This document shows positions 1 to 53,736 of a stretch of DNA of 53,736 nucleotides, one piece after another. Positions within the stretch are counted from its first letter, which is position 1, and the number at the start of each line of letters is the position of its first letter. Source of the stretch: an uncultured Syntrophaceae bacterium (GTDB lineage Bacteria; Desulfobacterota; BSN033; UBA1163). Under the pieces are notes generated by a model. That model made no database searches, was not told the DNA's origin, and saw nothing but the letters and a program-made list of their open reading frames with translations. The stretch is from contig CAZFDM010000301.1 in the NCBI GenBank assembly GCA_964517975.1, positions 1 through 53,736 on the forward strand. Direction: 5' to 3'. A program made the position numbers and the translations under genes.

Positions 1-2
1 CG

Positions 3-191
3 ATCCTGGAGAAGACCAATGTCAATGGAGGAGCCATTGCCATTGGTCATCCTGTAGGGGCAAGTGGTGGAAGGATCCTGATGACACTGATCTATGAGTT
101 GAGAAGAAGGGGAGGAGGGTTGGGTATTGCATCCATCTGCGGAGGTTTAGCCCAGGGGGAGGGGGCGATCGTTAAGGTGGAGGGGGTGTAG
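3..191 (+). CDS. Acetyl-CoA C-acyltransferase (thiolase), 3' end only
   Basis: Frame 3 reads ...[21 protein letters not shown]...SICGGLAQG..., the thiolase C-terminal signatures; TAG at 189-191. Confidence 0.92.
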
Positions 192-207
192 ATAGAAAAG
201 AAGATGC

Positions 208-1089
208 TTAGGGAGAAGGGGAGAGGGTAACCCCTTTTTGGGTAAGTAGTTTTTTAGGACTGATGATCAGACGATCAAGCCCTATCTTTTTAAAATCCAG
301 CCCTTGAGCGAGCCCTATGAGTTGGCTGAGATAGAGGATGGGGATCTCATAAGAGGTTCCATATTTTTTATTTATGTCTCTTTGTCGGGTATCGAGGTTG
401 GATTGACAGAGGGGACAAACCACTACAATACAATCAGCCCCTTTATCCAAGGCAGATTCCAGTATCGAACGGGTTAATCTTAAGGCAATCTCTGTCCTGG
501 TTAATGAGAGACTTGCCCCGCAACATTCAGTCTTATGTGACCAGGGAATGGTCTCTCCTTCAAAAGCCTCCAGGATCTCATCCATCAGAACAGGATTTTC
601 AATATCATCAATATCCACTCCAGGAAGCCTGGTGAGGCATCCATAATAACTTGCTATCCTCAAGCCCTTTAAAGAGATCTTCATACTAGACTTCAATCGT
701 TCAAAGCCAACATCTTTTTTAAGAAAGTCGAGGAGGTGTTTTGAAGTCACCTTCTTCTGATACTCTCCTCCAACAAGATTTTGGAGACGTTCTAAAAGGT
801 GAGAATCTTTAACTACCTCTTCATGGACATGTTTTAGATGGCTATAACAGGCGGGGCAGGGTGAGAGGATCTGATCCAGACCGCTTTCTTCTGCCTTTAG
901 AAGATTTCGATAGGGAAGGGCCATTGCCAACTCTTCGTTGAGATAGTGTGCAGCACTGGCTCCACAACAACTCCAGTCCGGTATCTCTTTCAATGAGATT
1001 TCCAACTCTTTGAAGATCGCTTGAATTGAGAGGTCAAATTCCTTGGCACTGCTCTCGAGCGAACACCCAGGGTAATATCCTATTTGCAT
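208..1089 (-). CDS. hdrB: Heterodisulfide reductase subunit B
   Basis: YYPGCSL, two CCG domains (WSCCGA, ECCGAS), CPACY and CPLCQ; adjacent to hdrC/hdrA. Confidence 0.93.
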   Translation of the reverse strand: MQIGYYPGCSLESSAKEFDLSIQAIFKELEISLKEIPDWSCCGASAAHYLNEELAMALPYRNLLKAEESGLDQILSPCPACYSHLKHVHEEVVKDSHLLERLQNLVGGEYQKKVTSKHLLDFLKKDVGFERLKSSMKISLKGLRIASYYGCLTRLPGVDIDDIENPVLMDEILEAFEGETIPWSHKTECCGASLSLTRTEIALRLTRSILESALDKGADCIVVVCPLCQSNLDTRQRDINKKYGTSYEIPILYLSQLIGLAQGLDFKKIGLDRLIISPKKLLTQKGVTLSPSP

Positions 1090-1092
1090 CGA

Positions 1093-1656
1093 TCACTCCA
1101 ACGATCTAAGAAAACGTTTGCTTTCTTTAAAGATTCTCTTGATCTGATCCAATCCCTTGATCTTATGCCCCAAGAAACTCAACTTTCCCCTTGATAGCAT
1201 CAAAGGACCAAGATGGGCATCTTTAAAGGGTTGGAAGGTGGTCAGGTTATAACGCATCACCAGTTCCAGTTCATGGACACGTCCTCTCTTTTGGATGGAA
1301 TCCAGAAAGAGATTATCAAACTTCACTACCCTTTCCTCTCCAGAGGGCGCTTGAGATTCTAAAGATAATTTTCTCAGAGAGTCCATGATCTTGGCAATCT
1401 CAATTTCTTCCGGACAGCGGACAGAACAGGTCTGACAAGAAGCGCAGATCCATATAGTTTTGCATTTTAGAAGAGGTTCTGGGTCGTTGATCTGAATGAA
1501 GCGAAGCACTTGATTGGGCTGGATGTCCATCTCTGGAGAGACAGGACATCCTGCAGTGCATTTTCCGCATTGAATACATTTTGAAGCATCTTCTCCACTA
1601 ATGGATATAATTTGATTTCTAAATTGATGGATATCTTTACTAATCAGATAACTCAA
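1093..1656 (-). CDS. hdrC: Heterodisulfide reductase subunit C
   Basis: CIQCGKCTAGCP and WICASCQTCSVRCP; TTG start preceded by AGGAG. Confidence 0.92.
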   Translation of the reverse strand: MSYLISKDIHQFRNQIISISGEDASKCIQCGKCTAGCPVSPEMDIQPNQVLRFIQINDPEPLLKCKTIWICASCQTCSVRCPEEIEIAKIMDSLRKLSLESQAPSGEERVVKFDNLFLDSIQKRGRVHELELVMRYNLTTFQPFKDAHLGPLMLSRGKLSFLGHKIKGLDQIKRIFKESKRFLRSLE

Positions 1657-3631
1657 TCAGTCTCTCCTTTCTCATCACTTCAAATATAGAAGCTACTTGG
1701 GCATAGATTTGGTCATCTGTAAATCCCTCTACATTGGCCGCCTTTGTTCGGCAAGTGGCTGCACAATTTCCACATCCATGGCAAAGAGTTGGAATGACTT
1801 GAGCCACAACTTTTCCATTGACTTCGGTCTTTTCAATAGCATCAAAAGGACAAACCTCAAGACAATTAAGACAACCACTACAGACATCCGGGTTTATCGA
1901 GGCAATTTTTGGATCAAGAATGAGTTCATCTTTCGAAAGGATCTCACATGCCCTAATAGAAGCAGCTCCAGTTGTTGCCACTGAATCAGGAATATCTTTT
2001 GGGAATTGACATGAGCCTGTAAGGAAAATCCCTTTAGTTACACTTTCCACAGGTTGAAGCTTAGGATGGGCCTCTGTATAAAAACCATACTGGTCATGAG
2101 GGATATTCAATATCTTTGCAAGTTCCTTTGCATCGGGCTGAGGAACAACGGCAGTAGCTAAAACAACAAGATCTGCTTCAATTTCAACCTGTTTTCCCAC
2201 AAGGGTATCCACCCCTCGCACGATTAGCTTATCCCCTTTCTCATAAATTTTTGACACTCTTCCGCGAATATAAATAGCCCCATACTCTCTTTGTGCCCTC
2301 TTGATAAATTCCTCATAATTTTTTCCGCCAGCACGAATATCTATATAAAAAATGTAGGACTGAGTGTCTGGAAAATGGTCTTTCAGAAGAATGGCTTGTT
2401 TCGCAGTATACATGCAGCAGATTCTCGAACAATAGGGATGCCCTTTCTGTTCGTCCCTTGAGCCCACGCATTGGATAAAAACAATATTTTTGGGCTCTCG
2501 ATGATCTGAAGGACGAATCACATGTCCTCCCGTAGGTCCTGAGGTATCGAGCATTCTTTCAAGATGCAACCCTGTGATCACGTCCTTAAACCTTCCTCCT
2601 CCATATTCCCCATATATACTTGGATCAAATTGGGTAAACCCAGTGGCCACAATAATAGCTCCAAACTTCTTTTTAATAAATTCTTCCTCCTCTTCATAAT
2701 TGATGGCTTGAGCAGGGCATAGTTTCTGACAAACTTTACATTTCCCAGTAGTAAAAAAACGACAATTTTCCTTATCGATTACAGGCACATTTGGGACTGC
2801 TTGGCCAAAGGGTTTATAAATTGCTTTTCGCATCCCTAAACCAAGATCCCACTCACTTGGAACCTTAGTGGGACATTTTTCTATACAAATGCCACATCCC
2901 GTGCATTTGGTAAGATCGACATAACGAGGTTTTTTGCGAATCGTCACATCAAAGTTTCCAACAAAACCTTTAACATCAATAACTTCTGAATAAGTCATCA
3001 ATTCTATATTTTCATCTCTGGATGACTCCGTCATCCTTGGAGTTAGTATTCAGGCAGAACAATCAAGTGTGGGAAATGTCTTCTCAAGCTGTGCCATTCG
3101 ACCGCCGATCGAAGGAAGCCTCTCGACAAGTGTAACCTTATATCCTGCGAGGCTTATATCAATAGCTGCCTGGATTCCAGAGATCCCTCCTCCAATCACA
3201 AGGGCTCTTTTTTCCACAGGTGATTTAAAAGGTTCGAGGGGAGACAAATTAACTGCCTTTGCCACGGCCATCTCGGTCAAATGAATCGCTTTTTGCGTAG
3301 CCTCCTCCTTATCCACGGTCACCCACGAGACCTGCTCCCTGATATTGGCCATCTCAAAGAGATATCGGTTTAAACCTGCCCCTTCAATGCACTTCTGGAA
3401 GGTAGTCTCATGCATTCGAGGCGAACAAGAGGATACAACTACACGGTCAAGATTATGAGTTTTAATAGCCTCTCTGATCGATCCCTGGCCGAGGTCAGAA
3501 CAGCTATATTGGAGATCTGTAGCAAAGACCACTCCGTGTAATTTTTTTACTGCCTCCACCACTGCCTTCACGTCAACCACGGACGCGATGTTTGTTCCTC
3601 AGTGGCAAACAAAAACCCCAATTCTTGGCAT
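1640..3631 (-). CDS. hdrA: Heterodisulfide reductase subunit A, selenoprotein (U11, U194), 663 aa
   Basis: ATG at 3631 overlaps the fdhA stop; reads MPRIGVFVCH-UGA(3601-3599)-GTNIA...KTFPTLDCSA-UGA(3052-3050)-ILTPRM, joining ORFs 3050..3580 and 1640..3034 in one frame; GGGISG FAD motif, CSRICC, ferredoxin motifs. Confidence 0.92.
3020..3036 (-). promoter_or_regulatory. SECIS-like hairpin after hdrA U194
   Basis: GGATGAC-GGA-GTCATCC, a perfect 7-bp stem starting 13 nt after the UGA. Confidence 0.75.
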
Positions 3632-5685
3632 TAAGTATTCACCTCTCCTATTTTTTCTACTCGAACTGCCCCTACTTTTAACTCTGGAATCTTAGCAATT
3701 GGATCTAAGGCTGTATGGGTTAAAACGTTTGCTGCACTCTCTACAAAATGGAAAGGAATAAAGAGAACCCCTTGACTCACATTAAAGGTCAATCTGGCCT
3801 TAATCTCTATTTCTCCTCTCCGAGAGACCACCTTTACTTTCTCTCCTTCCTCAATCTTAAGTTGAAGGGCATCAAAGGGATTAATTTCGATATAGGCTTC
3901 CTCTGCTTCTTTTTGAAGAGATGGGGAGACTCCAGTCATTGTCCGTGTATGGTAGTGGAAACCAATTCTCCCTGTGGTAAGCCAAAAAGGAAACTCCTCA
4001 CTGACCTTCTCGGCCGGCTCCCTATACGGAATCGCGAAGAACGTCCCTTTCCCTTTTGAAAATTGATCTTGATGAAGAAATGTCGTTCCAGGGTCTTCTA
4101 AGGAACGACAGGGCCATTGGATTCCCTCCTCCTCAATTCTTTCATAAGTTATTCCCTGATAGATAGGGGTTAATCGAGTCATCTCTCGAAAGATTTCTTC
4201 TTCAGAAGCGTAATCAAAAAGATTGCTTCCCATCCTTTTCGCAATAGCAGCGATAATCTGATGATCTGGCTTTGCATCTCCTATGGGTACTATGGCTTTT
4301 CTGACCCTTTGAACCCTACGGTCCGTAGCCGTAAAAGTTCCCTCTTTCTCCGCAAAACTCACTCCAGGCAGAACAATATGGGCGAGCCTTGCTGTCTCGG
4401 TCAAAAAAATATCTTGAACCACTAAGAGTTCCAATTTCTTCAAAGCCTCCTCGACGTGATGGAGATCTGGATCACTTACCATTGGATTCTCACCCATGAT
4501 ATAAAGGGCTTTTAATTTCCCTTCCTCTATTCCCTGAAACATCTCTATGATAGTAAGTCCAGGTTTTCTCGAAAGGGAAGCCCTCCAGGCCTCTTCAAAC
4601 TTCTTTGCTATATTTTCATCCGAAACAGATTGATATCCCGTGTAAACATTAGGTAGTCCGCCCATATCACAGGCACCCTGGACATTATTTTGACCTCTTA
4701 AGGGATTTACCCCTGTTGAAAGCCTTCCAATATTTCCTGTCATCATCGCCAGGTTTGCCAGAGAGAGAACATTTTCGGTCCCTGTAATATGTTGAGTAAT
4801 CCCCATAGCGTAGACAATAGATCCTCTCTTTGCTTTGGCATATGCTTCAGCGATTGCTCTCAAATCCGATTTTGAAATCCCTGTAATCTCTTCTACTTTC
4901 TCTGGAGGATAATTTTCGAGCTCTTTTTTAAACTCTTCAAATCCTTCTGTCCTCTCTTTAATAAATTCCTTATTTTCCCATCCCTCTTTTAGAATGATAT
5001 GCATCAGACCATTGATCCAAGCAACATCCGTTCCTAACCTCTGTCTGACAAAGATATCCGAAAAGCGAGCGATTTGAGTTCTTCTGGGATCGATGACGAT
5101 GAGTTTAGCTCCCTTCTCCTTCGCTTTTAAAATACGTCTTGCAATGAGGGGATGAGCCTCTGTGGTATTGGAACCCGTAACAAGGATACAGTCAGAATCC
5201 TCTAATTCAGGTGTGGAATTGGTCATTGCTCCACTCCCAAATGATTTGGCTAGACCAGCCACAGTGGAAGAATGTCAGAGACGGGCACAATGATCCACAT
5301 TATTCGTTCCAATAACGGCCCTCACCCATTTTTGAAAAATATAGTTTTCTTCATTGGTACATCGAGCCGAAGTTAACCCTCCTATGCTATCTGGCCCATA
5401 CTCTTCTTTAATCTTTAGAATCCTCTTTGCCACTTCTTCAATGGCCTCTTCCCATGAGACTTCCTGAAATAAACCATTCTTCTTCATTAAGGGTTTTTTT
5501 AAACGGCCCTGATCATAAATAAATTGATGTGCATTCCATCCTTTAATACACAGACCACCCTCATTTATGATGTGGTCTTTTTGTGGAAGGACCCCTACAA
5601 TTTGACCATCCAATACCTCTAATAAAAGACCACAACCACATCCACAGTATGTGCAAGTAGTTAAAACGGTTTTATAAGTTAACAT
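3631..5685 (-). CDS. fdhA: Formate dehydrogenase alpha subunit, selenoprotein (U137), 684 aa
   Basis: CTYCGCGC...C Fe-S motif; DHCARL-UGA(5277-5275)-HSSTVAGL joins ORFs 5275..5685 and 3631..5262 in frame; RGQNNVQG motif. Confidence 0.94.
5247..5261 (-). promoter_or_regulatory. SECIS-like hairpin after fdhA U137
   Basis: TGGCT-GGTCT-AGCCA, same position and GGTCT apex as the E. coli fdhF SECIS. Confidence 0.8.
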
Positions 5686-5702
5686 AATCTCATCCCTAAA
5701 TT

Positions 5703-6512
5703 TTACTTTCCTGATTCAGATAGTTTATAACTCCCATCCCCTAAAAATTCTAATGGACCTCTCTCTTCTTCTTTTTCTCCTGGAATATAGCCAAAAAGGT
5801 CTCTTACTGTTTTCTTCACCTTTCGATAAAGTCTTCTCAGGGGGATTTCCATTGGACAGACTTCCTCACAAAGTCCACAATCGATACATCTGTCAGCCAT
5901 ATGAAAGGCTTTATGGAGATGAAAAATAGGAATTTCAGGAGGCATGCCCCCGGGTTTGATGAGGGAGCTATCTTCGAGAGTGCATGTAGGACAGAAACAC
6001 GCTGGGCATATATTTCGACATCCATAACATTTAATGCATTTGCCAAATTGGGACATCCAATAATGGAAGCGTTCCTCTTCAGAAAGGGTCTCTATCTCTT
6101 TGAGATCTGAGAAATCCTCTACAGGGTGGGCAATCCTTTCAGATTCTTCCAAATGGGTTGGAAAAGGCTTTTCACACCGACATCTATTGGCTAACTCTTG
6201 GCTACAGGGAATCCCAATAGGAATGACCTTCTCCCTTTGAAGTTGAAAATTTTTGAAAAGTTCAATAAGTGACCGTTCTTCACATCCACGAACCACAATC
6301 CCGAAAATTTGATCCGGATATCTTTTCGCAATCTTAATTAATATCTTTGTAAGTGGGTAACGAGTCTCTTCATTTGAAACCCATTCACCTATTTCTTCTG
6401 AGTTAGTGAAAAGAAAAGGAATGGGATGACCATGAAGCTTTCTCAGTCCCAATATCCCTGAAACCAATTTATCTTCAAGCATTTTTATCATTTTTGCTTT
6501 TGTTTTTTCCAT
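5703..6512 (-). CDS. FdhB/Flx-like 4Fe-4S dicluster protein
   Basis: CIKCYGCRNICPACFCPTC and CIDCGLCEEVCP, resembling the methanogen FdhB C-terminus; lies between mvhD and fdhA. Confidence 0.75.
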   Translation of the reverse strand: MEKTKAKMIKMLEDKLVSGILGLRKLHGHPIPFLFTNSEEIGEWVSNEETRYPLTKILIKIAKRYPDQIFGIVVRGCEERSLIELFKNFQLQREKVIPIGIPCSQELANRCRCEKPFPTHLEESERIAHPVEDFSDLKEIETLSEEERFHYWMSQFGKCIKCYGCRNICPACFCPTCTLEDSSLIKPGGMPPEIPIFHLHKAFHMADRCIDCGLCEEVCPMEIPLRRLYRKVKKTVRDLFGYIPGEKEEERGPLEFLGDGSYKLSESGK

Positions 6513-6989
6513 TTACAAAACCCTTGAATCCATCTTTTTTTTGAATGGGAGAATCCATTGAGTGGGTGCTTTCAATCTTAACGGAGAGGGACCGAGTTGA
6601 CAAATTTCTTGAGAGAACTCACTTACTACTTGTGCAAGTTTACTCCCTTCAGAAGTTGCAATCCACTCCAATCTTAAACGTTTTGGTGAAAGCCCAATGA
6701 ATTGAATAAGTTCTTTCATCACTGCTACTCTTTTGGCTGTTATGAAATTTCCTTTTCCATAATGGCATTCCCCAATATGGCATCCCGCAACCAACACCCC
6801 ATCCGCTCCCTCTTGAAAGGCTTTGAGGATAAAATGAGGAGAAACGCGTCCACTACACATTACTCTAATAGGTAAGACATTGGGGGCATATTTTAACCTC
6901 ATCGACCCGGCGAGGTCAGCTCCTGCATAGGCTCACCAGTGGCAATAAAAAGCAATAATAATCGGATTAAATTTAGATTCCTCGTTCAT
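6513..6989 (-). CDS. mvhD: MvhD/FlpD hydrogenase iron-sulfur (delta) subunit, selenoprotein (U19), 158 aa
   Basis: ATG 6989: MNEESKFNPIIIAFYCHW-UGA(6935-6933)-AYAGADLAGSMRLKY..., then RVMCSGRV and GCHIGECHY. Confidence 0.92.
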
Positions 6990-7088
6990 CTTTTTTCTCT
7001 AAAACTTTGTGAATTTTTTAATTTGGATGTCTCATTCCTAAATCAAATATCATCTTTTGTCAAGGGGAAAATAAGCCGTATTTTCTTA

Positions 7089-7116
7089 TTGACAATAATC
7101 AATAGACTCCCATAAT
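7089..7116 (+). promoter_or_regulatory. Putative sigma70 promoter for the nfo fragment
   Basis: TTGACA-N16-CATAAT. Confidence 0.5.
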
Positions 7117-7157
7117 TAATTTTAACTTCTATTCTTATCTTATGGCAAGGGAGTTCG

Positions 7158-7673
7158 ATGCGGGTTGGGTTTCATATTTCTATTGCTGAAGAATTTTCTA
7201 AAGTAGTTGAACAGGCAGAGATTCGAGGCTGTGAGACTATTCAATTATTTTCAAGAAATCCACGGGGATGGAAGTCCCATCCAATGGATGAAAAGGAGGT
7301 TGCCTCCTTTCGCTCAAGAGTAAAAGAAAAGGGCTTTGATCCTGTCTTTCTTCATCTTCCATACCTTCCAAACATTGCTTCAAGGAATTCAAAATTTTAT
7401 AAACCCTCTATTGAGTCAATCATGACTGATCTCAAAAGGGCTGAAAACTTAGGGGCCCAATATTTAATAATCCATATAGGGCATCGCATGGAATCCTCTG
7501 AAGAGGAGGCCATTGATGCTGTGGTTCATGGTATCGAAAAGGCTTTCCAAAGGGTCAGAAATTCTGTAGTCCTCCTTTTAGAAAATACGGCAGGACAGGG
7601 AAGCAAAATCGGTTATCACTTTTCACAAATTAAAGCCATTGTTGATCGGCTGGAAGAGAAAGATATTCGGTAA
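7158..7673 (+). pseudogene. nfo: Truncated endonuclease IV paralog (N-terminal 171 aa)
   Basis: Aligns by eye with residues 1-170 of 9159..10004; lacks the DTAH, HLNDS and DRH metal ligands; stop codon lies inside a REP arm. Confidence 0.8.
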
Positions 7674-7693
7674 GCCACGAGGGCTTACCCTAC
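7669..7693 (-). repeat. GTAG-type REP palindrome
   Basis: Minus strand reads GTAG-GGTAAGCC-CTCGT-GGCTTACC. Confidence 0.65.
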
Positions 7694-7824
7694 GAATTTT
7701 CTTAGAACGATTGTTAACAAATTAAAATTATAAGGATTTTGAACCCTTCCGCCCGAAGGGGGTCAGCCTCTGGCTGAACCTCCCCAATCTTTCATGACTT
7801 TTTCAGAGGTCTTGTATTTGTAAG

Positions 7825-7853
7825 TTGACAAAATTAACAAAAATGTTAATAAT
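7825..7853 (+). promoter_or_regulatory. abiE promoter with embedded inverted repeat
   Basis: TTGACA(7825-7830)-N17-AATAAT; ATTAACA-AAAA-TGTTAAT at 7833-7850. Confidence 0.6.
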
Positions 7854-7861
7854 GTATTCTT

Positions 7862-8452
7862 ATGAAATACTCTGAACTTAGGAAATTAAGGGAAGTCGAT
7901 TATTTTACAACTGATGATGTAGCTGAATTGCTTAATATAAAGATATCATCCGCAACAGTTCTTTGTTGGAGGTATACTAAGAAGGGGTTATTCATAAGAC
8001 TAAAGAAAAATTTTTATGTTTTAAAAGAAAGATGGCAGAAAAATTCTAATCCTGATTTTTACAGAATTTCCAACATTCTTCAAGTTCCCTCTTATATATC
8101 TATGATGACTGCCCTTTCCTTTTATGAGGTAACTACCCAGGTTCAAAGGAATTTTTTTGAAGCTACAGGTATTAGGAAAACGGTTGAATATGATATAGAA
8201 GGTATATCTTTTAAATTCTATAAGATAAAAAGGACACTTTATTTTGACTTTTTAAAAAAGGATGATTTTTTTATTGCCACAAAAGAAAAGGCCTTTCTGG
8301 ATGCTATATATCTTTATTCTTTTGGTAAATATACTTTAGATTTTGACTCCATTGATTTAAAAAAAATTGACTTTGAAAGGCTTACAACCTTACTTCAAAA
8401 ATTTCCAGAAAAAACTGAAAAGATAGTTAAAAGAATATGCAAGATTTATTAA
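7862..8452 (+). CDS. AbiEi-family type IV antitoxin / wHTH regulator
   Basis: N-terminal wHTH-like segment, PSYISxxTALSFY and IATKEKAFLD motifs; overlaps the downstream nucleotidyltransferase; low GC. Confidence 0.75.
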   Translation: MKYSELRKLREVDYFTTDDVAELLNIKISSATVLCWRYTKKGLFIRLKKNFYVLKERWQKNSNPDFYRISNILQVPSYISMMTALSFYEVTTQVQRNFFEATGIRKTVEYDIEGISFKFYKIKRTLYFDFLKKDDFFIATKEKAFLDAIYLYSFGKYTLDFDSIDLKKIDFERLTTLLQKFPEKTEKIVKRICKIY

Positions 8453-9108
8453 AACAAGAGCGATTTGAGATAGAAGTTCTCGATCGATTGAGAAGTGGAA
8501 GGTTTCTTGAGAGTCTAATCTTTACAGGAGGCACAATGCTTAGGCTTTGCTATGGCCTAAACAGATTTTCTGTAGACCTCGATTTCTGGTTAAATAAAGA
8601 GATTAGGCTAGGGTCTTATTTTAAAAGATTAAAAGAATTCCTTTCAAAAAACTATAACGTAATAGATGCTGAAAATAAATTTTACACTTTAATTTTCGAA
8701 ATAAGATCAAAAGATTATCCGAGAAGTCTAAAGATAGAGATTAGAAAAAAACAAGGAAAATTTAAGACAGATATGACCATAGCATACAGTAAATATGCGA
8801 ATGTCCAGGTTCTTGTAAGAAGTTTATCACTTGATGAAGTGATGAAGACAAAAATTGAGGCCTTTCTGAGCAGAAAAGAGATAAGAGATGCTTTTGATAT
8901 TGAGTTTCTTTTGAAAAGAGGAGTTGAGATCAAAGCATTACCTGAGGAGATGAAAAAAATAATTAACACAATCGAATCATTAAGTAAAAGAGATTTCTCT
9001 GTAAAGCTCGGCTCAATTCTTGAGGCAGAAGAAAGAAAATATTTCATAAAGGAAAATTTCAAGATTCTTAAGATGAGGTTAAGGGAATTACTGGGAGAAG
9101 AAGTATAA
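8437..9108 (+). CDS. AbiEii/AbiGii nucleotidyltransferase toxin
   Basis: FTGGTMLRLCYGLNRFSVDLDF, K...R...RDAFD motifs. Confidence 0.85.
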   Translation: MQDLLKQERFEIEVLDRLRSGRFLESLIFTGGTMLRLCYGLNRFSVDLDFWLNKEIRLGSYFKRLKEFLSKNYNVIDAENKFYTLIFEIRSKDYPRSLKIEIRKKQGKFKTDMTIAYSKYANVQVLVRSLSLDEVMKTKIEAFLSRKEIRDAFDIEFLLKRGVEIKALPEEMKKIINTIESLSKRDFSVKLGSILEAEERKYFIKENFKILKMRLRELLGEEV

Positions 9109-9158
9109 TTATATAAAAATACCAATCAGTAGGGCAGGCATTATTAAAAGAGGGTGAA

Positions 9159-10004
9159 ATGAGATTTGGTTTTCATATTTCTATTTCTGATGGGTTCTCT
9201 AAGGTAATTGAGCAGGCGGAGGTGCGAGGGTGTGAAACAATTCAATTATTTTCAAGAAATCCAAGGGGATGGTCATATCATCCAATAGATGAAGAGGATG
9301 TAAAAGTCTTTCGTCAAGGATTAAAAGAAAAGGCTCTCTTCCCTGTATTTCTCCATTTACCATATCTCCCAAATATTGGGTCTTTTAAATCAAAATTTTA
9401 TAAGCGCTCTATCGAGGCAATCATAAATGATCTTGAAAGGACAGAAATTTTGGGTGCCCAATATCTTATTATTCATATAGGTCATAGGTTGGAATCGTCT
9501 GAAGAAGAAGGAATCGAAGCTGTTATAAATGGAATTAATCAGGCCCTTGAGCAGGTAAAAAATGATATTATCATTCTAATGGAAAATACTGCTGGACAAG
9601 GAACAGAGATTGGATATAGTTTTCAACAAATAAAAAAGATTATCGAAAAAATTGAAAATCAGAAAAGAATTGGAGTGTGTCTGGATACGGCCCATGCCTT
9701 TGAGGCAGGATATGATCTTTCAAACCGAGAGGGGATTGATAGCACATTGGAAAGCTTTGATCGACTCATTGGCCTCGATCGACTCCATCTCCTCCATCTG
9801 AATGACTCCAAGACTCCACTGGGTTCAAGAAAAGACCGACACTGGCATATTGGTGAAGGCTATATTGGGCTGGAAGGATTCCGAAGGATTGTTAATCATC
9901 CCCTCTTGAACCACCTGCCTGGAATCCTGGAGACCCCGAGAATGGATACGGTGGAAGATTTAAAAAACATGGAGGTGATAAGAAGTCTTGTTGAAGAGAA
10001 ATGA
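9159..10004 (+). CDS. nfo: Endonuclease IV
   Basis: HLPYLPN, ENTAGQG, CLDTAH, HLNDSK, DRHWHIG, ILETP. Confidence 0.95.
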   Translation: MRFGFHISISDGFSKVIEQAEVRGCETIQLFSRNPRGWSYHPIDEEDVKVFRQGLKEKALFPVFLHLPYLPNIGSFKSKFYKRSIEAIINDLERTEILGAQYLIIHIGHRLESSEEEGIEAVINGINQALEQVKNDIIILMENTAGQGTEIGYSFQQIKKIIEKIENQKRIGVCLDTAHAFEAGYDLSNREGIDSTLESFDRLIGLDRLHLLHLNDSKTPLGSRKDRHWHIGEGYIGLEGFRRIVNHPLLNHLPGILETPRMDTVEDLKNMEVIRSLVEEK

Positions 10005-10010
10005 TGAGAT

Positions 10011-10041
10011 CAAAAAGGCAGGGCCTTCGCCCTGCCCTTTG
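10011..10041. terminator. Probable intrinsic terminator between convergent nfo and nfnB
   Basis: AAAAA-GGCAGGGC-CTTC-GCCCTGCC-CTTT. Confidence 0.75.
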
Positions 10042-10062
10042 CCTAATCTCTGATTCAAAACA

Positions 10063-11463
10063 TTATTTATTCATCAAATATTCATGAATCGAATTGGCAG
10101 CCTTTCTTCCCGCACCCATGGCAAGGATGACGGTTGCCGAACCAGTGACAATATCACCGCCTGCCCAGACTCCTTCTTTGCTCGTCTTTCCCGTTTCTGG
10201 ATCAGCCACAATATATCCCCGCTTATTGAGGTCAAGACCTGGCGTAGTGGTCGTCAGAAGGGGATTGGCACCTGTACCAATGGCGACGACCGCTAAATCA
10301 CAATCCAATTGAAATTCAGAACCTTTAATGGGAACAGGTCTTCGTCTTCCTGACTCATCTGGCTCCCCTAACTCCATTTTAATACACTCAAATCCTGTGA
10401 CCCATCCATTGTCATCCCCAAAGAAACGAGTTGGCGCAGTCAGGAGATAGAATTGAACTCCCTCCTCCTCAGCATGATGGATCTCTTCAATCCTCGCAGG
10501 CATTTCCTCTCTTGATCTTCGGTAGACAATTCTTACTATGTCTGCTCCTAAACGGAGGGCAGTTCGAGCCGCATCCATGGCCACATTTCCTGCGCCAAAG
10601 ACGGCCACGTTCTTTCCCCGAGCAATGGGGGTATCGTATTCTGGAAAGAGATAGGCCTTCATTAAATTGGATCGGGTGAGATATTCGTTGGCTGAATAGA
10701 TTCCACAGAAGTTTTCTCCTGGAATTCCCAAAAACTGAGGAAGTCCTGCCCCCAACCCCAAGAAGACCGCATCATACTCCTGGAGAAGTTCATCGACAGT
10801 TTCAATTCTACCAATCACACAATTACATTCTACCTTGACTCCTAACTTTTCGAGGTAGTTGACCTCTGCCTGCACAATGGCCTTTGGAAGACGGAATTCT
10901 GGAATTCCATAGATCAACACACCTCCGGGTTTATGGAGGGCCTCAAAGATCGTTACCTCGTGGCCTTTAAGGATGAGGTCCCCTGCAACAGTCAACCCTG
11001 CAGGTCCTGAACCTACCACTGCTATCCTCTTACCCGTTGAGGGGGCTTTTGGGGGAATTGTGACTTCTCCTTTCTCCCTCTCCCAATCCGCAGCAAATCG
11101 TTCCAGTCTGCCAATGGCCACTGGCTGATCCTTCTTCCCAACCACGCAAAACTTTTCACATTGGTCCTCTTGAGGACAGACGCGACCACAGATCGCTGGA
11201 AGACTATTTCGCTCCTTCAATTTTCGGGCTGCGCCAACAAAATCTCCTTCATAGATAAGTTTAATAAAGGCAGGGATATCTATCTCTACCGGACATCCCT
11301 CAATACATTTTGGTTTTTTACATTGAAGGCAACGGCTTGCCTCCAGTTGAGCCACTTCGGGTGGATACCCGTAAGGGACTTCATTAAAATTTTTTGCCCT
11401 TGCCTTTGGATCCTGTTCGGGCATCTTCTGCCTTGGAATCTTCTTCTTTTCCTTTTCTGCCAT
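10063..11463 (-). CDS. nfnB: NfnB/SudA-type (GltD-like) large subunit of electron-bifurcating transhydrogenase
   Basis: RCLQCKKPKCIEGCPV, CGRVCPQEDQC, GSGPAG, GAGNVAMD, YRRS; downstream of nfnA. Confidence 0.88.
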   Translation of the reverse strand: MAEKEKKKIPRQKMPEQDPKARAKNFNEVPYGYPPEVAQLEASRCLQCKKPKCIEGCPVEIDIPAFIKLIYEGDFVGAARKLKERNSLPAICGRVCPQEDQCEKFCVVGKKDQPVAIGRLERFAADWEREKGEVTIPPKAPSTGKRIAVVGSGPAGLTVAGDLILKGHEVTIFEALHKPGGVLIYGIPEFRLPKAIVQAEVNYLEKLGVKVECNCVIGRIETVDELLQEYDAVFLGLGAGLPQFLGIPGENFCGIYSANEYLTRSNLMKAYLFPEYDTPIARGKNVAVFGAGNVAMDAARTALRLGADIVRIVYRRSREEMPARIEEIHHAEEEGVQFYLLTAPTRFFGDDNGWVTGFECIKMELGEPDESGRRRPVPIKGSEFQLDCDLAVVAIGTGANPLLTTTTPGLDLNKRGYIVADPETGKTSKEGVWAGGDIVTGSATVILAMGAGRKAANSIHEYLMNK

Positions 11464-11473
11464 TTTCCCCCCC

Positions 11474-12307
11474 TTATCTTAAGGACGCCATAAACCTGTC
11501 CATCGATACCTTCTCATCAGTAAGATAAGCCCTTTGCCGTTTTACCAACTCATCATAGTCGACCTCATGGCCATCGAATTCAGGGCCATCCACACAACAG
11601 AATCGGGTTCTCCCTCCAACGGTCACTCGGCAAGCGCCACACATCCCTGTGGCATCGACCATGATCGGGTTGAGACTCACCATCGTTTTTACCCCATACT
11701 CTTTGGTCATCTTGCATAAAAACTTCATCATGGGGACAGGGCCAATTCCAACGACCAATTTCACATCTTTTCTCTCATCCAGAATCTTCTTTAAGACATC
11801 GGTGACAAAGCCGTGAACCCCATAACTTCCGTCATCCGTTGTCACCCTCAGGTCATGGCTGGCTGCCTTCATCTCTTCTTCGAGGATGAGAAGGTCTTTG
11901 GTCCGAGCACCGATGATGGCAATGACATGATTGCCAGCCTCCTTGTAGGCTTTGGTGATCGGATACATCACGGCTACTCCTGTTCCACCGCCCACACAGA
12001 TGACCGTTCCAAGATTCTCGATATGGGTTGGACGGCCCAATGGTCCGATGATATCTGTAATAGAATCACCGACATTGAAGGTTCTTAAGAGAGCCGTTGT
12101 CTTTCCAACGACTTGAAAGATGATGTCGATCGTTCCAGCCACAGGATCTGTTCCTGCCATTGTCAATGGGATTCGTTCTCCTGTTTCGTTGGCTCGAAGG
12201 ACAATGAACTGTCCAGGCTTTGCCTTTCGAGCAATTTTTGGAGCTTCGACCCTGAAATGGCAAACCGTTTTTTCTGCCATCTCTCTTTTATAAATGATTT
12301 TATACAC
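11474..12307 (-). CDS. nfnA: NfnA/SudB-type FAD/[2Fe-2S] small subunit
   Basis: ERIPLT, GGGTG, MVDATGMCGACRV, CVDGPEF. Confidence 0.9.
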   Translation of the reverse strand: MYKIIYKREMAEKTVCHFRVEAPKIARKAKPGQFIVLRANETGERIPLTMAGTDPVAGTIDIIFQVVGKTTALLRTFNVGDSITDIIGPLGRPTHIENLGTVICVGGGTGVAVMYPITKAYKEAGNHVIAIIGARTKDLLILEEEMKAASHDLRVTTDDGSYGVHGFVTDVLKKILDERKDVKLVVGIGPVPMMKFLCKMTKEYGVKTMVSLNPIMVDATGMCGACRVTVGGRTRFCCVDGPEFDGHEVDYDELVKRQRAYLTDEKVSMDRFMASLR

Positions 12308-12820
12308 TTTCCCCCCTCCTTTTCTGATAAATTTTTCACAAAGTTCGTCCTATTTATAAAAAAATGAAATTGAAAAGTCAAATTTTTTAATAATGCTTCA
12401 ATAGCCCTTTTCAGTAAAGTGGAATGGAATATTTTATCGAGGAGTGAAACCTCCTTTAACAGACGATAAACAAAGGCTAAAAAATTATTATTAGGTGAGG
12501 GCAAAGAATTTAAGGTAAGGACTTCCATAAATCTGTCTATCTATTCTCCGCAGGCAGGGGAGAAAGTAAATTCTTTTAGACTAAAAAGTTAGCCCTCCGT
12601 TTTAATCATGAAAGAGGGATTTATAAAACTTGCCTTCGGGCCATGACTTTAGCCTCAGAGACTTTATTTTTTTAGAAGAATATGATATATAAATGTTAAT
12701 TATTTCACTAAGTTTATTACATTAAAAAAGAATTAAATTTCAATTAAAATTATACAATAAAAACAATAGATTAATATAATTTAGAAAAGTACCACTGATA
12801 ATTTTATTAAAAAATTTTTC

Positions 12821-12849
12821 TTGACAAAAAGAATCCAATCTTGTAGTTT
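12821..12849 (+). promoter_or_regulatory. Putative sigma70 promoter of the nuo operon
   Basis: TTGACA-N17-TAGTTT downstream of an AT-rich tract. Confidence 0.6.
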
Positions 12850-12900
12850 GTAGCGGAAAGAAGAAACTTTTCACAAATTAGGCTTCTGGGAGGCTCATCA

Positions 12901-13254
12901 ATGATTGAATATCTTGCCATCCTCATCTATATATTAATCGCTGTTGCCTTTGCTATTTTCGCAATTTTAGCTTCCCATCTTTTAGGTCAAAGAAAGCCAT
13001 CTCCTCTTAAAGAAGAACCCTACGAATGTGGGATGACGACGGTTGGGTCGAGTTTTCGGAGGATACCCATAAAATATTACATCATTGCCATGCTCTTTTT
13101 GCTTTTTGATATTGAGGTGGTCTTTCTTTACCCCTGGGCTGTGGTCTTTAAAGAACTAAAAGTCTTTGCCTTTATTTCCATGGCAGTATTCATTGGTATC
13201 TTACTTATCGCCTACCTTTATATCTGGAAAAAAGGAGCCTTAGAATGGGAATAG
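12901..13254 (+). CDS. nuoA: NADH-quinone oxidoreductase subunit A
   Basis: [25 protein letters not shown]. Confidence 0.96.
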   Translation: MIEYLAILIYILIAVAFAIFAILASHLLGQRKPSPLKEEPYECGMTTVGSSFRRIPIKYYIIAMLFLLFDIEVVFLYPWAVVFKELKVFAFISMAVFIGILLIAYLYIWKKGALEWE

Positions 13255-13772
13255 AAACCTATCTTGAAAAAACCCCCCTCCTTCCTTATGTAGATAAACT
13301 TGTCAACTGGGGCCGGAAATACTCTATCTGGCCTGTCACCTTTGGCTTGGCTTGATGCGCCTTGGAGATGATGGTTGCCAGTATGGCGACCTGGGACATT
13401 GCTCGATTTGGTTCTGAGGTTTTCAGGCCCTCTCCAAGACAGGCAGACTTGATGATTGTTGCCGGGACATTGACCAAGAAGATGGCCCCTATGGTCAAGC
13501 GCATCTACGAACAGATGCCAGAACCTAAATGGGTCATTGCTTATGGAGCCTGTGCCTGTTCGGGTGGAATCTTCAAAACCTATAGCGTGGTGCAGGGAGT
13601 AGATCAGATCCTTCCTGTTGATTTTTATGTCCCAGGTTGCCCACCCAAACCTGAGGGACTGCTCGCTGCCTTAGTGAAACTCCAGAAGAAGATTGAAAAG
13701 GAATCGCTGGCCCATCGGAAGGATGTTCGGATTCCGTCCACCTTAGGAAGAGAAGAGGAGAGTCATGGTTGA
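13245..13772 (+). CDS. nuoB: NADH-quinone oxidoreductase subunit B with in-frame UGA at codon 37 (probable selenocysteine), 175 aa
   Basis: ATG 13245: ...[19 protein letters not shown](13353-13355)-CALEMM...SPRQAD...GACACSGG...PGCPP. Confidence 0.9.
13373..13391 (+). promoter_or_regulatory. SECIS-like hairpin after the nuoB UGA
   Basis: GGTTGCCA-GTA-TGGCGACC, 8-bp stem with one G:U, starting 17 nt after the UGA, G at the apex. Confidence 0.7.
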
Positions 13773-14253
13773 GAGCAACCTCGCTGTAAAGAAATTGAGA
13801 GAAAAGTTTTCGGATTCAATTTTAGAGATAAAGAATTTTCGGGATGAGACCACTGTGGTCATTGCAAAGAAAGATATTTTTGAAGTCTGTAAATTCCTCT
13901 CATCCGATCCAGATCTCCAATTCAATCTTCTTACCGATCTCTGCGGGGTAGACTTTCTTCCGGAAAAGCCTCGTTTCGAGATTGTTTACCATCTCTGTTC
14001 CCTTAAAAACAATCAGAGGTTAAGGATTAAAACAAGAGTTGAAGAGAACGAGACAGTGCCAAGTGTGGAGTCCGTTTGGAAGGTAGCCAACTGGTATGAG
14101 CGCGAAGTCTATGACCTGTTTGGGATTGTCTTTGAAAATCATCCAGATTTAAGAAGGATCCTCCTCTGGGATGGTTATCAAGGCCATCCTCTCAGAAAAG
14201 ATTATCCAACCGAAGGACCAGACTTTGATAAGCCCTTCGTTCCCGAGGTTTGA
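13765..14253 (+). CDS. nuoC: NADH-quinone oxidoreductase subunit C
   Basis: [33 protein letters not shown]. Confidence 0.96.
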
Positions 14254-14254
14254 A

Positions 14255-15427
14255 ATGGCAGAGAAAAGGTTGATGACCATCAATATGGGACCCCAACACC
14301 CCGCCACGCACGGGGTTTTGAGGGTCGTTTTGGAATTGGATGGAGAGGTCATCGTCAAGGCCACTCCCCATATCGGGCATTTGCACCGGGGCATCGAAAA
14401 ATTGGCTGAGAGTAGAACCTATCATCAATCCATTCCCTTCACTGATCGATTGGATTATACCAATGCCATGGGGAACAATCTGGCCTATGTTTTGGCCGTT
14501 GAGAAACTCTTAGGCATTGAGATTCCCAAACGGGCTCAATACCTAAGGGTGATGATGGCAGAACTACAGAGGATTGCTGCTCACCTGATCTGGTTGGGAA
14601 CACATGTATTAGATATTGGAGCGACCACCCCTATCTTCTATACCTTTAGGGAAAGGGAAGATATCCTGAGAATTTTTGAAGAGGTTGCAGGTGGAAGGCT
14701 CACCCCCACTTATCTAAGAATTGGTGGAGTAGCAAAGGACCTTCCAGAGGGAATTGATGAGGCCATTCGATCCTTTACCAAGATGTTTCCCGATCGGGTC
14801 AAGGAGTATGAGACCCTCCTGACACAGAATGTCATCTGGATGAAAAGGACTAAAGAAGTGGGGGTGATCTCCAAAGAGGATGCCATCAGTTGGGGGGTAA
14901 CGGGTCCAACCCTTCGAGGGTCGGGAGTGAAATATGATGTGAGAAGGGCCTTCCCTTATTCGAGTTATGAAGAGTTTGATTTTGAGATCCCCATTGGGTC
15001 GGTAGGGGACGTCTACGATCGATACATCGTTCGCCTGAGGGAGATGGAGTGGTCAAACTCCATTGTGAGGCAAGCCATGGAACGTCTGCCCAAAGGGCCT
15101 ATTCTGGCAGATGATCCGAGGGTTGTCCTTCCACCCAAAGAGAGGGTGCTTCAGGATATCGATGCCCTGATCCGACATTTCAAGATTGTTTCCGAGGGCT
15201 TCCGACCTCCTAAGGGTGAGGTCTATGCAAGCGTAGAGGCATCCAAAGGAGAGTTGGGGTTCTATATCGTCAGTGATGGGTCAAACAAGCCCTATCGGTT
15301 CAGGATTAGAACTCCCTCCTTTGCCAATTTGAGTGCCCTTCCTAAGATGATCGAAGGGAGTTTGATTGCAGATGTGATCTCCACGATTGGAAGCATTGAT
15401 ATCGTTCTGGGAGAAATTGATCGTTAG
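14255..15427 (+). CDS. nuoD: NADH-quinone oxidoreductase subunit D
   Basis: NMGPQHPATHGVLR, HRGIEK, RLDY, DIVLGEIDR; start reassigned to ATG 14255 just after the nuoC stop. Confidence 0.95.
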   Translation: MAEKRLMTINMGPQHPATHGVLRVVLELDGEVIVKATPHIGHLHRGIEKLAESRTYHQSIPFTDRLDYTNAMGNNLAYVLAVEKLLGIEIPKRAQYLRVMMAELQRIAAHLIWLGTHVLDIGATTPIFYTFREREDILRIFEEVAGGRLTPTYLRIGGVAKDLPEGIDEAIRSFTKMFPDRVKEYETLLTQNVIWMKRTKEVGVISKEDAISWGVTGPTLRGSGVKYDVRRAFPYSSYEEFDFEIPIGSVGDVYDRYIVRLREMEWSNSIVRQAMERLPKGPILADDPRVVLPPKERVLQDIDALIRHFKIVSEGFRPPKGEVYASVEASKGELGFYIVSDGSNKPYRFRIRTPSFANLSALPKMIEGSLIADVISTIGSIDIVLGEIDR

Positions 15428-15548
15428 CATAGATAAACTCGAAATTCGAAACAAACACAAATGATCAAAATATAAATGTCCGAAACAAAAAAGTTTTGAT
15501 ATTCGAATTTAGAGATGGTTTCGGATTTTCCTGAAATGAGAGGTTCTT

Positions 15549-17501
15549 ATGACGGACATTTTTTTTAGCAGTTGGGGTGGGGTGGTTACGGATAATCGAG
15601 GAAAACTCGAGTCAGAAAGAGCGCCCATGACCAACCTTTCTCTGCCAGTGGAATTTGACCAGGATAAAAAGATTAGAGCCTTTATTGGCTGGGATGGAAT
15701 TGCCATTAGAGATCCTGAAGTCAGTATCATCGATCTGATTCGAGCCTATGTGGAGGCAGTCCAGAAGGAGTCCTGTGGGAAGTGTACCCCCTGCCGTGTT
15801 GGAACCCGTATCATGTTGACCATCCTAAATCGGATCTCAGAAGGTCAGGGAGAGATGGAGGATCTGGATAAACTAAAATATCTGGGAGAGATGATTCTCC
15901 GAAGCTCAAAGTGTAATCTTGGTCAGACAGGGCCAAGACCAGTTCTGGATGCCCTCGAATATTTTAAGACCCAGTTCATCGATGCCATCCAATCAAAAAG
16001 AAGAGTTCCCCATGGAGACTATAAAATCAAAGTAACCGCACCTTGCGTAAGTGCTTGCCCCTCTCATCTTCCCATTTATGATTACATCGAATTAATTAAA
16101 GAAGGAAGGTTTCTTGAATCCCTCGAGGCCATCCGCAATGCCACTTGCCTTCCTGGGATTCTCGGAAGGGTCTGTATCCGGCCCTGCGAATCTAACTGCA
16201 GAAGAGGAAATGTGGATGAATGTCTCTCCATTAAATGGCTGAAGCGTTTTGTCGCAGACTATGAGATAGAAAAGAGAAGAGTCCCATCGGTCCATCAAAG
16301 GGGAACCCGTTCTGAAAAGGTGGCCATCATTGGGGCTGGGCCTGCAGGCCTGAGCTGTGCTTACTATCTTGCCCTTAAAGGTTATCCAGTAACCATCTTT
16401 GAAAGATTGGGGGAACCAGGAGGCATGGCAGCCATGGGGATACCGGATTATAGGCTTCCAAGAAATATCGTGAGGTACGAAACGGAACTTATCGAACGTT
16501 TGGGGGTTGAGATTCGGTATAATACCCAAGTAGGAAAAGACATCACCCTTTCTCAGATCTTCGAACAGGGGTATAAGGCGATCTTCATCGGAGTGGGTGC
16601 TCAGACCAATACACCCATGGGCGTTGAAGGAGAGGATAAAGGATATAAAGGGTTTATCCCAGGAGTTTATTATCTCTTAGAGATCAATATGGGGAGGGAT
16701 CCCTACCCAGAGGGGAAGAGGGTTGTGGTGGTAGGAGGAGGAAATGTGGCCATTGATTGTGTGCGATCCTCCTTCCGCCTTGGGAAACCTGATGTGAATC
16801 TCGTTTACCGTCGGACAAGAAAAGAGATGCCTGCAGACCCTGTGGAAGTCCACGATGCAGAGGAAGAAGGGGTGAAATTCCATTATCTCTGCAATCCTGT
16901 TCGAATCGTGGAGAAAGAAGGAAAGGTCGTTGGGGTTGAATGTATCCGAATGGAACTTGGGGAGCCGGATGAGAGTGGAAGGCGAAGGCCTGTTCCTATT
17001 AAGGGGTCAGAATTCTTCATCGAGACCGATATCTTGATTCCAGCGATCGGTCAGGCCATTGACCTCTCCTTCCTCGATGAGAAGGATGGAATAAAGACGA
17101 CCAAGCGCTCTACTATTGCGGTTCAAGAGGGGACCTTTCTCACGAGCCGTCCAGGGGTTTTCTCTGCAGGAGACTGTGTGACAGGGCCTGATGTCCTGGT
17201 TCGGGCTGCAGGCAACGGGAAGAGGGCAGCGGAGAAGATTGACCTCTTCCTTCGAGGGATGGAGGTAAAGGAATCTGAGGAGGAGCGGTTAGAATCGTTG
17301 ATGGAAAAGATCAAGGTCTACAATAAAGAGGAGAAGGTTGGGATCTCTGGTGGAACAAAGAGAGAGATGTTGAAAATGCTTCCGCCAGAGACAAGAAAGT
17401 GGACTTTTGAAGAGGTGGAGAAAGGATTTTCCATCCCCCAGGCCCAAAAAGAGGCAGAACGTTGTCTTCGATGTGTCCGGATTGGACTCTTTGCAGTGTG
17501 A
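15549..17501 (+). CDS. sfrB: SfrB-like NADPH oxidoreductase (NuoF-type 4Fe-4S domain plus GltD-like flavoprotein)
   Basis: FSSWG...AFIGWDG N-terminus resembles Geobacter SfrB; ESCGKCTPCRVG, CPSH, GAGPAG, GGGNVAIDC, YRRT, AERCLRC. Confidence 0.8.
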   Translation: MTDIFFSSWGGVVTDNRGKLESERAPMTNLSLPVEFDQDKKIRAFIGWDGIAIRDPEVSIIDLIRAYVEAVQKESCGKCTPCRVGTRIMLTILNRISEGQGEMEDLDKLKYLGEMILRSSKCNLGQTGPRPVLDALEYFKTQFIDAIQSKRRVPHGDYKIKVTAPCVSACPSHLPIYDYIELIKEGRFLESLEAIRNATCLPGILGRVCIRPCESNCRRGNVDECLSIKWLKRFVADYEIEKRRVPSVHQRGTRSEKVAIIGAGPAGLSCAYYLALKGYPVTIFERLGEPGGMAAMGIPDYRLPRNIVRYETELIERLGVEIRYNTQVGKDITLSQIFEQGYKAIFIGVGAQTNTPMGVEGEDKGYKGFIPGVYYLLEINMGRDPYPEGKRVVVVGGGNVAIDCVRSSFRLGKPDVNLVYRRTRKEMPADPVEVHDAEEEGVKFHYLCNPVRIVEKEGKVVGVECIRMELGEPDESGRRRPVPIKGSEFFIETDILIPAIGQAIDLSFLDEKDGIKTTKRSTIAVQEGTFLTSRPGVFSAGDCVTGPDVLVRAAGNGKRAAEKIDLFLRGMEVKESEEERLESLMEKIKVYNKEEKVGISGGTKREMLKMLPPETRKWTFEEVEKGFSIPQAQKEAERCLRCVRIGLFAV

Positions 17502-17572
17502 TAGGTTGAGGAGTCTTAAAGGAGTATCCTGAATCGCGAGTCACGACTCACGGAACACGAGGTTTGATTAGA

Positions 17573-20197
17573 ATGATTAAACTGACGATTGATGGGAAAG
17601 AGTTAACTGGGAAGCCAGAACAGACGATTCTGGAGGTAGCCAGAGAGAATGGGATTTACATCCCTACCCTCTGTTATCACGAAAAGTTGAGCCTCATCAA
17701 ATCCTGTCGAATCTGCCTTGTTGAGGTAGAGGGAGCAGAGATGCCGATGGCCTCCTGTGCCACCCCTATCTACGATGGGATGGTGGTGCACACCAAAACG
17801 GAAAGAGTGGAGGGGATGCGAAGAGAGGCCTTGCGGTTATTGCTGGTCAATCACCCCCTTGATTGCCCAGTGTGTGATGCAGGAGGAGAATGTCTCCTTC
17901 AAAATCGGACTTATGAATTCGGGATTGATCGCCAGGAGTTTTTCACTGAAAAGATTGAACGTCCCTCCTTTGAATATGGAACTCCCCTTATTCGACAATG
18001 GCCAGACCGGTGTGTGATGTGCCTTCGTTGCGTTCATGCCTGTATTGATATCCCTGGATCGGATGTTTTGGATGTCGTGGACAATGGCTACTCCTCTCAG
18101 ATTAAAGCAGTTCGAAAGGAGAACTGCATTTCCTGTGGAGAATGCCTTCATGTCTGTCCAGTGGGTGCGCTTACGGAGAACCTCAGTCGGATTAAGGGGA
18201 GAGTATGGCAGTTAGGAAGGGTGCAGACGACCTGTACGTTCTGTGGGTGTGGGTGCCAATTAGAACTCAATACCCTCGGCCAGAGAAAAGTGGTCAAGGT
18301 CACCACTCATAGCGAACCAGGTATCAACCGAGGAAGCCTCTGTGTAAAAGGGAGGTTTGGTTATGACTTCATTCATCATCCGGATCGCCTTAAGAAGCCT
18401 TTGATGAGGAGTGGAGAGGGTTTTGTTGAAGTCTCATGGGAAGAGGCCCTCAACGTTGTGGCTGATAAACTCCAAGAGATAAAACAGAAAGAGGGCCCTG
18501 AAAGCATTGGAGGAATCTCCTCCTCAAGGGCCACCAATGAGGAGAACTACCTATTTCAGAAATGGATGAGGGCCTGTATCGGGACTAATCATATTGACAA
18601 CGGAGTAAGGCTTTCGAGCATTTCCTCTTTTTACGGAATGATGACCTCCATAGGCTCTGTAGGAATGACCCATTCCATGGAAGCGGTCACCAAGGCTGAC
18701 CTCATTCTCATCATTGGAGCGGATGTGGATGATGACCATCTCATCTTTGGCAATAAGATGAGAGAGGCGATGCGAAAGAACGGAGCCAAGATCATTCTGA
18801 TCGATCCTCGAAGAACCTCTTGGGAGAAGTGGGCGGATCTCTGGTTAAGACCTAACCCTAAGACAGACCTATTTCTGATCAATGGTCTGATTCGCCATTT
18901 GATTGAGGCGAAGTCCTATAAAAATGAGTATGTTCTTTCTAAGACGGAAGGTTTCGAGTCCCTTAAATCTTCGTTAGATCGGTTCACCGATGAGTTGGTT
19001 CAGAAGATTTCAGGGGTTTCTTCTGCAGAGTTAAAGTCCTTATTTGACCTTTATCGATCGGCTCATCGGAGGGCGATTGTTTTTGGCTCAGGTGTGGCTC
19101 AACATGCTAATGGGAAAGAAACTGTTCAGGCTCTTTGCAACCTTGCCCTTTTAACAGGAGAAGTGGAGAAGGAGGGAGGGGGACTCTATCCACTCCTTTC
19201 CCAGAATAATGCCCAGGGAGCCTGCGATATGGGTGGACTTTCTGAATTCCTTCCTGGGTATAAAAGGGTGGAGGATGGAGAGGCAAGGAAAAGATTCCAA
19301 GAGGTCTGGAAGGCAGAGATCCCTACAACCCCTGGTTCTACTTATTTAGAGCTTTTTGATCTGATTTTAGAAGGAAGAATCAAAGCCCTCTATGTCTTTG
19401 GTGAAGACCCCCTGCTCACCCTTCCCAATGTCGAAAAGGTTAAAGAATCCCTGAAACAATTGGAGCTCTTAGTGGTCCAGGATATGTTCATGACTGAAAT
19501 CGGGAACTATGCCCATGTGATTCTCCCAGGGGCGAGCTTTGCAGAGAAGGATGGAACCTTCACCAATATGGAAAGAAGGGTTCAAAGGGTGAGGAAGGCT
19601 ATTTTCCCCATAGGGGAGGCCCGAGTGGACTGGAAAATTCTCTGTGATCTCTCCATACGGATGGGATACCTTATGGATTATCAGAACTCCGCTGAGATTA
19701 TGGAGGAGATAGCCGCTCTCATTCCTATTTACTCTAACATGACATACCCCAATCTTGAAAAGGGTGGGGTCCAATGGCTTCCTCTCAATGAGATGAAAAA
19801 GAGATTTATCCCTGTTGAGTATAAAGAACCCTTAGAGAAACCGGATGCCCAGTATCCCTTTTGGATCATTCCAAGGGGATTTCATTATCACTATGGGATC
19901 GGAACGACGACCAAGAGGGCGGAAGGGTTGGCCAAAGTGTTTCGTGATACTTGCATTGAGGTTCACCCAGAGGATGCAAAAGAATCAGGACTTTCGGAAG
20001 GTGACAAAGTGAGAGTGATTTCTCCAAGGGGTGAAGTTGAGACGGTCTGTCGAATTTCTCAAGATCTTCCCAAAGGGGTTGCCTATTTGGCTACCACATT
20101 CTTTCCTGTGTTGATTAACAATCTCTTAGTTCCTAAAGGCGATTCCATCGGTCAGCCTGAATATAAACTTTTCGTGGGGAGGATTGAAAAAAGGTAG
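17573..20197 (+). CDS. sfrA: SfrA/NuoG-like Fe-S protein with molybdopterin-oxidoreductase fold
   Basis: IPTLC..CRIC..C, HPLDCPVCDAGGEC, two 4Fe-4S motifs, CTFCGCGC; Fdh active-site position reads DNGVRLSS (no Cys/Sec); alternative TTG start at 17564. Confidence 0.75.
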   Translation: MIKLTIDGKELTGKPEQTILEVARENGIYIPTLCYHEKLSLIKSCRICLVEVEGAEMPMASCATPIYDGMVVHTKTERVEGMRREALRLLLVNHPLDCPVCDAGGECLLQNRTYEFGIDRQEFFTEKIERPSFEYGTPLIRQWPDRCVMCLRCVHACIDIPGSDVLDVVDNGYSSQIKAVRKENCISCGECLHVCPVGALTENLSRIKGRVWQLGRVQTTCTFCGCGCQLELNTLGQRKVVKVTTHSEPGINRGSLCVKGRFGYDFIHHPDRLKKPLMRSGEGFVEVSWEEALNVVADKLQEIKQKEGPESIGGISSSRATNEENYLFQKWMRACIGTNHIDNGVRLSSISSFYGMMTSIGSVGMTHSMEAVTKADLILIIGADVDDDHLIFGNKMREAMRKNGAKIILIDPRRTSWEKWADLWLRPNPKTDLFLINGLIRHLIEAKSYKNEYVLSKTEGFESLKSSLDRFTDELVQKISGVSSAELKSLFDLYRSAHRRAIVFGSGVAQHANGKETVQALCNLALLTGEVEKEGGGLYPLLSQNNAQGACDMGGLSEFLPGYKRVEDGEARKRFQEVWKAEIPTTPGSTYLELFDLILEGRIKALYVFGEDPLLTLPNVEKVKESLKQLELLVVQDMFMTEIGNYAHVILPGASFAEKDGTFTNMERRVQRVRKAIFPIGEARVDWKILCDLSIRMGYLMDYQNSAEIMEEIAALIPIYSNMTYPNLEKGGVQWLPLNEMKKRFIPVEYKEPLEKPDAQYPFWIIPRGFHYHYGIGTTTKRAEGLAKVFRDTCIEVHPEDAKESGLSEGDKVRVISPRGEVETVCRISQDLPKGVAYLATTFFPVLINNLLVPKGDSIGQPEYKLFVGRIEKR

Positions 20198-20244
20198 ATT
20201 CTCTTTAGAGAGATGAGGTTTTATTGGGGTAGAGGAGAAATAGA

Positions 20245-21264
20245 ATGGAGTTGTTATATCTTCTCATCGAAATCGTGATTAAATGTGTTGTGGTTTTTGC
20301 CTGCCTGATGATCTGTGTGGCCTATCTTACCTGGCTTGAACGGAAGGTTTTGGGCCATATCCAGATTCGTTTTGGGCCAAATCGCTGTGGTCCCTTTGGA
20401 TTGCTTCAGCCCTTTTCAGACGCCATCAAGGCCTTCTTTAAGGAAGACCTTATTCCTGCAAGGGCGGATAAGACGGTCTTCGTCCTTGCTCCGATGATCG
20501 CCATCATCTCAGCCATTAGCCTCTTTGCGGTGATTCCCTTTGGAAATCAGTTTACCATTCCAGGAACGAATTGGGTGGTTAAACTCCGATTGGCCGATGT
20601 AGATATCGGTCTTCTCTATGTCTTTGCCTTTGCCACTCTTGGAGAGTATGGAATCATCTTGGGAGGCTGGGCCTCAGGAAATAAGTATGGACTGACGGGG
20701 TCTCTTCGAGCCGCCGCCCAGATGATTAGTTATGAGGTCTCCCTTGGTCTTTCCATCATTGGGGTGATCATTCTTTCTCAGAGTTTAAGACTCACAGAGA
20801 TTGTCAATCTCCAAGGTGGGGGTTTCTGGAATTGGAATGTCTGGTATCAACCTCTGGCCTTTATCCTTTATATTATATGCGGTCTGGCAGAGATTAATCG
20901 GACGCCATTTGATATGCCCGAGGCTGAATCGGAATTGGCCTGCGGGTTCAACATCGAATATAGCAGTATGAAGTTTGCTCTCTTCTTTATGGCTGAATAT
21001 GCTCATATGATCACCATGGGTGCTGTGGCAGTAACGCTCTTTTGGGGAGGATGGCAGCCTCCTCTCCCTCAACTGGGTTTCATCCCAGGGGTGATCTGGT
21101 TTTGCATCAAATTGTTCGTTTTCGTCTTCTTCTTTATCTGGCAGAGAGGAACCTTTCCAAGACTCCGATACGATCAGATCATGAAGCTTGGCTGGAAGGT
21201 TTTGCTTCCCTTAACTCTTATTAATTTATTGATTACAGGATTCGTTGTCTCACTAAAGGGGTAA
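20245..21264 (+). CDS. nuoH: NADH-quinone oxidoreductase subunit H
   Basis: ERKVLG..Q.R.GPN, QMISYE, PFDMPEAESEL, PRLRYDQ. Confidence 0.96.
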   Translation: MELLYLLIEIVIKCVVVFACLMICVAYLTWLERKVLGHIQIRFGPNRCGPFGLLQPFSDAIKAFFKEDLIPARADKTVFVLAPMIAIISAISLFAVIPFGNQFTIPGTNWVVKLRLADVDIGLLYVFAFATLGEYGIILGGWASGNKYGLTGSLRAAAQMISYEVSLGLSIIGVIILSQSLRLTEIVNLQGGGFWNWNVWYQPLAFILYIICGLAEINRTPFDMPEAESELACGFNIEYSSMKFALFFMAEYAHMITMGAVAVTLFWGGWQPPLPQLGFIPGVIWFCIKLFVFVFFFIWQRGTFPRLRYDQIMKLGWKVLLPLTLINLLITGFVVSLKG

Positions 21265-21267
21265 AAG

Positions 21268-21681
21268 ATGATCATTCCATTATTAAAAGGATTGGGGTTG
21301 ACGCTTTCGAGGTTCTTCTCCAAACCCATCACCATTCAATATCCGGAAGAGAAATTACTCCCTGGAAAAAGGTGGAGGGGAATTCAGTATTTTGAAATGG
21401 ATGAGAAGGGAAAAACAAAGTGCGTGGCCTGTGGCCTCTGCATGGCGGTCTGCCCTTCTCAGTGTATTTATATAGAGACCGCCGAGGATGAACAGGGGAA
21501 TCGATATCCCCTCACCTATGAACTGGATGCATCCCGTTGTATCTTTTGTGGCTTTTGTGAAGAGGCCTGTCCGGTGAAGGCCATATTCTTAGGAAAGAAC
21601 TATGAATGGGTGGAGGGGGATCGAGGGGCCTATCGGATGACGACAGAGAGGCTTTTAGAGGAGAAAAAATTAAATCCCTAA
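21268..21681 (+). CDS. nuoI: NADH-quinone oxidoreductase subunit I
   Basis: TIQYPEE, CVACGLCMAVCP, CIFCGFCEEACP. Confidence 0.95.
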   Translation: MIIPLLKGLGLTLSRFFSKPITIQYPEEKLLPGKRWRGIQYFEMDEKGKTKCVACGLCMAVCPSQCIYIETAEDEQGNRYPLTYELDASRCIFCGFCEEACPVKAIFLGKNYEWVEGDRGAYRMTTERLLEEKKLNP

Positions 21682-21848
21682 TCCCTTAAGTATTTCGTTA
21701 GAAAGGAGAAGGGCTAAGGTAAAGAGGCCCGTAGGGTTATTGGGTTACCTTTTAGGTCTTAACGCATTGAACCTTTTTTGACTTCTAACGTTAGCCGAAA
21801 CGGGCTGCGTAACCGGTGAATGGAAGACAATATTGAGGTAAATGAAAG

Positions 21849-22376
21849 ATGGCTGAAAATATAGGAAACCTATTTCAATGGTTAGTCTTTTTGGGGGCGG
21901 GATTTCTCTCTATTCTTGCCTCGATTCTTGTCATCACCAGGAAGAATCCGATCCACAGTGCCCTCTTTATGGTCCTGACTTTCCTTTGTGTGGCAGTGCT
22001 CTATCTATTGCTCCACAGTCAGTTTATTGCCATCATTCAGGTCGTCGTCTATGCAGGGGCAATCGTCATGTTGATCGTCTTTGTCATCATGCTCCTTGAC
22101 CTGGAGGAAGAACTTCGGAGAGGGCTAAAAATCGTCTATTCAAAAGTGGTTGGGAGTTTTTTGGCCCTCCTTTTTCTGCTTGGAATTCTTTATTCGGTGG
22201 TTGCCAAATCACCCACAGGGAAATTGGGTGTTTATACCTTGGATAAGATGAAAACCAGTACAAAGACGTTTGGTGAAGTCCTCTTTACCCAGTATCTCTT
22301 CCCATTTGAGGTGGTCTCTATACTCCTGGTAGCCGCCATCATTGGGGCTGTGGTGCTAAGTAAAAGGAGAAAATAA
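21849..22376 (+). CDS. nuoJ: NADH-quinone oxidoreductase subunit J
   Basis: [25 protein letters not shown]. Confidence 0.95.
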
Positions 22377-22387
22377 GGAGAAGATTT

Positions 22388-22705
22388 ATGTGGACTGTTC
22401 CAACTATTCCTCCTGAGTTATATCTCGTATTAAGTGGAATCCTTTTTACAATTGGTGTGATTGGGGCCTTGACACGCCGAAATGCTATTGTGGTCTTCAT
22501 GTCCATCGAATTGATGTTAAATGCGGTCAACCTCAGTTTTATCACCTTCTCCCGTTTTCTCCAATCGATGGATGGGGTGGTCTTTGCCTTTTTTGTGATG
22601 GCCGTAGCAGCGGCTGAGGCGGCGGTGGGGTTAGCCATCTTTGTCATGCTCTATCGCTCGAGGGAAACCATCAATGTGGACGAAGTCAACATCTTAAAGT
22701 GGTAA
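22388..22705 (+). CDS. nuoK: NADH-quinone oxidoreductase subunit K
   Basis: [20 protein letters not shown]. Confidence 0.96.
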
Positions 22706-22770
22706 GTTCGGAGTTCAGAGTTCGGAGTTTAACATTAAATGCTCCAAACTCCGAACGAATTACTCCGAAC
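22706..22770. repeat. Intergenic inverted heptamer array (nuoK-nuoL)
   Basis: GTTCGGA-GTTCAGA-GTTCGGA ... CTCCAAA-CTCCGAA-CGAATTA-CTCCGAAC. Confidence 0.75.
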
Positions 22771-22790
22771 GGATACAAGGGGAGTTTTTC

Positions 22791-24779
22791 ATGTTCGACT
22801 ATGTTTGGTTAGTTCCTGCTTTTCCAGCCATCGGATTTTTACTGAATGGTCTTTTGGGGAGACGATATAGCAAGAAGGTCGTCGGTTGGGTGGCCTGTTC
22901 AGCACTGGGTCTCTCCTTTCTCACTTCCATCCTTATCTTCTTTGCGCTCATCGGAAGGCCACCCACTGAACGATTTTATGAAAAGGTGATCTTCGACTGG
23001 GTGGTCTCAGGTTCTTTCCAGACCGTGATCGGATACCAGATCGATCCTCTTTCTATTCTCATGGCGCTGGTGGTCACGGGAGTGAGTTTCTTCATCCACA
23101 TCTATTCCGTTGGATATATGCATGACGACCCAGGCTACCCACGTTATTTTACCTATCTCAATCTCTTTGTCTTCATGATGCTTAACCTTGTCCTTGCCAA
23201 TAATTTCCTTCTGATGTTTGTAGGATGGGAAGGAGTAGGGCTCTGTTCCTACCTGTTGATTGGGTTCTGGTTTGAAAAGGACTCTGCGGCGAATGCAGGG
23301 AAGAAGGCCTTTGTGGTGAACCGTGTAGGGGACTTTGGGTTTATCCTTGGAATGTTCCTTCTCTTTACCAGCCTTGGTCAAAAGGGAATCTGGACCCTCG
23401 ATTTCACAGAGGTCTTTCAGAATGCTCATCTTCTCGATCCTACCACCGTCACCCTCATCACCATCCTTCTCTTTATTGGAGCCTGCGGCAAATCCGCCCA
23501 GATTCCACTCTATGTTTGGCTTCCGGATGCTATGGAAGGACCTACTCCGGTCAGTTCTCTCATCCATGCTGCCACCATGGTGACCGCAGGGGTTTATATG
23601 ATCGCCCGGTGCAATGTGCTTTACAGCATGGCACCTATCTCCATGGCCATTGTAGCGATTGTGGGTGTGGCCACCGCCATCTACACCGCCTCGATTGGAT
23701 TTTGCCAGAACGATATTAAGAAGGTATTAGCCTATTCGACAATCAGCCAGTTGGGTTATATGTTCTTAGGAGTAGGGGTTGGAGCCTTCAGCGCTGGAAT
23801 CTTTCACCTGATGACCCATGCCTTTTTCAAAGGGCTCCTCTTCCTTGGAGCAGGCAGTGTCATGCATGCCCTGAGTGGGGAACTGGATATGAGGAAGATG
23901 GGAGCGCTAAGGACAAAGATTCCCATCACCTTCTGGACCTTCTTCATTGCTACCCTGGCTATTGCAGGGATTCCCGGGCTTTCAGGATTTTTTAGCAAGG
24001 ATGAGATCCTCTGGCAAGCATTCTCAAGTTCCCATGGTCATTTCTTACTCTGGCTGGTCGCGGCAGTGGCTGCTGGGATGACCGCCTTCTATATGTTCAG
24101 AGCCCTGTTTTTGACCTTCTTTGGGGAGTCAAGGGTTGATCCTCATGTAGCACACCATATCCATGAATCTCCTAAGATCATGACCATTCCTCTCATTATC
24201 CTCGCTATTCTCTCTGTCATCGGAGGATACGTGGGTGTTCCCCATGTCTTAGGAGGAGCCAATCATATCCATGAATTTCTGGCCCCTGTTTTAGGAGGAG
24301 GGGAACCTGCCAAGGCCCATTCAGCCATCACTCTTCTTTCCCAAGCCTGGGCCTCGGGAGGAGAGGGAGTAGGTCATTCTGCTGCGTTGGAACTTCTCAT
24401 GATGGTGGTTTCAGTCATCATTGCCCTGATTGGAATTGGAATCGCCTACCTCTTCTATATCAAAAACCCAGAACTTCCAAAACAGTTGGCTGAGAGGTGG
24501 AAGAGGTTATATACCCTAATCTACAACAAGTACTATGTGGATGAGATTTATGAAGTTCTCTTTGTCAACTCCTTAAAGGGCTTAGGCACAGGCCTCTGGA
24601 GGGGTTTTGATGACTTTGTGATCGATGGAACGGTCAATGGCATTGCTTATCTTATTGGGTTAATTTCAAGGGTGATGAGAAGGATGCAGACTGGGTTTGT
24701 TCAGAACTATGCCTTTTCGATGATCCTTGGCGCTGTGATTATCGCAGGATATTACCTTGTGCGTGCCATTTTCTATTAG
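22791..24779 (+). CDS. nuoL: NADH-quinone oxidoreductase subunit L
   Basis: GWEGVG, GKSAQIPL..WLPDAMEGPTPVS, HAFFK. Confidence 0.96.
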   Translation: MFDYVWLVPAFPAIGFLLNGLLGRRYSKKVVGWVACSALGLSFLTSILIFFALIGRPPTERFYEKVIFDWVVSGSFQTVIGYQIDPLSILMALVVTGVSFFIHIYSVGYMHDDPGYPRYFTYLNLFVFMMLNLVLANNFLLMFVGWEGVGLCSYLLIGFWFEKDSAANAGKKAFVVNRVGDFGFILGMFLLFTSLGQKGIWTLDFTEVFQNAHLLDPTTVTLITILLFIGACGKSAQIPLYVWLPDAMEGPTPVSSLIHAATMVTAGVYMIARCNVLYSMAPISMAIVAIVGVATAIYTASIGFCQNDIKKVLAYSTISQLGYMFLGVGVGAFSAGIFHLMTHAFFKGLLFLGAGSVMHALSGELDMRKMGALRTKIPITFWTFFIATLAIAGIPGLSGFFSKDEILWQAFSSSHGHFLLWLVAAVAAGMTAFYMFRALFLTFFGESRVDPHVAHHIHESPKIMTIPLIILAILSVIGGYVGVPHVLGGANHIHEFLAPVLGGGEPAKAHSAITLLSQAWASGGEGVGHSAALELLMMVVSVIIALIGIGIAYLFYIKNPELPKQLAERWKRLYTLIYNKYYVDEIYEVLFVNSLKGLGTGLWRGFDDFVIDGTVNGIAYLIGLISRVMRRMQTGFVQNYAFSMILGAVIIAGYYLVRAIFY

Positions 24780-24830
24780 AGGGTTTAACACGAATTACGG
24801 AAACGATTTGATAAAAAAGGAGTCGGTTTC

Positions 24831-26381
24831 ATGACAATCTTAGGTATTCCGATCTTATCCCTGGTGACCTTTTTCCCACTTTTGGGCGCCGTTGTTTTAC
24901 TCTTTATCGATAAAGAGAACCTGAAGGCACTTCGGTGGGTTGCCTTGCTCTTTGCCCTGGTTGAATTTATCTTCTCCTTACCCCTCTTCTTCGCCTTCAA
25001 TCCAAAGATCGCAGAGATGCAGTTTGTGGAGGATTGGTGGTGGGTCGAGTCCTATGGGATCAGTTACAAATTGGGAATTGATGGGATCAGCCTCCTGCTC
25101 GTCCTTCTCACGACCTTCCTGACTGTTCTCTGTATTCTCTGTTCTTGGAGTGCGATCACCTTTCGGGTGAAGGAATATATGATCTCCTTTCTCTTTCTTG
25201 AAACGGGGATGGTAGGTGCCCTGGTTGCCTTGGACCTTATCCTCTTCTATGTCTTCTGGGAGGTAATGCTCATCCCCATGTATCTTCTGATTGGTGTCTG
25301 GGGAGACCCCAAGAGAAGAATCTATGCGGCGATCAAATTCTTCCTCTTTACCATGGCAGGAAGTGTTTTGATGCTGGTGGCCATCTTAACCCTTTACTTC
25401 ATCAATCAGAAGGCAACAGGAAAGGCCACCTTCGATGTCCTTGAACTCTATAAACTCGGACTTCCAATCGGAACTCAATATTGGCTCTTTTCTGCTTTTG
25501 CTCTGGCCTTTGCCATCAAGGTCCCGATGTTTCCTTTCCACACCTGGTTGCCCGACGCCCATACCGAGGCTCCCACTGCTGGAAGTGTGATCCTGGCCGG
25601 AGTTTTATTGAAGATGGGAACCTATGGATTCATTCGATTTGCCATCCCCCTCTTCCCAAATGCAGCCTATGAATTGATGCCCCTCATCTCGGTTCTGGCG
25701 CTTATTGGGATTATTTATGGGGCCTTGGTTTCGATGATGCAACCTGACCTAAAACGCCTGGTTGCCTTCTCAAGCGTGAGCCACCTCGGTTATGTGATGC
25801 TTGGAATGTTTGCTTTCAACATGCAGGGAGTCCAGGGGTCCATCTATCAGATGCTCAATCACGGGATCAGCACAGGATCCCTCTTCTTGATCGTCGGAAT
25901 GATCTATGAGCGACGACATACCAGGATGATCGCTGATTTTGGAGGACTTTCAAAGGTGATGCCCATCTATGCAGCCTTCTTTATGATTGTCACCCTCTCC
26001 TCGATTGGACTTCCGAGCACAAACGGATTTGTAGGAGAATTTTTAATCCTGTTGGGAGCCTTTCAATCGAATACGGTTTATGGGGTACTGGCTGCCACAG
26101 GGGTGATCCTGGGGGCAGCCTATATGCTCTGGATGTTTCAGAGGGTGATGTTTGGAAAAATCACAAGGCCTGAAAATGAAGGACTGAAAGATCTAAATGG
26201 TCGGGAGATCGTGACCCTTATCCCCATGGTCATCCTGATCTTCTTGATGGGAATCTATCCAAAACTCTTCTTCAGCAAAATGGATGTGAGCGTTGAGAAA
26301 TTTTTAAAGGATTTCAAGGGAAGGGTTGAAATGAAAGCAGACCTACCTTCCCCGGAGATATTAGCAGAAGTTAAGAGATAA
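24831..26381 (+). CDS. nuoM: NADH-quinone oxidoreductase subunit M
   Basis: [33 protein letters not shown]. Confidence 0.96.
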
Positions 26382-26456
26382 GAGTTATGAGTTCGGAGTC
26401 CTAAGGTCGGAATATCAAAATTAATCTATCCGAACCTCGAACGAATTACTCCGAAC
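26382..26456. repeat. Intergenic inverted heptamer array (nuoM-nuoN)
   Basis: GAGTTAT-GAGTTCG-GAGTCCT ... TCCGAAC-CTCGAAC-GAATTAC-TCCGAAC; shares the exact 19-mer CGAACGAATTACTCCGAAC with 22752-22770. Confidence 0.75.
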
Positions 26457-26473
26457 TATCCGGAGGATATTGA

Positions 26474-27925
26474 ATGAAACTACCAGAGATTGACCTTTAC
26501 CTGATTGCTCCAGAGATTGTGGTGACCGCCTTTGGGTTTTTGGTGCTTCTGGTTGATGTGTTCACCCCCAGAGCAGAGAGAAAGAGTTACTTGGGAATTA
26601 TCTGTCTCATTGGAATTATTCTTGCCTTCCTTTTTACCCTTCCCCAGATTGGCTCTGTTAAAACCGGTTTTGGAGGAATGTTTACCTCAGATGGCTTTGC
26701 CCTGTTTTTCAAAGTCCTCTTTTTAATTATTGCCTTTTTAACTATTCTGATCTCGATGGGCTATGTGCAGAGAGAGGGAATAGAGTTTGGGGAATATTAT
26801 GCCTTAATCCTTTTTTCTACCCTTGGAATGATGCTGATGTCAGCAGGGACCCATCTGATCACCATCTTTCTGGGACTGGAGACCATGTCGATTTCAATCT
26901 ACATCCTGGCTGGAATGATGAGGGAGGATAAAAGATCAATTGAGGCTGCCATGAAGTATTTTCTACTGGGTGCCTTTGCAACAGGTTTTCTTCTCTATGG
27001 AATTGCCCTTCTTTATGGAGCGACCGGATCCCTTCATCTTAAAGAGGTGGGCTCCTACATCGCTTCTAAAAATTTGCTAAAGAACCCGATGCTGATGATG
27101 AGTCTGGTCTTTCTGACCATCGGTTTTGGATTCAAGATCGCCTCCGTCCCTTTCCATATGTGGACCCCAGATGTCTATGAAGGGGCCCCTACCTCGATCA
27201 CCGCCTTTATGGCCACAGGGGTGAAAGCAGCAGGCTTTTCAGCACTGGTCAGGGTCTTCTTTTCTGCGCTGCCAGGATTTCGGCCGGACTGGACTTCGAT
27301 CATGTGGCTGATTGCGGTGGCGACCATGACCGTGGGCAACATCGTTGCCATCTCCCAGGAAAACATTAAAAGGATGCTGGCCTATTCAAGCATTGCCCAT
27401 GCAGGGTATATCCTCGTAGCCTTCGTAGCAGGAAATAACTTAGGAACTTCGGGAATTCTCTTTTACCTTATGGCTTATGCCTTTATGAATATTGGGGCTT
27501 TTACCGTGGTCATTCTCCTCGGGAAAAAGGGGGAAGAGAATACTCTAATCACTGATTATGCAGGCATTGGATTCAAATATCCACTTCTTGCTGCCTCGAT
27601 GACCATCTTTCTTCTGTCCATGGCTGGGATCCCACCACTGGGCGGGTTCATGGCCAAGTTTTATGTCTTCAGTGCCGCCGTGGAATCAAAATTCTACTGG
27701 CTGGTTATCATTGGTGTGCTTAACAGTGCAGTCTCGGTTTATTACTATCTCAGAGTGACCGTTCTGATGTATTTCAGGGAATCGGAGCGGGAGATCACAG
27801 GACTCCAGTTTTCACCGGCTTCAGTGTTTGCACTGATCGTGGCGGTCGTTGGGACTCTCTATATGGGAATCTTTCCTGCCAATGTTCTTTCCTTCGCACA
27901 GAAGTCCATTGCAGGATTAATGTAG
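26474..27925 (+). CDS. nuoN: NADH-quinone oxidoreductase subunit N
   Basis: KYFLLG, PFHMWTPDVYEGAPT, KRMLAYSSIAH. Confidence 0.96.
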   Translation: MKLPEIDLYLIAPEIVVTAFGFLVLLVDVFTPRAERKSYLGIICLIGIILAFLFTLPQIGSVKTGFGGMFTSDGFALFFKVLFLIIAFLTILISMGYVQREGIEFGEYYALILFSTLGMMLMSAGTHLITIFLGLETMSISIYILAGMMREDKRSIEAAMKYFLLGAFATGFLLYGIALLYGATGSLHLKEVGSYIASKNLLKNPMLMMSLVFLTIGFGFKIASVPFHMWTPDVYEGAPTSITAFMATGVKAAGFSALVRVFFSALPGFRPDWTSIMWLIAVATMTVGNIVAISQENIKRMLAYSSIAHAGYILVAFVAGNNLGTSGILFYLMAYAFMNIGAFTVVILLGKKGEENTLITDYAGIGFKYPLLAASMTIFLLSMAGIPPLGGFMAKFYVFSAAVESKFYWLVIIGVLNSAVSVYYYLRVTVLMYFRESEREITGLQFSPASVFALIVAVVGTLYMGIFPANVLSFAQKSIAGLM

Positions 27926-28009
27926 CATTCGGATTTTTATAACCCCCGCCTTCGAAGCTAAGCATCCCATCAAGATAAGAGACAAATTTATTAAGATCGC
28001 ACCTTAAAA

Positions 28010-28028
28010 CCCCGTCCTGTGGACGGGG
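28010..28028. repeat. GC-rich palindrome, directly repeated at 29494-29512
   Basis: CCCCGTCC-TGT-GGACGGGG versus CCCCGCCC-TGT-GGGCAGGG, each preceded by TTAAA plus one base. Confidence 0.65.
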
Positions 28029-28143
28029 ATGAAAGGTGTGTATGCTGAAAGCAGAAAAAATAAACCAGATGCTGATATCATGAAAACGCTGTTCCTCCAA
28101 ATAGTGTAGAATATATCTTAAAACTCGAAAGGAGGAACGGAAA

Positions 28144-29229
28144 ATGGGACTTATTCTTGCTAAAACAGTAATTGGTATGGACATTGGTAAAAAGTATTCC
28201 TGGTGCGAAGCGGTTTCCACAGAGACCGGAGAGGTCCTCAAAGAGAGAAGGCTTCCCAATAGGAAGGAAGACTTTATTTCTTTCGTTGAAGCTCTTCCGA
28301 CCCCTATTCGCCTGGTCATGGAAGCCACCGGCAACTCTCCCTATCTTTACGAGTGCTGGGAAGACTTGGTCGAGGAGATCCAGCTCGCCCATCCCCTCAA
28401 GACCAAGGCGATTGCTTCGGCCAAGATCAAGACGGATCGAATCGATGATGGCATTCTGGCCCATTTGGGGATGGCCGATCTGGTCCCTCAAGCCTATTTT
28501 CCTCCCAGAGAGGTGAGGGATCTCAGAGAGATTCTGAGGCATCGGGCTTTCATGGTGGCCCTCCAAACGAGAGTCAAGAACAGGATCCATTCCTACCTTT
28601 GGAAATTGGGGATCGAGACAAAAGACACGGACCTCTTCGGGAAATCGGGTCTTTCGTGGCTCAAGGGGCTTCAAACCAGAGAACCTTACCGAGCTCTTCT
28701 TGACCAGGATCTTAAAATCTTGGAGGTTCTTCAACAAGAGATTAAGAATGCCACTAAGACGATTGATCGTCTTGCCAAAGAAGATCCGAGGGTGAAACTG
28801 ATCCTTACCATTAGAGGGATTGGGAAATACTCTGCCATGCTCATTTTGGCCGAGATCGGAGAGATTAACCGATTCCCTGACCCTAAGAAATTGGTTTCTT
28901 ACAGTGGTCTCTGCCCCTCGACCTTCCAGTCTGGAAGAGTCTCCTATCATGGAAAGATTACTAAACAAGGGTCGAAATGGTTGAGATGGATCCTGGTGGA
29001 GGCTGCCCAGAAGTACGGCAGAGCTCCTGGGAAGCTGGGCGATCTCTTCAGGAGAATTGAAAAGAAGAAGGGAAGAAAGACGGCAAAGGTGGCTGTGGCC
29101 AGACAGATATTGGTTAGCATCTATCATTGTCTGAACAAAGGTGTAACCTTTGAAGAAACCCCTAAGAGGGTGAAAAGAATTGAGTCCCAACACGCCCCAC
29201 TTGTTTCTGGGTGCTGTGACACCCCCTGA
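28144..29229 (+). CDS. IS110 DEDD recombinase/transposase
   Basis: GMDIGK, VMEATG, KTDRIDD, YSGLCPSTFQSG, AVAR; AGGAGG ribosome-binding site. Confidence 0.95.
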   Translation: MGLILAKTVIGMDIGKKYSWCEAVSTETGEVLKERRLPNRKEDFISFVEALPTPIRLVMEATGNSPYLYECWEDLVEEIQLAHPLKTKAIASAKIKTDRIDDGILAHLGMADLVPQAYFPPREVRDLREILRHRAFMVALQTRVKNRIHSYLWKLGIETKDTDLFGKSGLSWLKGLQTREPYRALLDQDLKILEVLQQEIKNATKTIDRLAKEDPRVKLILTIRGIGKYSAMLILAEIGEINRFPDPKKLVSYSGLCPSTFQSGRVSYHGKITKQGSKWLRWILVEAAQKYGRAPGKLGDLFRRIEKKKGRKTAKVAVARQILVSIYHCLNKGVTFEETPKRVKRIESQHAPLVSGCCDTP

Positions 29230-29296
29230 TGCTGATTGGCCGGTTGGGACTCGGATTGCTATCGTGTGCGAAGTTAGCACGCATAAGTGAATGAGT
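29182..29296 (+). ncRNA. Predicted bridge RNA / seekRNA of the IS1111 element (core, boundaries approximate)
   Basis: Two stem/internal-loop/hairpin modules whose loop strands match the target and donor sequences (see findings). Confidence 0.75.
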
Positions 29297-29435
29297 ATTC
29301 TCCTATAGAAGTATAACAAAACCATGTTCACTCTTTCTTTTGGAATAGGTGTTTTATGCTATTTCGAACTTGACACGGCGTTTTCATAAGTGAAATAAGT
29401 TCAGCATGACATGACGGTTAGGTTCTGGTCTTTTT

Positions 29436-29461
29436 GTCATCCCGAACTTGTTTCGGGATCT
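29436..29461 (-). repeat. REP-like palindrome, sister of the IS-interrupted copy
   Basis: Reverse complement AGATCCCGAAACAAGTTCGGGATGAC versus reconstituted AGATGCTGAAATAAGTTCAGCATGAC. Confidence 0.75.
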
Positions 29462-29650
29462 CAGTTTTGGGTTTTAGAATTTAGGTTTTAAAGCCCCGCC
29501 CTGTGGGCAGGGTTAAGAGATACCTATAATACTATCCCTCGCTACCCTGTCATTGACCCCATCGGTAGAACGGAAGTAAAAAATGGCTGAAGAAAAGGAG
29601 AAAGAAATCATGGTTATTTTACAGATGCCTCAGGACAAAAACAGGCCGAG

Positions 29651-29812
29651 TTGGGAGACGCGGAGGCTTACAACAATCGCGGGATTGCCTATTACTTTAA
29701 GAGAGAATTTGAAAAATCATTGAAAGACATTGAGAAAGCACAAAGTTTATCCTGTCAGATTAATCCCCAATTTCTTGATGAACTTCGCAAGGTTTCTGGG
29801 AGAAAGAGTTAA
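29651..29812 (+). pseudogene. TPR-protein C-terminal remnant
   Basis: DAEAYNNRGIAYYFKREFEKSLKDIEKA is one TPR; no in-frame ATG upstream before the stop at 29588. Confidence 0.65.
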
Positions 29813-29920
29813 AAAATTGAAAGCCTGATGGAAAGGTATAGAAATCAGGGAAATTGGAGCCATCCCTTGTGGGAAAGAACTACGGGATCAAATCTGCTTA
29901 TGGAGGCAAAGAATGGCTGA

Positions 29921-30598
29921 CTAAAATTCTTCCTCTAAATTTTTTCGTATCATTTTTCTTCCTATTTCATTAAAAAAGGAGGCCATCTCTTTTCCATTGA
30001 CCTCTCTTAACAATTTTAGCCCTTTTATATCCTCCAGTGGGTCGAGAAATCTTCCCTGAATAATATAATGGATTCCCTTCAAACCAAATTTCTTTTCAAC
30101 TTTCATGACGAGGTCGTCCATAGAGAAATGAACAAACTCCTTCAAAATAAAGTAAACATCCACATAATCTTTTATATCCCTTCTGTCAGAAAGGGTGAGT
30201 AATTTGTTGGTTAGGATATCTATAAGACTATCCACATTTATTCCTTCGATGGCCTTAAATATCTCAAGCCTTTTGAATGGGTAAGGAGTAAATTCTACTC
30301 TCAATAACCCGCTGTCTTCAAAACGAATAAAGAAGATCCGACGATCAAACTTCCTTTCAAAACTAAAGGTGTCTATTCTTGGGATCGATTTTAATAGGGA
30401 TGCAATGGTTTCTGTTCTCACTTCCTCACCCTCTGTGAAAAAATCAAGATCTTCTGATAAACGGTGTCCAAGATAAAAAGCGGAGAGGGCTGTGCCCCCT
30501 GTGAGATAGAAATGTTCAGAATCTTTCCATTTAGCAAACTCATGGAGAAAGTACTTTTGATGCTTTGTAAGAAAAGGATTATCCTTTATTTTTTTCAT
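29921..30598 (-). CDS. AbiEii/AbiGii nucleotidyltransferase toxin
   Basis: FYLTGGTAL..FYLGHRLSEDLDFF, NKL...R..IKDYVD; likely start MKKIKD at 30598. Confidence 0.85.
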   Translation of the reverse strand: MKKIKDNPFLTKHQKYFLHEFAKWKDSEHFYLTGGTALSAFYLGHRLSEDLDFFTEGEEVRTETIASLLKSIPRIDTFSFERKFDRRIFFIRFEDSGLLRVEFTPYPFKRLEIFKAIEGINVDSLIDILTNKLLTLSDRRDIKDYVDVYFILKEFVHFSMDDLVMKVEKKFGLKGIHYIIQGRFLDPLEDIKGLKLLREVNGKEMASFFNEIGRKMIRKNLEEEF

Positions 30599-30815
30599 TC
30601 CTTTCCTCCCATGCCTTTTTGTACTCTTCAATAAGAATCTTTGTGGGGTGATCTACCCTGAGTCGCTCAATATTTTTCCAAAGCGCCATGACAGTCTCTC
30701 TATCCCTCCCAAACATAGGAAAGAAGTCAGCGATCCTCTGTAGCCGCCACAGAGGATCATCTGGTGGTTGCTCGTAATCCCATAAGAGTTCTCTCGGAAT
30801 GTTGATAGGTTCCAT
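30579..30815 (-). CDS. Small putative antitoxin
   Basis: 78 aa, LLWDY motif, GGGAGGAG ribosome-binding site, overlaps the toxin start. Confidence 0.65.
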   Translation of the reverse strand: MEPINIPRELLWDYEQPPDDPLWRLQRIADFFPMFGRDRETVMALWKNIERLRVDHPTKILIEEYKKAWEERNEKNKG

Positions 30816-31163
30816 TCTCCTCCCTTTTCCTCTTTTTTACTGGAGGGATGAAGTTAAAGTGATAGAGTATTGGCGGTCATTATATCAAATTCCCTCACTT
30901 GAGGTTAATAAAAATTTTTGTGGTGGAACTATTTTTTGCCTCATGTTAGGAGGTTGGAGGATGTGCCCCTTTGTTTTTGATCTGGGTTTTGTTCCTAAGA
31001 GATGAAAGAGATTGGTCAAAAATAGGGGCCCTCTCTACGTTCCTATTTTATTATTTTAACCTATTTTAAGAGTTTTGTGAGCAAACCTGGATGGGATGGG
31101 GAGGGCATATCGGTATTTATTTTTCTTGAAAAAAAATGAACCTCGTGGTAATTTTGTTTTGAG

Positions 31164-31847
31164 ATGATTCAGTTATCTCATGTTTACAAGGTCTATCCCA
31201 CACAGATTGAGGCTCTTTCTGATGTCAGTTTGGAGATATCGGATGGAGAATTCACCTATATCTATGGGGCAAGCAGTTCCGGGAGGACAACTCTGATCCG
31301 CATTCTTTATGGTGCGGAAAAACCGACCCGTGGGGAAGTGGTCGTTAATGGAATGAATATCACCGCAAAGGGTTTCAATAAGATTCACCTACTTCGAAGA
31401 TCGATGGGAATTGTCTTTCAGGACTTTAAATTGCTAAAGGATCGGACTGTAAGCGAAAACATTTCATTTGCCTTAGAGGTAACCGCCTACCAAAAGCAGG
31501 AGATCAGAAAGAAGGTTTCAGAGGTGTTGGAGAAGGTGGGGCTCCAACAAAGGGAGAGAGATCCTATCCTTGCTCTTTCTGCAGGAGAACAACAACGGGT
31601 AGCCATTGCCCGAGCCTTGATCAATGATCCCCCTCTCCTTTTGGCTGATGAACCCACGGAGAATCTGGACGACCAGATGACCGATGATGTAATGAAAATT
31701 TTCTCTGATCTTAATCAAAAAGGAACAACCATCGTTTTTGCCACCCATAACAAGGAATTGATTCAACGCTATCCCCACAGGGTCATCTACCTCTCAGGCG
31801 GGAGGAGGGTTGATGTCAAGATAGATGAGGTAAGAGCAGGGGAATGA
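31164..31847 (+). CDS. ftsE: Cell division ATP-binding protein FtsE (degenerate motifs)
   Basis: [23 protein letters not shown]; precedes ftsX. Confidence 0.88.
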
Positions 31848-32746
31848 AATACTTTGTCTGGCATGTGGTAAGACGGGCCTTTCTAAACATCAAAGGAAAT
31901 CTATATCCCAACCTCAGCACAGTGGGTATCATTGCGATCTCCATGCTCGTCTTCTCATCCTTCACACTGATCGCTATTAACCTCTCCTCATTTCTTAAAC
32001 TCTGGGAAGAAAAGATTGAGATTATGGCTTACCTCAAAAGGGAAACTCCCATTCAGGAGGTGGAGACCCTATTAAATAAAATACGCCTACTCGAAGGGGT
32101 TGAGAGTGTGAGATACATTTCTCCCTTCGATGCCTTGGCTTTTATGGAATCGAAGTTGGGGGGACAAAAAGACCTCTTAAAAGGAATTCAGGCTTGGATC
32201 CTTCCTCCCTCTTTCGAAATTGAATTGAAGAAGGAATACCGAAATTCTACAGGGATCAAAGGAGTGGTCTCACAGTTAAAGAAATTCCCTCAATTTGAGG
32301 AGATCCAGTTTGGACAGGAATGGGTGGATACTTTTTCTGCCTTGGTCCATTTACTGAATCTGACTCAATGGATTTTAGGAGGGCTTCTGCTCCTCGCCAT
32401 GATCTTCATTATCTCCAACACCCTTCAACTCACCATTTCTGCCCGTCGAGAGGAGATTGAGATCATGCGCATCGTTGGAGCCCGCCCTTCCTTCATCCAT
32501 ATTCCCATCTATATCGAAGGCCTTCTTCAGGGGCTCTTTGGAGCAGGGCTGGCCGTCCTATTCCTTTATCTATTGCAAGAGATCATGCTACTCCATCTCC
32601 CCTCCCCTATTCAAGTGTGGACGGCAAAAGTTCCCATCCATTTCCTGCCACCTGAGGTTATACTCCAAATCTTATTGGGAGGGATGTGTTTAGGCCTTTT
32701 TGGTAGTTTCATTGCCTCGATGAAGTTTTTGAGATTTGGTGAGTGA
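31844..32746 (+). CDS. ftsX: Cell division permease FtsX
   Basis: 4-TM layout, ISNT.....RREEIEIM..VGA, IEG. Confidence 0.9.
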   Translation: MKYFVWHVVRRAFLNIKGNLYPNLSTVGIIAISMLVFSSFTLIAINLSSFLKLWEEKIEIMAYLKRETPIQEVETLLNKIRLLEGVESVRYISPFDALAFMESKLGGQKDLLKGIQAWILPPSFEIELKKEYRNSTGIKGVVSQLKKFPQFEEIQFGQEWVDTFSALVHLLNLTQWILGGLLLLAMIFIISNTLQLTISARREEIEIMRIVGARPSFIHIPIYIEGLLQGLFGAGLAVLFLYLLQEIMLLHLPSPIQVWTAKVPIHFLPPEVILQILLGGMCLGLFGSFIASMKFLRFGE

Positions 32747-32753
32747 GAGTTCG

Positions 32754-33959
32754 ATGCGCCAATGGAGTAAGATTCTTGGTTTATGTATGATATTAGGATG
32801 GTTCTCATTCATTGACCCTATCGGTCTTTGGGCCGGAAGACCCGATCAGATTGAGAAGGATCTTATAGAAAAGAAAAAGAGCCTTAAAGATGTTAAGAAA
32901 GAGATTGTCCTAACCAAGGAGAAGGAGAAGAAGCTCCTCGGAAAGGAAACCTCGATCCTTGAAAACCTTCAAACCTTAGACTCTCAGCTTTATCTAAAGG
33001 GGAAAGAGTTGAAGAAGTTGGAGATGGAATTGGCTCAAACTAAGGAAAGATTGAAACAAACCAAAGCCCAGATTGCAAACCTGAGCAAAGGATTGGAAAA
33101 GACAAGAGGAGACCTCTTTTTGAGGTTAAATGCCCTTTATAAGATGGAGAGGGTTCTTCCTGAGGTTCTCCTTCTTCCATTGGAGTCCTATCATGACCTG
33201 CTAAGGGTCGATAAATACTTAAAGATCATTATTCATTTTGACCACCGGCTAATTGAAACTTACCGATATCAAATGGCCTTGAAGGAAAGGTACCAAGAAG
33301 AGTTAGTTCAGGATCAGCTCCAATGGAAGAAAAATATTTTTGAAGTGGAGAGAAAGAAAGAGGAGATCAAGAAGGTCAAAAAAGAGAAGCAGGAGCTTTT
33401 GAAATCGATTCAAAATCAAAAATTGGTCTATCAGAAATTGGTACGAGAGCTGGAGGAGAGGGCTAAGGAGCTTCAATCACTCGTGGATAAACTGGAACGG
33501 GAGAGAAGCCTTCTCGCTTATGGAAAAACTAAGATTGAACCCCTTCGGGGAAAATTGATTCCTCCTGTTCAGGGAAAAGTAATCAGCCTTTTCAAAGAGA
33601 GAGGGCAAAATGGGATTGAGATTAAAGCCCCGATAGGGGCTGAGGTTAGGGCCGTTCTACCCGGGAAGGTCCTCTATGCGGATTGGTTTAAAGGATTTGG
33701 AAATCTCATCATCATTGACCACGGAGACCACACCTTCACCGTTTCAGGTTACTGTTCAGAATTGTTGAAGAAACCAGGAGATATCGTTTCTCAGGGTGAA
33801 ACGATTGCTCTGGTAGGAAGTGCTGGGTCGTTAAAAGGGCCATGCCTCTATTTTGAGATCCGTCATCAAGGGAAGCCACAGGATCCCTTGCATTGGATCT
33901 CACAATTGGATAAAGTTGTATTATTACCCCAAAGTAAGAGCCCAGGGGAAAAGGAATAA
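32754..33959 (+). CDS. envC: EnvC-like coiled-coil/M23 murein hydrolase activator
   Basis: Signal peptide, long coiled coil, degenerate M23 (NGIEI, LYFEIR). Confidence 0.85.
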   Translation: MRQWSKILGLCMILGWFSFIDPIGLWAGRPDQIEKDLIEKKKSLKDVKKEIVLTKEKEKKLLGKETSILENLQTLDSQLYLKGKELKKLEMELAQTKERLKQTKAQIANLSKGLEKTRGDLFLRLNALYKMERVLPEVLLLPLESYHDLLRVDKYLKIIIHFDHRLIETYRYQMALKERYQEELVQDQLQWKKNIFEVERKKEEIKKVKKEKQELLKSIQNQKLVYQKLVRELEERAKELQSLVDKLERERSLLAYGKTKIEPLRGKLIPPVQGKVISLFKERGQNGIEIKAPIGAEVRAVLPGKVLYADWFKGFGNLIIIDHGDHTFTVSGYCSELLKKPGDIVSQGETIALVGSAGSLKGPCLYFEIRHQGKPQDPLHWISQLDKVVLLPQSKSPGEKE

Positions 33960-33977
33960 TCACCAAAGGAGGTTGAG

Positions 33978-35315
33978 ATGGTTCCAAATAAAAGGATGTT
34001 TAAGCTCGGTTTAATCATCTTTCTGGTCTTCCTTCTTGGAGTGGTGATTGGGATGAGCCGTTCCCATAAGGTTTCAGCCCTCTCCAATAGTATGTATGAA
34101 GACCTAAAGGTATTTACAGATGTTCTCGGTCTCCTTCAGAAGGAATATGTAGAGGAAACGAATTCAAAAGACCTGATCTATGGGGCCATTAAAGGAATGT
34201 TGGAGACGCTTGACCCCCATTCTGCCTTTATGCCTCCCAATATGTATAAGGAGATGCAGGAAGAGACAAAAGGTCGATTTGAGGGACTGGGAATCGAGAT
34301 CACGATAAAAGAGGGCATCTTGACGGTTGTCTCTCCCATTGAGGATACGCCAGCCTTTAAGGCAGGCATCCAGGCAGGAGACCAGATTATTAGAATTAAT
34401 GATGAACCAACGAAGAATTTAACTCTTATGGAGAGTGTTAAGCGATTAAGAGGCCCCAAAGGCACCAAGGTGACCCTCACCATTATGAGGGAGGGGTTCA
34501 CAAAACCCAGGGAGTTCACTCTGATTCGTGATGTGATCCCCATTCGAAGTGTCCGCTATGAACTTTTGGAAAAACATTATGGTTACATTCGAATCTCCCA
34601 ATTCCAGGAGAAGACAGATGGTGAGTTTGAAAAGGCAATAAAAACCTTAGAGGAACAGAGTAAAGGGACGCTCAAAGGTCTCATTCTCGATATCCGGAAT
34701 AATCCAGGAGGTCTTTTGGATCAGGCAGTCAAGATTGCCAATCGATTCATTGATTCAGGGGTCATTGTTTCGATGCAGGGAAGGAAGGAAGATCAGAAGA
34801 TGAAATTCAACGCACACCCCGATGGAAAATTGAGCCGTTATCCGTTGGTCGTGTTGGTCAATAGCGGAAGTGCCAGCGGTGCCGAGATCGTTGCAGGAGC
34901 CATTCAGGATCATGCTCGTGGAATTATCATAGGGACTCAAACTTTCGGCAAAGGATCAGTACAAACGATTTTCCCTTTGAAAGACGGATCTGGACTACGT
35001 TTAACCACTGCAAGATATTACACACCCAATGGTCGATCTATTCAGGCTAAGGGAATTGTACCTGACATTATTGTCAAGCCCTCCCAGGCTGAAGAGGAAA
35101 AGGCAATCGTTCCAAGACACCCAACAGAAAAAGACTTAGAGAGGCACCTCAACGATACAGAAAAAGGGATCACAAAGGAGAAAGAGAAGCCGAAGAAGGA
35201 GGATATGAAGAGGGAGGAGGCGAAGGAGAAGAAACCTTTGGATAATCAATTAGAGCGGGCCCTTGAACTGCTCAAGAGTTGGGAGATATTTAAGAACATA
35301 GCCAAAGGGAAATAG
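33978..35315 (+). CDS. ctpA: S41 carboxyl-terminal processing protease
   Basis: LDPHS, PDZ, DIRNNPGG, SASGAEI, TFGKGSVQ. Confidence 0.93.
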   Translation: MVPNKRMFKLGLIIFLVFLLGVVIGMSRSHKVSALSNSMYEDLKVFTDVLGLLQKEYVEETNSKDLIYGAIKGMLETLDPHSAFMPPNMYKEMQEETKGRFEGLGIEITIKEGILTVVSPIEDTPAFKAGIQAGDQIIRINDEPTKNLTLMESVKRLRGPKGTKVTLTIMREGFTKPREFTLIRDVIPIRSVRYELLEKHYGYIRISQFQEKTDGEFEKAIKTLEEQSKGTLKGLILDIRNNPGGLLDQAVKIANRFIDSGVIVSMQGRKEDQKMKFNAHPDGKLSRYPLVVLVNSGSASGAEIVAGAIQDHARGIIIGTQTFGKGSVQTIFPLKDGSGLRLTTARYYTPNGRSIQAKGIVPDIIVKPSQAEEEKAIVPRHPTEKDLERHLNDTEKGITKEKEKPKKEDMKREEAKEKKPLDNQLERALELLKSWEIFKNIAKGK

Positions 35316-35329
35316 ACTTCATCCCATAG

Positions 35330-36475
35330 ATGGCAAACCCATCGGCACATTCCTTTAAGCGATTGACATTAAGGGGGTGGGTGGGTTATCTCCTTTCCTT
35401 CCTTCTGGGTATCTTTCTGAGTGTTGGCGGATATAGGTATTGGCTTCATGAGAGGTCCCTTCCTCAAGAAGTCTTTTCAGAAAATATCTACCTCATCGAT
35501 CAGATCATTTATAGCCAACTTTACGACATGAGCATCTCTAAGAAGGATGTTCTCCTTCATCAGACTTCTCTTAAAAAAGAGGGAAAATTTTCTTGGGAGC
35601 AATCCTTCTTAAAGATCAAACTTCCCAAACCCATCCCTTTTCCTTTGGTTGAAGGAAATTTTAGGAGGGGCCTTGGACACCTTGGAAGATCTGTTTCTCT
35701 TCATGTCTCCCATACAAAAGATTTACTCCAATTAGAAGTGAGCCTAAAGGGTCGAACGACCCATCAACTGACTTTTGTCCCTTCACAGACCACTGCTGTC
35801 AAAACAGGTTTACGGCCCAAGGTCGCTATTGTGATCGATGACCTCGGTTTAGACTACTCTATTTCAAAAGAACTTCTCCAATGGGACCTTCCTCTAACCC
35901 TTTCCATTCTACCTTTCACCCCTCATGCAAGAAGAATAGCCACCGAGGCCCATCAGAAGGGTAAGGAGGTGATCCTCCACCTTCCCATGGAACCTCAGGG
36001 CTATCCAGAGACCCAACCTGGTGAGGGAATGCTCCTTAAAGAGATGGATGAAGAGAGGCTTCTCCGCCAACTCTCCAGGGATATTGAGGAAGTCCCTTAC
36101 ATCAAGGGGGTAAGCAATCATATGGGTTCTCGATTGATGGAAGATCCTGAAAAGGTAAAGGTTATTCTTTCTGAATTAAAGCGGAGGGGCTTATACTTTC
36201 TCGATAGCCGAACGACACCTCAGACGGTTGGTTTAAAGGTGGCAAAATCAATTGGAATGAGGGCTGGGGAGAGAAACCTCTTCATCGATCATTCATTGAA
36301 TGAAGAAGACATTAGGCAGAAGATCGAGAGTTTAATCCAATTTTCTTTGGCCAACGGCAAGGCCATTGGAATTGCACATCCTCACCCCACTACCCTCAAA
36401 TCCCTCAAAGCGATGATCCCCAAACTAAAGGAAATGGGAATCGAACTTGTCCCCCTCTCGGTGTTGATGGAATAG
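35330..36475 (+). CDS. Divergent polysaccharide deacetylase (YibQ-like)
   Basis: IVIDDLG, HLPMEP, NHMGS, FLDSRT, IAHPH. Confidence 0.9.
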   Translation: MANPSAHSFKRLTLRGWVGYLLSFLLGIFLSVGGYRYWLHERSLPQEVFSENIYLIDQIIYSQLYDMSISKKDVLLHQTSLKKEGKFSWEQSFLKIKLPKPIPFPLVEGNFRRGLGHLGRSVSLHVSHTKDLLQLEVSLKGRTTHQLTFVPSQTTAVKTGLRPKVAIVIDDLGLDYSISKELLQWDLPLTLSILPFTPHARRIATEAHQKGKEVILHLPMEPQGYPETQPGEGMLLKEMDEERLLRQLSRDIEEVPYIKGVSNHMGSRLMEDPEKVKVILSELKRRGLYFLDSRTTPQTVGLKVAKSIGMRAGERNLFIDHSLNEEDIRQKIESLIQFSLANGKAIGIAHPHPTTLKSLKAMIPKLKEMGIELVPLSVLME

Positions 36476-36950
36476 GGAACAATGACCTCCAACTTCTTTC
36501 CAATACCCTTCCGATATCCATATCATGATTATTAACACCCCTTGACTTTTGTAAGTTAATTCATATGATAAGTAAAGGCAGATTAAATGAAGATTCATAT
36601 CCTCCGATCAATATTCGTCCCCAACAGGGCAACCGAGGCATGGAGATTGAAAACCCAAAATTGAGAGAGAAGGTAGAAATCATCATCCGAAACCTGCTTG
36701 ATAAGGAATTACCATGAGAGATCTAAGAAGAATGCGTGATCGATTCTTACAGGATGAAGGATCGATACGGTTGGGCCATTTAGCCTCAAACCTCTTACGC
36801 CTGAGTCAGTGGGTCTTGACTGACCCCCTCCTAAAAATATCAGGGCTTCTCGGCTCACAGGAATGAAAAAAACCAAGATGTTGGAGTCATAAAACCATGG
36901 AGCAATGTCCAGGGGTTAATGAGGATTCGTCAATTATCCATTTATAAAAA

Positions 36951-37412
36951 CTATGGAATGATATGGATAAGGGTAGTTACTTGATTGGACAATTGAGTCT
37001 TCCCATCCCGAAGGTATAGGACATAGCCTTTCAAGAGGTAGGAGCCGAACTGATTGGGTCGAATTTCAACCTCGATGATCCCTGGGTGCCCATATTTAAC
37101 ATTTGTTATTTTAAAACAGTATGGCCCATCCCCTGACATGTAAAAACAGGCTCTTTTAATCTCAGGTCTCCCCTCCGCTTCAAAATGAATGCTCACCATA
37201 AATGGCAGCCCCCTTTTGGTATCTCCCTCTAATGGGACATCCATCTTTAATAATCTCACTTCGCCAGGGGCAAGGGGGCGGGTTGGCGCTGTAGCGCAGG
37301 AAGAGATAGATAAGATGACCCCCAGTATAAGAACATTTATAACTATGACCTTCCTCATGGTTAATCTCACTGGAAATATTTTTATTTTATAAGGCATTTC
37401 ATTAAATGTCAA
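36951..37412 (-). CDS. Hypothetical lipoprotein
   Basis: Hydrophobic stretch ending ISSC (lipobox-like); true start probably the internal MRKVIV. Confidence 0.55.
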   Translation of the reverse strand: MTFNEMPYKIKIFPVRLTMRKVIVINVLILGVILSISSCATAPTRPLAPGEVRLLKMDVPLEGDTKRGLPFMVSIHFEAEGRPEIKRACFYMSGDGPYCFKITNVKYGHPGIIEVEIRPNQFGSYLLKGYVLYLRDGKTQLSNQVTTLIHIIP

Positions 37413-37446
37413 AAACCGAGACTGCTCCTTGATTTCCTACCTAAAA

Positions 37447-38457
37447 TCAATCGTAGATCTTTAGGATTTCATCTCTCGGAAGGGGGTTCAATTCCTTCAA
37501 GAATTTTCCCTCCTTTACTAAAACCCTTCCTGGTCCTTTCTTTATCTTACCGATGACCTGGATTGGAATTGAAACCTTTTTAAAAGCCCTATCAATTTTC
37601 ATAAGATCCGAGGGAGAGATGGTTAAAAGGAGTGCTCCTGAGGCGATAACTCCAAAGGGATTGAGTCCAAGGACACTACAGAGGACTCGTGATTCGTTGT
37701 AGATTAAAATCTTATTTAAATCAACCTCGATCTCTTTTTCAGAAGCCCAAGCCATTTCAATCAACCCATTGATCAAGCCCCCTTCTGTGGGGTCATGCAT
37801 CGAATGGATTGGAGAAGAGTTACAGGCGATTCGGGCTGGCAAAAGCACATCAATCCCCGGGTTGAAAATGAAATCCTTTGCCCGTTTAATGATAGAAGGG
37901 GAGATACCTTTCTTTAAAAGCTCAGCCTCCTTCTCCCTTGCGATGATCGAAGTGCCCTCAATACAGACCCCCTTGACCAAAAGGACCAGGTCCCCACGCC
38001 TTGCCCCTCCTGTGGTCACCAACCTATCCCTTTTTACCTCTCCAACCATATAACCCGATAGGATAGGCTTATCTAATCCGGGTGTGATCTCTGTATGTCC
38101 ACCGACGAAGGAGATATTGAACCGCTTGCAAGTCTCGTGGATCTGATAAAAGATCTTTTCGATCTTCTTTGGTTTTACTTCTTCTGGGAAGAGGAGGGTG
38201 GCCAAAAACCATTTCGGAATGGCACCTCTGGTTGCAATATCATTCATATTGACCACCACCCCGTAATATCCCATCTCTTCGGTTGTAAAGGTAATCGGAT
38301 CTGATGTGAGAACCCAATAGTGCCCAACCTCCTTCCCTAAGGAGAGGACTGCTGCATCCTCTCCGATTTTGGGGCCGACCACCACCTGTGAATCGAGAAT
38401 AGTATATTTATTTAGAAGCCTTTTTAAGAATTGGATTTCTAATTTCCCCGTTTTCAA
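37447..38457 (-). CDS. AIR synthase (HypE/PurM-like) family protein
   Basis: GEDAAV, SDPIT, NDIA, GGHTE, MHDPTEGG. Confidence 0.88.
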   Translation of the reverse strand: MKTGKLEIQFLKRLLNKYTILDSQVVVGPKIGEDAAVLSLGKEVGHYWVLTSDPITFTTEEMGYYGVVVNMNDIATRGAIPKWFLATLLFPEEVKPKKIEKIFYQIHETCKRFNISFVGGHTEITPGLDKPILSGYMVGEVKRDRLVTTGGARRGDLVLLVKGVCIEGTSIIAREKEAELLKKGISPSIIKRAKDFIFNPGIDVLLPARIACNSSPIHSMHDPTEGGLINGLIEMAWASEKEIEVDLNKILIYNESRVLCSVLGLNPFGVIASGALLLTISPSDLMKIDRAFKKVSIPIQVIGKIKKGPGRVLVKEGKFLKELNPLPRDEILKIYD

Positions 38458-38572
38458 TTTCTGCTCCTGATGGGTTTGATTAAATCAAATTTTTTTCAGA
38501 GATGCAAGAAATGAATGTGTGGTTTAAATTGGAAGAATATGAGAAAAGCAAAGGAATATGGATAAGGAGCGA

Positions 38573-38779
38573 TTAGGGTTTAAGAACCAATTCAATCTTG
38601 GGTGCATTTTTATCAATTTTTGTCCCAACCGAAGAGGAGCAATAGGCACAAAGATATTCATATTCATCTCCCTCCGGCAAAACCAAAAGCAATCTTTTTC
38701 TTACAGGGACCGCAGCCTTACACCTCGGGCAGTAGAGGGAGGTAGCCTCAAACTCCTCAAAACTCGAGTCTTGCATCAA
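38573..38779 (-). CDS. Small zinc-ribbon protein
   Basis: CPRC...CAYC. Confidence 0.65.
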   Translation of the reverse strand: MMQDSSFEEFEATSLYCPRCKAAVPVRKRLLLVLPEGDEYEYLCAYCSSSVGTKIDKNAPKIELVLKP

Positions 38780-38883
38780 ATAAATTATAAAAAAAAATTA
38801 AATTTGAGACAATAGGATATTGATTTTTCATTGAATACAATAATGGAAGGTGTTATAAAAAATAGATAAACGTGAATAATGAT

Positions 38884-39435
38884 ATGGGTAAAAAATTTAT
38901 TCCTCTCTTTTTTTTGATGATCATTACTGGGTTTCCCATTTGGGTCTCAGCACAGACCAAGGTGGAAGAACTTTTAAAAGGGATTAAAATTCAGGCCATG
39001 AAGGGGTTTCAAAAGGCACCTGAATTCCGTCTTGAAAATTTAGAGGGTAAGACCATTGAATTTAAAAGTTTTAAGGGAAAGGTAGTCTTTCTCAATTTTT
39101 GGGCAACCTGGTGCAGTCCCTGTAAGGAGGAGATGCCATCCATGGAGGTCCTTCATAAACAATTCAATGCTAAAGATTTCATCCTCCTTGCGGTCTCCGT
39201 TGAGAGTGTGGAGAAGAAGACTATAAAAGAATTTATTGAAAAAAGAAGTTATACCTTTCCTGTCTTAGTTGATCCAAAAGGGATGATGCTCGACCTTTAT
39301 GGAGTAAGGGCCATTCCAACCACCTTTATCATTGATAAAAAAGGGGTTATTTTAGGAAAGGCGATAGGACCGAGACAATGGGATACGCCTGAGGTGATCT
39401 CACTGATCCATCTTCTTATTGAAAAAAAGGGGTAA
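38884..39435 (+). CDS. TlpA/ResA-family thiol-disulfide oxidoreductase
   Basis: Signal peptide, LNFWATWCSPC..EMP, IPTT. Confidence 0.9.
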   Translation: MGKKFIPLFFLMIITGFPIWVSAQTKVEELLKGIKIQAMKGFQKAPEFRLENLEGKTIEFKSFKGKVVFLNFWATWCSPCKEEMPSMEVLHKQFNAKDFILLAVSVESVEKKTIKEFIEKRSYTFPVLVDPKGMMLDLYGVRAIPTTFIIDKKGVILGKAIGPRQWDTPEVISLIHLLIEKKG

Positions 39436-39586
39436 TAAAAATAAAAATTATCTCCACTTGGAAAAATTAAAAGAGGTGATATTGTTTTGACTTTTCGATT
39501 CCAAACCATTATAATCCTATCCGATTTTCAGGCGAAAAAAGACTAAGTTTCATGCAAGCCTATTTTAGGAGGTAAGGAGAGTTGAT

Positions 39587-39949
39587 ATGGGGATTAGAAT
39601 CGATCCAAAAAAATGTGTTTTATGTATGGCCTGTGAGATGGCCTGTGGGTACCATCGGGATGATGGTTTTGCCTTACTTTCGTCCTGTATCATGGTGACT
39701 CGGGGAAGGGAGAAGAAGGATTATTATGCTGTGGTGGTGAAGGAGGAGGAGAACTTAGTGATTGCCAGACCCGAGGGGTTGGAGGTTAGGAAACTTAGAT
39801 CCACTGGAGAGGATGATAAGGGCAGAGAAAAAGAGGATGCTTCAGCAAAACCTCTTCTGTTAAGAGAACCCTGCGACCTGTGTTCTGACAGAAAGGAAGG
39901 GCCCCTGTGCCTTCAATTCTGTCCCGTCAATGCAATCTATATGGAATAA
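39587..39949 (+). CDS. 4Fe-4S ferredoxin-like partner of the AOR-family protein
   Basis: CVLCMACEMAC, CDLC, CLQFCP. Confidence 0.8.
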   Translation: MGIRIDPKKCVLCMACEMACGYHRDDGFALLSSCIMVTRGREKKDYYAVVVKEEENLVIARPEGLEVRKLRSTGEDDKGREKEDASAKPLLLREPCDLCSDRKEGPLCLQFCPVNAIYME

Positions 39950-39963
39950 AGGAGAGATGAGAG

Positions 39964-41247
39964 ATGGAATATTTGGCATCCAATAAGATAGCGATCATTG
40001 ATTTGGCCAACTCCAAGATTACCGAAGAAAAACTTGATGAAGATTTGGTCAGAGAGAGGATGGGTGGGGCAGGGATCACCCAGACCCTTTATGAGAAATT
40101 TAAGGATGAAGAGCCTATTGTATTAGGGTCAGGTTTATTAACAGGAACCCTTGTCCCTGCATCGGCCTTGGGCATGATCACAGCCAAAAGCCCCCTGACA
40201 GGAAAACTTTCCCATGCGCCTTTAACCCTTTACGCCGGGATGGAGTTGAAATACTCAGGCTTTGATTACATTGTGATTAAAGGGAATGCTCCTAAACCTG
40301 TTTATCTCTGGATCCATGATGGCATTGCGGATATAAACGATGCCAGTGAGGTTTGGGGCAAAGATGTCTGGACTTCCACTGACCTGATCAGAGAATCGCT
40401 TGGGGATCTTTTGATCCAAGTGTTGGGAATAGGAAAGGCGGGGGAGTCGGAATCTGATGTTGCACAGGTTTTAATAAACTATTGGCCAAGTGGAGATAGA
40501 TGGGGATTTGGAAAGTTATTTGGTTTAAAGAAACTGAAACTGGTTGCTCTAAGAGGGATGACCTTGCTGGAGATATCAGACCCTTCAGGCTTCGTTGGGA
40601 AATGTAAAGAACTTCTGTTGGAGGTGAAGAAAGGACCTTCTGCTGGAAAGAGAGGGATCGGAGAGATCTCAGCCGCACTTGGCGAGGATATCCAGAAGTG
40701 GCTTGAACCAATTGTTCATAGCCACAGGTCCTGTTTCAATACCCCTTATCCTACCAATACCTTTGTTTTTCTCGATGAGGAGCCAAAGCGTTTAGAAGAG
40801 AGTGAAAAAAACGAACCTGGTTTTCTCATTACAGATCTTTACGCCCTTATTGGATTTAAAAAGTTAGGTCTCTCCGCATCGGATGCATGTGCAGTGCTAA
40901 GAGAATGTGCGAGATATGGGATAGATGCTATGGCTGTTTCAGAATTGAGCCAGAAGTCAGGCAAAAAGAAACCCGAGGAGATCAAGAAGTCATTTTCTAC
41001 CCTAAAGGGATCGTTAGAAAGTATTGGAAAGGGAAGGTTCAGCCCTTGGGTACCCAATCTGGGTCTTTCCCCGGCCGAATGGGAGAGAAGACAGGCGGTT
41101 GCTTATATTTTTGGGATTCATCCCATCTTTATTCAACTGTCTCCTGAACTGAGCGAAGAGAGGTTGATTGAACTTGCCAATATTGGAACGGGTTTAGAAT
41201 TCACTTCGGAAACATTGGAAAAGGTGATTTCGGATATTACCAAATAA
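39964..41247 (+). CDS. Aldehyde:ferredoxin oxidoreductase-family protein, shortened and degenerate
   Basis: AOR N-terminal motifs KSPLTG, LKYSGFD, KPVYLWI; only 427 aa. Confidence 0.75.
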   Translation: MEYLASNKIAIIDLANSKITEEKLDEDLVRERMGGAGITQTLYEKFKDEEPIVLGSGLLTGTLVPASALGMITAKSPLTGKLSHAPLTLYAGMELKYSGFDYIVIKGNAPKPVYLWIHDGIADINDASEVWGKDVWTSTDLIRESLGDLLIQVLGIGKAGESESDVAQVLINYWPSGDRWGFGKLFGLKKLKLVALRGMTLLEISDPSGFVGKCKELLLEVKKGPSAGKRGIGEISAALGEDIQKWLEPIVHSHRSCFNTPYPTNTFVFLDEEPKRLEESEKNEPGFLITDLYALIGFKKLGLSASDACAVLRECARYGIDAMAVSELSQKSGKKKPEEIKKSFSTLKGSLESIGKGRFSPWVPNLGLSPAEWERRQAVAYIFGIHPIFIQLSPELSEERLIELANIGTGLEFTSETLEKVISDITK

Positions 41248-41256
41248 TTTCTCATA

Positions 41257-42525
41257 ATGATCCCATCCCCTACTGCTAAAAATTATTGTTTCACCCAATC
41301 CACCTTCCAGCCTCGCATAGGCGTTTATTCCGGAAGGGGTGCCTCCCATTCTTGGCTCTGGTTTGCTGAGATCCTTGATAGAATGGGTCTTGATGATGTC
41401 GTCTTCTTAAATGAGAGAGATATCGTTGGAGGTGGCTTGGATATGGCCGATGTTCTATTGATGTCAGGAGGTGACACGTTTGCCATTGCAGAGGGATTGG
41501 GTGAAGAGGGATCGGATAGACTAAGAAATTTTATAAAAGGAGGGGGACTCTATATTGGAACCTGTGCGGGAGCATACCTTCCATTAAGATCATCCATGCC
41601 CTATCTCAATCGGTTCAATTTTATTGACGTGAAGATCTCGAATATATCTCGAAGGCTTTCAGAAGATGAACGGTCATTGTTCGAGAAGAGTTCCTGTAGT
41701 TCCTATGGTTGTGATTTTATCTACCATGTGGTAAGAGAGGAAGTTGTTTTGGAGATGGTTCATGGTTTTCCTGGTGATGAAGAGGAGATGATTGCTCCCC
41801 TTTATGGCGGGCCATCGATGCTACCCTCAGAAGATATTGAACCCATTGCCACCTACAATGGGTTTACGAAAAGGACAAGGTTTCTGGTTAAGGAAGAGTT
41901 GGCCGTAAAGACCTTGATTGGAAAGATTGCTGTTTGTAAAAAGATTATTGGCGATGGGGAGCTCTATATATTGGGTCCTCACTTTGAACATCCCCACTAC
42001 CCTTCCTGCAATCTCTACCTCAGGAAGATTATCTTCAAACACTTAGAGAGGGGGAGTTTCGGGGTTAAAAAATTTTTTTATGAAGAAGGCCAATCAGTCA
42101 GTGGGGACTCTTTAAAAGGATACTTGAAAGATTTAAAGAGGGGACTGAGTAATGCCCGCATTCAGGCCTCGGGCATGAATGATGTTAACAGGGAGTGGTT
42201 GATTGGAAATAAACTCTACCAAACTGAAAAGATCAGTGTCTTTCTAAATGTTATATGGGATAAACTGAAAAGGCTTGAGACTCTCCCTGATCTCAAGATG
42301 GATGAAGAAAGGCTTTGGGAATGTATCGAACGATCAAAATCCCTTCCCTCAGTAATTCAAGCGATTCGACATAAGATGAAAGAGGGTGAGGACACTACAT
42401 CGCTGGCTACAGGACTTTTTGAAAATTTGAAATTATTATCTGCATGTTTTTTAAACCTTTATTTTAAATCAAAGAGAGTCGAAAAAGAGAGACCAATGAG
42501 TCGATTGATACAGGCCGTTTTTTGA
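41257..42525 (+). CDS. BPL-N (class I glutamine amidotransferase-like) protein
   Basis: SGG, GGLYIGTCAGAY nucleophile elbow, GPHFE. Confidence 0.75.
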   Translation: MIPSPTAKNYCFTQSTFQPRIGVYSGRGASHSWLWFAEILDRMGLDDVVFLNERDIVGGGLDMADVLLMSGGDTFAIAEGLGEEGSDRLRNFIKGGGLYIGTCAGAYLPLRSSMPYLNRFNFIDVKISNISRRLSEDERSLFEKSSCSSYGCDFIYHVVREEVVLEMVHGFPGDEEEMIAPLYGGPSMLPSEDIEPIATYNGFTKRTRFLVKEELAVKTLIGKIAVCKKIIGDGELYILGPHFEHPHYPSCNLYLRKIIFKHLERGSFGVKKFFYEEGQSVSGDSLKGYLKDLKRGLSNARIQASGMNDVNREWLIGNKLYQTEKISVFLNVIWDKLKRLETLPDLKMDEERLWECIERSKSLPSVIQAIRHKMKEGEDTTSLATGLFENLKLLSACFLNLYFKSKRVEKERPMSRLIQAVF

Positions 42526-42536
42526 GGAGTGGTATG

Positions 42537-43439
42537 ATGTCAAGGAAGAAGATTTGGATTTTATCCATTATGGTATCTCTATATATTCTGATCCAATTTG
42601 GAAATCCAGCTTTGGCCACGGTCGATTATGTAAAGAAATTCAAAAAAGACCCCCCAAAATTATGTGTTCATTGTCATACCGATCATACCTACCCTGGAAA
42701 GAGTTTTTATGAAGCAGAGAATCTTTATAAGTGGGTATTTATGTGGATCACAGGAGGGGTATCGATTATAATTTTCTCATATGGATTGATTACAAAGATA
42801 TTGATCTGGAGAAAAGGAAGGGAAAATTCTCATAGAAGGAAAAAGAAGGCCAAGGTCTTTAAATCCTTTATTTACGATGCATTCTTACAGAGGGGAATCT
42901 TCCGATTGAATCCTCTCCGATGGGTAAATTATATGACGCTATCCATGGGCTTTTCTATCTTATTTATTCTAATGCTTTTTGTTTATGGATATGTCATTGC
43001 CACCCAGGTGAGGACCTTTGGGATTCCTTCACCTGGAGGAAGAATTTTGGATTTTCTGATGGATTTTTTAGGACTTAGTATATTGGTCGGTGTTGTTATT
43101 TCAGCGTTGAGGCGCTACCTGTTAAAGGTCCCCCAATTGAAGACAGAGGTGAGAGACAATATCGCCCTGCTCTTTATATTTTTGATTGTTGTCACAGGAT
43201 TTTTATTGGAAGCCTTCAGGTTTGCCGTCCTTCCTTTTTCCTTAGAATATAGCGCTTCCTTTGTGGGATTTACTCTATCGCTTTTGTTCCGTAATCTCCC
43301 TTTCAATTGGACTACCTTCCATTTTTATCTATGGAATTTGCATTGCCTAATCGCTTTTGCTTTCATTGCTTATATTCCCTATAGTAAATTTGCTCATATA
43401 GTTACATGCCCAGTGACAGCGACTCTTTCAAGAAGGTAG
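42537..43439 (+). CDS. NarI/HdrE-like membrane cytochrome b with N-terminal c-type heme motif
   Basis: Signal peptide, CVHCH, several TMs, TGFLLEA, WNLH, PYSKFAH; alternative starts at 42522 and 42534. Confidence 0.75.
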   Translation: MSRKKIWILSIMVSLYILIQFGNPALATVDYVKKFKKDPPKLCVHCHTDHTYPGKSFYEAENLYKWVFMWITGGVSIIIFSYGLITKILIWRKGRENSHRRKKKAKVFKSFIYDAFLQRGIFRLNPLRWVNYMTLSMGFSILFILMLFVYGYVIATQVRTFGIPSPGGRILDFLMDFLGLSILVGVVISALRRYLLKVPQLKTEVRDNIALLFIFLIVVTGFLLEAFRFAVLPFSLEYSASFVGFTLSLLFRNLPFNWTTFHFYLWNLHCLIAFAFIAYIPYSKFAHIVTCPVTATLSRR

Positions 43440-43455
43440 GAAAGAGGATAAATAT

Positions 43456-43983
43456 ATGGATGAAAAAAAACCCATACCTCAAGAAGAAAGTACAACGGCT
43501 CACCTTGGTAGAAGAAAACTATTAAGATTTTTGACAGCCTTTCTCGGACTTTTTGGATTGGGGGCAATTCTTTCAGCGATCATTGCCTTTCTCACGCCTC
43601 CTCGAAGTGCGTTAAAGAAGGTCGGTGGTTGGCAGGTGGTTGGGACCCTGTCAGAGTTTAAAGAAAACAGTCTGGTGAAAACCTATTTTGGTTTACCTAT
43701 TATCTTAATAAAGAATGGCAAAGGACTGTTTTCTTTTTCTACCATCTGTCCTCATCTGGGCTGTATTGTGATATGGGACGAAAAGAAGAAGCATTTTATT
43801 TGCCCTTGTCATGACGCAATCTTTGATGAGGGTGGGAGAATTTTAAAAGGACCGGCTAAACCTTATAATCTTTTATTGATGGAGAGTAAGGTTGAGGGAG
43901 AGAAGATTTCTGTAAAACTCCCTGAAGATAAACTTTCAGGGTATCCCTCTTGGTTTAGAATCACTATGATCAGCGGGGTATAG
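43456..43983 (+). CDS. petC: Rieske [2Fe-2S] subunit of a Rieske/cytochrome b complex
   Basis: GRRKLL Tat-like anchor, CPHLGC, CPCH, GPA. Confidence 0.9.
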   Translation: MDEKKPIPQEESTTAHLGRRKLLRFLTAFLGLFGLGAILSAIIAFLTPPRSALKKVGGWQVVGTLSEFKENSLVKTYFGLPIILIKNGKGLFSFSTICPHLGCIVIWDEKKKHFICPCHDAIFDEGGRILKGPAKPYNLLLMESKVEGEKISVKLPEDKLSGYPSWFRITMISGV

Positions 43984-43985
43984 AG

Positions 43986-44648
43986 ATGGCTGGTTGGATA
44001 TCAAATCTTACCCAATGGGCCGAAGAGCGATGGAATCTTAGAAAATGGTTAAGCCCGATTTTGGACACCGAGGTCACCGAATACAAAAAGAAGGTAAGGT
44101 TTTGCTGGGGAGGGATGACATTTGCGCTCATTGTTATCGAGCTGATCACGGGTATCTTTCTCGCTTACTACTATCAACCAACTGTCAAAGGGGCCTTCCA
44201 GAGTATTGTCTTTATTACGGACCAGGTCTATCTGGGGTGGTTGATCAGGGGGATCCACCATTATGCCAGTTATCTAATCATTATCACTGTGGTGGTCCAT
44301 ATGGTAATAGTTTTCTTCAGGGGGGCCTATAAACCGCCTCGTGAAATGACCTGGGTCAGTGGAGTCTTTCTATTAATATTGTGCTTTGCCTTTTCTTTTA
44401 CAGGGTATTTATTAACGTGGGATCAAAGGGGATACTGGGCAACCAGAATAGGAACGGGCATGGCGAGTGAGCTCCCCGTTATAGGAGAATATTTAATGGT
44501 CTTCCTTCAGGGAGGATATGGAGTGAAACAGCCAACGATCACTCGTTTTTTCATCTCCCATGTAATCGTCCTCCCTTTGTTCCTCATTGGCTTCCTCTTA
44601 GCCCATTTTATCATGATACGGCGCCAGGGGATCAAAACACCTTTTTAG
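43986..44648 (+). CDS. petB: Cytochrome b6-type subunit
   Basis: CWGG, four His ligands, TGY....Q.GYWA, HFIMIRRQGI. Confidence 0.93.
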   Translation: MAGWISNLTQWAEERWNLRKWLSPILDTEVTEYKKKVRFCWGGMTFALIVIELITGIFLAYYYQPTVKGAFQSIVFITDQVYLGWLIRGIHHYASYLIIITVVVHMVIVFFRGAYKPPREMTWVSGVFLLILCFAFSFTGYLLTWDQRGYWATRIGTGMASELPVIGEYLMVFLQGGYGVKQPTITRFFISHVIVLPLFLIGFLLAHFIMIRRQGIKTPF

Positions 44649-44658
44649 GAGATTCTTA

Positions 44659-45045
44659 ATGGGGGAGATAAAGAAAAGGAAACCTACTTTCTATCCTGAC
44701 CAATTCTTTACAGAAATGATCGTCTTCTTGTTTCTCATCGGAGTGGTGGTAACCCTTTCTGTCTTATTGCCAATTGGCTACGAAGAAGAGGCAAATCCAT
44801 TGATCACGCCTACAACCATCAGCCCAGAATGGTATTTTCTCTGGTTATTTCAAATCATGAAAATGGTTCCCCCCGCCATCGGGGTTTTAGTTCCATTTTT
44901 GATTTTGGCCATTTTAATTCTTCTTCCCTTTATAGATACAAAAGAAATCAATACGTTTCATGAGCACCGTTGGTTCATCGTTGGAGGGACGGGGGCGCTT
45001 ATCCTCATATTCATTTTAAGCATCTGGGCAACCTTAGGAGAATGA
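44659..45045 (+). CDS. petD: Cytochrome b6 subunit IV-type protein
   Basis: ANPLITP..ISPEWYFL, LLPFID. Confidence 0.9.
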   Translation: MGEIKKRKPTFYPDQFFTEMIVFLFLIGVVVTLSVLLPIGYEEEANPLITPTTISPEWYFLWLFQIMKMVPPAIGVLVPFLILAILILLPFIDTKEINTFHEHRWFIVGGTGALILIFILSIWATLGE

Positions 45046-46868
45046 ATGAGATGAAAATATTCTGGAAAAGTCCTCTTCAACATATCTTCTGCATTATTTT
45101 TATATTGGTGTTTAGTTGGGCGATCCTAACAGGAATGACTCTGGCTGAAGAAACGATTGAGATTTCACCCGGAGAAAAGCTCTATCGTGAACACTGCCTT
45201 CGCTGCCACGGCAATTTAGGAAGGGGGGGGCAGGGAAATTTTGGTGCCAAGAATCCTGCCAGCAGAGTCATCCCTTCATTGAACACAGGGGCGATTAAAC
45301 TTGCATTAACCACTAATAAATTTGGTGATGTGCTGAATAGAAAAACCATTAAGGATTTTATCCTAAAGGGATCGAAAGTGGAAGGGACGGAGTCCACTGT
45401 CTCCCAGCCCGCATTCAAGGAAAAATTGACAGAGGCACAGGTTGATCAGGTTTTAGATTATGTCTCGACGCTTCCGGATACTCGTCCCATACGTTACACG
45501 ATTTCCCGACTTATATTTCTTATAGGTTTCTGGGTCTTCTTAGGGTTGGCTATATGGACCATTCACGTTAAGAAAAAAATTTCCAATTCAGTAGACCTGC
45601 CTAAGATTCCTTTATCCCATTTCGATAAACTTCGATTGATGGAACTTGACGCATGTACGGATTGTGGGGAATGTATTACGTGGTGCCCAGTTTATCAGCA
45701 GGACGAGAGGGAAACCATCACCCCTCGAAAAAAGATCGCCAATTTTCGGGAAATGGTAAAGGCCCAATATGGTCCCAACGCAATCTTTTTTGATTATAAT
45801 CCTGTGGATCCTGAGGGGGTTAAAGATTTTGTCAGGAGCCTTTATGAGTGTAGTACGTGTGGGCAATGTCACTTTGTCTGCCCCTCTCGAATTGACACCG
45901 TAGAACTTTGGGAAAGGATTAGGCGATGTATCGTCGATTTGGGTTTTGGACCATTGGAGAATCAAACCCTTTTAGTCAAAAACACTAAGGCTTATGATAA
46001 CCCGTGGGGGCAACCCCGATCCAGCCGAGCCCACTGGGCGAGAGCTGGGAAGAGAGACAAGACATTGATCGCGCCTCCTAAAGAGATCACAAAAGGTGCA
46101 GAATTGCTCTATTTTGTGGGTTGTACAGCATCCTACGATTCAAATCTCAGGGAGATTGCTATCAATACAACAAACATCCTAAACGCCCTTGAATTGAATT
46201 GGGGGTTTTTAGCCAATCAGGAGAAATGTTGTGGGAGCGTGCTTTTAAGAATGGGAGATAGAGAGTTTGAAAGAATTGCATCTGAGAATATTAAGATGTT
46301 CAACGAACTGGGAGTTAAAACACTGGTCACTTCATGCGCAGGCTGTTTCAAGACAATCAGGCAGGATTATCCAAAAATTGGAGACCTCAATTTTGAAGTG
46401 ATACCCATTGCGACCCTTCTGGTAAGGTTGATCAAGGAAGGAAAGATTAAGTTCAATAAAAGATTGAACCTCAAGGTCACTTACCATGATCCATGCCATA
46501 TGGGAAGAGCATGTGGTGAATATGATGATCCGAGAGAAGTGCTTAAGGCCCTTTCAGAAGTAGGAGTACAATTTGTAGAGATGGAAAGGATTAGAGAGAA
46601 TTCAAGATGTTGTGGCGCTGGGGGAGGGTTGAAGGCAGGCTATCCAGATATCCAGCAAAAGATGACCAAAGAAAGGGTTAAGGATGCTGAGCGGACAGGG
46701 GCAACCGACCTTATTTCTACCTGCCCGTTCTGTTATCAGGGGCTTCAAAAAGAAATCATTGCTATGGATTCTATGATTCGGATGAGAGACCTTGTTGAAT
46801 TGGTTGCCCTGGCTATGGGTCTACCCTCCACCCGCATCACCAAAGAAGAAGAGACGAAAGAGAATTAA
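45042..46868 (+). CDS. Cytochrome c fused to HdrD/GlpC-like (2x4Fe-4S, 2xCCG) oxidoreductase
   Basis: Signal peptide, CLRCH, TM, CTDCGECITWCP, CSTCGQCHFVCP, YFVGC, CCG, YHDPCH, CCGAGGG, CPFC; start ATG 45042 or 45051. Confidence 0.85.
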   Translation: MNEMKIFWKSPLQHIFCIIFILVFSWAILTGMTLAEETIEISPGEKLYREHCLRCHGNLGRGGQGNFGAKNPASRVIPSLNTGAIKLALTTNKFGDVLNRKTIKDFILKGSKVEGTESTVSQPAFKEKLTEAQVDQVLDYVSTLPDTRPIRYTISRLIFLIGFWVFLGLAIWTIHVKKKISNSVDLPKIPLSHFDKLRLMELDACTDCGECITWCPVYQQDERETITPRKKIANFREMVKAQYGPNAIFFDYNPVDPEGVKDFVRSLYECSTCGQCHFVCPSRIDTVELWERIRRCIVDLGFGPLENQTLLVKNTKAYDNPWGQPRSSRAHWARAGKRDKTLIAPPKEITKGAELLYFVGCTASYDSNLREIAINTTNILNALELNWGFLANQEKCCGSVLLRMGDREFERIASENIKMFNELGVKTLVTSCAGCFKTIRQDYPKIGDLNFEVIPIATLLVRLIKEGKIKFNKRLNLKVTYHDPCHMGRACGEYDDPREVLKALSEVGVQFVEMERIRENSRCCGAGGGLKAGYPDIQQKMTKERVKDAERTGATDLISTCPFCYQGLQKEIIAMDSMIRMRDLVELVALAMGLPSTRITKEEETKEN

Positions 46869-47163
46869 GACCTATCTCTCGAAACTATCCGATTCAACGA
46901 AACATTGCTTACACGGCGACATTTCCTACATCACCCCTCACTCTTCCCATAGAGACTGTGTCGCAATATGAAAAAAACCGGCTTTTTGAAAAGGGGGAGA
47001 GGTACGACCTGCATTTTAAAGCTTTGAAACCCGACTGCCTCTCTCCCCATCTTGATTGCCATAATGAAATAGTTTCATTGGGTAGAGGGGGGAAGAACAA
47101 AGTGAAATTTCAAATAGGTTTGATTAGATTTTTAATGGATTCAAGACAACCGTAACGAAAAAA

Positions 47164-47871
47164 ATGAAGGAATATAAAAAATATATCTATTGGCTTGAAG
47201 AAAAAGAATTTTCCGGTTTGGAAGATCGATTGAAGGAAGGGGGGGTAGAGGTGATAGAGGCGAGGAATGCCGCCTGCGACCCTCTATCCAAGGAGGTGGA
47301 GATTGGTTTTGTGCCTTTGGAGGCATGGGGGAAAAATCCATTCTGCAAGAGGCCCTCATCCTGGTATAAAGTCTCCCATTTCGCAAGTAAGATTTTGGTG
47401 GTCAGTTCTTTTGATCTTCAGGAATATCGTGTCACTCCTGAAACGACTGTTCGAGAATGCCGATTCCGCCCCCCCAAACTTCCTAATAGAGAAGAAAAAC
47501 TGAGACTGATCCAGCAAGGGAGTTACCAGGACTTAAAGCCAGCAGAGTGGGAGAATATTGATACGGATGGGGCTGAACTCCACAAGGAGTGGTTAAGGGC
47601 AATAGGATTGAGAGGGGTTTCCTTTGAGGAGTTATTTATTACCCATCGGGCCAATCATGCCAATTTCATTGAGCCAGTCTATTTTATCATGGAAGAGAAT
47701 GAACCTGTTCCTTATTCCATTGATAAGACTCCTTACATCTGTTCCGCCTGCCTCGAATTTTTTAATATCATCGGTGCGAATTTTAGAAAGAAATATGTTT
47801 TCCCCTGTCCAGGAGCTGTTCTTTACGCTGGGATGATCCCCAATCGGTATTATGAAGTTCTGTGCCCTTGA
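47164..47871 (+). CDS. Cys-containing hypothetical protein (C-terminus loosely DUF169-like)
   Basis: 235-aa ORF; ICSAC and PCPGAVLYAG. Confidence 0.6.
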   Translation: MKEYKKYIYWLEEKEFSGLEDRLKEGGVEVIEARNAACDPLSKEVEIGFVPLEAWGKNPFCKRPSSWYKVSHFASKILVVSSFDLQEYRVTPETTVRECRFRPPKLPNREEKLRLIQQGSYQDLKPAEWENIDTDGAELHKEWLRAIGLRGVSFEELFITHRANHANFIEPVYFIMEENEPVPYSIDKTPYICSACLEFFNIIGANFRKKYVFPCPGAVLYAGMIPNRYYEVLCP

Positions 47872-47920
47872 CTGTTTGAAAGAATAGATTAATAATCCTT
47901 TTTGCAGAGGAGTGGAGCAC

Positions 47921-48871
47921 ATGAAAAAGATAGGCCTATTGGTTTTGGTGAGCTTATTATTTTTTGTTCCGTTCGCCTATGGACAGCCGATCCGGATAGC
48001 TTATCTTCAGGCTGATATCCATCAACTCCCTTGCTGGGTGGCCCTGGAGAAGGGATTCTTTGAAAAAGAGGGGATCCAGGTCAAAGTGGCTGGTATCTTC
48101 AAAGCAGGACCTGAACTGATGAGTGGCTTTTCTGCAGGAGATCTGGATATGGGATATGTAGGAATTGCCCCTTCTACCACAGCGGTTGCAAATAAAACTG
48201 CAAGGGTGGTTGCCCTGGCCCAGGTCAATACAGAGGGCTCGGCCATTGTTGTTAGAAAAGAGGATAGGATTCAAGCCATCTCCGACTTAATAGGTAAAAC
48301 AGTGGCTGTCCCCGGACATTCAACCGTTCAGGATTTTCTCCTCCGTAAGGCACTGCATCAATTTAAAACCCCTCAGGAGCAGGTCAAGATCATGGTCTTA
48401 AAACCCCCTGAGATGATTGGGGCATTGAGAACCCATCAGATTGATGGATTTATCGCCTGGGAACCCTTTCCAGCCAAGGCAGTGACCATGGGTGTGGGAA
48501 GGGTCCTCACTTCTTCGGGCCAGATATGGAAAGGTCATCCTTGTTGTGCCCTTGTCTGTGATGAGCGGTTTTTTGAAGCAAAGAAAGATCAGGCCAAAGC
48601 CCTGGTTCGGGCTCATGTGAAGGCGATTGATTTCATTCTCCTCAATCGGGAGGAAGCCATTCAGATAGCCATTAAATACACTGGAATGGATGAAGCCTCT
48701 GTCCGGTTGGCCATGGAGAATGTCAATTATACTCCTGTCCTCAGTGTGGAGGGGGAAAAGGAGTATGTCGATTTTCTAAATAAATTGAAATATATCAAGG
48801 TTGACGATGTAGATGGATTCGTTAATCGATTTATGAGAACGGAGATTCTCAAAGAGATCATCAAGAAATGA
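47921..48871 (+). CDS. NitT/TauT/SsuA-family ABC substrate-binding protein
   Basis: Signal peptide, IAWEPF, HPCC. Confidence 0.88.
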   Translation: MKKIGLLVLVSLLFFVPFAYGQPIRIAYLQADIHQLPCWVALEKGFFEKEGIQVKVAGIFKAGPELMSGFSAGDLDMGYVGIAPSTTAVANKTARVVALAQVNTEGSAIVVRKEDRIQAISDLIGKTVAVPGHSTVQDFLLRKALHQFKTPQEQVKIMVLKPPEMIGALRTHQIDGFIAWEPFPAKAVTMGVGRVLTSSGQIWKGHPCCALVCDERFFEAKKDQAKALVRAHVKAIDFILLNREEAIQIAIKYTGMDEASVRLAMENVNYTPVLSVEGEKEYVDFLNKLKYIKVDDVDGFVNRFMRTEILKEIIKK

Positions 48872-49623
48872 AAAAAGAGCGATATTTATTGCTCATCCTA
48901 TTGATTCTGATCTGGCAGGGACTCTGCTCTTTCAATTTGATTCCCCGATATAAACTTTCATCTCCAGTTGAAATTGTCCTTGGTTTGGTAGAACTCATTA
49001 AAATTGGGGTACCACCTGGGCATCTCCTTCATCATCATGTCCTCTATAGCCTTTATCGAGTTGCCCTGGGTTATGGGGTGGCAGCCCTATTGGCCATCCC
49101 GTTAGGGCTCTTAATGGGATGGTTTCCAAGATTACGAAGAATGATCAGCCCAATCATTGAAGTAGTGAGGCCCATCCCACCTCTGGCCTGGATTCCGATT
49201 GCTATAGTGTGGTTTGGCATTGGCATCAAATCGGCAGCCTTTATTATCTTTCTTGGAGCCTTCTTTCCCATTCTTTTAAATACGGTTGCAGGGGTTTTAT
49301 CGATTAACCCCATTTTAATTGAGGCGGCTCGGACATTACAGGCGAAGGAGAAGGATATCTTTTATAAAGTTTTACTCCCAGGTTCTGTCCCAAATATCTT
49401 TGTTGGAATGCGTATTGGTCTTGGAGTGGGATGGATGACTCTGGTTGCTGCAGAATTCACAGGGGTAAGAGAGGGTTTTGGTCTTGGCTATATGATTATG
49501 ACTGCAAGGGATATCCAGAGACCTGATGAGATTCTGGCTGGGATGTTGGTCATTGGATTGATCGGCCTTTTGATCAATGCAGGCCTTAAGGTTATAGAGT
49601 CAAGGGCTCTTCGCTGGAGATAA
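48868..49623 (+). CDS. NitT/TauT-family ABC permease
   Basis: RPIPPLAWIP, EAA loop, LVAAE. Confidence 0.92.
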   Translation: MKKERYLLLILLILIWQGLCSFNLIPRYKLSSPVEIVLGLVELIKIGVPPGHLLHHHVLYSLYRVALGYGVAALLAIPLGLLMGWFPRLRRMISPIIEVVRPIPPLAWIPIAIVWFGIGIKSAAFIIFLGAFFPILLNTVAGVLSINPILIEAARTLQAKEKDIFYKVLLPGSVPNIFVGMRIGLGVGWMTLVAAEFTGVREGFGLGYMIMTARDIQRPDEILAGMLVIGLIGLLINAGLKVIESRALRWR

Positions 49624-49714
49624 ATGGGAGTGACGTTAGACGATGACCGATGAACGGTAGACAATGGACGACGAAGGATATCCTAATTTATTGACTATTG
49701 ACAAGGGATGATCA

Positions 49715-50488
49715 TTGACACTTGAACTGTTAGGGCTCAGTAAGACATTTTATGGGGCGAATGAGTCAGAAGCTGTCCATGCCTTAGACCATATTGAGTA
49801 TCGGATTGAGAGTGGACGATTCGTTGGAATCATCGGGCCAAGTGGATGTGGTAAGACGACGCTTCTTAGAATCATTGCAGGCTTAGAGAAGGCATCAGAG
49901 GGGAAGGTCCTTCTCGATGGGAAGGAGATGCTTCAGGGATCAGAAACAGTAGGAATGGTGTTTCAAGAATATGCACTTTTCCCCTGGAGAACGACTCTTC
50001 AAAATATTGAGATGGGTCTTGAGATCAGAGGAGTGGATAAAGAAAAGAGACGGTTGACCGCTATGGAATATATCAAGCAGTTTGGCCTAAGTGGGTTTGA
50101 AAACCGTTACCCTCGAGAACTTTCAGGCGGAATGAAACAGAGGGTGGCCATTGCAAGGACGCTAATTATGAACCCTAAGGTCGTTTTAATGGACGAACCC
50201 TTTGGCTCACTGGATAGTCAGACCCGCAATGGCATGCAGGAATTTCTCCTCAAGATATGGCAGGAGAGGGGTGATACTATCATTTTTGTGACACACAATG
50301 TGGATGAAGCGGTTTTTCTAAGTGATGAGATTGTGGTTCTTTCAAGAAGGCCTGGAAGAATCATCAAAAGGATTGAGGTGAACATCCCAAGACCAAGAGA
50401 TCGAACGAGTGAGGAGTGTAATAGAATCAGAAGAGATATTCTAAGAGTTTTAGAAGTGGAGATGAAGAAGGAGGAGAGAGAAAGATGA
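49715..50488 (+). CDS. NitT/TauT-family ABC ATPase
   Basis: GPSGCGKT, LSGGMKQR, MDEPFGSLD, VTH. Confidence 0.93.
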   Translation: MTLELLGLSKTFYGANESEAVHALDHIEYRIESGRFVGIIGPSGCGKTTLLRIIAGLEKASEGKVLLDGKEMLQGSETVGMVFQEYALFPWRTTLQNIEMGLEIRGVDKEKRRLTAMEYIKQFGLSGFENRYPRELSGGMKQRVAIARTLIMNPKVVLMDEPFGSLDSQTRNGMQEFLLKIWQERGDTIIFVTHNVDEAVFLSDEIVVLSRRPGRIIKRIEVNIPRPRDRTSEECNRIRRDILRVLEVEMKKEERER

Positions 50489-51081
50489 AGATTGTTGGTA
50501 TATCCTGTAGCCCCCGAAAGGGGAAAACAACATTCTATGCTTTAAAGACTTGTCTTCAGGCTGCCGAGGAGGTTTTGGCTGGGCTTAAGACCACCTTGAT
50601 TGAGCTTTCTGATATGAAAATCAATGGCTGTTTGGCCTGTGGGAAATGTATGAAGGTATTGGAATGCAGTCAGGAAGATGATTTTGCTAAGTTGATCCCC
50701 ATCCTTTCTGATCCTGAATTAGCAGGCCTTATTGTGGCCACGCCTGTCTATTTTGGCTCTATGTCCTCTCAGTGTAAGGCCTTTCTTGATCGATGTGTTA
50801 TGTTTAGGAGGAATGGATTTCTTCTTCGAGATAAAGTAGGAGGTGTCATTGCAGTTGGAGGGGCACGAAGTGGAGGACAGGAACTTGCTATTCAGGCAGT
50901 CCAGATGGCAATGCTCGTTCAGGATATGATTGTTGTCAGTGAAGGGAAGCCCACTGCCCATTTTGGTGCTACCCTTTGGAGCAGTCATCCAGATGGAATT
51001 GAGAAGGATTCATTTGGCCTTGAGACTGCCCGAAGCCTGGGTAAAAGGGTGGCTGAATTGGCCTCAAAGATTCATCGATAG
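50485..51081 (+). CDS. Iron-sulfur flavoprotein (Isf/flavodoxin family)
   Basis: SPRKGKT, CLACGKC..LEC, TPVYFG, GGQE. Confidence 0.85.
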   Translation: MKIVGISCSPRKGKTTFYALKTCLQAAEEVLAGLKTTLIELSDMKINGCLACGKCMKVLECSQEDDFAKLIPILSDPELAGLIVATPVYFGSMSSQCKAFLDRCVMFRRNGFLLRDKVGGVIAVGGARSGGQELAIQAVQMAMLVQDMIVVSEGKPTAHFGATLWSSHPDGIEKDSFGLETARSLGKRVAELASKIHR

Positions 51082-52593
51082 ATGGTCCAAGAATTCCTTA
51101 CAGAGCTTCAAAGTTATGGTTTACGTTTCGAGGGAGAACTCCTGAAACGAAGAGGAGGAGCAGGCCCCGCCGAAGGAGGAACATTTTTAATCGAAGGAAT
51201 TCCCATCTCTATTCCTATCAGTAGTCAATATGTTTCTAAGTCTCCTTATGTCTTAAGAGAGGAGGGAGGTCAATCGCTGATTTTTAAAGATAAGAAGGCG
51301 GTCTCCCCGGTCCATTTCATTGAAAGACCAAAATTTTATGATCAATCAACCAAAGATGGGGTTCCTTATCCCAAGATCGCTCTCCTACACGGAAAAGATT
51401 GCCTCGCCACCTCTGTCATTCAAACCTGCATCTATTGGAATACCCCCAAAAGATGTCATTTTTGCGGAATTGAACTCTCTTATAAAAATGGACAGACCTT
51501 AAAGACCAAAAGCCCCGAGCAACTGGCAGAGGTATCACGCAAGGCAATGGAGATTGATTCTGTCAAACATATTGTGCTGACCACGGGTGAGGTGAAACCA
51601 CCGGGGAAAGAGGTCTTTTATCTGAGCCGTTGTGCCAAGGCCCTGAGAGAAGCTACAGGACTGCCCATTCACGCCCAGTTCTTTCCTACTATCGATTCTG
51701 AGGGGCTTTATCAACTCAAGGAATCAGGAGTGGATACTGTAGGGATTCACATTGAAAGTTTTGATTTTGAAGCCCTTTCTCATGTGGCTCCTGCTAAGGC
51801 TCACCTTGGACTTAATCAATATGAAAAAGCCTGGAAAATGGCGGTTGAGATCTTTGGACCCAATCAGGTGAGTAGTTTCCTCATCGTTGGCATAGGAGAA
51901 AAACCCAATTCAGTCATTCAGGGAAGCGAATATCTTTCTGACTTAGGGGTCTATCCTTTTGTAGTTCCTTTAAGACCCATTCCTGGTTCGCTCATGGAGG
52001 ATAGCCTTCCTCCAGATCCAGGTCTGATGAAGAAAATATATGAAGAAGTGGCATCTATACTTCCGAAAAAGGGACTCTCTTCTTCGCAATCCCTTGCGGG
52101 TTGTGTTCGATGTGGGGCATGCTCTGTACTACACGCCTATGAGAAAGAACCGTACCATTTGATCTGCCATCCCGTAAGGACGAGGCGTGAGCAGGAGAAG
52201 GCCTTTGAAATCAGAAGGGAGGTCTTTGTAGAAGAGCAGAAGATTTTTTCAATCTCTGATCGTGATGAAAACGATTTAAAGAGTATCCATCTTGTAGCAG
52301 AATTGAATCGAGAGGTGATTGGAACCGTTCGGCTCTTTCCAGTGGACCGAAATGGTCACTGGGTTGGAGGAAGATTGGCAGTGAAGAAGAAGTTTAGACA
52401 TACAGGGGCGGGTGAGTTACTGGTTAAAGAGGCGATCAAATGTGTTAAGCAAAAGGGATGCAAAAAATTCACTGCCCACATTCAGGTTGAGAATGTCCCC
52501 TTCTTTTCACGATTGGGTTGGAAGACCATGGAGCCTGTCAAAGAGTATTTTGGTAAACCTCATCAACTGATGGAAGCCAATCTGGACGGCTAA
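51082..52593 (+). CDS. MSMEG_0568-family radical SAM protein fused to a C-terminal GNAT domain
   Basis: RRGGAGP, LATSVIQTC-x8-CxxC, PFVVPLRP, AGCVRCGACS; then IRREVFVEEQ..DEND..GRLAV..FF.RLGW. Confidence 0.85.
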   Translation: MVQEFLTELQSYGLRFEGELLKRRGGAGPAEGGTFLIEGIPISIPISSQYVSKSPYVLREEGGQSLIFKDKKAVSPVHFIERPKFYDQSTKDGVPYPKIALLHGKDCLATSVIQTCIYWNTPKRCHFCGIELSYKNGQTLKTKSPEQLAEVSRKAMEIDSVKHIVLTTGEVKPPGKEVFYLSRCAKALREATGLPIHAQFFPTIDSEGLYQLKESGVDTVGIHIESFDFEALSHVAPAKAHLGLNQYEKAWKMAVEIFGPNQVSSFLIVGIGEKPNSVIQGSEYLSDLGVYPFVVPLRPIPGSLMEDSLPPDPGLMKKIYEEVASILPKKGLSSSQSLAGCVRCGACSVLHAYEKEPYHLICHPVRTRREQEKAFEIRREVFVEEQKIFSISDRDENDLKSIHLVAELNREVIGTVRLFPVDRNGHWVGGRLAVKKKFRHTGAGELLVKEAIKCVKQKGCKKFTAHIQVENVPFFSRLGWKTMEPVKEYFGKPHQLMEANLDG

Positions 52594-52685
52594 CCGCAAG
52601 GCGCATAACGCAAGGCGTTAGGCGTAAAGGATTTGACCGTATACTCTATCTATTCGGAAAACCACGGTAAATCAGAGAGTCCTTT

Positions 52686-53684
52686 GTGAGTGTCAACTTA
52701 TCTCAGATTGTAAACAGAGTTCGTAGTTACGAAGGGCTTTTGCGTAAAAGGCCTATTGAGGATGTCTTTAATAGACTGGTTTTACAGGGTCAGTTAGGTT
52801 CACAACTTCCCAGCTATGGTGATGATGCGGCTGTGATTCCATGGAAGGACGGTTATTTACTTCTCGCTGCCGATGGCATCATGACCCGATTACTGATCAA
52901 TGAACCCTATGCGGCAGGGAAGGCCTCTGTGATGGTTACGGTCAATGACATCTATTCCATGGGTGGAAGGCCCCTGGCCATGGTCAATGTGCTAACAAGT
53001 GGAGATGAAGAACATCGAATCCAGGTGGTGGAAGGGATAAGAAAGGGTTGTGAGAAATTGAAAGTACCAATGGTGGGGGGCCATCTTCATCCCGAATCTC
53101 CAGGTGGAATCCCTTCATTATCCGTAGCAATCTTAGGCTATGCAAATAAACTCCTCCGGAGTCATCTTGCGCAGGTAGGGGATGATCTGATATTTGCAAC
53201 GGATCTAAAAGGGCAGAAAGGTTGTCATTCTGTGGTGAGCTGGGATGCAAACTCTCATAAAAGTTCTGAAGAATTGATTTATCGGCTGGAAGCCTTACCT
53301 CTCATTGCAGAGAAAGAATTGGCTCGGGCCTGCAAGGATGTGAGTAACGCTGGAATCCTGGGAACGGTTTCCATTATGTTAGAGAACTCTAACAAAGGGG
53401 GTATTATTGAACTTGAATCCATCCCCAAACCCACTGAGATTGAATTATCTGACTGGCTGGTCTGCTTTCAGAGTTTTGGTTTTGTTCTCTCTGTTTCTCC
53501 AAACAGATCTAAGGATGTCATCCATCTTTTTAGTGAGAGAGAGATTGATGCTTCAATCATAGGAAAGGTGATTAATGAGCCCATTATTACCTTAAAAAAC
53601 GGACCGGAATCCCGACTCCTTTTTGACTTTAGAAAGGATAAAATCACAGGGATTGTTTATCCTTCTAATCAATGGTCACGTTGA
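52686..53684 (+). CDS. sll0787-family AIR synthase-related protein
   Basis: GDDAA, LLLAADG, VNDIYSMGGRP, VGGH, KDVS.AG; follows the MSMEG_0568-type rSAM. Confidence 0.8.
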   Translation: MSVNLSQIVNRVRSYEGLLRKRPIEDVFNRLVLQGQLGSQLPSYGDDAAVIPWKDGYLLLAADGIMTRLLINEPYAAGKASVMVTVNDIYSMGGRPLAMVNVLTSGDEEHRIQVVEGIRKGCEKLKVPMVGGHLHPESPGGIPSLSVAILGYANKLLRSHLAQVGDDLIFATDLKGQKGCHSVVSWDANSHKSSEELIYRLEALPLIAEKELARACKDVSNAGILGTVSIMLENSNKGGIIELESIPKPTEIELSDWLVCFQSFGFVLSVSPNRSKDVIHLFSEREIDASIIGKVINEPIITLKNGPESRLLFDFRKDKITGIVYPSNQWSR

Positions 53685-53736
53685 GCTCATAATGATTCTG
53701 TTTCTTAGTGCATTCTATTAATCTAAATCCACATAC

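Follow-up and report, generated by a model that had tools for sequence, protein, structure and literature searches.

A recurrent in-frame UGA at the first tandem cysteine ligand of cluster N2 points to a selenocysteine-containing NuoB in an uncultured Syntrophaceae bacterium

The terminal [4Fe-4S] cluster N2 of respiratory complex I is ligated by four cysteines that include a strained tandem pair, and it hands electrons to quinone. As described in the accessible text of PMC8042128, the first tandem cysteine (C85 in Yarrowia) has the greater mobility of the two and lies beside the quinone-binding tyrosine, and tandem-cysteine ligation has long been tied to a high, pH-dependent potential and a strained geometry. 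The [NiFeSe] hydrogenases, relatives of the NuoB/NuoD pair within the same superfamily, carry selenocysteine (Sec) in place of a metal-ligating Cys. Their Sec resides in the large subunit, the homolog of NuoD. According to the accessible part of a 2026 review (PMC13188914), this Sec coordinates Ni, and HdrA and MvhD/VhuD are likewise known selenoprotein families. The latter are Sec/Cys-alternating Fe-S proteins of anaerobes that act as soluble electron-bifurcation proteins, whereas NuoB belongs to a membrane respiratory complex. NuoB itself is absent from the family lists in the accessible literature, in agreement with a sequence-only reading of the locus, which did not count it among the classic families: in the accessible text of PMC13188914 the terms 'Nuo', 'PF01058' and 'quinone oxidoreductase' occur 0 times each, and 'NADH' appears in one entry, for subunit E (PF02508). 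Literature searches found no paper that ties selenocysteine to NuoB or complex I; the passages covered came from PMC5109826, PMC5736913, PMC2398784, PMC5029168, PMC1976440, PMC13188914, PMC13326102, PMC8318568, bioRxiv 10.1101/2022.07.06.499078, PMC8042128 and PMC7434922; the supplementary family lists of a 2016 ISME J paper and of BSepDB could hold NuoB. Within these sources, Sec-NuoB is apparently undescribed as a selenoprotein family.

The window analysed here is a stretch of 53,736 nucleotides from an uncultured Syntrophaceae bacterium, and all coordinates refer to it. Its nuoB gene (13245..13772, plus strand) comprises 175 codons and a stop when codon 37, a TGA, is read as Sec, and is preceded by a Shine-Dalgarno-like AAGGAG (13232..13237, plus strand), read from the sequence 7 nt upstream of the start codon ATG (13245). 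The frame contains a single internal TGA at 13353..13355 (plus strand) and ends in the terminal TGA at 13770-13772. Translation confirms the sequence-only reading of GGC TTG GCT TGA TGC as G-L-A-U-C at the GLACC motif, with intact NuoB on both flanks, giving 175 residues with one internal TGA, and an ATG that overlaps the end of nuoA (12901..13254, plus strand; PF00507, 127.9 bits). Its remark on the ORF track also holds: the plain list contains only 13362-13772 (136 aa, TTG start), so that the first 39 NuoB residues are missed. The product belongs to the PF01058 family and scores well above the cut-offs of TIGR01957 (232.2 bits, cut-off 142.7) and NF005012 (240.6, cut-off 116), with full-length homology to Thermus Nqo6 (220.8 bits) and E. 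coli NuoB (201.2 bits), and the likeness to NuoB/Nqo6/NDUFS7 (PSST) extends to the nuoA-N operon setting and the three remaining N2 ligand cysteines. An ungapped alignment to Nqo6 (offset +8) equates codon 37 with Nqo6 Cys45 and E. coli NuoB Cys63, and all four N2 ligand positions are present as U37, C38, C103 and C132 (Nqo6 45, 46, 111 and 140). C38, C103 and C132 are thus kept, while the first of the four, the first tandem cysteine, is UGA-encoded; all 41 solved relatives matched have Cys at this position, in keeping with the complex I enzymes studied so far. Weak matches to hydrogenase small-subunit models also occur, including NF045520 'NiFeSe hydrogenase small subunit'. In contrast to the Ni-binding Sec of the hydrogenases, the proposed Sec of the window would lie in the small-subunit homolog, at a ligand position of an Fe-S cluster.

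The surrounding operon, which reads on the plus strand throughout, continues with nuoC (13765..14253), nuoD (14255..15427, start inferred), two electron-input genes, and nuoH, I, J, K, L, M and N, all open (20245..27925). The first electron-input gene (15549..17501) encodes a 650-aa protein in which a NuoF-type 4Fe-4S domain is joined to a GltD-like flavoprotein, and the second (17564..20197) an 877-aa NuoG-like protein. Neither NuoE nor an FMN-type NuoF is found in the window's nuo operon; the NADH-input module NuoE/F of complex I is replaced there by the NuoF-C-terminal/GltD-like flavoprotein. As the sequence-only reading had it, the remaining nuo genes are intact, and 12/12 (nuoA, nuoC, nuoD, the NuoF-C-terminal/GltD-like gene, the NuoG-like gene and nuoH-N) lack an internal stop. 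NuoB thus stands in the expected company of nuoA, C, D and H-N.

Comparison with other genomes reveals that the TGA is not unique to the source genome. Among 90 nuoB orthologs, 45 carry TGA at codon 37 (16/30 among the first 30) and the other 45/45 carry Cys, so that an in-frame UGA aligns with Cys in homologs between conserved flanks. Within the window's class, TGA is found in 30 of 57 orthologs and Cys in 27, and the class tree requires at least nine Sec/Cys switches, of which at least six are forced by starred branches. In the phylum, 401 genomes were sampled and at least 24 of them, from 7 families, have TGA at the site, while the same pattern with the TGA moved to the second tandem cysteine matched 0/401. 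A species-wide DNA-pattern scan, with one genome per species, returned Sec-type nuoB in 118 of the 119 matches listed, among them matches in Nitrospirota and Chloroflexota, and the carriers listed include one cultured strain, Thermodesulfatator autotrophicus S606 (L202). More than a hundred genomes of anaerobes thus have the variant. Gene context was taken for the first 80 pattern loci, where all 79 genuine matches adjoin nuoA and/or nuoC/D, and ORF and codon for the last 39 (L190-L228). Carriers other than the source genome have 14-subunit-like or 11-subunit-like operons. Several candidates were set aside: genomes G183 and G348, each with one TGA, have TGC at the site and TGA elsewhere; the second TGA of G150 is a natural stop; and the L146 match arose by chance in sequence that is not nuoB. 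Judged from the aligned genes, the UGA of nuoB is more than chance, because it recurs at exactly the same codon in many genomes.

This recurrence bears directly on two readings in which the codon has no function. Under translation table 11 the TGA is a plain in-frame stop, and nuoB could be a pseudogene inactivated by a nonsense mutation in a decaying operon. The other nuo genes are nevertheless intact, the UGA-bearing copy is the sole nuoB of the assembly, both flanks are under coding constraint, and the same codon is TGA in nearly all pattern matches listed and across at least 7 families of the phylum; on the sequences compared, the recurrence has already refuted a nonsense mutation, which we consider scarcely credible. 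The fragmentation of the source assembly (305 contigs) could suggest instead a sequencing or assembly error for TGC or TGT, yet the codon is the same in independent assemblies of many organisms. The sequence-only reading had asked for a check of reads; the TGA is kept in contigs, not raw reads, of three other sequencing runs (X3, X4 and X5), which span the codon and differ at 13349, 13352 or 13364 with no difference at 13353-13355. Run X7 is without cover over 13305-13346 and has almost none at the TGA codon. We give an error at this codon a vanishingly small chance.

The sequence upstream of the UGA behaves as coding sequence in frame with it. Across 134 distinct Sec forms, the 24 codons preceding the UGA contain no stops, conserve the motif NW.R..S.WP.TFGLA, and show pairwise differences per site of 0.317, 0.138 and 0.562 at the first, second and third codon positions. 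This constraint weighs against termination at the UGA followed by reinitiation at TTG 13362 or ATG 13365/13368, which would yield a 36-residue peptide and a shortened NuoB that lacks the tandem ligands, and against a stop that serves as a throttle on NuoB synthesis. Start-type codons do lie directly 3' of the UGA, and such truncated calls are found among public gene annotations (P0085, 133 aa, starting MVASMATWD). A restarted protein would however lose both tandem cysteines and leave N2 with two ligands, the only ribosome-binding-like sequence before 13362-13368 is a GGAG that overlaps the start, as against the AAGGAG before 13245, and the Cys forms of the gene are uninterrupted. Termination with or without restart is therefore highly improbable.

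Downstream of the UGA, a SECIS-like hairpin GGTTGCCA-GTA-TGGCGACC (13373..13391, plus strand) is formed by an 8-bp stem (GGUUGCCA/UGGCGACC) and a GUA loop. It lies about 18-37 nt after the TGA, with its start 18 nt past the codon and the centre of its loop 30 nt from the codon's U, in line with the SECIS spacing proposed from the sequence alone. It may resemble the E. coli fdhF SECIS, as the sequence-only reading suggested: presumably in common with bacterial SECIS recoding of that type, it is an intra-coding stem-loop within tens of nucleotides of the UGA with a G in the apical loop. The loop reads (A)GUA(U) in the window and AGUUC, GGA, CGGGA or AGGU in other lineages; the window's FdhA hairpin has a GGUC-type loop, unlike those of nuoB. 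Searching the window against Rfam at gathering thresholds returned no match. A single consensus structure across lineages was ruled out, as the hairpin register differs between them (pair sums 52 to 65), and covariation was counted on the largest register group only (47 of 106 distinct Sec forms). There, compensatory changes link positions 21 and 39 (GC 25, CG 7, AU 1, UA 1), and pair 24-36 appears as CG 17, UA 11 and UG 6. For 4 of 5 measures the observed covariation was reached in 0/500 shuffles, and slid registers all scored lower, which bears out the suggestion of a covarying hairpin. Half of the register-60 forms have an A.C mismatch at pair 25-35.

The hairpin also decays where the UGA is replaced by a Cys codon. 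Stem pairs are kept at a mean of 5.98/7 in 47 Sec forms vs 3.73/7 in 45 Cys forms. Where the encoded peptide is identical (VTSSAT), synonymous changes that break the stem occur in 0/17 Sec forms vs 4/8 Cys forms (Fisher p = 0.0055, uncorrected for relatedness). Sec and Cys forms do not differ in the plain folding energy of the 42 nt that follow the UGA (median -10.2 vs -9.4, p = 0.42; 106 Sec, 45 Cys), nor in z-scores against synonymous-codon shuffles (p = 0.067; 106 Sec, 45 Cys), with shuffles beaten at p <= 0.05 by 14% of Sec forms vs 11% of Cys forms. Because plain energy is non-discriminating, we relied on covariation, the identical-peptide contrast and a position-restricted hairpin energy, the last of which is lower in Sec forms (median -7.2 kcal/mol) than in Cys forms (-5.9; p = 1.2e-4). 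Covariation, decay in Cys forms and position-restricted energy agree in marking a conserved stem-loop. The full hairpin is retained in some Cys forms (L022, L034 and L036).

Evidence of Sec use comes from the genome and its relatives. A tRNA-Sec (80 bits, cut-off 47) and selA (622.8 bits) are present in the genome, and ARAGORN reports no tRNA inside the window. In the source assembly selB was not found by TIGR00475, PF09107 or tblastn with a same-genus SelB, which returned only paralog-level EF-Tu, IF2 and EF-G-like matches, and selD was not found by TIGR00476 or tblastn, which returned only paralog-level matches of the AIR-synthase family. We read these absences as an assembly gap rather than a true lack of the genes; the assembly is 92.7% complete in 305 contigs, selB and selD both occur in 5/5 tested Sec-NuoB relatives, including one of the same genus, and selB occurs in 63 of 68 genomes of the window's class. 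Of the Sec machinery looked for, tRNA-Sec and selA are seen in the genome itself and selB and selD in relatives. The window also holds the four other Sec-type UGAs first noticed in its sequence, all on the minus strand: one in FdhA (5275-5277), two in HdrA (3599-3601 and 3050-3052) and one in MvhD (6933-6935), at motifs that we take to be known Sec positions. The UGAs of FdhA, HdrA and MvhD are each followed by a hairpin whose loop centre lies 24-30 nt from the UGA, a spacing like that in nuoB.

The same set of genes helps to judge whether the nuoB UGA could be recoded to a residue other than Sec, be it Cys inserted through a UCA-reading tRNA or Trp or Gly inserted by near-cognate suppression, with a hairpin that only slows termination. 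Such recoding would fit the failure to find selB and selD in the assembly and the short hairpin with its unexceptional plain folding energy. The only UCA-anticodon tRNA found is however a bona fide tRNA-Sec, every non-TGA form (45/45) has Cys as the alternate residue, the signature of Sec/Cys exchange, carriers possess SelB and SelD, and the same genomes decode UGA in FdhA, HdrA and MvhD. We regard a non-Sec residue as improbable, and Sec rather than another residue is probably what is inserted at the nuoB UGA.

Very probably, then, the window's nuoB is a genuine selenoprotein gene whose UGA is decoded as Sec, giving a full-length NuoB with a selenolate ligand to N2. In the mechanism that we propose, translation would start at 13245, and the UGA at 13353-13355 would be decoded by Sec-tRNA(Sec) and SelB, which the mRNA hairpin (13373-13391) would recruit. 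At the first tandem position, the terminal [4Fe-4S] cluster would then have a selenolate ligand instead of the cysteine thiolate, and N2 so ligated would pass electrons to quinone. That Sec ligates N2 is suggested by its alignment with the first tandem ligand, and its presence may alter the potential, proton coupling, strain or oxidation resistance of the cluster. More tentatively, selenium at N2 could be an adaptation that retunes the site where complex I couples electron transfer to its work. A selenolate at the tandem position that is more mobile and faces the quinone would alter the N2 potential and proton-linked (redox-Bohr) behaviour, or would dissociate and rebind more readily. This possibility, to which we give a clearly lesser chance, would allow the enzyme of anaerobes and thermophiles to run efficiently, and perhaps reversibly, on quinones of low potential and on donors other than NADH.

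The Sec and Cys forms provide natural matched pairs of enzymes that are nearly identical in other respects, and one class alone has at least nine switches; together with the cultured, non-pathogenic carrier Thermodesulfatator autotrophicus S606, they make the role of the first tandem ligand directly testable. As gene callers truncate Sec-type nuoB (as in P0085), complex I may be mis-scored as broken in these lineages. If the Sec assignment is true, a core respiratory enzyme joins the selenoproteome. If the retuning is also true, N2 of these organisms would be the first [4Fe-4S] cluster of a respiratory chain with a natural selenolate ligand, and 77Se at this site would serve as an intrinsic probe of electron transfer from N2 to quinone.

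The nuoB gene (13245-13772, + strand) carries one internal TGA (13353-13355), within GGC TTG GCT TGA TGC. The sequence-only reading had placed this TGA in the GLACC motif, with the nuoB ATG overlapping nuoA and the first 39 residues absent from the ORF track, and all three observations stand. The codon lies in the NuoB frame, the ATG at 13245 follows AAGGAG by 7 nt and falls inside the last codons of nuoA (12901-13254), and the plain ORF listing holds only 136 aa of nuoB, lacking the first 39 residues because it begins at TTG 13362. With TGA read as U, translation yields 175 residues (MGIETYLEK...TFGLA-U-CALEMM...), assigned to NuoB by the NCBIfam models TIGR01957 (232 bits, cut-off 142.7) and NF005012 (240.6, cut-off 116). 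In phmmer searches of solved structures, residues 12-114 align ungapped on 20-122 of Thermus thermophilus Nqo6, and residues 7-154 on 33-180 of E. coli NuoB. Therefore, U37 takes the place of the first cysteine in the adjacent pair, Cys45 in Nqo6 and Cys63 in E. coli NuoB. The remaining three ligand positions of cluster N2 are C38, C103 and C132, and no second nuoB was found in the assembly. The gene is most likely a selenoprotein form of NuoB with selenocysteine (Sec) ligating N2: the UGA would be decoded by ordinary SelB/SECIS recoding, and Sec would supply one of the four cluster ligands.

The decisive result is the recurrence of TGA at this codon, the check that the sequence-only reading had proposed for relatives. 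Among the first orthologs fetched, TGA occupies exactly this codon in 16 of 30 and TGC or TGT in 14. Across the class, 57 orthologs from 68 species-level genomes comprise 30 Sec (TGA) and 27 Cys (TGC/TGT) forms, and a tree of nuoB and its flanking DNA, built with the Sec/Cys codon masked, has at least nine changes between them, at least six forced by well-supported branches. When the best 150 nuoB matches from 401 evenly chosen genomes of the phylum are examined, 26 contain an internal TGA, which in 24 lies at this codon; these 24 belong to seven families (f1, f2, f13, f15, f49, f61 and f62). The other two of the 26, G183 and G348, have TGC at the site. Genome G068 has two orthologs on different contigs, a Sec-type one (L077) and a Cys-type one (L076) whose codon 18 is an in-frame TAG; L076 could be a decaying copy or come from a second strain in the bin (8% contamination).

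Beyond the phylum, the DNA pattern W-P-x-x-F-G-L-A-TGA-C-A gives at least 119 matches over one genome per bacterial or archaeal species. Of the 119 matches listed, 118 lie in nuoB frames that have U at the site followed by about 120-140 more NuoB residues; match L146 was rejected as a chance match. All 79 genuine loci among the first 80 matches neighbour nuoA and/or nuoC/nuoD. Most carriers among the matches listed belong to Nitrospirota/Thermodesulfovibrionales or Thermodesulfobacteriota ('Deltaproteobacteria', Syntrophaceae); Chloroflexota contribute three loci (L118, L162, L198), and one each comes from Candidatus Udaeobacter (L182) and from a cultured strain, Thermodesulfatator autotrophicus S606 (L202). 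Since locus sets may share genomes, we also counted by distinct 120-nt segments, which gives 134 Sec forms among 163 loci. Moving the TGA to the second tandem cysteine in the same pattern returned none in the 401 phylum genomes; Sec use is specific to the first tandem position. Three assemblies each hold two separate Sec-type loci (L155/L185, L145/L221 and L118/L198), and L155 has the unusual order nuoB, nuoD, nuoI, nuoA, nuoC, nuoH.

A sequencing error at the TGA is rejected by the agreement of many independent assemblies and of contigs (not raw reads) from three runs of other studies, X3, X4 and X5, which span the codon, are identical to the window at 13353-13355 and differ from it at 13349, 13352 or 13364. 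In a close relative, a publicly available gene call (P0085) is cut short at the UGA, and translation restarting downstream of it would delete both tandem ligands. The 24 codons ahead of the UGA contain no stop in 134 distinct Sec forms, their variation falls mostly at third codon positions (pairwise differences per site of 0.317, 0.138 and 0.562 at positions 1, 2 and 3), and the motif NW.R..S.WP.TFGLA is conserved. As such, the upstream codons indicate that read-through of the UGA is required.

The hairpin proposed at SECIS spacing behind the UGA, GGUUGCCA-GUA-UGGCGACC (13373-13391, + strand), proves to be general: a hairpin with an energy of -4.1 kcal/mol or lower occurs in all 106 distinct Sec forms, and the distance from the U of UGA to its loop centre is 26-32.5 nt. 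Its sequence and register (the pair sum of the stem) vary by lineage, with types (C/G)GUCACC-AGUUC-GGCGAC(G/C), GGCUACU-AGUUUR-AGUAGYU, UGACGA-CGGGA-UCGUCA, GGCUGCU-GGA-AGCAGCC and GGCYGCA-GGU-GC(G)AGCC, among others. No Rfam family matches it. Covariation was measured in the largest register group, register 60 (47 sequences, 37 distinct rows), where 86% of cells are paired. Pair 21-39 is G-C in 25, C-G in 7, A-U in 1 and U-A in 1, a coordinated change between an AUG/AUC/AUA/AUU codon and the third position of a Thr codon, and pair 24-36 is C-G in 17, U-A in 11 and U-G in 6; half of the forms have an A.C mismatch at pair 25-35. None of 500 shuffles matched the observed value for four of five measures and slid registers all scored lower, although relatedness inflates such figures. 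Of seven pairs, the 45 Cys forms keep a mean of 3.73, compared with 5.98 in the 47 Sec forms. Where the peptide is identical (VTSSAT), stem-breaking synonymous changes occur in 0 of 17 Sec forms and 4 of 8 Cys forms, as expected if constraint is relaxed once Sec gives way to Cys. Sec and Cys forms could not be told apart by the folding energy of the 42 nt downstream or by its z-score relative to synonymous shuffles. A few Cys forms retain six or seven pairs (L022, seven; L034 and L036, six each) and others with the same peptides have lost pairs, so that intact and decayed hairpins look like recent and older switches, respectively.

The four other Sec-type UGAs recognized earlier in the window are borne out. 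They lie in frame in an hdrC-hdrB-hdrA-fdhA-(Fe-S protein)-mvhD cluster (208-6998, - strand), two in HdrA (3050-3052 and 3599-3601), one in FdhA (5275-5277) and one in MvhD (6933-6935). Their contexts, CARL-U-HSS in FdhA, VCH-U-G and CSA-U-IL in HdrA, and CHW-U-A in MvhD, we take to be known Sec positions. Each of these UGAs precedes a hairpin, the centre of whose loop is 24-30 nt away. A further TGA, between hdrC and hdrB, serves as a normal stop codon. A single tRNA-Sec (80 bits against a gathering score of 47) was found in the genome, the sole UCA-anticodon tRNA among 40 from ARAGORN, with selA (622.8 bits) 2 kb away. Family models, the SelB wing domain and tblastn with relatives' proteins found neither selB nor selD in the 305 contigs (92.7% complete); we take this as an assembly gap, and it is the main gap for the window itself. 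SelB over cut-off, and a SelD itself containing TGA, are present in all five TGA-carrying relatives tested, including one of the same genus, and of the 68 class genomes, 63 have SelB, irrespective of the form of NuoB. Two AIR-synthase-family proteins (PF00586 and PF02769; 37447-38457, -, and 52686-53684, +) score about 62-66 bits as SelD, against a cut-off of 125, and are therefore rejected as SelD; the former gene has an in-frame TGA 13 codons upstream.

The operon is complete and reads nuoA, B, C, D, a 650-aa protein, an 877-aa NuoG-like protein, nuoH, I, J, K, L, M, N, and all 12 genes other than nuoB are open, in keeping with the intact reading frames reported before. The 650-aa protein (15549-17501, +) joins a NuoF 4Fe-4S (N3-type) domain to a GltD/NfnB-like pyridine-nucleotide-disulphide oxidoreductase (flavoprotein), and the NuoG-like protein (17564-20197, +) has a full molybdopterin domain. 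Neither NuoE nor an FMN-type NuoF was found in this operon, which points to an input module that is linked to NADPH or does not use NADH. Many related Sec-nuoB loci share this arrangement downstream of nuoD (among them L117, L120, L122, L141 and L164). Other carriers have D-E?-F-G-H-like spacing or nuoD directly followed by nuoH; therefore, Sec-NuoB occurs with more than one kind of input module. Directly upstream and divergent lies an NfnB-like (GltD-type, 466 aa) and NfnA-like (FNR-type with Fe-S domain, 277 aa) pair (10063-12307, -), and directly past nuoN, on the opposite strand, a 417-aa ORF with no Pfam match (28078-29331, -).

NuoB had been noted as outside the classic selenoprotein families, which agrees with the literature searched. 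In the accessible text of a May 2026 review of the prokaryotic selenoproteome and its family table (PMC13188914), 'Nuo', 'PF01058' and 'quinone oxidoreductase' occur zero times. The portions available of the GOS survey, the Olavius symbiont paper and the 2016 ISME J survey do not name NuoB, and those of the BSepDB paper, the 2022 preprint on eight new families and the 2021 dual-code-expansion paper contain no NADH, Nuo or quinone. A full-text search (covering neither supplements, database contents nor subscription journals) turned up no publication in which NuoB or complex I is connected with Sec, and the NCBIfam release 20 matches include no Sec-specific NuoB model. Sec-NuoB is thus absent from prior print as far as this literature reaches, and an earlier report may exist beyond it.

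A selenolate has a lower pKa, forms a longer bond and is a softer donor than a thiolate. Because of these properties, selenium at N2 could relieve the strain of tandem ligation, shift the midpoint potential or its pH dependence, ease reversible detachment or confer resistance to irreversible oxidation. In the Yarrowia enzyme, the N2 ligands are the tandem C85/C86 together with C150 and C180; strain is described for the tandem pair, of which C85 is the more mobile and adjoins the quinone-binding tyrosine (PMC8042128). Soaking crystals of the separate peripheral arm in NADH reportedly released a cysteine from N2, an effect absent from the intact enzyme (PMC7434922). SelB is kept in every class genome with enough data and Sec and Cys switch often within the class, suggesting that the benefit of Sec in NuoB is modest and condition-dependent rather than an absolute need. 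Judged from sequence, Sec-NuoB appears to be real, widespread and biologically coherent. While the recoding mechanism would be standard, its target, the quinone-reducing cluster of complex I, is new and surprising.

Follow-up and report, generated by a model that had tools for sequence, protein, structure and literature searches.

How the "headless" and otherwise odd forms of complex I found in anaerobes are fed with electrons, and how syntrophs bring electrons up again from the level of quinones to NAD(P)H, ferredoxin, formate or H2, are open questions, and the locus described here touches both. Genome surveys at present score organisms of this kind as lacking complex I or as having an incomplete one; one study scores nuoA-N in 5%, 4%, 38% and 0% of four lineage groups (PMC13685792), and a Nuo "with one missing subunit (nuoG)" is described in the ORM2a preprint. 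Models of their metabolism may for this reason err at this step. For Thermodesulfobacteriota, a literature search found no description of the present operon type in the article passages it covered.

The window, by which we mean the whole stretch of 53,736 nt that was analysed, is contig CAZFDM010000301.1 of assembly GCA_964517975.1 from an uncultured Syntrophaceae bacterium. Between nuoD and nuoH it carries two genes, here called beta and alpha, and the question is what this pair does and whether it belongs to complex I. Its sequence suggests that the locus represents a class-wide complex I with an NADPH-type input module descended from formate dehydrogenase. Living relatives show the steps of the transition: in some the slot holds an intact FdhA, in others an intact FdhA lies next to the operon, and in others again the slot is occupied by a dead alpha. 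Docking of the module, if it occurs, would make it a proton-coupled NADP(H):menaquinone oxidoreductase and a clear case of complex I gaining new input modules. To our knowledge, no such oxidoreductase has been characterised.

Operon organization

The genes lie on one strand in the order nuoABCD-beta-alpha-nuoHIJKLMN (Table 1). All 11 subunits of the complex I core (NuoA, B, C, D, H, I, J, K, L, M and N) are matched in the operon by Pfam and NCBIfam models, provided that one in-frame TGA in nuoB is read through. The beta and alpha ORFs exactly fill the span 15549-20197, where the preliminary description had placed a fusion of a NuoF cluster domain with a GltD-type domain, followed by a protein of the NuoG/Fdh fold; ORFs and Pfam domains agree with both assignments. 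Its statement that NuoE and an FMN-binding NuoF are missing also holds, given that none of the 13 operon ORFs has a Pfam match to NuoE (2Fe-2S_thioredx, PF01257) or to the FMN domain of NuoF (Complex1_51K, PF01512). The true start of nuoD is probably near 14270, because the family match begins at residue 34, and for alpha the ATG at 17573 is likelier than the TTG because of its Shine-Dalgarno spacing and because most orthologs align from residue 4.

The gaps measure 121 nt (nuoD-beta), 62-71 nt (beta-alpha) and 47 nt (alpha-nuoH), and a Shine-Dalgarno site precedes each gene. A scan of 12300-28600 returned 18 promoter-like sites versus 19.8 expected and 21 terminator-like sites versus 20.8 expected, and is uninformative apart from these three gaps, none of which contains a site of either kind.

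No second NuoH match and no canonical NADH-type complex I were found in the genome, and no Rnf was found in this syntrophic-type anaerobe. The genome has seven NuoF-family matches including beta, all under the equivalog cut-off, and the two longest open frames around the others encode 622 and 653 aa. Seven NuoE-type matches all lie on contigs other than that of the operon.

Table 1 Positions in the window of the operon genes, of sites within them and of two neighbouring features
Feature	Position	Strand	Basis
Short Sec-FdhA, 7 kb upstream	3631-5685	-	Inside mvhD-fdhA-hdrABC cluster
nfnAB pair, complete, divergent, just upstream of nuo operon	10063-12307	-	Annotation
nuoA	12901..13254	+	Pfam Oxidored_q4, 1.9e-37
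nuoB, with one in-frame TGA read through	13245..13772	+	NuoB subfamily models begin to match at the residue following the stop; same frame open upstream
nuoB TGA at first Cys of the FGLA-[C]-CALEMM tandem-Cys motif (cluster N2), Sec candidate	13353..13355	+	Sequence, ortholog alignment
SECIS-like hairpin, 8 bp, GUA loop, 20 nt past the nuoB TGA	13373..13391	+	RNA fold
nuoC	13765..14253	+	Pfam Complex1_30kDa, 1.8e-49
nuoD (ORF limits)	14171..15427	+	TIGR01962 NuoD, 584.8 bits versus cut-off 459.35
Beta subunit (SfrB/FdhB-like), 650 aa	15549..17501	+	NuoF C-terminal [4Fe-4S] domain, two GltD-type [4Fe-4S], FAD site, NADP(H) site (predicted)
Beta N3-type cluster ligands Cys76, Cys79, Cys82, Cys122	15774..15914	+	Pfam NADH_4Fe-4S; invariant in 14/14 orthologs
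Beta NADP(H)-type motifs GGGNVA (396-401) and YRRT (420-423)	16734..16817	+	Aligned to NfnB 4ylf_B, StnC 8oh5_C, 9bov_A
Alpha subunit (NuoG/FdhA-like), 877 aa from TTG	17564..20197	+	Pfam/NCBIfam domains, structure-chain alignment
Alpha Ser351-Ser352 (RLSS), replacing catalytic Cys/Sec-His	18614..18619	+	Aligned to FdsA chain 6tg9_A Cys386-His387 (RVCH)
Alpha Leu545 (LLSQNN), replacing catalytic Arg	19196..19198	+	Aligned to 6tg9_A Arg587 (LRGQNN)
nuoH	20245..21264	+	Pfam NADHdh, 3.8e-125; sole NuoH match found in genome
nuoI	21268..21681	+	TIGR01971, 143 bits versus cut-off 113.05
nuoJ	21849..22376	+	Pfam/NCBIfam match
nuoK	22388..22705	+	Pfam/NCBIfam match
nuoL	22791..24779	+	TIGR01974, over cut-off
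nuoM	24831..26381	+	TIGR01972, over cut-off
nuoN (operon end 27925)	26474..27925	+	TIGR01770, over cut-off

The beta and alpha subunits

Beta consists of the Pfam domains NADH_4Fe-4S (residues 62-144), Fer4_20 (163-242) and Pyr_redox_2 (257-556), and the NuoF model TIGR01959 matches it over model positions 293-408 of 410 only (75 bits versus a cut-off of 558.65). This is the layout of an FdhAB-type beta subunit, in which a NuoF-C-terminal cluster domain is joined to a GltD-type FAD/NADPH domain, and orthologs carry the JGI name "formate dehydrogenase (NADP+) beta subunit". The flavin domain most resembles those of the NfnB and StnC types (NfnB 4ylf_B, E = 3.5e-96). All twelve cluster Cys are present without exception in 14/14 orthologs, as are GAGPAG, GGGNVA and Y420-R421-R422, and the stretch VYRRT(R)KEMPA aligns with the three structures given in Table 1 and covers the NADP-phosphate residues of T. 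maritima NfnB. In NfnB the phosphate binders are Tyr310 and Arg311-312 (preprint 10.1101/717884), and GxGxxA is an NADP(H) motif (PMC7483475). Judged by its sequence, the second nucleotide motif of beta, GxGxxA plus Tyr-Arg-Arg, is of the NADP(H) type, as had been read from GGGNVA and YRRT before, and these motifs suggest a preference for NADPH over NADH. An AF2 monomer of beta from a 14-row alignment (mean pLDDT 59.8, pTM 0.51) was too poor for a fold search.

Alpha combines NuoG-type N-terminal Fe-S domains with Molybdop_Fe4S4, Molybdopterin and Molydop_binding (Pfam). Its predicted clusters are one [2Fe-2S], one His-type [4Fe-4S], two ferredoxin-type [4Fe-4S] and the FS0 [4Fe-4S]. It falls just below both curated cut-offs and is closer to FdhA than to canonical NuoG, with 648.4 bits versus 666.25 for Fdh-alpha and 435.5 bits versus 470.05 for NuoG (TIGR01973). 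The preliminary description had noted the absence of a catalytic Cys/Sec from DNGVRLSS (residues 345-352); the alignment bears this out and adds the loss of the Arg (Table 1). The aligned residues of 6tg9_A, Cys386, His387 and Arg587, are the established catalytic residues of formate dehydrogenase. By this alignment, alpha carries a Mo/W-bisPGD fold without an active site and cannot be a normal formate dehydrogenase. The same applies across the class: all 16 alphas in the nuo slot lack Cys/Sec and Arg at the active site, and two keep the His. Among the Fe-S ligands, 18 of the 19 Cys are invariant in 16/16 orthologs and Cys257 is present in 15/16. Identity among orthologs is 65-94% in the N-terminal Fe-S part versus 45-84% in the Mo/W-bisPGD part. 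Since the NuoG-type ligands are kept while the catalytic fold decays, the pattern fits a wiring subunit rather than an enzyme.

Distribution and descent

A beta ortholog (E <= 1e-200) was found in 57 of 68 genomes of the class and in all 32 high-quality ones. Among the 18 ortholog loci of relatives, nuoD lies directly upstream of beta in 17 (L028 is cut there by the contig end) and nuoH follows downstream in all 18, with alpha between beta and nuoH in 16 and beta then nuoH in two. The arrangement is not a chance feature. Of 80 related public loci, 44 have beta inside a nuo operon (43 recognised by script, L058 by eye), and the beta-alpha pair in the nuoEFG slot spans records with several different order-level labels. 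Beta and the NuoH ortholog occur together in 54 of the 68 genomes and are both absent from 8, with beta alone in 3 and NuoH alone in 3; this co-occurrence was not accepted as independent evidence, given that the two genes belong to one operon and frequently lie on one contig. A second NuoH paralog occurs in 17/68 genomes, and the one two-NuoH genome inspected (G067) has a canonical nuoA-BCD-E-F(FMN)-G-H-I operon as its second complex I. That the two types coexist suggests that they are not redundant.

In trees, the pair falls among NADP-type formate-dehydrogenase FdhAB pairs, some of which occupy this nuo slot and retain an intact Sec active site. In both the alpha and the beta tree, the basal relatives are pairs of the FdhAB type that have a Sec active site. 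Seven related loci have an FdhA with an intact Sec-His...Arg active site in the alpha slot. Four more have no alpha in the slot; three of these carry a full-length Sec-FdhA beside the operon, and the contig of the fourth ends before the upstream side. Because some relatives keep an intact selenocysteine FdhA in the alpha slot, the module can be said to descend from NADP-linked formate dehydrogenases.

A single branch separates the 23 dead alphas retained in the tree, all of them nuo-embedded, from the other sequences. The nuo-associated beta clade includes 11 genes that do not adjoin nuo, labelled Desulfobacteraceae, Desulfococcaceae and similar, and the two annotated loci among these contain no redox neighbours of beta. 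A tree in which the 37 nuo-embedded betas are strictly monophyletic is rejected (p-AU 0.00012). Hence, beta can be encoded, and may work, apart from nuo.

Comparison with known systems

With canonical 14-subunit complex I (Thermus thermophilus Nqo1-3, 2fug; E. coli) the locus shares the 11 core subunits, the NuoG-type N-terminal Fe-S domains of alpha and the NuoF C-terminal N3-cluster domain of beta, which matches 2fug_1 residues 307-433. It differs in having no NuoE and no FMN/NADH domain, and in its flavin site of the GltD/NfnB FAD/NADP(H) type. Geobacter SfrAB is described as soluble and encoded outside nuo, whereas the present pair is encoded inside it. The likeness, compared by description only, is that SfrAB of Geobacter sulfurreducens likewise consists of a GltD-like NADPH subunit and an FdhA/NuoG-like one (PMC7483475, PMC9888536). 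The NADP+-dependent FdhAB of Moorella thermoacetica, with genes annotated sfrB2, sfrA2 and fdhF3 (PMC13040438), has the same two-subunit architecture, but alpha here has Ser-Ser...Leu in place of Sec/Cys-His...Arg and the genes are inside nuo.

The best structural relatives of the beta GltD domain are StnABC (Sporomusa-type Nfn) and 9bov/9n5u-type fusions (E 1e-102 to 4e-116), which join a GltD-type NADPH site to a NuoG-like Fe-S scaffold (PMC7483475). In these, however, the NuoG-like chain itself contains the GltD domain as a fusion, and the enzyme is soluble and has a NuoEF-like pair, whereas here the domain is part of a separate beta. Also among the closest known systems is the complex I of Sulfurimonas denitrificans and related Campylobacterota, for which an NfnB-like flavoprotein with Tyr-Arg-Arg in the nuoF slot has been described as a hypothesis, together with a proposed reverse role in making NAD(P)H and bifurcation to ferredoxin (preprint 10.1101/717884). 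The NuoF replacement is NfnB-like in both, the flavoproteins being likened by description; that complex belongs to another phylum and has two NuoG copies, whereas the present one has a single FdhA-derived alpha. The NfnAB transhydrogenase resembles beta in its flavin domain, but no NfnA-like gene is present in the operon.

Proposed function and alternatives

On balance, beta and alpha are probably the input module of the organism's only complex I, and the likeliest activity, as far as the sequences indicate, would be that of a reversible proton-coupled NADP(H):menaquinone oxidoreductase. NADP(H) would be bound by beta at the GltD/NfnB-type FAD site, and electrons would pass from its two GltD-type [4Fe-4S] clusters to the N3-like [4Fe-4S] cluster in the NuoF-C-terminal domain. 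Alpha, as the NuoG equivalent, would wire them through its five Fe-S clusters to NuoI, from which they would reach cluster N2 on NuoB and then menaquinone, with proton translocation via NuoH and NuoJ-N. In an Rnf-less syntrophic-type anaerobe the useful direction may be pmf-driven reduction of NADP+ by menaquinol; both the quinone type and this direction are presumed. A wider and less probable reading would make the complex the reverse-electron-transport engine of Rnf-less syntrophic Thermodesulfobacteriota: pmf would drive electrons of menaquinol, derived for instance from the oxidation of acyl-CoA by way of ETF, up to NADP+, the neighbouring NfnAB and Fdh-MvhD-HdrABC enzymes would turn NADPH into reduced ferredoxin and formate or H2 for a methanogenic partner, and Sec at the NuoB N2 site would tune the cluster potential for low-potential quinone chemistry.

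Gene order and one weak complex prediction suggest physical attachment of the pair to Nuo. The preliminary description had proposed modelling such a complex; alpha (residues 1-860) with NuoI scored 0.60 versus 0.07 for the best of three controls, a result graded "weak support". Runs agree in at least 76% of contacts, with a partner pLDDT of at least 83. The prediction mark is reached by 116/157 solved complexes and 2/215 mismatched pairs, and at a score of 0.60 or under by 18/157 solved complexes and both passing mismatches, counts that apply only roughly here given that the prediction used its own alignments. The structure of NuoG-NuoI has itself been solved, and resemblance to it may be all that the pass reflects.

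A first alternative, which we regard as unlikely, is that the pair makes up a soluble NADPH oxidoreductase of the SfrAB kind, linked only by co-transcription to a ferredoxin-fed 11-subunit headless Nuo. Kaufmann and Lovley reportedly purified Geobacter SfrAB as a soluble enzyme in 2001, and 11 loci carry a solitary beta of the same clade. Alpha shows no visible docking element, in that the 16 rows compared contain no indel of two or more columns by which nuo-linked alphas differ from the FdhA alphas outside nuo. Headless 11-subunit Nuo is common, and ferredoxin feeding has been proposed for cyanobacterial NDH-1 and Moorella (PMC13040438). Against this stand the exact placement of the pair in the nuoEFG slot under several order-level labels, the retention of every NuoG-type Fe-S ligand in alpha while the catalytic fold decays, the position on one side of a branch of the 23 dead alphas in the tree, all nuo-embedded, and the alpha-NuoI prediction, which passed, though weakly. 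The preliminary description went further in taking the locus as support for docking of Geobacter SfrAB on complex I, which does not follow from it.

We give little credence to a Nuo-attached module whose beta FAD bifurcates or confurcates like NfnB, so that NADP+ and ferredoxin would be reduced together in reverse, or NADPH electrons split between quinone and ferredoxin in the forward direction. The operon has no second electron exit and, by Pfam, no NfnA-like [2Fe-2S]/FAD/NAD partner. GltD and the StnC domain have the same fold and are not known to bifurcate at this flavin. The closeness of the beta flavin domain to NfnB and StnC types is in favour of this reading, as is the mechanism proposed for the NfnB-like NuoF replacement of Sulfurimonas denitrificans (preprint 10.1101/717884). 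The divergent nfnAB just upstream can be counted on either side, since an organism with a separate, complete nfnAB need not build the function into Nuo. Bifurcation had been raised in the preliminary description for subunits of this type; nothing at this locus speaks for it.

It is improbable that NADH takes the place of NADPH as donor or acceptor, with the module as a non-orthologous NuoEF replacement of the same chemistry. The specificity is read from motifs only, and a route for NADH oxidation would be useful to a genome without canonical NADH-type complex I, but GxGxxA and the invariant Tyr-Arg-Arg match NADPH-binding NfnB and StnC, and relatives that possess a canonical NuoEFG complex I have retained the present type alongside it. 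That the complex is formate-linked here as well, through residual activity of alpha or docking of the short Sec-FdhA in the window, is very improbable despite the seven loci with an intact FdhA in the slot and the three with one beside the operon, given that alpha lacks all three catalytic residues and that the short FdhA, on the opposite strand, has a likelier partner in its own mvhD-fdhA-hdrABC cluster.

Neighbouring genes and the in-frame TGA of nuoB

A conserved nfnAB-nuo neighbourhood was considered and rejected. Only two of 100 loci searched have nfnA/nfnB-like genes, at L047, which covers sequence some 20 kb upstream of the nuo operon of G011 and on the contig of that operon, and at L109, a non-nuo locus. 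The adjacency is local to this genome and therefore not evidence of coupling. Short Sec-FdhA genes lie directly upstream of nuoA in several relatives; they were considered as an extra complex I subunit and are read as neighbours instead, because the same gene type sits in the mvhD-fdhA-hdrABC cluster in the window.

If the nuoB TGA is not decoded, NuoB would be truncated in this organism. In a first set of relatives, TGA is found at this Cys in 8/17 and Cys in 9/17, and over all fetched loci 17 distinct segments have TGA versus 34 with TGC/TGT. No selB was found over the cut-off in the genome, which is 92.7% complete; tRNA-Sec and selA were found. Besides the nuoB candidate, the window contains two further Sec genes. 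Hairpins lie at the same spot in other nuoB-TGA loci, with one paired change (CC..GG to CU..AG) among them.

Results

The two genes between nuoD and nuoH, here called beta and alpha, are surrounded by all the core genes of complex I, with all 13 open reading frames (ORFs) on the same strand. Pfam finds neither a NuoE-family match nor an FMN-binding NuoF domain in any of the 13, as the preliminary description had noted for the interval between nuoD and nuoH. The gaps flanking beta and alpha are 121 nt, 62–71 nt and 47 nt long, each with a Shine-Dalgarno-like site (ATG 17573 fits better as the alpha start than TTG 17564), and no terminator-like hairpin was found in the three gaps, in a scan whose sites were overall no commoner than chance.

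Features of the window and of related loci (window coordinates unless a locus is named)
Feature	Position	Strand	Remark
mvhD-FeS-fdhA(Sec)-hdrA(Sec)-hdrC-hdrB cluster	208-6902	-	two selenocysteine codons
HdrA TGA codon	3050-3052	-	
short FdhA TGA codon	5275-5277	-	motif CARLUHSS
Fe-S protein	5703-6512	-	between mvhD and fdhA
mvhD	6513-6902	-	
AbiEii homolog	8437-9108	+	
nfnB	10063-11463	-	complete nfnAB pair, divergent from nuoA
nfnA	11474-12307	-	complete nfnAB pair (10063-12307), divergent from nuoA
nuoA	12901-13254	+	Pfam/family-model match
nuoB	13245-13772	+	Pfam/family-model match
nuoB in-frame TGA	13353-13355		
SECIS-like hairpin	13373-13391		8 bp, GUA loop
nuoC	13765-14253	+	Pfam/family-model match
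nuoD	14171-15427	+	Pfam/family-model match
beta	15549-17501	+	ORF, 650 aa
alpha	17564-20197	+	ORF, 877 aa
nuoH	20245-21264	+	Pfam/family-model match
nuoI	21268-21681	+	Pfam/family-model match
nuoJ	21849-22376	+	Pfam/family-model match
nuoK	22388-22705	+	Pfam/family-model match
nuoL	22791-24779	+	Pfam/family-model match
nuoM	24831-26381	+	Pfam/family-model match
nuoN	26474-27925	+	Pfam/family-model match
ORF downstream of nuoN	28078-29331	-	417 aa; no Pfam match at E <= 1e-5
AbiEii homolog	29921-30631	-	
L128, canonical operon of same-family relative	G067:C2:1094000-1113900		NuoBCD fusion, NuoE, FMN-type NuoF, NuoG; non-canonical operon too
L064 alpha	L064:3968-6637		FdhA-like, full length
L129	G000:C100:1-6288		NuoG/FdhA-like Fe-S protein, 841 aa

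Beta combines the NuoF C-terminal 4Fe-4S domain (residues 62–144), a DPD/GltD 4Fe-4S domain (163–242) and a pyridine-nucleotide-disulfide oxidoreductase domain (257–556). The NuoF family model matches only with its last quarter (positions 293–408 of 410; 75 bits, cut-off 558.65). Residues ~25–155 resemble the C-terminal cluster domain of HydB/NuoF chains, including Nqo1 (2fug_1, 307–433), and residues ~160–645 match solved GltD-type NADPH domains (9bov_A, 4e-116; 9n5u_A, 'NfnA', 7e-116; StnC 8oh5_C, 2e-102; NfnB 4ylf_B, 4e-96). The C-terminal tail (606–642, ending CLRC) matches the NfnB N-terminus, so that the GltD cluster ligands are complete but permuted. At residue level, VYRRTRKEMPA is common to beta, NfnB, StnC and 9bov_A, and its Tyr-Arg-Arg triplet aligns with the residues named as NADP-phosphate binders of T. 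maritima NfnB in passages of a preprint (10.1101/717884); a passage of PMC7483475 assigns the glycine motif GxGxxA to the NADP(H) type. The 12 cluster cysteines do not vary among 14 orthologs, and neither do GAGPAG (the FAD motif), GGGNVA (396–401) or Y420-R421-R422. Domains and motifs together confirm the NuoF-cluster/GltD fusion with NADPH-type motifs described previously.

Alpha has a whole NuoG/FdsA-type N-terminus, with [2Fe-2S], His-Cys3 [4Fe-4S], two ferredoxin-type [4Fe-4S] and FS0 [4Fe-4S] sites, followed by a Mo/W-bisPGD fold, and scores slightly under the cut-offs of both the formate dehydrogenase (FDH) alpha model (648.4 bits, cut-off 666.25) and the NuoG model (435.5 bits, cut-off 470.05). 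The closest solved chains are NAD-dependent FDH alpha subunits (9wxb_B, 3e-170; the FdsA chain 6tg9_A, 9e-168). Three residues of 6tg9_A that form the FDH active site are replaced: Cys386-His387 (RVCH) by Ser351-Ser352 (RLSS) and Arg587 (PLRGQNN) by Leu545 (PLLSQNN), in agreement with the earlier reading of a NuoG/Fdh fold that lacks the catalytic Cys/Sec. Across 16 orthologs, 18 of the 19 Fe-S ligand cysteines are invariant (Cys257 occurs in 15/16), and identity to the window's alpha is higher in the N-terminal Fe-S part (65–94%) than in the bisPGD part (45–84%).

The module replacement is a real, conserved feature. Of the 68 genomes of the class, 57 carry a single-copy beta ortholog (E <= 1e-200), including all 32 of high quality. 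At 18 ortholog loci from these genomes nuoH is always downstream, and nuoD is directly upstream in 17, with L028 cut there by a contig end. Alpha separates beta from nuoH in 16/18, each time without Cys/Sec and Arg at the active-site positions (His is retained in two); L036 and L038 lack a slot alpha and instead encode, immediately upstream of nuoA, a full-length FdhA that has TGA-His...Arg. A beta-alignment scan of species-representative genomes gave 80 named loci, partly overlapping the former set, with beta inside nuo at 44 (43 by script, L058 by eye). Alpha lacks the active-site residues ('dead') at 29 of the 44 and keeps Sec-His...Arg ('live') at seven (L073, L082, L085, L086, L089, L097, L099), while four are cut by contig ends and four have no slot alpha; a full-length Sec-FdhA lies beside the operon in three of the latter, and the contig of the fourth, L056, stops short of the upstream side. 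Record labels, many of them loose, include Syntrophorhabdus, Syntrophorhabdales, Syntrophus, Smithellaceae, Syntrophales, the benzene degrader ORM2a, Deferrisomatales and Candidatus Acididesulfobacter. At locus L064 the alpha adjoins beta and, within the extent of the contig, lies outside nuo; it has Ser at the Sec/Cys position and keeps His and Arg.

The in-frame TGA of nuoB replaces exactly the first Cys of FGLA-C-CALEMM, the tandem-Cys motif of N2, and is a candidate selenocysteine codon for a ligand of this last complex I Fe-S cluster. Distinct nuoB versions among the fetched loci number 17 with TGA and 34 with Cys. The hairpin begins 20 nt downstream of the TGA, and the hairpins that occupy this site at other TGA loci include a paired substitution of CC..GG by CU..AG. 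Folding of the +15 to +48 segment averages -8.5 kcal/mol at TGA loci and is less stable at Cys loci (-5.6 kcal/mol). The genome (3.03 Mb, 305 contigs, 92.7% complete) has tRNA-Sec and selA; selB gave no match over the cut-off.

The window's genome has the non-canonical complex I only, with a single NuoH match. All seven NuoF-family matches, beta included, are under the equivalog cut-off (open frames at the others reach 622 and 653 aa), and the seven NuoE-type matches lie on other contigs. A second NuoH paralog (47–51% identity) occurs in 17/68 class genomes; the one inspected, in genome G067, belongs to a canonical nuoA-nuoBCD-nuoE-nuoF(FMN)-nuoG-nuoH-nuoI operon. This coexistence in some relatives argues for different roles of the two complex I types.

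In a FastTree of 94 beta rows, 63 rows fall in a clade with support 99. They comprise 37 dead-alpha, six alpha-elsewhere, five live-alpha and four cut nuo loci, and 11 non-nuo genes; non-nuo pairs that have a Sec-FdhA next to them diverge below this clade. A quick tree of 72 rows (22 rows left out: near-duplicates and one very long branch) rejected a grouping of the 37 nuo-embedded betas (p-AU 0.00012), with 7 context changes. An alpha quick tree was built from 38 rows after 18 had been dropped, the long branches L111 and L114 among them. Its 23 nuo-embedded dead alphas all fall on one side of a branch (SH-aLRT 98.7), which fits catalysis having been lost once, if the root lies outside. Trees and loci together point to recruitment of an FdhAB-type NADP-linked FDH into the nuoEFG slot, with alpha later decaying to a wiring subunit, and to parts of the arrangement having moved or been lost in some lineages. 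Nested in the nuo-associated clade are lone beta-type genes (L076, L078, L080, L081, L083, L084, L087, L088, L091, L096; labels Desulfobacteraceae, Desulfococcaceae, Olavius symbiont), 49–57% identical to the window's beta; at the two annotated loci, L076 and L091, beta has no redox gene beside it, whether nuo, FdhA or other.

Complex prediction with alpha residues 1–860 and NuoI (16-row alignment each), part of a check suggested earlier, scored 0.60 (runs 0.60, 0.59, 0.60; at least 76% contact agreement, partner pLDDT at least 83) against 0.07 for the best of three controls. The mark was reached by 116/157 solved complexes and 2/215 mismatched pairs; at 0.60 or less, only 18/157 solved complexes reached it, as did both passing mismatches, counts that are rough given custom alignments. 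The score hints, weakly, that alpha may dock on NuoI, although it may reflect mere likeness, because NuoG-NuoI is already a solved pair. No indel of 2 or more columns separating nuo-linked from soluble-type FdhA alphas was found among 16 compared rows.

Discussion

The preliminary description, of a complex I with NuoEFG replaced by SfrAB, was accurate on operon content and motifs and is supported in part as an interpretation: the analysis establishes gene order, cofactor motifs and conservation, and docking, nucleotide preference, quinone type and running direction are inferred. On balance, the complex is probably a proton-coupled NADP(H):menaquinone oxidoreductase that can run in either direction. 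Electrons would pass from NADPH to FAD, two GltD-type clusters and the N3-like cluster of beta, and then through alpha's five clusters and NuoI to N2 and quinone. Reverse running would be attractive for a syntroph-type organism, because nfnAB and the mvhD-fdhA-hdr cluster are nearby and no RnfD was found in the 92.7% complete genome; no nfnAB pair occurs within ~5–10 kb of nuo in the relatives' loci examined, and this adjacency is not conserved.

The closest published item found is the proposal, in passages of a preprint (10.1101/717884), that an NfnB-like protein takes the place of NuoF in a reverse-running complex I of Sulfurimonas denitrificans. [quoted passage not shown]

Two further observations concern neighbouring genes. 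The Fe-S protein of L129, a second NuoG/FdhA-like protein that is 33% identical to alpha, is encoded directly upstream of etfB, etfA and acyl-CoA dehydrogenase (the contig ends just upstream), and may be an Fe-S partner of this system. In the window, homologs of AbiEii-family nucleotidyltransferases (type IV toxin-antitoxin) flank the redox gene block, one per side.

Follow-up and report, generated by a model that had tools for sequence, protein, structure and literature searches.

An IS1111-type insertion sequence from an uncultured Syntrophaceae bacterium, with a probable bridge RNA that overlaps its recombinase gene

The stretch of DNA analysed here, 53,736 nucleotides from an uncultured Syntrophaceae bacterium and called the window below, carries an insertion sequence (IS) inserted in a REP-like hairpin. 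A preliminary description, made from the letters alone, had read the 3' part of this IS as a bridge RNA with guides for the target and for the ends of the element, with most of its target loop inside the recombinase gene. Does this part of the element encode a structured guide RNA, do its matches to the target and to the IS ends behave as guides among related elements, and what is to be made of the gene that runs into it? The strings and coordinates given in that description all proved correct when read directly in the sequence, and the reading as a bispecific guide RNA of the IS110/IS1111 kind is supported by covariation, among relatives, of the stems, the target guides and the 3' donor guide. 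We conclude with considerable confidence that 28075-29392 is an active-looking IS110-family IS of the IS1111 type, whose 3' part (approximately 29182-29296) encodes a bridge RNA (seekRNA).

The insertion sequence and its target

The recombinase combines an N-terminal DEDD/RuvC-like domain (PF01548, DEDD_Tnp_IS110, E = 2.3e-19) with a C-terminal Transposase_20 domain (PF02371, E = 1.9e-22), the architecture of the IS110 family. It scores 230.5 bits against the NCBIfam model NF033542, 'IS110 family RNA-guided transposase' (cut-off 140), and the closest solved structure is that of the IS621 transposase (8WT6, E = 5e-11). The nearest plasmid-borne relatives, at ∼43% identity, are annotated merely as 'IS110 family transposase', and a phylum-wide search found matches in just 6 of 401 genomes. 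Another IS110-family transposase gene, unrelated to that of the IS (25% identity), lies elsewhere in the genome of the window (contig C169:112-1101).

According to the texts of Durrant et al. (2024; PMC11208160) and Siddiquee et al. (2024; PMC11187229), the IS1111 group is told apart from the IS110 group by subterminal inverted repeats, non-coding ends and a protein motif. The repeats, which the first of these texts gives as 7-17 bp for IS1111, are here perfect over 10 bp and inset from the core by 5 bases on the left and 3 on the right (Table 1). The non-coding ends measure 69 nt on the left (28075-28143) and 163 nt on the right (29230-29392), so that the longer one lies downstream of the transposase gene, as does the guide RNA (29182-29296). 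The recombinase translation contains GLCPSTFQSG, which agrees with the C-terminal GL-P----S(T)G motif described as marking IS1111 transposases (text of PMC11187229).

The junctions of the window copy were set against seven other left ends, three other right ends and many empty sites from the same genome, a 305-contig assembly. These further ends of the same IS all lie at contig ends, indicating that the repeats broke the assembly. Because TGA is repeated at both junctions, the IS boundary can be slid by up to three bases (28073-29390 to 28076-29393). The preliminary description had accordingly named TGA as the repeated core, which is true of the window copy; in relatives with the same IS ends, however, the base that follows the target TG is G (L062, L064) or T (L066, L072). 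We therefore take the crossover core to be TG, with the A as first base of the IS left end, repeated in the window copy by coincidence. A dinucleotide core is also described for IS621 (text of PMC11208160), and ISEc11 is reported to insert after TG as well (text of PMC11187229).

Mapping of the other copies, a check proposed at the outset, placed 8/8 left and 4/4 right junctions in the same hairpin motif, and none was seen at an unrelated site. At each of the eight left junctions the flank terminates in AGATGCTG, and the next base is A. All four right flanks begin A(A/C)(T/C)AAGTTCAGCATGAC, three of them with ACCAAGTTCAGCATGAC and that of the window copy with AATAAGTTCAGCATGAC. Beyond the junctions the copies remain similar for 14 nt on the left and for 18 nt on the right, and they occupy three different larger repeat contexts, from which it follows that the target is a short REP-like hairpin. 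With both strands counted, a relaxed version of the target pattern occurs 72 times in the genome, and the majority of these sites are empty.

The surroundings of the window copy are themselves repetitive. The IS interrupts a composite repeat of ∼165-210 bp (27985-28074 plus 29393-29514) with several hairpins, two of the GC-rich CCCCG...CGGGG type and two of the REP family. At least 12 near-identical empty copies of this repeat occur elsewhere in the genome, and two other composite repeat families hold the same REP module; together these repeats look like a BIME/REPIN-like system. At contig C147:3530-3565 a copy of the IS lies in a repeat of another family. At the target position the remaining members of that family show GATGCCGA, and the occupied member shows GATGCTGA, the guide-matching variant.

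Table 1. Features of the insertion sequence, its target and its predicted RNA, in window coordinates
Feature	Position	Strand	Basis or remark
Left half of target REP-like hairpin	28066..28074	+	Ends in core TG (28073-28074); 8/8 left junctions
Whole IS	28075..29392	+	1,318 bp, one copy of the TG core counted; junctions compared with same-genome copies and relatives
Left subterminal inverted repeat ATGAAAACGC	28080..28089	+	Reverse complement of 29378-29387; kept in relatives
DEDD recombinase (transposase) gene, 361 aa	28144..29229	+	ORF; last 16 codons cross the first half of the RNA
Target-binding module	29182..29252	+	P1, P1b, internal loop and hairpin P2; covariation (n = 14), RNAalifold agrees
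Outer stem P1	GAGTCCCAAC 29182-29191 with GTTGGGACTC 29243-29252	+	Read in sequence; fold; covariation
Inner stem P1b	CGCCC 29193-29197 with GGCCG 29238-29242	+	Alignment structure; absent from the preliminary description
5' target guide ACTTGTTTC	29199..29207	+	Inside CDS; guide-versus-flank matrix
Hairpin P2	GGGTG 29209-29213 with CACCC 29220-29224	+	Covariation
3' target guide	29228..29234	+	Equals left-flank top strand through core TG, would pair with bottom strand; unique match in IS
5' donor guide TGCTATC	29257..29263	+	Complement of core G plus left end, 6/7; mismatch at left-end position 4
Hairpin P3, donor module	29264..29282; GTGTGC 29264-29269 with GCACGC 29277-29282	+	Compatible with alignment
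3' donor guide	29282..29289	+	Equals right end through core TG; matrix of 11 elements
GAG	29293..29295	+	May pair with CUC (29250-29252), closing the donor loop; alternative to the last three pairs of P1
TTGACA	29370..29375	+	Predicted -35 half of circle-junction promoter
Right subterminal inverted repeat GCGTTTTCAT	29378..29387	+	Conserved in relatives
Right half of target REP-like hairpin	29393..29411	+	Common to 4/4 right junctions up to 29411
Stop codon in P2 hairpin loop			11/14 aligned elements
Stop codon at start of 3' guide			2/14 aligned elements (window copy, L056)
Stop codon in P1			1/14 aligned elements (L048)

The predicted RNA and its guides

We aligned the RNA regions of 14 elements, drawn from contigs of genomes and metagenomes; their recombinases share 49-91% identity with that of the window. 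A structure of four helices (P1, P1b, P2 and P3) leaves 90.4% of cells paired, as compared with 28-44% when the partners are slid against each other; compensatory double changes occur at 10 pairs, and the covariation score was reached by none of 500 column shuffles (n = 14). The covariation is located in P1, P1b and P2. P3 is compatible with the alignment without support from covariation, because its pairs are almost invariant (five of six are so, or nearly so, across the 14 sequences). The fold of 29178-29300 gives both stems and both modules that had been described, with a minimum free energy of -44.5 kcal/mol (z = -3.0; 0/200 shuffles equally stable). A covariance model built from the 14 RNAs, as had also been suggested, matches the end of the CDS in nine further relatives outside the training set, with matches that reach down to ∼33% protein identity. 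A search of 27500-30000 against Rfam 15 (E up to 10) returned no family below E = 1 and three unrelated hits at E = 3-7; this result is uninformative on function, as no IS1111 bridge-RNA family was among the hits.

The outer stem, described at first as 10 bp long, is present, but its last three pairs are found in just 9-10 of the 14 relatives. The CUC of these pairs is joined to GAG in the RNAalifold consensus. Each of the three resulting pairs is found in 13 of the 14 rows, and all are invariant; the 14th sequence (L058) ends before them. Judging from the aligned sequences, CUC (29250-29252) may thus close the donor loop with GAG instead of ending P1. A longer closing stem of the donor loop, like CCCATYGC/GCGATGGG, was sought in the window copy and not found. 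In three relatives (L062, L064 and L065) the CCCATYGC that precedes the 5' donor guide can, by eye, pair with GCGATGGG ∼70 nt downstream, enclosing the donor loop and an extra hairpin.

Both strings assigned to the target in the preliminary description fit as claimed: GATGCTGA (29228-29235) is identical to the left flank (28068-28075), and ACTTGTTTC pairs with the right flank GAAATAAGT (29392-29400) apart from one G:T. The two sides of the internal loop hence match opposite strands of the target and overlap at the insertion point, which is the arrangement of a bridge RNA or seekRNA. Along the RNA the match to the top strand comes first and that to the bottom strand second; this is the reverse of the IS110 order and the same order as reported for IS1111 seekRNAs (text of PMC11187229).

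In a matrix comparison, the 3' side of each loop was set against all left flanks and the reverse complement of each 5' side against all right flanks. The longest string shared by guide and flank was 6-9 nt within a target class and 2-5 nt between classes, on both sides and for six classes. L056, from another metagenome (91% protein identity), shares its guides with the window copy and lies in a site to which both fit perfectly. Outside the alignment, the guides of L083, L051 and L084 (38-46% protein identity) match their own flanks by eye. There are exceptions. In the window copy (4 + 4 around the G:T) and in L072 a single mismatch splits the match, L060 matches its own left flank by 4 nt, and the flank of L065 shares 4-6 nt with all guides. 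The 5' guide of L057 has two mismatches adjoining the core, and in L066 and L067 the right flank is shifted by one base. The decayed L073 matches its own left flank by 3 nt and the guide of L057 by 8 nt; drift of its guide since the insertion, or a hybrid origin of the copy, may account for this. The metagenome contig of L073 also has a large insertion downstream of the RNA.

Within the genome of the window, none of the four right junctions fits the 5' target guide perfectly: there is one mismatch in each of three, and the G:T in the window copy. Four perfectly matching sites, in C155, C245 (twice) and C252, are empty. This speaks against the guide reading, but would fit a tolerance of mismatches together with the far greater number of sites of the one-mismatch variant.

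The second module matches the ends of the IS itself. On its 3' side, CATAAGTGA (29282-29290) is, as first reported, identical to the IS right end (29385-29393). The 3' donor guide, CATAAGTG, has the sequence of the right end up to and including the core, and within the close clade neither of them varies. Among distant relatives guide and right end change together, to ATAAGTG, ATAGGTG, AGAAAAGG, AGAGAA or ATGGAAG, and in a matrix of 11 elements from five or six classes they share 6-10 nt within a class and 3-6 nt between classes.

The 5' side is less clear. TGCTATC had been compared with the junction TGATATC, and the score of 6/7 holds; the reading as identity has given way to one as complement of the left end. 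The two readings score alike here because TGATATCA is palindromic. Since L062 and L051 fit as complement alone, the 5' donor guide is best read, from these sequences, as the complement of the left end. By eye, complementarity is 7/7 in L062 (left end ATAGC), 6/7 in L083 and 5/5 in L051, and it is poor in L048 and L057. Within the close clade the guide does not track the ATATC and ATAGC variants of the left end. Two classes have a mismatch to the guide at left-end position 4, a base that may just stay unpaired. The second loop thus matches both IS ends, and its 5' side, which the comparisons support in part, is the weaker half next to the covarying 3' side. In L057:2442-2510 (83% protein identity) the right end is tandemly duplicated at a distance of 47 nt; the outer copy alone precedes the guide-matching flank, which recalls the alternative ends reported for ISPpu9.

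How the donor match should be understood depends on where it lies and how it varies. In 11 elements it stands just 3' of the conserved hairpin P3, and over five or six classes it varies together with the right end; it comes without the subterminal inverted repeat that would be expected of a duplicated end, and its layout mirrors both the target loop and the donor loop published for IS621 (text of PMC11208160). These features weigh against the view that the first module alone is a guide, in the sense of a short seekRNA, and that the second is a DNA-level copy of the end, an alternative recombination site or a scaffold. That view draws on the text of PMC11187229, which gives target matches alone in the short RNA and describes target-derived donor flanks as shown to be needed, on the tandem right end of L057, from which it appears that end duplication does happen in the clade, and on the imperfect pairing of the 5' donor guide. 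We consider it improbable, and prefer to read the two modules as target-binding and donor-binding loops of one bispecific RNA.

A further concern is the abundance of REPs in this genome, in which the matches might come from a REP fragment inside the IS, or from chance likeness, with no guide function. Indeed, the loop consensus of the REP family is ACTTGTTTC, a string found again in many REPs. The exact match to a sister REP that was pointed out earlier does exist (∼29447-29455), but it is not a separate signal, as the neighbouring hairpin belongs to the same family in the opposite orientation. Relatives in unrelated targets carry different loop strings, however, and each fits its own flanks. 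Each of the four probe strings has a single + strand match in the IS interior (28090-29375), at its place in the RNA, and among 20,000 dinucleotide shuffles of 29150-29375 both target matches occurred together 4 times and all four matches never. We regard this origin of the matches as very unlikely, and retain the bridge RNA reading.

The direct basis of that reading consists in sequence matches, covariation of the stems, covariation of guides with flanks and ends, and consistent use of one target; production of the RNA, its binding to the protein and its role in directing recombination are what we infer by analogy with IS621, ISEc11 and similar elements. The first module would be the target-binding loop, with guides that meet at the TG core, and the second the donor-binding loop. 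In the latter, the 3' side (CAUAAGUG) would read the right end through the core and the 5' side (UGCUAUC) would complement the core G and the left end. The RNA-loaded recombinase would then join the circularised RE-LE junction and the REP, exchanging strands at TG.

A transcript from a promoter formed at the circle junction would supply both recombinase and RNA. On the circle, TTGACA would sit 18 nt upstream of TATCAT (28076-28081), itself preceded by TG-n, and a TTGAC before the right end is conserved in relatives; such a junction promoter would be in line with those described in the texts of PMC11208160 and PMC11187229. A promoter scan of 27950-29500 gave a single promoter-like site (29100-29127; 9 of 12) where 1.8 would be expected, hence nothing above chance, and an internal promoter for the RNA is therefore unsupported. 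The terminator scan of the same interval found no terminator after the RNA.

Overlap of the recombinase gene with the RNA

The recombinase ORF ends ...ESQHAPLVSGCCDTP, and its stop codon TGA (29227-29229) covers the first two bases of GATGCTGA, in agreement with the initial claim. This overlap had been flagged as unusual, and it is a real and conserved trait of the clade: the stop lies within the RNA in all 14 aligned close relatives and in six of eight distant intact ones (L034, L043, L084, L046, L083 and, with a partial ORF, L047). In the other two (L051, L086) it lies just upstream of the RNA, and in the decayed L070 it is inside the RNA too. With the stop so placed, the 5' target guide also encodes a variable C-terminal tail of the recombinase, and in 13 of the 14 aligned elements the entire guide is translated.

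Does this tail, rather than the RNA, explain the conservation? That the region is kept as a functional C-terminal tail or as a terminator of the recombinase gene is scarcely credible: although the ORF covers 29182-29229 and several relatives have QH(A/V)P in their tails, the stops fall at four different alignment columns, L048 and L083 stop at the start of P1 and have no tail, the guide-encoded residues vary freely while the base pairs are kept by compensatory changes, and no T-run follows the stems, where the terminator scan was empty. Given these freely varying residues and tail-less relatives, the tail seems to be incidental to the RNA and not a feature of the protein, and it is probably dispensable.

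The overlap is not a general trait of IS1111 elements, since in a copy of ISEc11 (CP057116.1), a member of the group studied by experiment, the two target-matching segments lie 113-148 nt past the stop, unlike in the window clade, where the ORF ends inside the RNA. No description of an overlap between bridge RNA and recombinase CDS was found in passages of the running text of PMC11208160, PMC11187229, PMC12288879 and PMC13604230. The structure search of Durrant et al. is described as including 50 bp of the CDS (text of PMC11208160).

It is conceivable, though on the whole we doubt it, that the overlap is functional and couples or rations the output of protein versus guide, or favours loading of the guide in cis. 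On this tentative reading, a ribosome translating to the stop would have to unfold P1, P1b and P2. One transcript would serve as mRNA or as guide and never as both at once, because excising the RNA from the message removes the stop codon. Loading in cis would be favoured by release of the protein within a few nucleotides of the site that it binds. A further consequence is that each retargeting of the 5' guide would rewrite the C-terminal tail of the recombinase. Whatever its role, the overlap concerns annotation pipelines that seek bridge RNAs solely in non-coding ends, and it possibly bears on the balance of protein and guide levels.

Comparison with known systems

The mechanism proposed here is already known, and part of the guide lying within the recombinase gene is the sole unusual feature. 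The element leaves that mechanism unchanged and adds a new, well-populated clade with one organisational twist. What the clade offers is a clean, naturally readable family of IS1111-type bridge RNAs in which all four guides can be assigned. Its at least six natural target specificities on one scaffold provide comparative material for a class of recombinases that is under engineering for genome insertion.

As described by Siddiquee et al. (2024; text of PMC11187229), the IS1111 elements ISEc11, ISPa11 and ISKpn4 share with the window IS a DEDD transposase, the GL-P----SG motif, subterminal inverted repeats, a guide RNA downstream of tnp, the strand order of the guides and the lack of any duplication beyond the core on insertion. 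ISPa11, like the window IS, targets a REP (text of PMC11187229). At the protein level the recombinase of ISEc11 is distant, with ∼23% identity to that of the window.

IS621, of the IS110 group (Durrant et al., 2024; text of PMC11208160; 8WT6-8WT9), has the same plan of two loops, each with two guides for opposite strands. It shares a dinucleotide core, a REP target and a circle-junction promoter, the last of these predicted in the window IS. By the same text, its RNA lies upstream of the gene rather than downstream, its guides run left-then-right where those of the window IS are reversed, its core is CT instead of TG, and it is without long subterminal repeats. A further difference from IS621 is that, in most relatives within the window clade, G is the sole core base covered by the 5' guides. 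ISPpu9 and ISPpu10 of Pseudomonas putida, IS110-family elements likened here by their description (text of PMC12288879), are also multi-copy and REP-specific. The same text reports circular intermediates for both, and for ISPpu9 a bridge RNA in a long 5' UTR together with extra small RNAs.

Follow-up and report, generated by a model that had tools for sequence, protein, structure and literature searches.

A Rieske/cytochrome b6 module encoded between the NarI-like and HdrD-like genes of an HdrED-like pair in an uncultured Syntrophaceae bacterium

Why should the genes of a Rieske/cytochrome b6 complex lie between those of a NarI/HdrE-like and an HdrD-like protein, and what electron path might the five products form? 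The question is raised by positions 42522-46868 of a 53,736-nt stretch of DNA from an uncultured Syntrophaceae bacterium, the whole of which is referred to here as the window. The first-pass annotation of this DNA had described five contiguous genes encoding a haem c/NarI-like protein, a Rieske protein, cytochrome b6, subunit IV and a cytochrome c-HdrD-like fusion, a description that is borne out by ORF positions, Pfam matches, motifs and alignments (Table 1). By ORF check the five genes (g1 to g5) are tightly packed, co-directional and all on the plus strand.

Table 1. Features of the locus and its surroundings in the window; the occurrence count is over 80 related loci, many of which are cut by contig ends.
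Feature	Position	Strand	Evidence
Ferredoxin-like protein, 120 aa	39587..39949	+	Pfam Fer4 family matches
AFOR_N-only protein, 427 aa	39964..41247	+	Pfam AFOR_N 1.1e-47, residues 8-198
BPL_N/glutamine-amidotransferase-like protein, 422 aa	41257..42525	+	Pfam BPL_N 5.5e-9
g1, signal peptide, one haem c motif and five-TM NarI/HdrE-like cytochrome b	42522..43439	+	Pfam Nitrate_red_gam PF02665, E 2.7e-8
g2, Rieske 2Fe-2S protein, twin-arginine N-terminus, one TM anchor	43456..43983	+	Pfam Rieske 7.9e-13
g3, short cytochrome b (b6 type)	43986..44648	+	Pfam Cytochrome_B 8.2e-48
g4, subunit IV with PEWY	44659..45045	+	Pfam Cytochrom_B_C 7.2e-15
g5, signal peptide, monohaem class-I cytochrome c, one TM helix and HdrD-like domain	45042..46868	+	Pfam, alignment
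orf235, conserved, downstream	47164..47871	+	Homologue in 33/80 related loci
Downstream conserved block, six genes	47912..53684	+	NCBIfam TIGR01728 8.7e-51, TIGR04043 9.4e-113, TIGR04049 2e-88

Genes g1 to g5 probably form one operon with three upstream genes. From the BPL_N-like gene, whose stop overlaps the start of g1, the successive intervals are -4, 16, 2, 10 and -4 nt, and throughout 39964-46868 every gap is at most 16 nt or an overlap. The tightly packed run is opened by the ferredoxin-like gene, the product of which is a possible cytoplasmic partner; it is followed by a gene for the N-terminal domain alone of aldehyde:ferredoxin oxidoreductase and by the BPL_N-like gene, whose Atlas matches are BPL_N clusters of Thermodesulfobacteriota. 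The best sigma-70-like match of the region lies at 39487-39515 (11/12), with sites no more numerous than in shuffled sequences. This upstream extension, which the first-pass annotation had missed, belongs to a conserved cluster of far greater size. Across the 80 related loci, many of them truncated by contig ends, the BPL_N-like gene was the most constant neighbour (62), homologues of the ferredoxin-like and AFOR_N-only genes were present in 42 and 45, and the downstream block was represented by its three SsuA-family ABC transporter genes (46, 44 and 44), a WrbA-like flavoprotein (22), a radical SAM-GNAT fusion of the MSMEG_0568/0567 families (37) and an sll0787-family AIR-synthase-like protein (24). 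No match to orf235 was found in Pfam, NCBIfam or Atlas.

The three central genes carry the motifs of a bc-type quinol oxidase. In g2, CPHLGC...CPCH lies downstream of the twin-arginine segment and is invariant in nine sequences. Mutational work has linked a Tyr and a Ser of Rieske proteins to high potential; g2 has Phe at the position of that Tyr and its clade also lacks the Ser, a motif that fits, on sequence grounds, a low-potential, menaquinol-type chain. H91, H105, H192 and H207 of g3 are invariant, and C40 of its CxGG motif, the haem cn cysteine of split cytochrome b6, is retained by 90% or more of 33 sequences. The top NCBIfam matches of g3, ExtP-type cytochrome b and cytochrome b6, both fall under their cut-offs. 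Genome-wide, g3 is the sole PF00033 match, and no Rieske or cytochrome b match was found outside this locus. E57, W58 and Y59 of g4 are invariant in 13 sequences, with PEWY in the window clade and AEWY in loci L008-L011.

The listed ORF of g5 begins at TTG 44970. The start is likely to be ATG 45042 instead, since this codon gives a 4-nt overlap with the subunit IV stop and agrees with the N-termini of 20 homologues. By Pfam, g5 contains two CCG domains (2.6e-33), Fer4_8 (1.2e-10) and Cytochrome_CBB3 (1.8e-8), and its HdrD-like part has two cubane motifs (2x CxxCxxCxxxCP) and two complete CCG motifs of non-cubane clusters. CxxCH and all cluster cysteines, including 10 of the CCG domains, are invariant in 21 aligned fused homologues. 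The complete non-cubane motifs match those of catalytic HdrB/HdrD, so the domain may act in catalysis instead of relaying electrons. In the window clade the cytochrome c part has no Met beyond the signal peptide, and Gln occupies a position that is Met in 11 of the 21 aligned sequences. A phmmer search of the PDB with g5 returned EtfD (9ojn, 9e-43) and HdrB chains, and Foldseek with the AF2 model (pLDDT 76) returned EtfD (1.2e-17), LutA and HdrB.

As judged from sequence and alignments, g1 has a single CxxCH behind its signal-like segment; its AF2 model (pLDDT 83) has M. smegmatis EtfD (9ojn, E 2e-5) and E. coli NarI as top fold matches. H274 and H292 are invariant in all 68 NarI-like proteins surveyed, and His267 is present in 10/10 Rieske-linked members versus 0/58 others. 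A feature that had gone unremarked is that g1 lacks one of three His conserved in EMO/HdrE-type domains: the TM2 His is Tyr in all 10 Rieske-linked proteins. Since this residue (H87) is the proximal haem ligand in EMO (bioRxiv 10.64898/2026.08.18.745454), the transmembrane wire through g1 may be altered. Crude hydropathy and a positive-inside count place both CxxCH motifs outside the membrane, in agreement with the earlier view that these domains are not cytoplasmic, and the HdrD part inside.

Both the fusions and the gene order recur in other genomes, about a dozen of them related to this one. Of the 80 related loci, 11 share the five-gene order, with protein identities of 37-93%, and on this conservation the arrangement is not a product of chance. 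The related loci otherwise represent a widespread Desulfobacterota cluster with adjacent NarI-like and HdrD-like genes; in the 67 without cytochrome b6, the former lies directly upstream of the latter wherever both were detected. The Rieske, b6 and subunit IV genes thus sit between the halves of an HdrED-like pair, as had been proposed for a Q-cycle module. HdrD carries the cytochrome c-TM extension in 11/11 loci with cytochrome b6 and in 0/67 without, which, together with the predicted topology, upholds the proposal of a cytochrome c tethered through the membrane to a cytoplasmic CCG domain. These data also bear on the notion that the genes belong to two separate enzymes that are mere neighbours, one a Rieske/b6 complex of the ordinary kind, the other Tmc/HdrED-like and sole user of the HdrD cytochrome c. 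The association of the five products is read here from their genes, and a c-type cytochrome for the bc module, of which the locus has no other, could be encoded elsewhere. The interleaved conserved order with translational-coupling overlaps, the confinement of the c-TM extension to loci with b6, and the genome's sole Rieske/cytochrome b lacking an alternative c-type partner at the locus nevertheless make two separate enzymes very improbable.

The related loci further suggest what the central module is for. Four cluster variants were observed, namely the NarI/HdrD pair alone or with multihaem c/cytochrome b561, Qrc/Psr-like or Rieske/b6 genes. When 68 NarI-like proteins of at least 240 residues, the window's included, were classed solely by CxxCH count, 13 had none (where checked, the gene stood alone before the HdrD-like gene), 41 had several, mostly seven, four had one without b6, and 10 were linked to b6. 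One locus of the second class inspected whole (L074) has multihaem c and cytochrome b561 genes followed by a seven-haem c-NarI fusion, and one of the third (L021) has a module of Qrc/Psr-like FeS, NrfD, molybdopterin-like and multihaem c proteins. Electron exchange between quinone and redox centres in the periplasm is an established role of all three kinds of added module. Since the same NarI/HdrD pair occurs at other loci alone or with other modules, this comparison makes Rieske/b6 one of four quinone modules that replace one another on a common HdrED/EMO/Tmc-like core, and the comparative evidence points to its acting as an exchangeable quinone:cytochrome c module.

We therefore tentatively favour, with slightly less than even confidence, a single membrane supercomplex in which all five proteins take part; this membership, the carrier order and the direction of flow are what we infer. 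The Rieske protein, cytochrome b6 and subunit IV would oxidize menaquinol in a Q-cycle, and the electron of the high-potential chain would pass from the Rieske cluster to the monohaem c of g5, standing in for cytochrome c1/f, and on to the monohaem c at the N-terminus of g1. It would then cross the membrane through the b haem(s) of g1 and enter the cubane and non-cubane clusters of the cytoplasmic HdrD-like domain, which would reduce a cytoplasmic acceptor or a partner protein from the conserved flanking genes. The supercomplex would thus be an HdrED/EMO/Tmc-type transmembrane conduit with its quinone site outsourced to a Q-cycle module, and up to four charges, rather than two, would be moved per two electrons. 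Consistent with this path are the intact conserved domains and cofactor motifs, gene packing, conserved order, co-occurrence of b6 with the c-TM extension, module swapping, the Rieske motif of low-potential type, and the resemblance of g1 and the cytoplasmic part of g5 to solved EtfD and NarI. That fold serves EMO as the route by which electrons cross the membrane between quinone and the non-cubane clusters (bioRxiv 10.64898/2026.08.18.745454). The genome, whose Rieske and cytochrome b matches are confined to this locus, also has a CcsA-type cytochrome c maturation gene. Against the path, forward flow with a Q-cycle and a return across the membrane would need a cytoplasmic acceptor an estimated ~250-350 mV above menaquinone, and the genome shows no obvious high-potential respiration. 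The Tyr in TM2 of g1, the Gln in the cytochrome c part of g5, which bears on haem ligation and potential, and the possibly catalytic nature of the HdrD-like domain also weigh against it.

The first-pass annotation had instead invoked bifurcation at Qo with a cytoplasmic exit, feeding thiol/disulfide or organic-acid chemistry. Its structural proposal is strengthened by the related loci; bifurcation, however, is not the simplest reading, and we consider it decidedly unlikely. Here the low-potential electron would leave haem bH/cn for HdrD, bypassing Qi, with the g5 helix keeping the HdrD clusters beneath b6, and the high-potential electron would go through the c haems to the NarI-like protein or another acceptor. 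The fusion does tie HdrD to a helix expected beside the b6 core, and the cytoplasmic-side CxGG cysteine for haem cn is conserved. There is also precedent in anammox bacteria, where cytochrome bc complexes that include FeS/NAD(P) oxidoreductase subunits on the cytoplasmic side are expressed, and such oxidoreductase genes are reported near cytochrome b genes in other lineages (PMC5600118). However, the NarI-like partner stays with the HdrD-like gene in all four variants, even without b6, so that the conserved electron entry to HdrD would be the NarI-like protein, and the locus encodes no terminal acceptor for a high-potential branch.

Neither dsrA nor cytochrome bd was found in the host genome, and COX1 gave no full oxidase match, just a 136-aa fragment with a stop; at 92.7% completeness, gene absence is not proof. 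With 36 CCG domain matches, TGA-containing formate dehydrogenases and no dsrA found, the host looks like a non-sulfate-reducing syntroph. Among five other genomes with the Rieske/b6 variant, dsrA was missing in four, and two had a full-length haem-copper oxidase match, in one of which the Rieske/b6-HdrD locus is the only cytochrome b. The two oxidase matches lend something to a scheme in which Rieske/b6 (from quinol) and NarI/HdrD (from the cytoplasm) both feed the c haems, which would form a periplasmic hub instead of a closed wire and pass electrons on to periplasmic acceptors, for instance soluble cytochromes, extracellular electron transfer routes or an oxidase. The usual recipients of electrons from deltaproteobacterial Rieske/cytochrome b clusters are multihaem periplasmic cytochromes, as in Geobacter GSU2930-2937 (PMC2825233). 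We regard such an outlet as quite unlikely here, given that full oxidase matches were found neither in the host genome nor in the complete chromosome that carries locus L007, that both c domains are monohaem and membrane-tethered, and that the strict co-occurrence of fusion and b6 argues for a dedicated internal partner.

A syntroph-like host without detected dsrA, a gene also missing in four of the five other genomes, would suit the favoured wiring run in reverse, from a cytoplasmic donor through HdrD, the NarI haems, the c haems and Rieske to menaquinone. Membrane potential would help electrons out and a reversed Q-cycle would spend proton-motive force, a case of reverse electron transport as in syntrophs. 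The closest solved and characterized relatives, EtfD and EMO, run from cytoplasm to quinone, and Syntrophus EMO is described as a pmf-driven reverse redox loop (10.64898/2026.08.18.745454). Reversal is nonetheless unlikely: a reversed Q-cycle with outward transfer should cost ~4 charges per two electrons, which would pay only with donors of far more positive potential than menaquinone. Such donors would be unusual inside a strictly anaerobic cell, and low-potential ones need no such help.

Several known systems come close to the locus. With b6-type menaquinol:cytochrome c reductases (b6f/b6c; deltaproteobacterial Rieske/cytochrome b clusters such as Geobacter GSU2932-2933) it shares Rieske CxH...CxxH and disulfide cysteines, a cytochrome b that is split and bears four His plus the CxGG cysteine, a PEWY-containing subunit IV and, right behind the gene for this subunit, one for a membrane-anchored c-type cytochrome. 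It differs in that the anchor helix of the class-I monohaem c of g5 runs into a 430-residue cytoplasmic HdrD-like FeS domain, in a second haem c fused to a NarI-like cytochrome b upstream of the Rieske gene, and in a conserved C-terminal extension of g2, which the ordinary Rieske of a neighbour genome lacks.

HdrED heterodisulfide reductase and the ETF:(methyl)menaquinone oxidoreductase EMO/EtfD (HdrF-like) share the five-TM NarI-fold b and the cytoplasmic pair of cubane and pair of non-cubane motifs, and among PDB entries EtfD matches the locus proteins best in both sequence and fold. In EMO, the ligands H233/H251 have the 18-residue spacing of g1 His274/His292, whereas EMO H87 is replaced in g1 by Tyr, and both CCG motifs of g5 are complete, unlike EMO's variable distal cluster. 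Here, moreover, three bc-complex genes lie between those of the two parts, which are distinct proteins, each with a predicted periplasmic haem c domain, and the locus is without ETF genes. As in the transmembrane redox complexes Tmc, Hmc and DsrMKJOP of sulfate reducers, periplasmic c haems would feed a NarI-like b and an HdrD-like cytoplasmic subunit, and the sister variant seen most often amounts to a multihaem c-NarI fusion plus an HdrD-like protein (seven CxxCH in L074). NCBIfam scores, however, lie far under the cut-offs (TmcB 107 vs 735, TmcC 21 vs 240, DsrK 93 vs 400), the c domains are monohaem rather than tetrahaem, Rieske/b6 is present, and dsrA was not found in the host.

No characterized complex of this architecture, nor any description of a cytochrome c-TM-HdrD fusion within a bc-type operon, turned up in the literature searched, as the first-pass annotation had also held. 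That statement is qualified by anammox R/b-2 and R/b-3 (PMC5600118), in which a bc core is encoded with a cytoplasmic FeS oxidoreductase as a cytoplasmic redox exit or entry, so that bc complexes with such subunits are already known. The anammox complexes have as extra subunit an NAD(P)-binding FeS flavoprotein accompanied by multihaem HAO-like proteins, whereas here it is an HdrD/NarI pair, covalently fused via cytochrome c. The feature without a counterpart in the literature searched is the fusion of the cytochrome c of a bc-type quinol oxidase, through one membrane helix, to an intracellular HdrD-like FeS enzyme.

All five genes of the run encode what the first-pass annotation had described, i.e., a haem c-bearing NarI/HdrE-like protein (g1), a Rieske protein (g2), cytochrome b6 (g3), subunit IV (g4) and a cytochrome c-TM-HdrD fusion (g5), with ORF listing, Pfam, motifs and a hydropathy count agreeing on every item. 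Pfam assigned g1 to the nitrate reductase gamma (NarI) family, g2 to Rieske (7.9e-13), g3 to Cytochrome_B and g4 to the C-terminal cytochrome b/subunit IV family, and recognized in g5 a class-I cytochrome c domain, a 4Fe-4S dicluster domain and two CCG domains. By crude hydropathy and positive-inside counting, g1 begins with a signal-like segment, followed by a CxxCH outside and five TM helices; a loop of 51 residues bearing 14 Lys/Arg is predicted inside. In g5, the signal-like segment precedes 116 residues predicted outside, and a single TM helix leads to the remainder inside. Both CxxCH motifs were thus placed outside the membrane by this count, in keeping with the proposal of a cytochrome c tethered across the membrane to a cytoplasmic domain. 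Over 38400-48000, neither promoters (15 vs 18.3) nor terminators (10 vs 10.9) were more numerous than in shuffled sequences, and an Rfam scan of the whole window yielded 0 matches, hence no riboswitch clue to the ligand.

Coordinates of the features discussed; positions refer to the window except in the last two rows
Feature	Position	Strand	Observation
Five-gene run (g1-g5)	42522-46868	+	Five ORFs in one direction, gaps of -4 to 16 nt
Listed start of g5	44970	+	TTG
Alternative start of g5	45042	+	ATG; overlaps the subunit IV stop; N-terminus common to 20 homologues
Cluster flanks	39587-42525 and 47164-53684		Ferredoxin-like to sll0787-type genes
Thioredoxin-fold protein	38872-39435	+	Signal peptide; AhpC/TSA, Redoxin; WCxxC; just upstream of the operon and also in another fused locus (L004); by resemblance a putative TlpA/ResA-type reductant serving cytochrome c maturation, less likely a peroxidase
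Molybdopterin oxidoreductase match	3631-5505	-	One in-frame TGA, at which the ORF list splits; probably a selenocysteine formate dehydrogenase
Complex I gene run	13765-27925	+	
Three Proton_antipo_M subunits	22791-27925	+	Part of the complex I run
NuoG-like molybdopterin-fold protein	17564-20197		Within the complex I run
AIR-synthase-like gene, upstream of cluster	37447-38457	-	Assigned by reading of the sequence alone; conserved in 2/80 loci
AIR-synthase-like gene, downstream flank of cluster	52686-53684	+	'Methanogenesis marker 2' 310 bits (below cut-off), almost equal to the sll0787 family score
HdrB-like protein	208-1089	-	Separate protein of 293 aa with two CCG domains, at the window start; one of the genome's about 18 CCG proteins
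Variant (ii) module, Desulfatitalea alkaliphila (L074)	4698-9875		Multihaem cytochrome c and cytochrome b561/FdnI-like protein, then seven-haem c-NarI fusion
Variant (iii) module (L021)	2090-9293		FeS, NrfD, molybdopterin-oxidoreductase-like protein and multihaem c, then one-haem c-NarI

A scan of one genome per species confirmed 488 relatives, and the fused form was found in 11 (L001-L011) of the best 80 loci kept from these. The order c-NarI, Rieske, b6, subunit IV, c-HdrD was retained in 11/11 fused loci, as far as the contigs reach; the fusions and gene order on which the annotation had staked its proposal therefore recur in other genomes. The CxxCH and TM extension was present in 11/11 loci with b6 and 0/67 without, a count that covers 78 loci (L025 and L075, on which the FeS-motif pattern failed, were left out) and, the loci being kin in three sequence groups, is no statistical test. 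The window's own order, with b6 orthologues of at least 85% identity, was present in 6/55 genomes including that of the window, at least two of the six being, as contig numbers and coordinates show, the genomes of L001 and L005. A complex prediction for b6, subunit IV and g5 residues 36-190 scored 0.12 (mark 0.32), which gives no verdict either way. That the run encodes two separate enzymes is, in our estimation, the least credible of the readings considered here.

Fused cytochrome c-HdrD proteins made up about 36 cluster representatives in a large protein collection, labelled as Syntrophaceae, Deltaproteobacteria or Thermodesulfobacteriota MAGs, and the next-best matches to g5, at about 57% identity, were HdrD-like proteins of 430-490 aa that lack the fusion. 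When residues 1-190 of g5 were compared with protein representatives, 238 matches were obtained at E <= 0.001, only one of which, another fused protein (P0028), extended along the full stretch; the remainder were generic class-I cytochrome c domains, which point to no particular source of the c domain. On a quick maximum likelihood tree of the HdrD part, the 12 Rieske-linked rows split into three groups, and a single clade of them was not rejected by the AU test (p 0.213), so that neither one origin nor several is shown.

By sequence, g2-g4 have every hallmark of a putative b6-type Rieske/cytochrome b complex. The Rieske protein carries a twin-arginine N-terminus followed by CPHLGC and CPCH, both invariant in nine aligned sequences, and thus the CxH...CxxH ligands with the two disulfide cysteines. 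Phe occupies the position of the high-potential Tyr in 9/9 sequences and, in the window clade, Ala that where high-potential Rieske proteins have Ser, replacements which, in the light of mutational work, we take to point to a low-potential, menaquinol-type cluster. Residues about 150-175 form a conserved C-terminal extension without counterpart in the ordinary Rieske protein of a related genome (L089), and this may be a contact for extra subunits. In b6, H91, H105, H192 and H207, the four histidines of helices B and D expected to ligate haems bL and bH, were invariant in 33 sequences; in the CxGG motif of the same sequences, whose cysteine binds haem cn covalently in b6-type complexes, C40 was present in at least 90% and G42 and G43 in all. 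E57, W58 and Y59 of subunit IV were invariant, the Qo motif reading PEWY in the window clade and AEWY in the L008-L011 clade. A b6 homologue search gave 87 matches among 450 candidates; the nearest non-orthologues were proteins of 320-350 aa with ~50% identity and the b subunits of Bacillus-type menaquinol:cytochrome c reductases with ~41%.

The CxxCH, both CxxCxxCxxxCP motifs and all ten CCG cysteines of g5 were invariant in 21 sequences, which gives its cytoplasmic part two CxxCxxCxxxCP and two CCG (Cx..CCx..CxxC) motifs of the HdrD type with 18/18 cysteines conserved. This part most resembled EtfD, LutA and HdrB, by both sequence and fold, and no mcr or etf gene was found in the locus. As to a sixth haem ligand, the c domain of the window clade has no Met after the signal peptide and has Gln at a position occupied by Met in 11/21 sequences.

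The membrane complex sits inside a widely conserved Desulfobacterota cluster, and loci without b6 were orthologous to the window on both flanks. Among the best 80 loci of 488, many of which end at contig ends, we counted the HdrD-like gene in 80/80, the NarI-like gene in 74/80, BPL_N in 62/80, an AFOR_N-only gene in 45/80, SsuA-type ABC transporter genes in 44-46/80, a ferredoxin-like gene in 42/80, a radical SAM-GNAT fusion (MSMEG_0568/0567 families) in 37/80, orf235, which falls in no known family, in 33/80, a sll0787-family AIR-synthase-like gene in 24/80 and a gene for a WrbA-like flavoprotein in 22/80. Atlas searches returned no match for orf235 and only its own family for BPL_N, and a literature search turned up no paper that connects Hdr-like genes to the radical-SAM/AIR-synthase cluster.

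Between BPL_N and HdrD, four arrangements could be distinguished among 68 NarI-like proteins of at least 240 residues (window included), classed by CxxCH count alone, with one locus each of (ii) and (iii) read gene by gene. In variant (i) (13 proteins), a NarI-like protein of about 255 aa without haem c is encoded alone before HdrD; variant (ii) (41 proteins) has several CxxCH, seven in most; variant (iii) (four proteins) has one CxxCH and lacks b6; and in variant (iv) (10 proteins), a one-haem c-NarI and the c-TM-HdrD fusion accompany the Rieske/b6/subunit IV module. The HdrD tree placed variant (ii) on one starred side (99) and the other three on the other. The module of the variant (iii) locus looks Qrc/Psr-like from its sequence, the PhsA and QrcB scores of its molybdopterin-oxidoreductase-like protein being alike and both below cut-off. 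Since HdrD retains a NarI-like partner in every variant, we do not favour a bifurcation on the lines of the anammox model, with electrons leaving haem cn for HdrD, and regard it as very unlikely.

The AF2 model of g1 (pLDDT 83, pTM 0.80) has the five-helix fold of NarI and was closest to M. smegmatis EtfD (Foldseek E 2e-5) and E. coli NarI, with an E of about 0.02 and a probability of 1.00 against NarI chains and a profile match to NarI of 6e-7. According to a 2026 preprint on the ETF:(methyl)menaquinone oxidoreductase (EMO) of Syntrophus, EMO-like TM domains share three conserved histidines, H87, H233 and H251, of which, in Syntrophus EMO, H87 (TM2) and H251 ligate the proximal haem and H233 alone one haem of the distal twin haem, the mycobacterial protein being without the distal haem (10.64898/2026.08.18.745454). 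His274 and His292 of g1 were invariant in 68/68 NarI-like proteins and lie 18 residues apart, like H233/H251. The TM2 position, by contrast, is Tyr in g1; it was His in 13/13 variant (i) and 41/41 variant (ii) proteins, Phe in 4/4 of variant (iii) and Tyr in 10/10 of variant (iv), which suggests that both monohaem-c variants have altered proximal-haem ligation. Additionally, a histidine at the outer end of TM5, His267, was found in 10/10 variant (iv) proteins and 0/58 others; the Rieske variant would thus have gained a histidine near the expected site of the N-terminal c haem. Such altered ligands tie in with recent evidence that EMO/HdrE-type domains differ in the number of haems they contain (one, two or three).

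Each of the three added modules belongs to a type known for electron exchange between the quinone pool and redox centres of the periplasm, and whenever one is present, i.e., in variants (ii)-(iv), the NarI-like protein has one or more periplasmic c haems. Most simply, these variants would have outsourced the quinone reaction, leaving the NarI-like protein chiefly to conduct electrons between the c haems in the periplasm and the HdrD-like clusters in the cytoplasm, as has been proposed for complexes of the Tmc type. The fusion of variant (iv) would provide the cytochrome c1/f-equivalent and also tie HdrD to the bc core, with electrons passing from menaquinol through a Q-cycle to the c haem of g5, the c and b haems of g1 and finally HdrD. 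In this forward direction, the Q-cycle and inward electron transfer would together move about four charges for every two electrons, and by our estimate from redox potentials the acceptor would have to lie roughly 250-350 mV higher than menaquinone. We tentatively favour this wired complex with forward flow, at a little less than an even chance. The same wiring run from cytoplasm to menaquinone would suit the syntroph-like background of the genome and has a precedent in EMO, but would be costly unless the donor is of high potential; we consider it unlikely. That the complex acts instead as a periplasmic hub appears quite unlikely.

The window's genome (3.03 Mb, 92.7% complete) contains one cytochrome b match, one Rieske match and one cluster copy, and gave no hint of an acceptor at the potential that forward flow would need. 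Neither dsrA nor cytochrome bd was found in it at this completeness, and COX1 was present as a fragment only. It encodes 13 molybdopterin enzymes, TGA-containing formate dehydrogenases among them, and about 18 CCG proteins, with 36 CCG-domain matches. As dsrA was not found in this 92.7% complete genome, a Tmc/Dsr-type role in sulfate reduction was rejected for it. Full-length haem-copper oxidase matches (E about 1e-150) occurred in 2/5 other Rieske-variant genomes (L001 and L005). In the L001 genome the Rieske-variant locus is also the sole cytochrome b, so that the complex might there serve oxygen reduction as well.

A more far-reaching reading, which we regard as doubtful, would make this a new class of respiratory supercomplex, in which the cytochrome c-TM-HdrD fusion couples a Rieske/cytochrome b Q-cycle covalently to a haem wire across the membrane and to a catalytic site with non-cubane FeS clusters in the cytoplasm. 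It could work as a redox loop moving four charges or could bifurcate or confurcate electrons at the Qo site, and would connect the menaquinone pool of strict anaerobes with cytoplasmic chemistry, thiol/disulfide or other; in g1, the covalent c haem, with the new His267 as its ligand, would take the place of part of the distal haem b site. The carriers of the complex resemble strict anaerobes or syntrophs. Should the proposed wiring hold, it would be an instance in nature of a cytoplasmic reductase fed by a Q-cycle and would bear on how anaerobes tune the charge-per-electron ratio of their redox loops. Four interchangeable quinone modules on one HdrED-like core also offer a ready-made comparative system, and because Desulfatitalea alkaliphila M08but, a named strain, carries one of the variants, the cytoplasmic chemistry could be approached genetically.

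Every part of the complex belongs to a known kind. A full-text literature search, covering main texts, found neither the cytochrome c-TM-HdrD fusion nor its c-NarI partner, nor bc genes inserted between c-NarI and c-HdrD. Compared with HdrED (heterodisulfide reductase) and EMO, the HdrD part of g5 has the motifs of the HdrD/EMO type, whereas g1 departs from it in one respect, the TM2 histidine. Similarity to Tmc, the sulfate-reducer transmembrane complex, fell short of equivalog level (TmcB 107 bits, cut-off 735; TmcC 21 bits, cut-off 240), and Tmc has a tetrahaem TmcA where only single CxxCH motifs were present here; by NCBIfam scores, the complex is neither Tmc nor Dsr. Deltaproteobacterial Rieske/b clusters with multihaem cytochromes are described for Geobacter (PMC2825233), and cytochrome bc complexes with cytoplasmic oxidoreductase subunits for anammox bacteria (PMC5600118). 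The anammox R/b complex has an NAD(P)-binding FeS flavoprotein subunit, whereas Pfam detected no such domain among genes 38872-47871. Rieske/cytochrome b complexes are normally seen as sending electrons outward to high-potential periplasmic acceptors; here, the putative cytochrome c1-equivalent is continuous with a cytoplasmic heterodisulfide-reductase-type domain.
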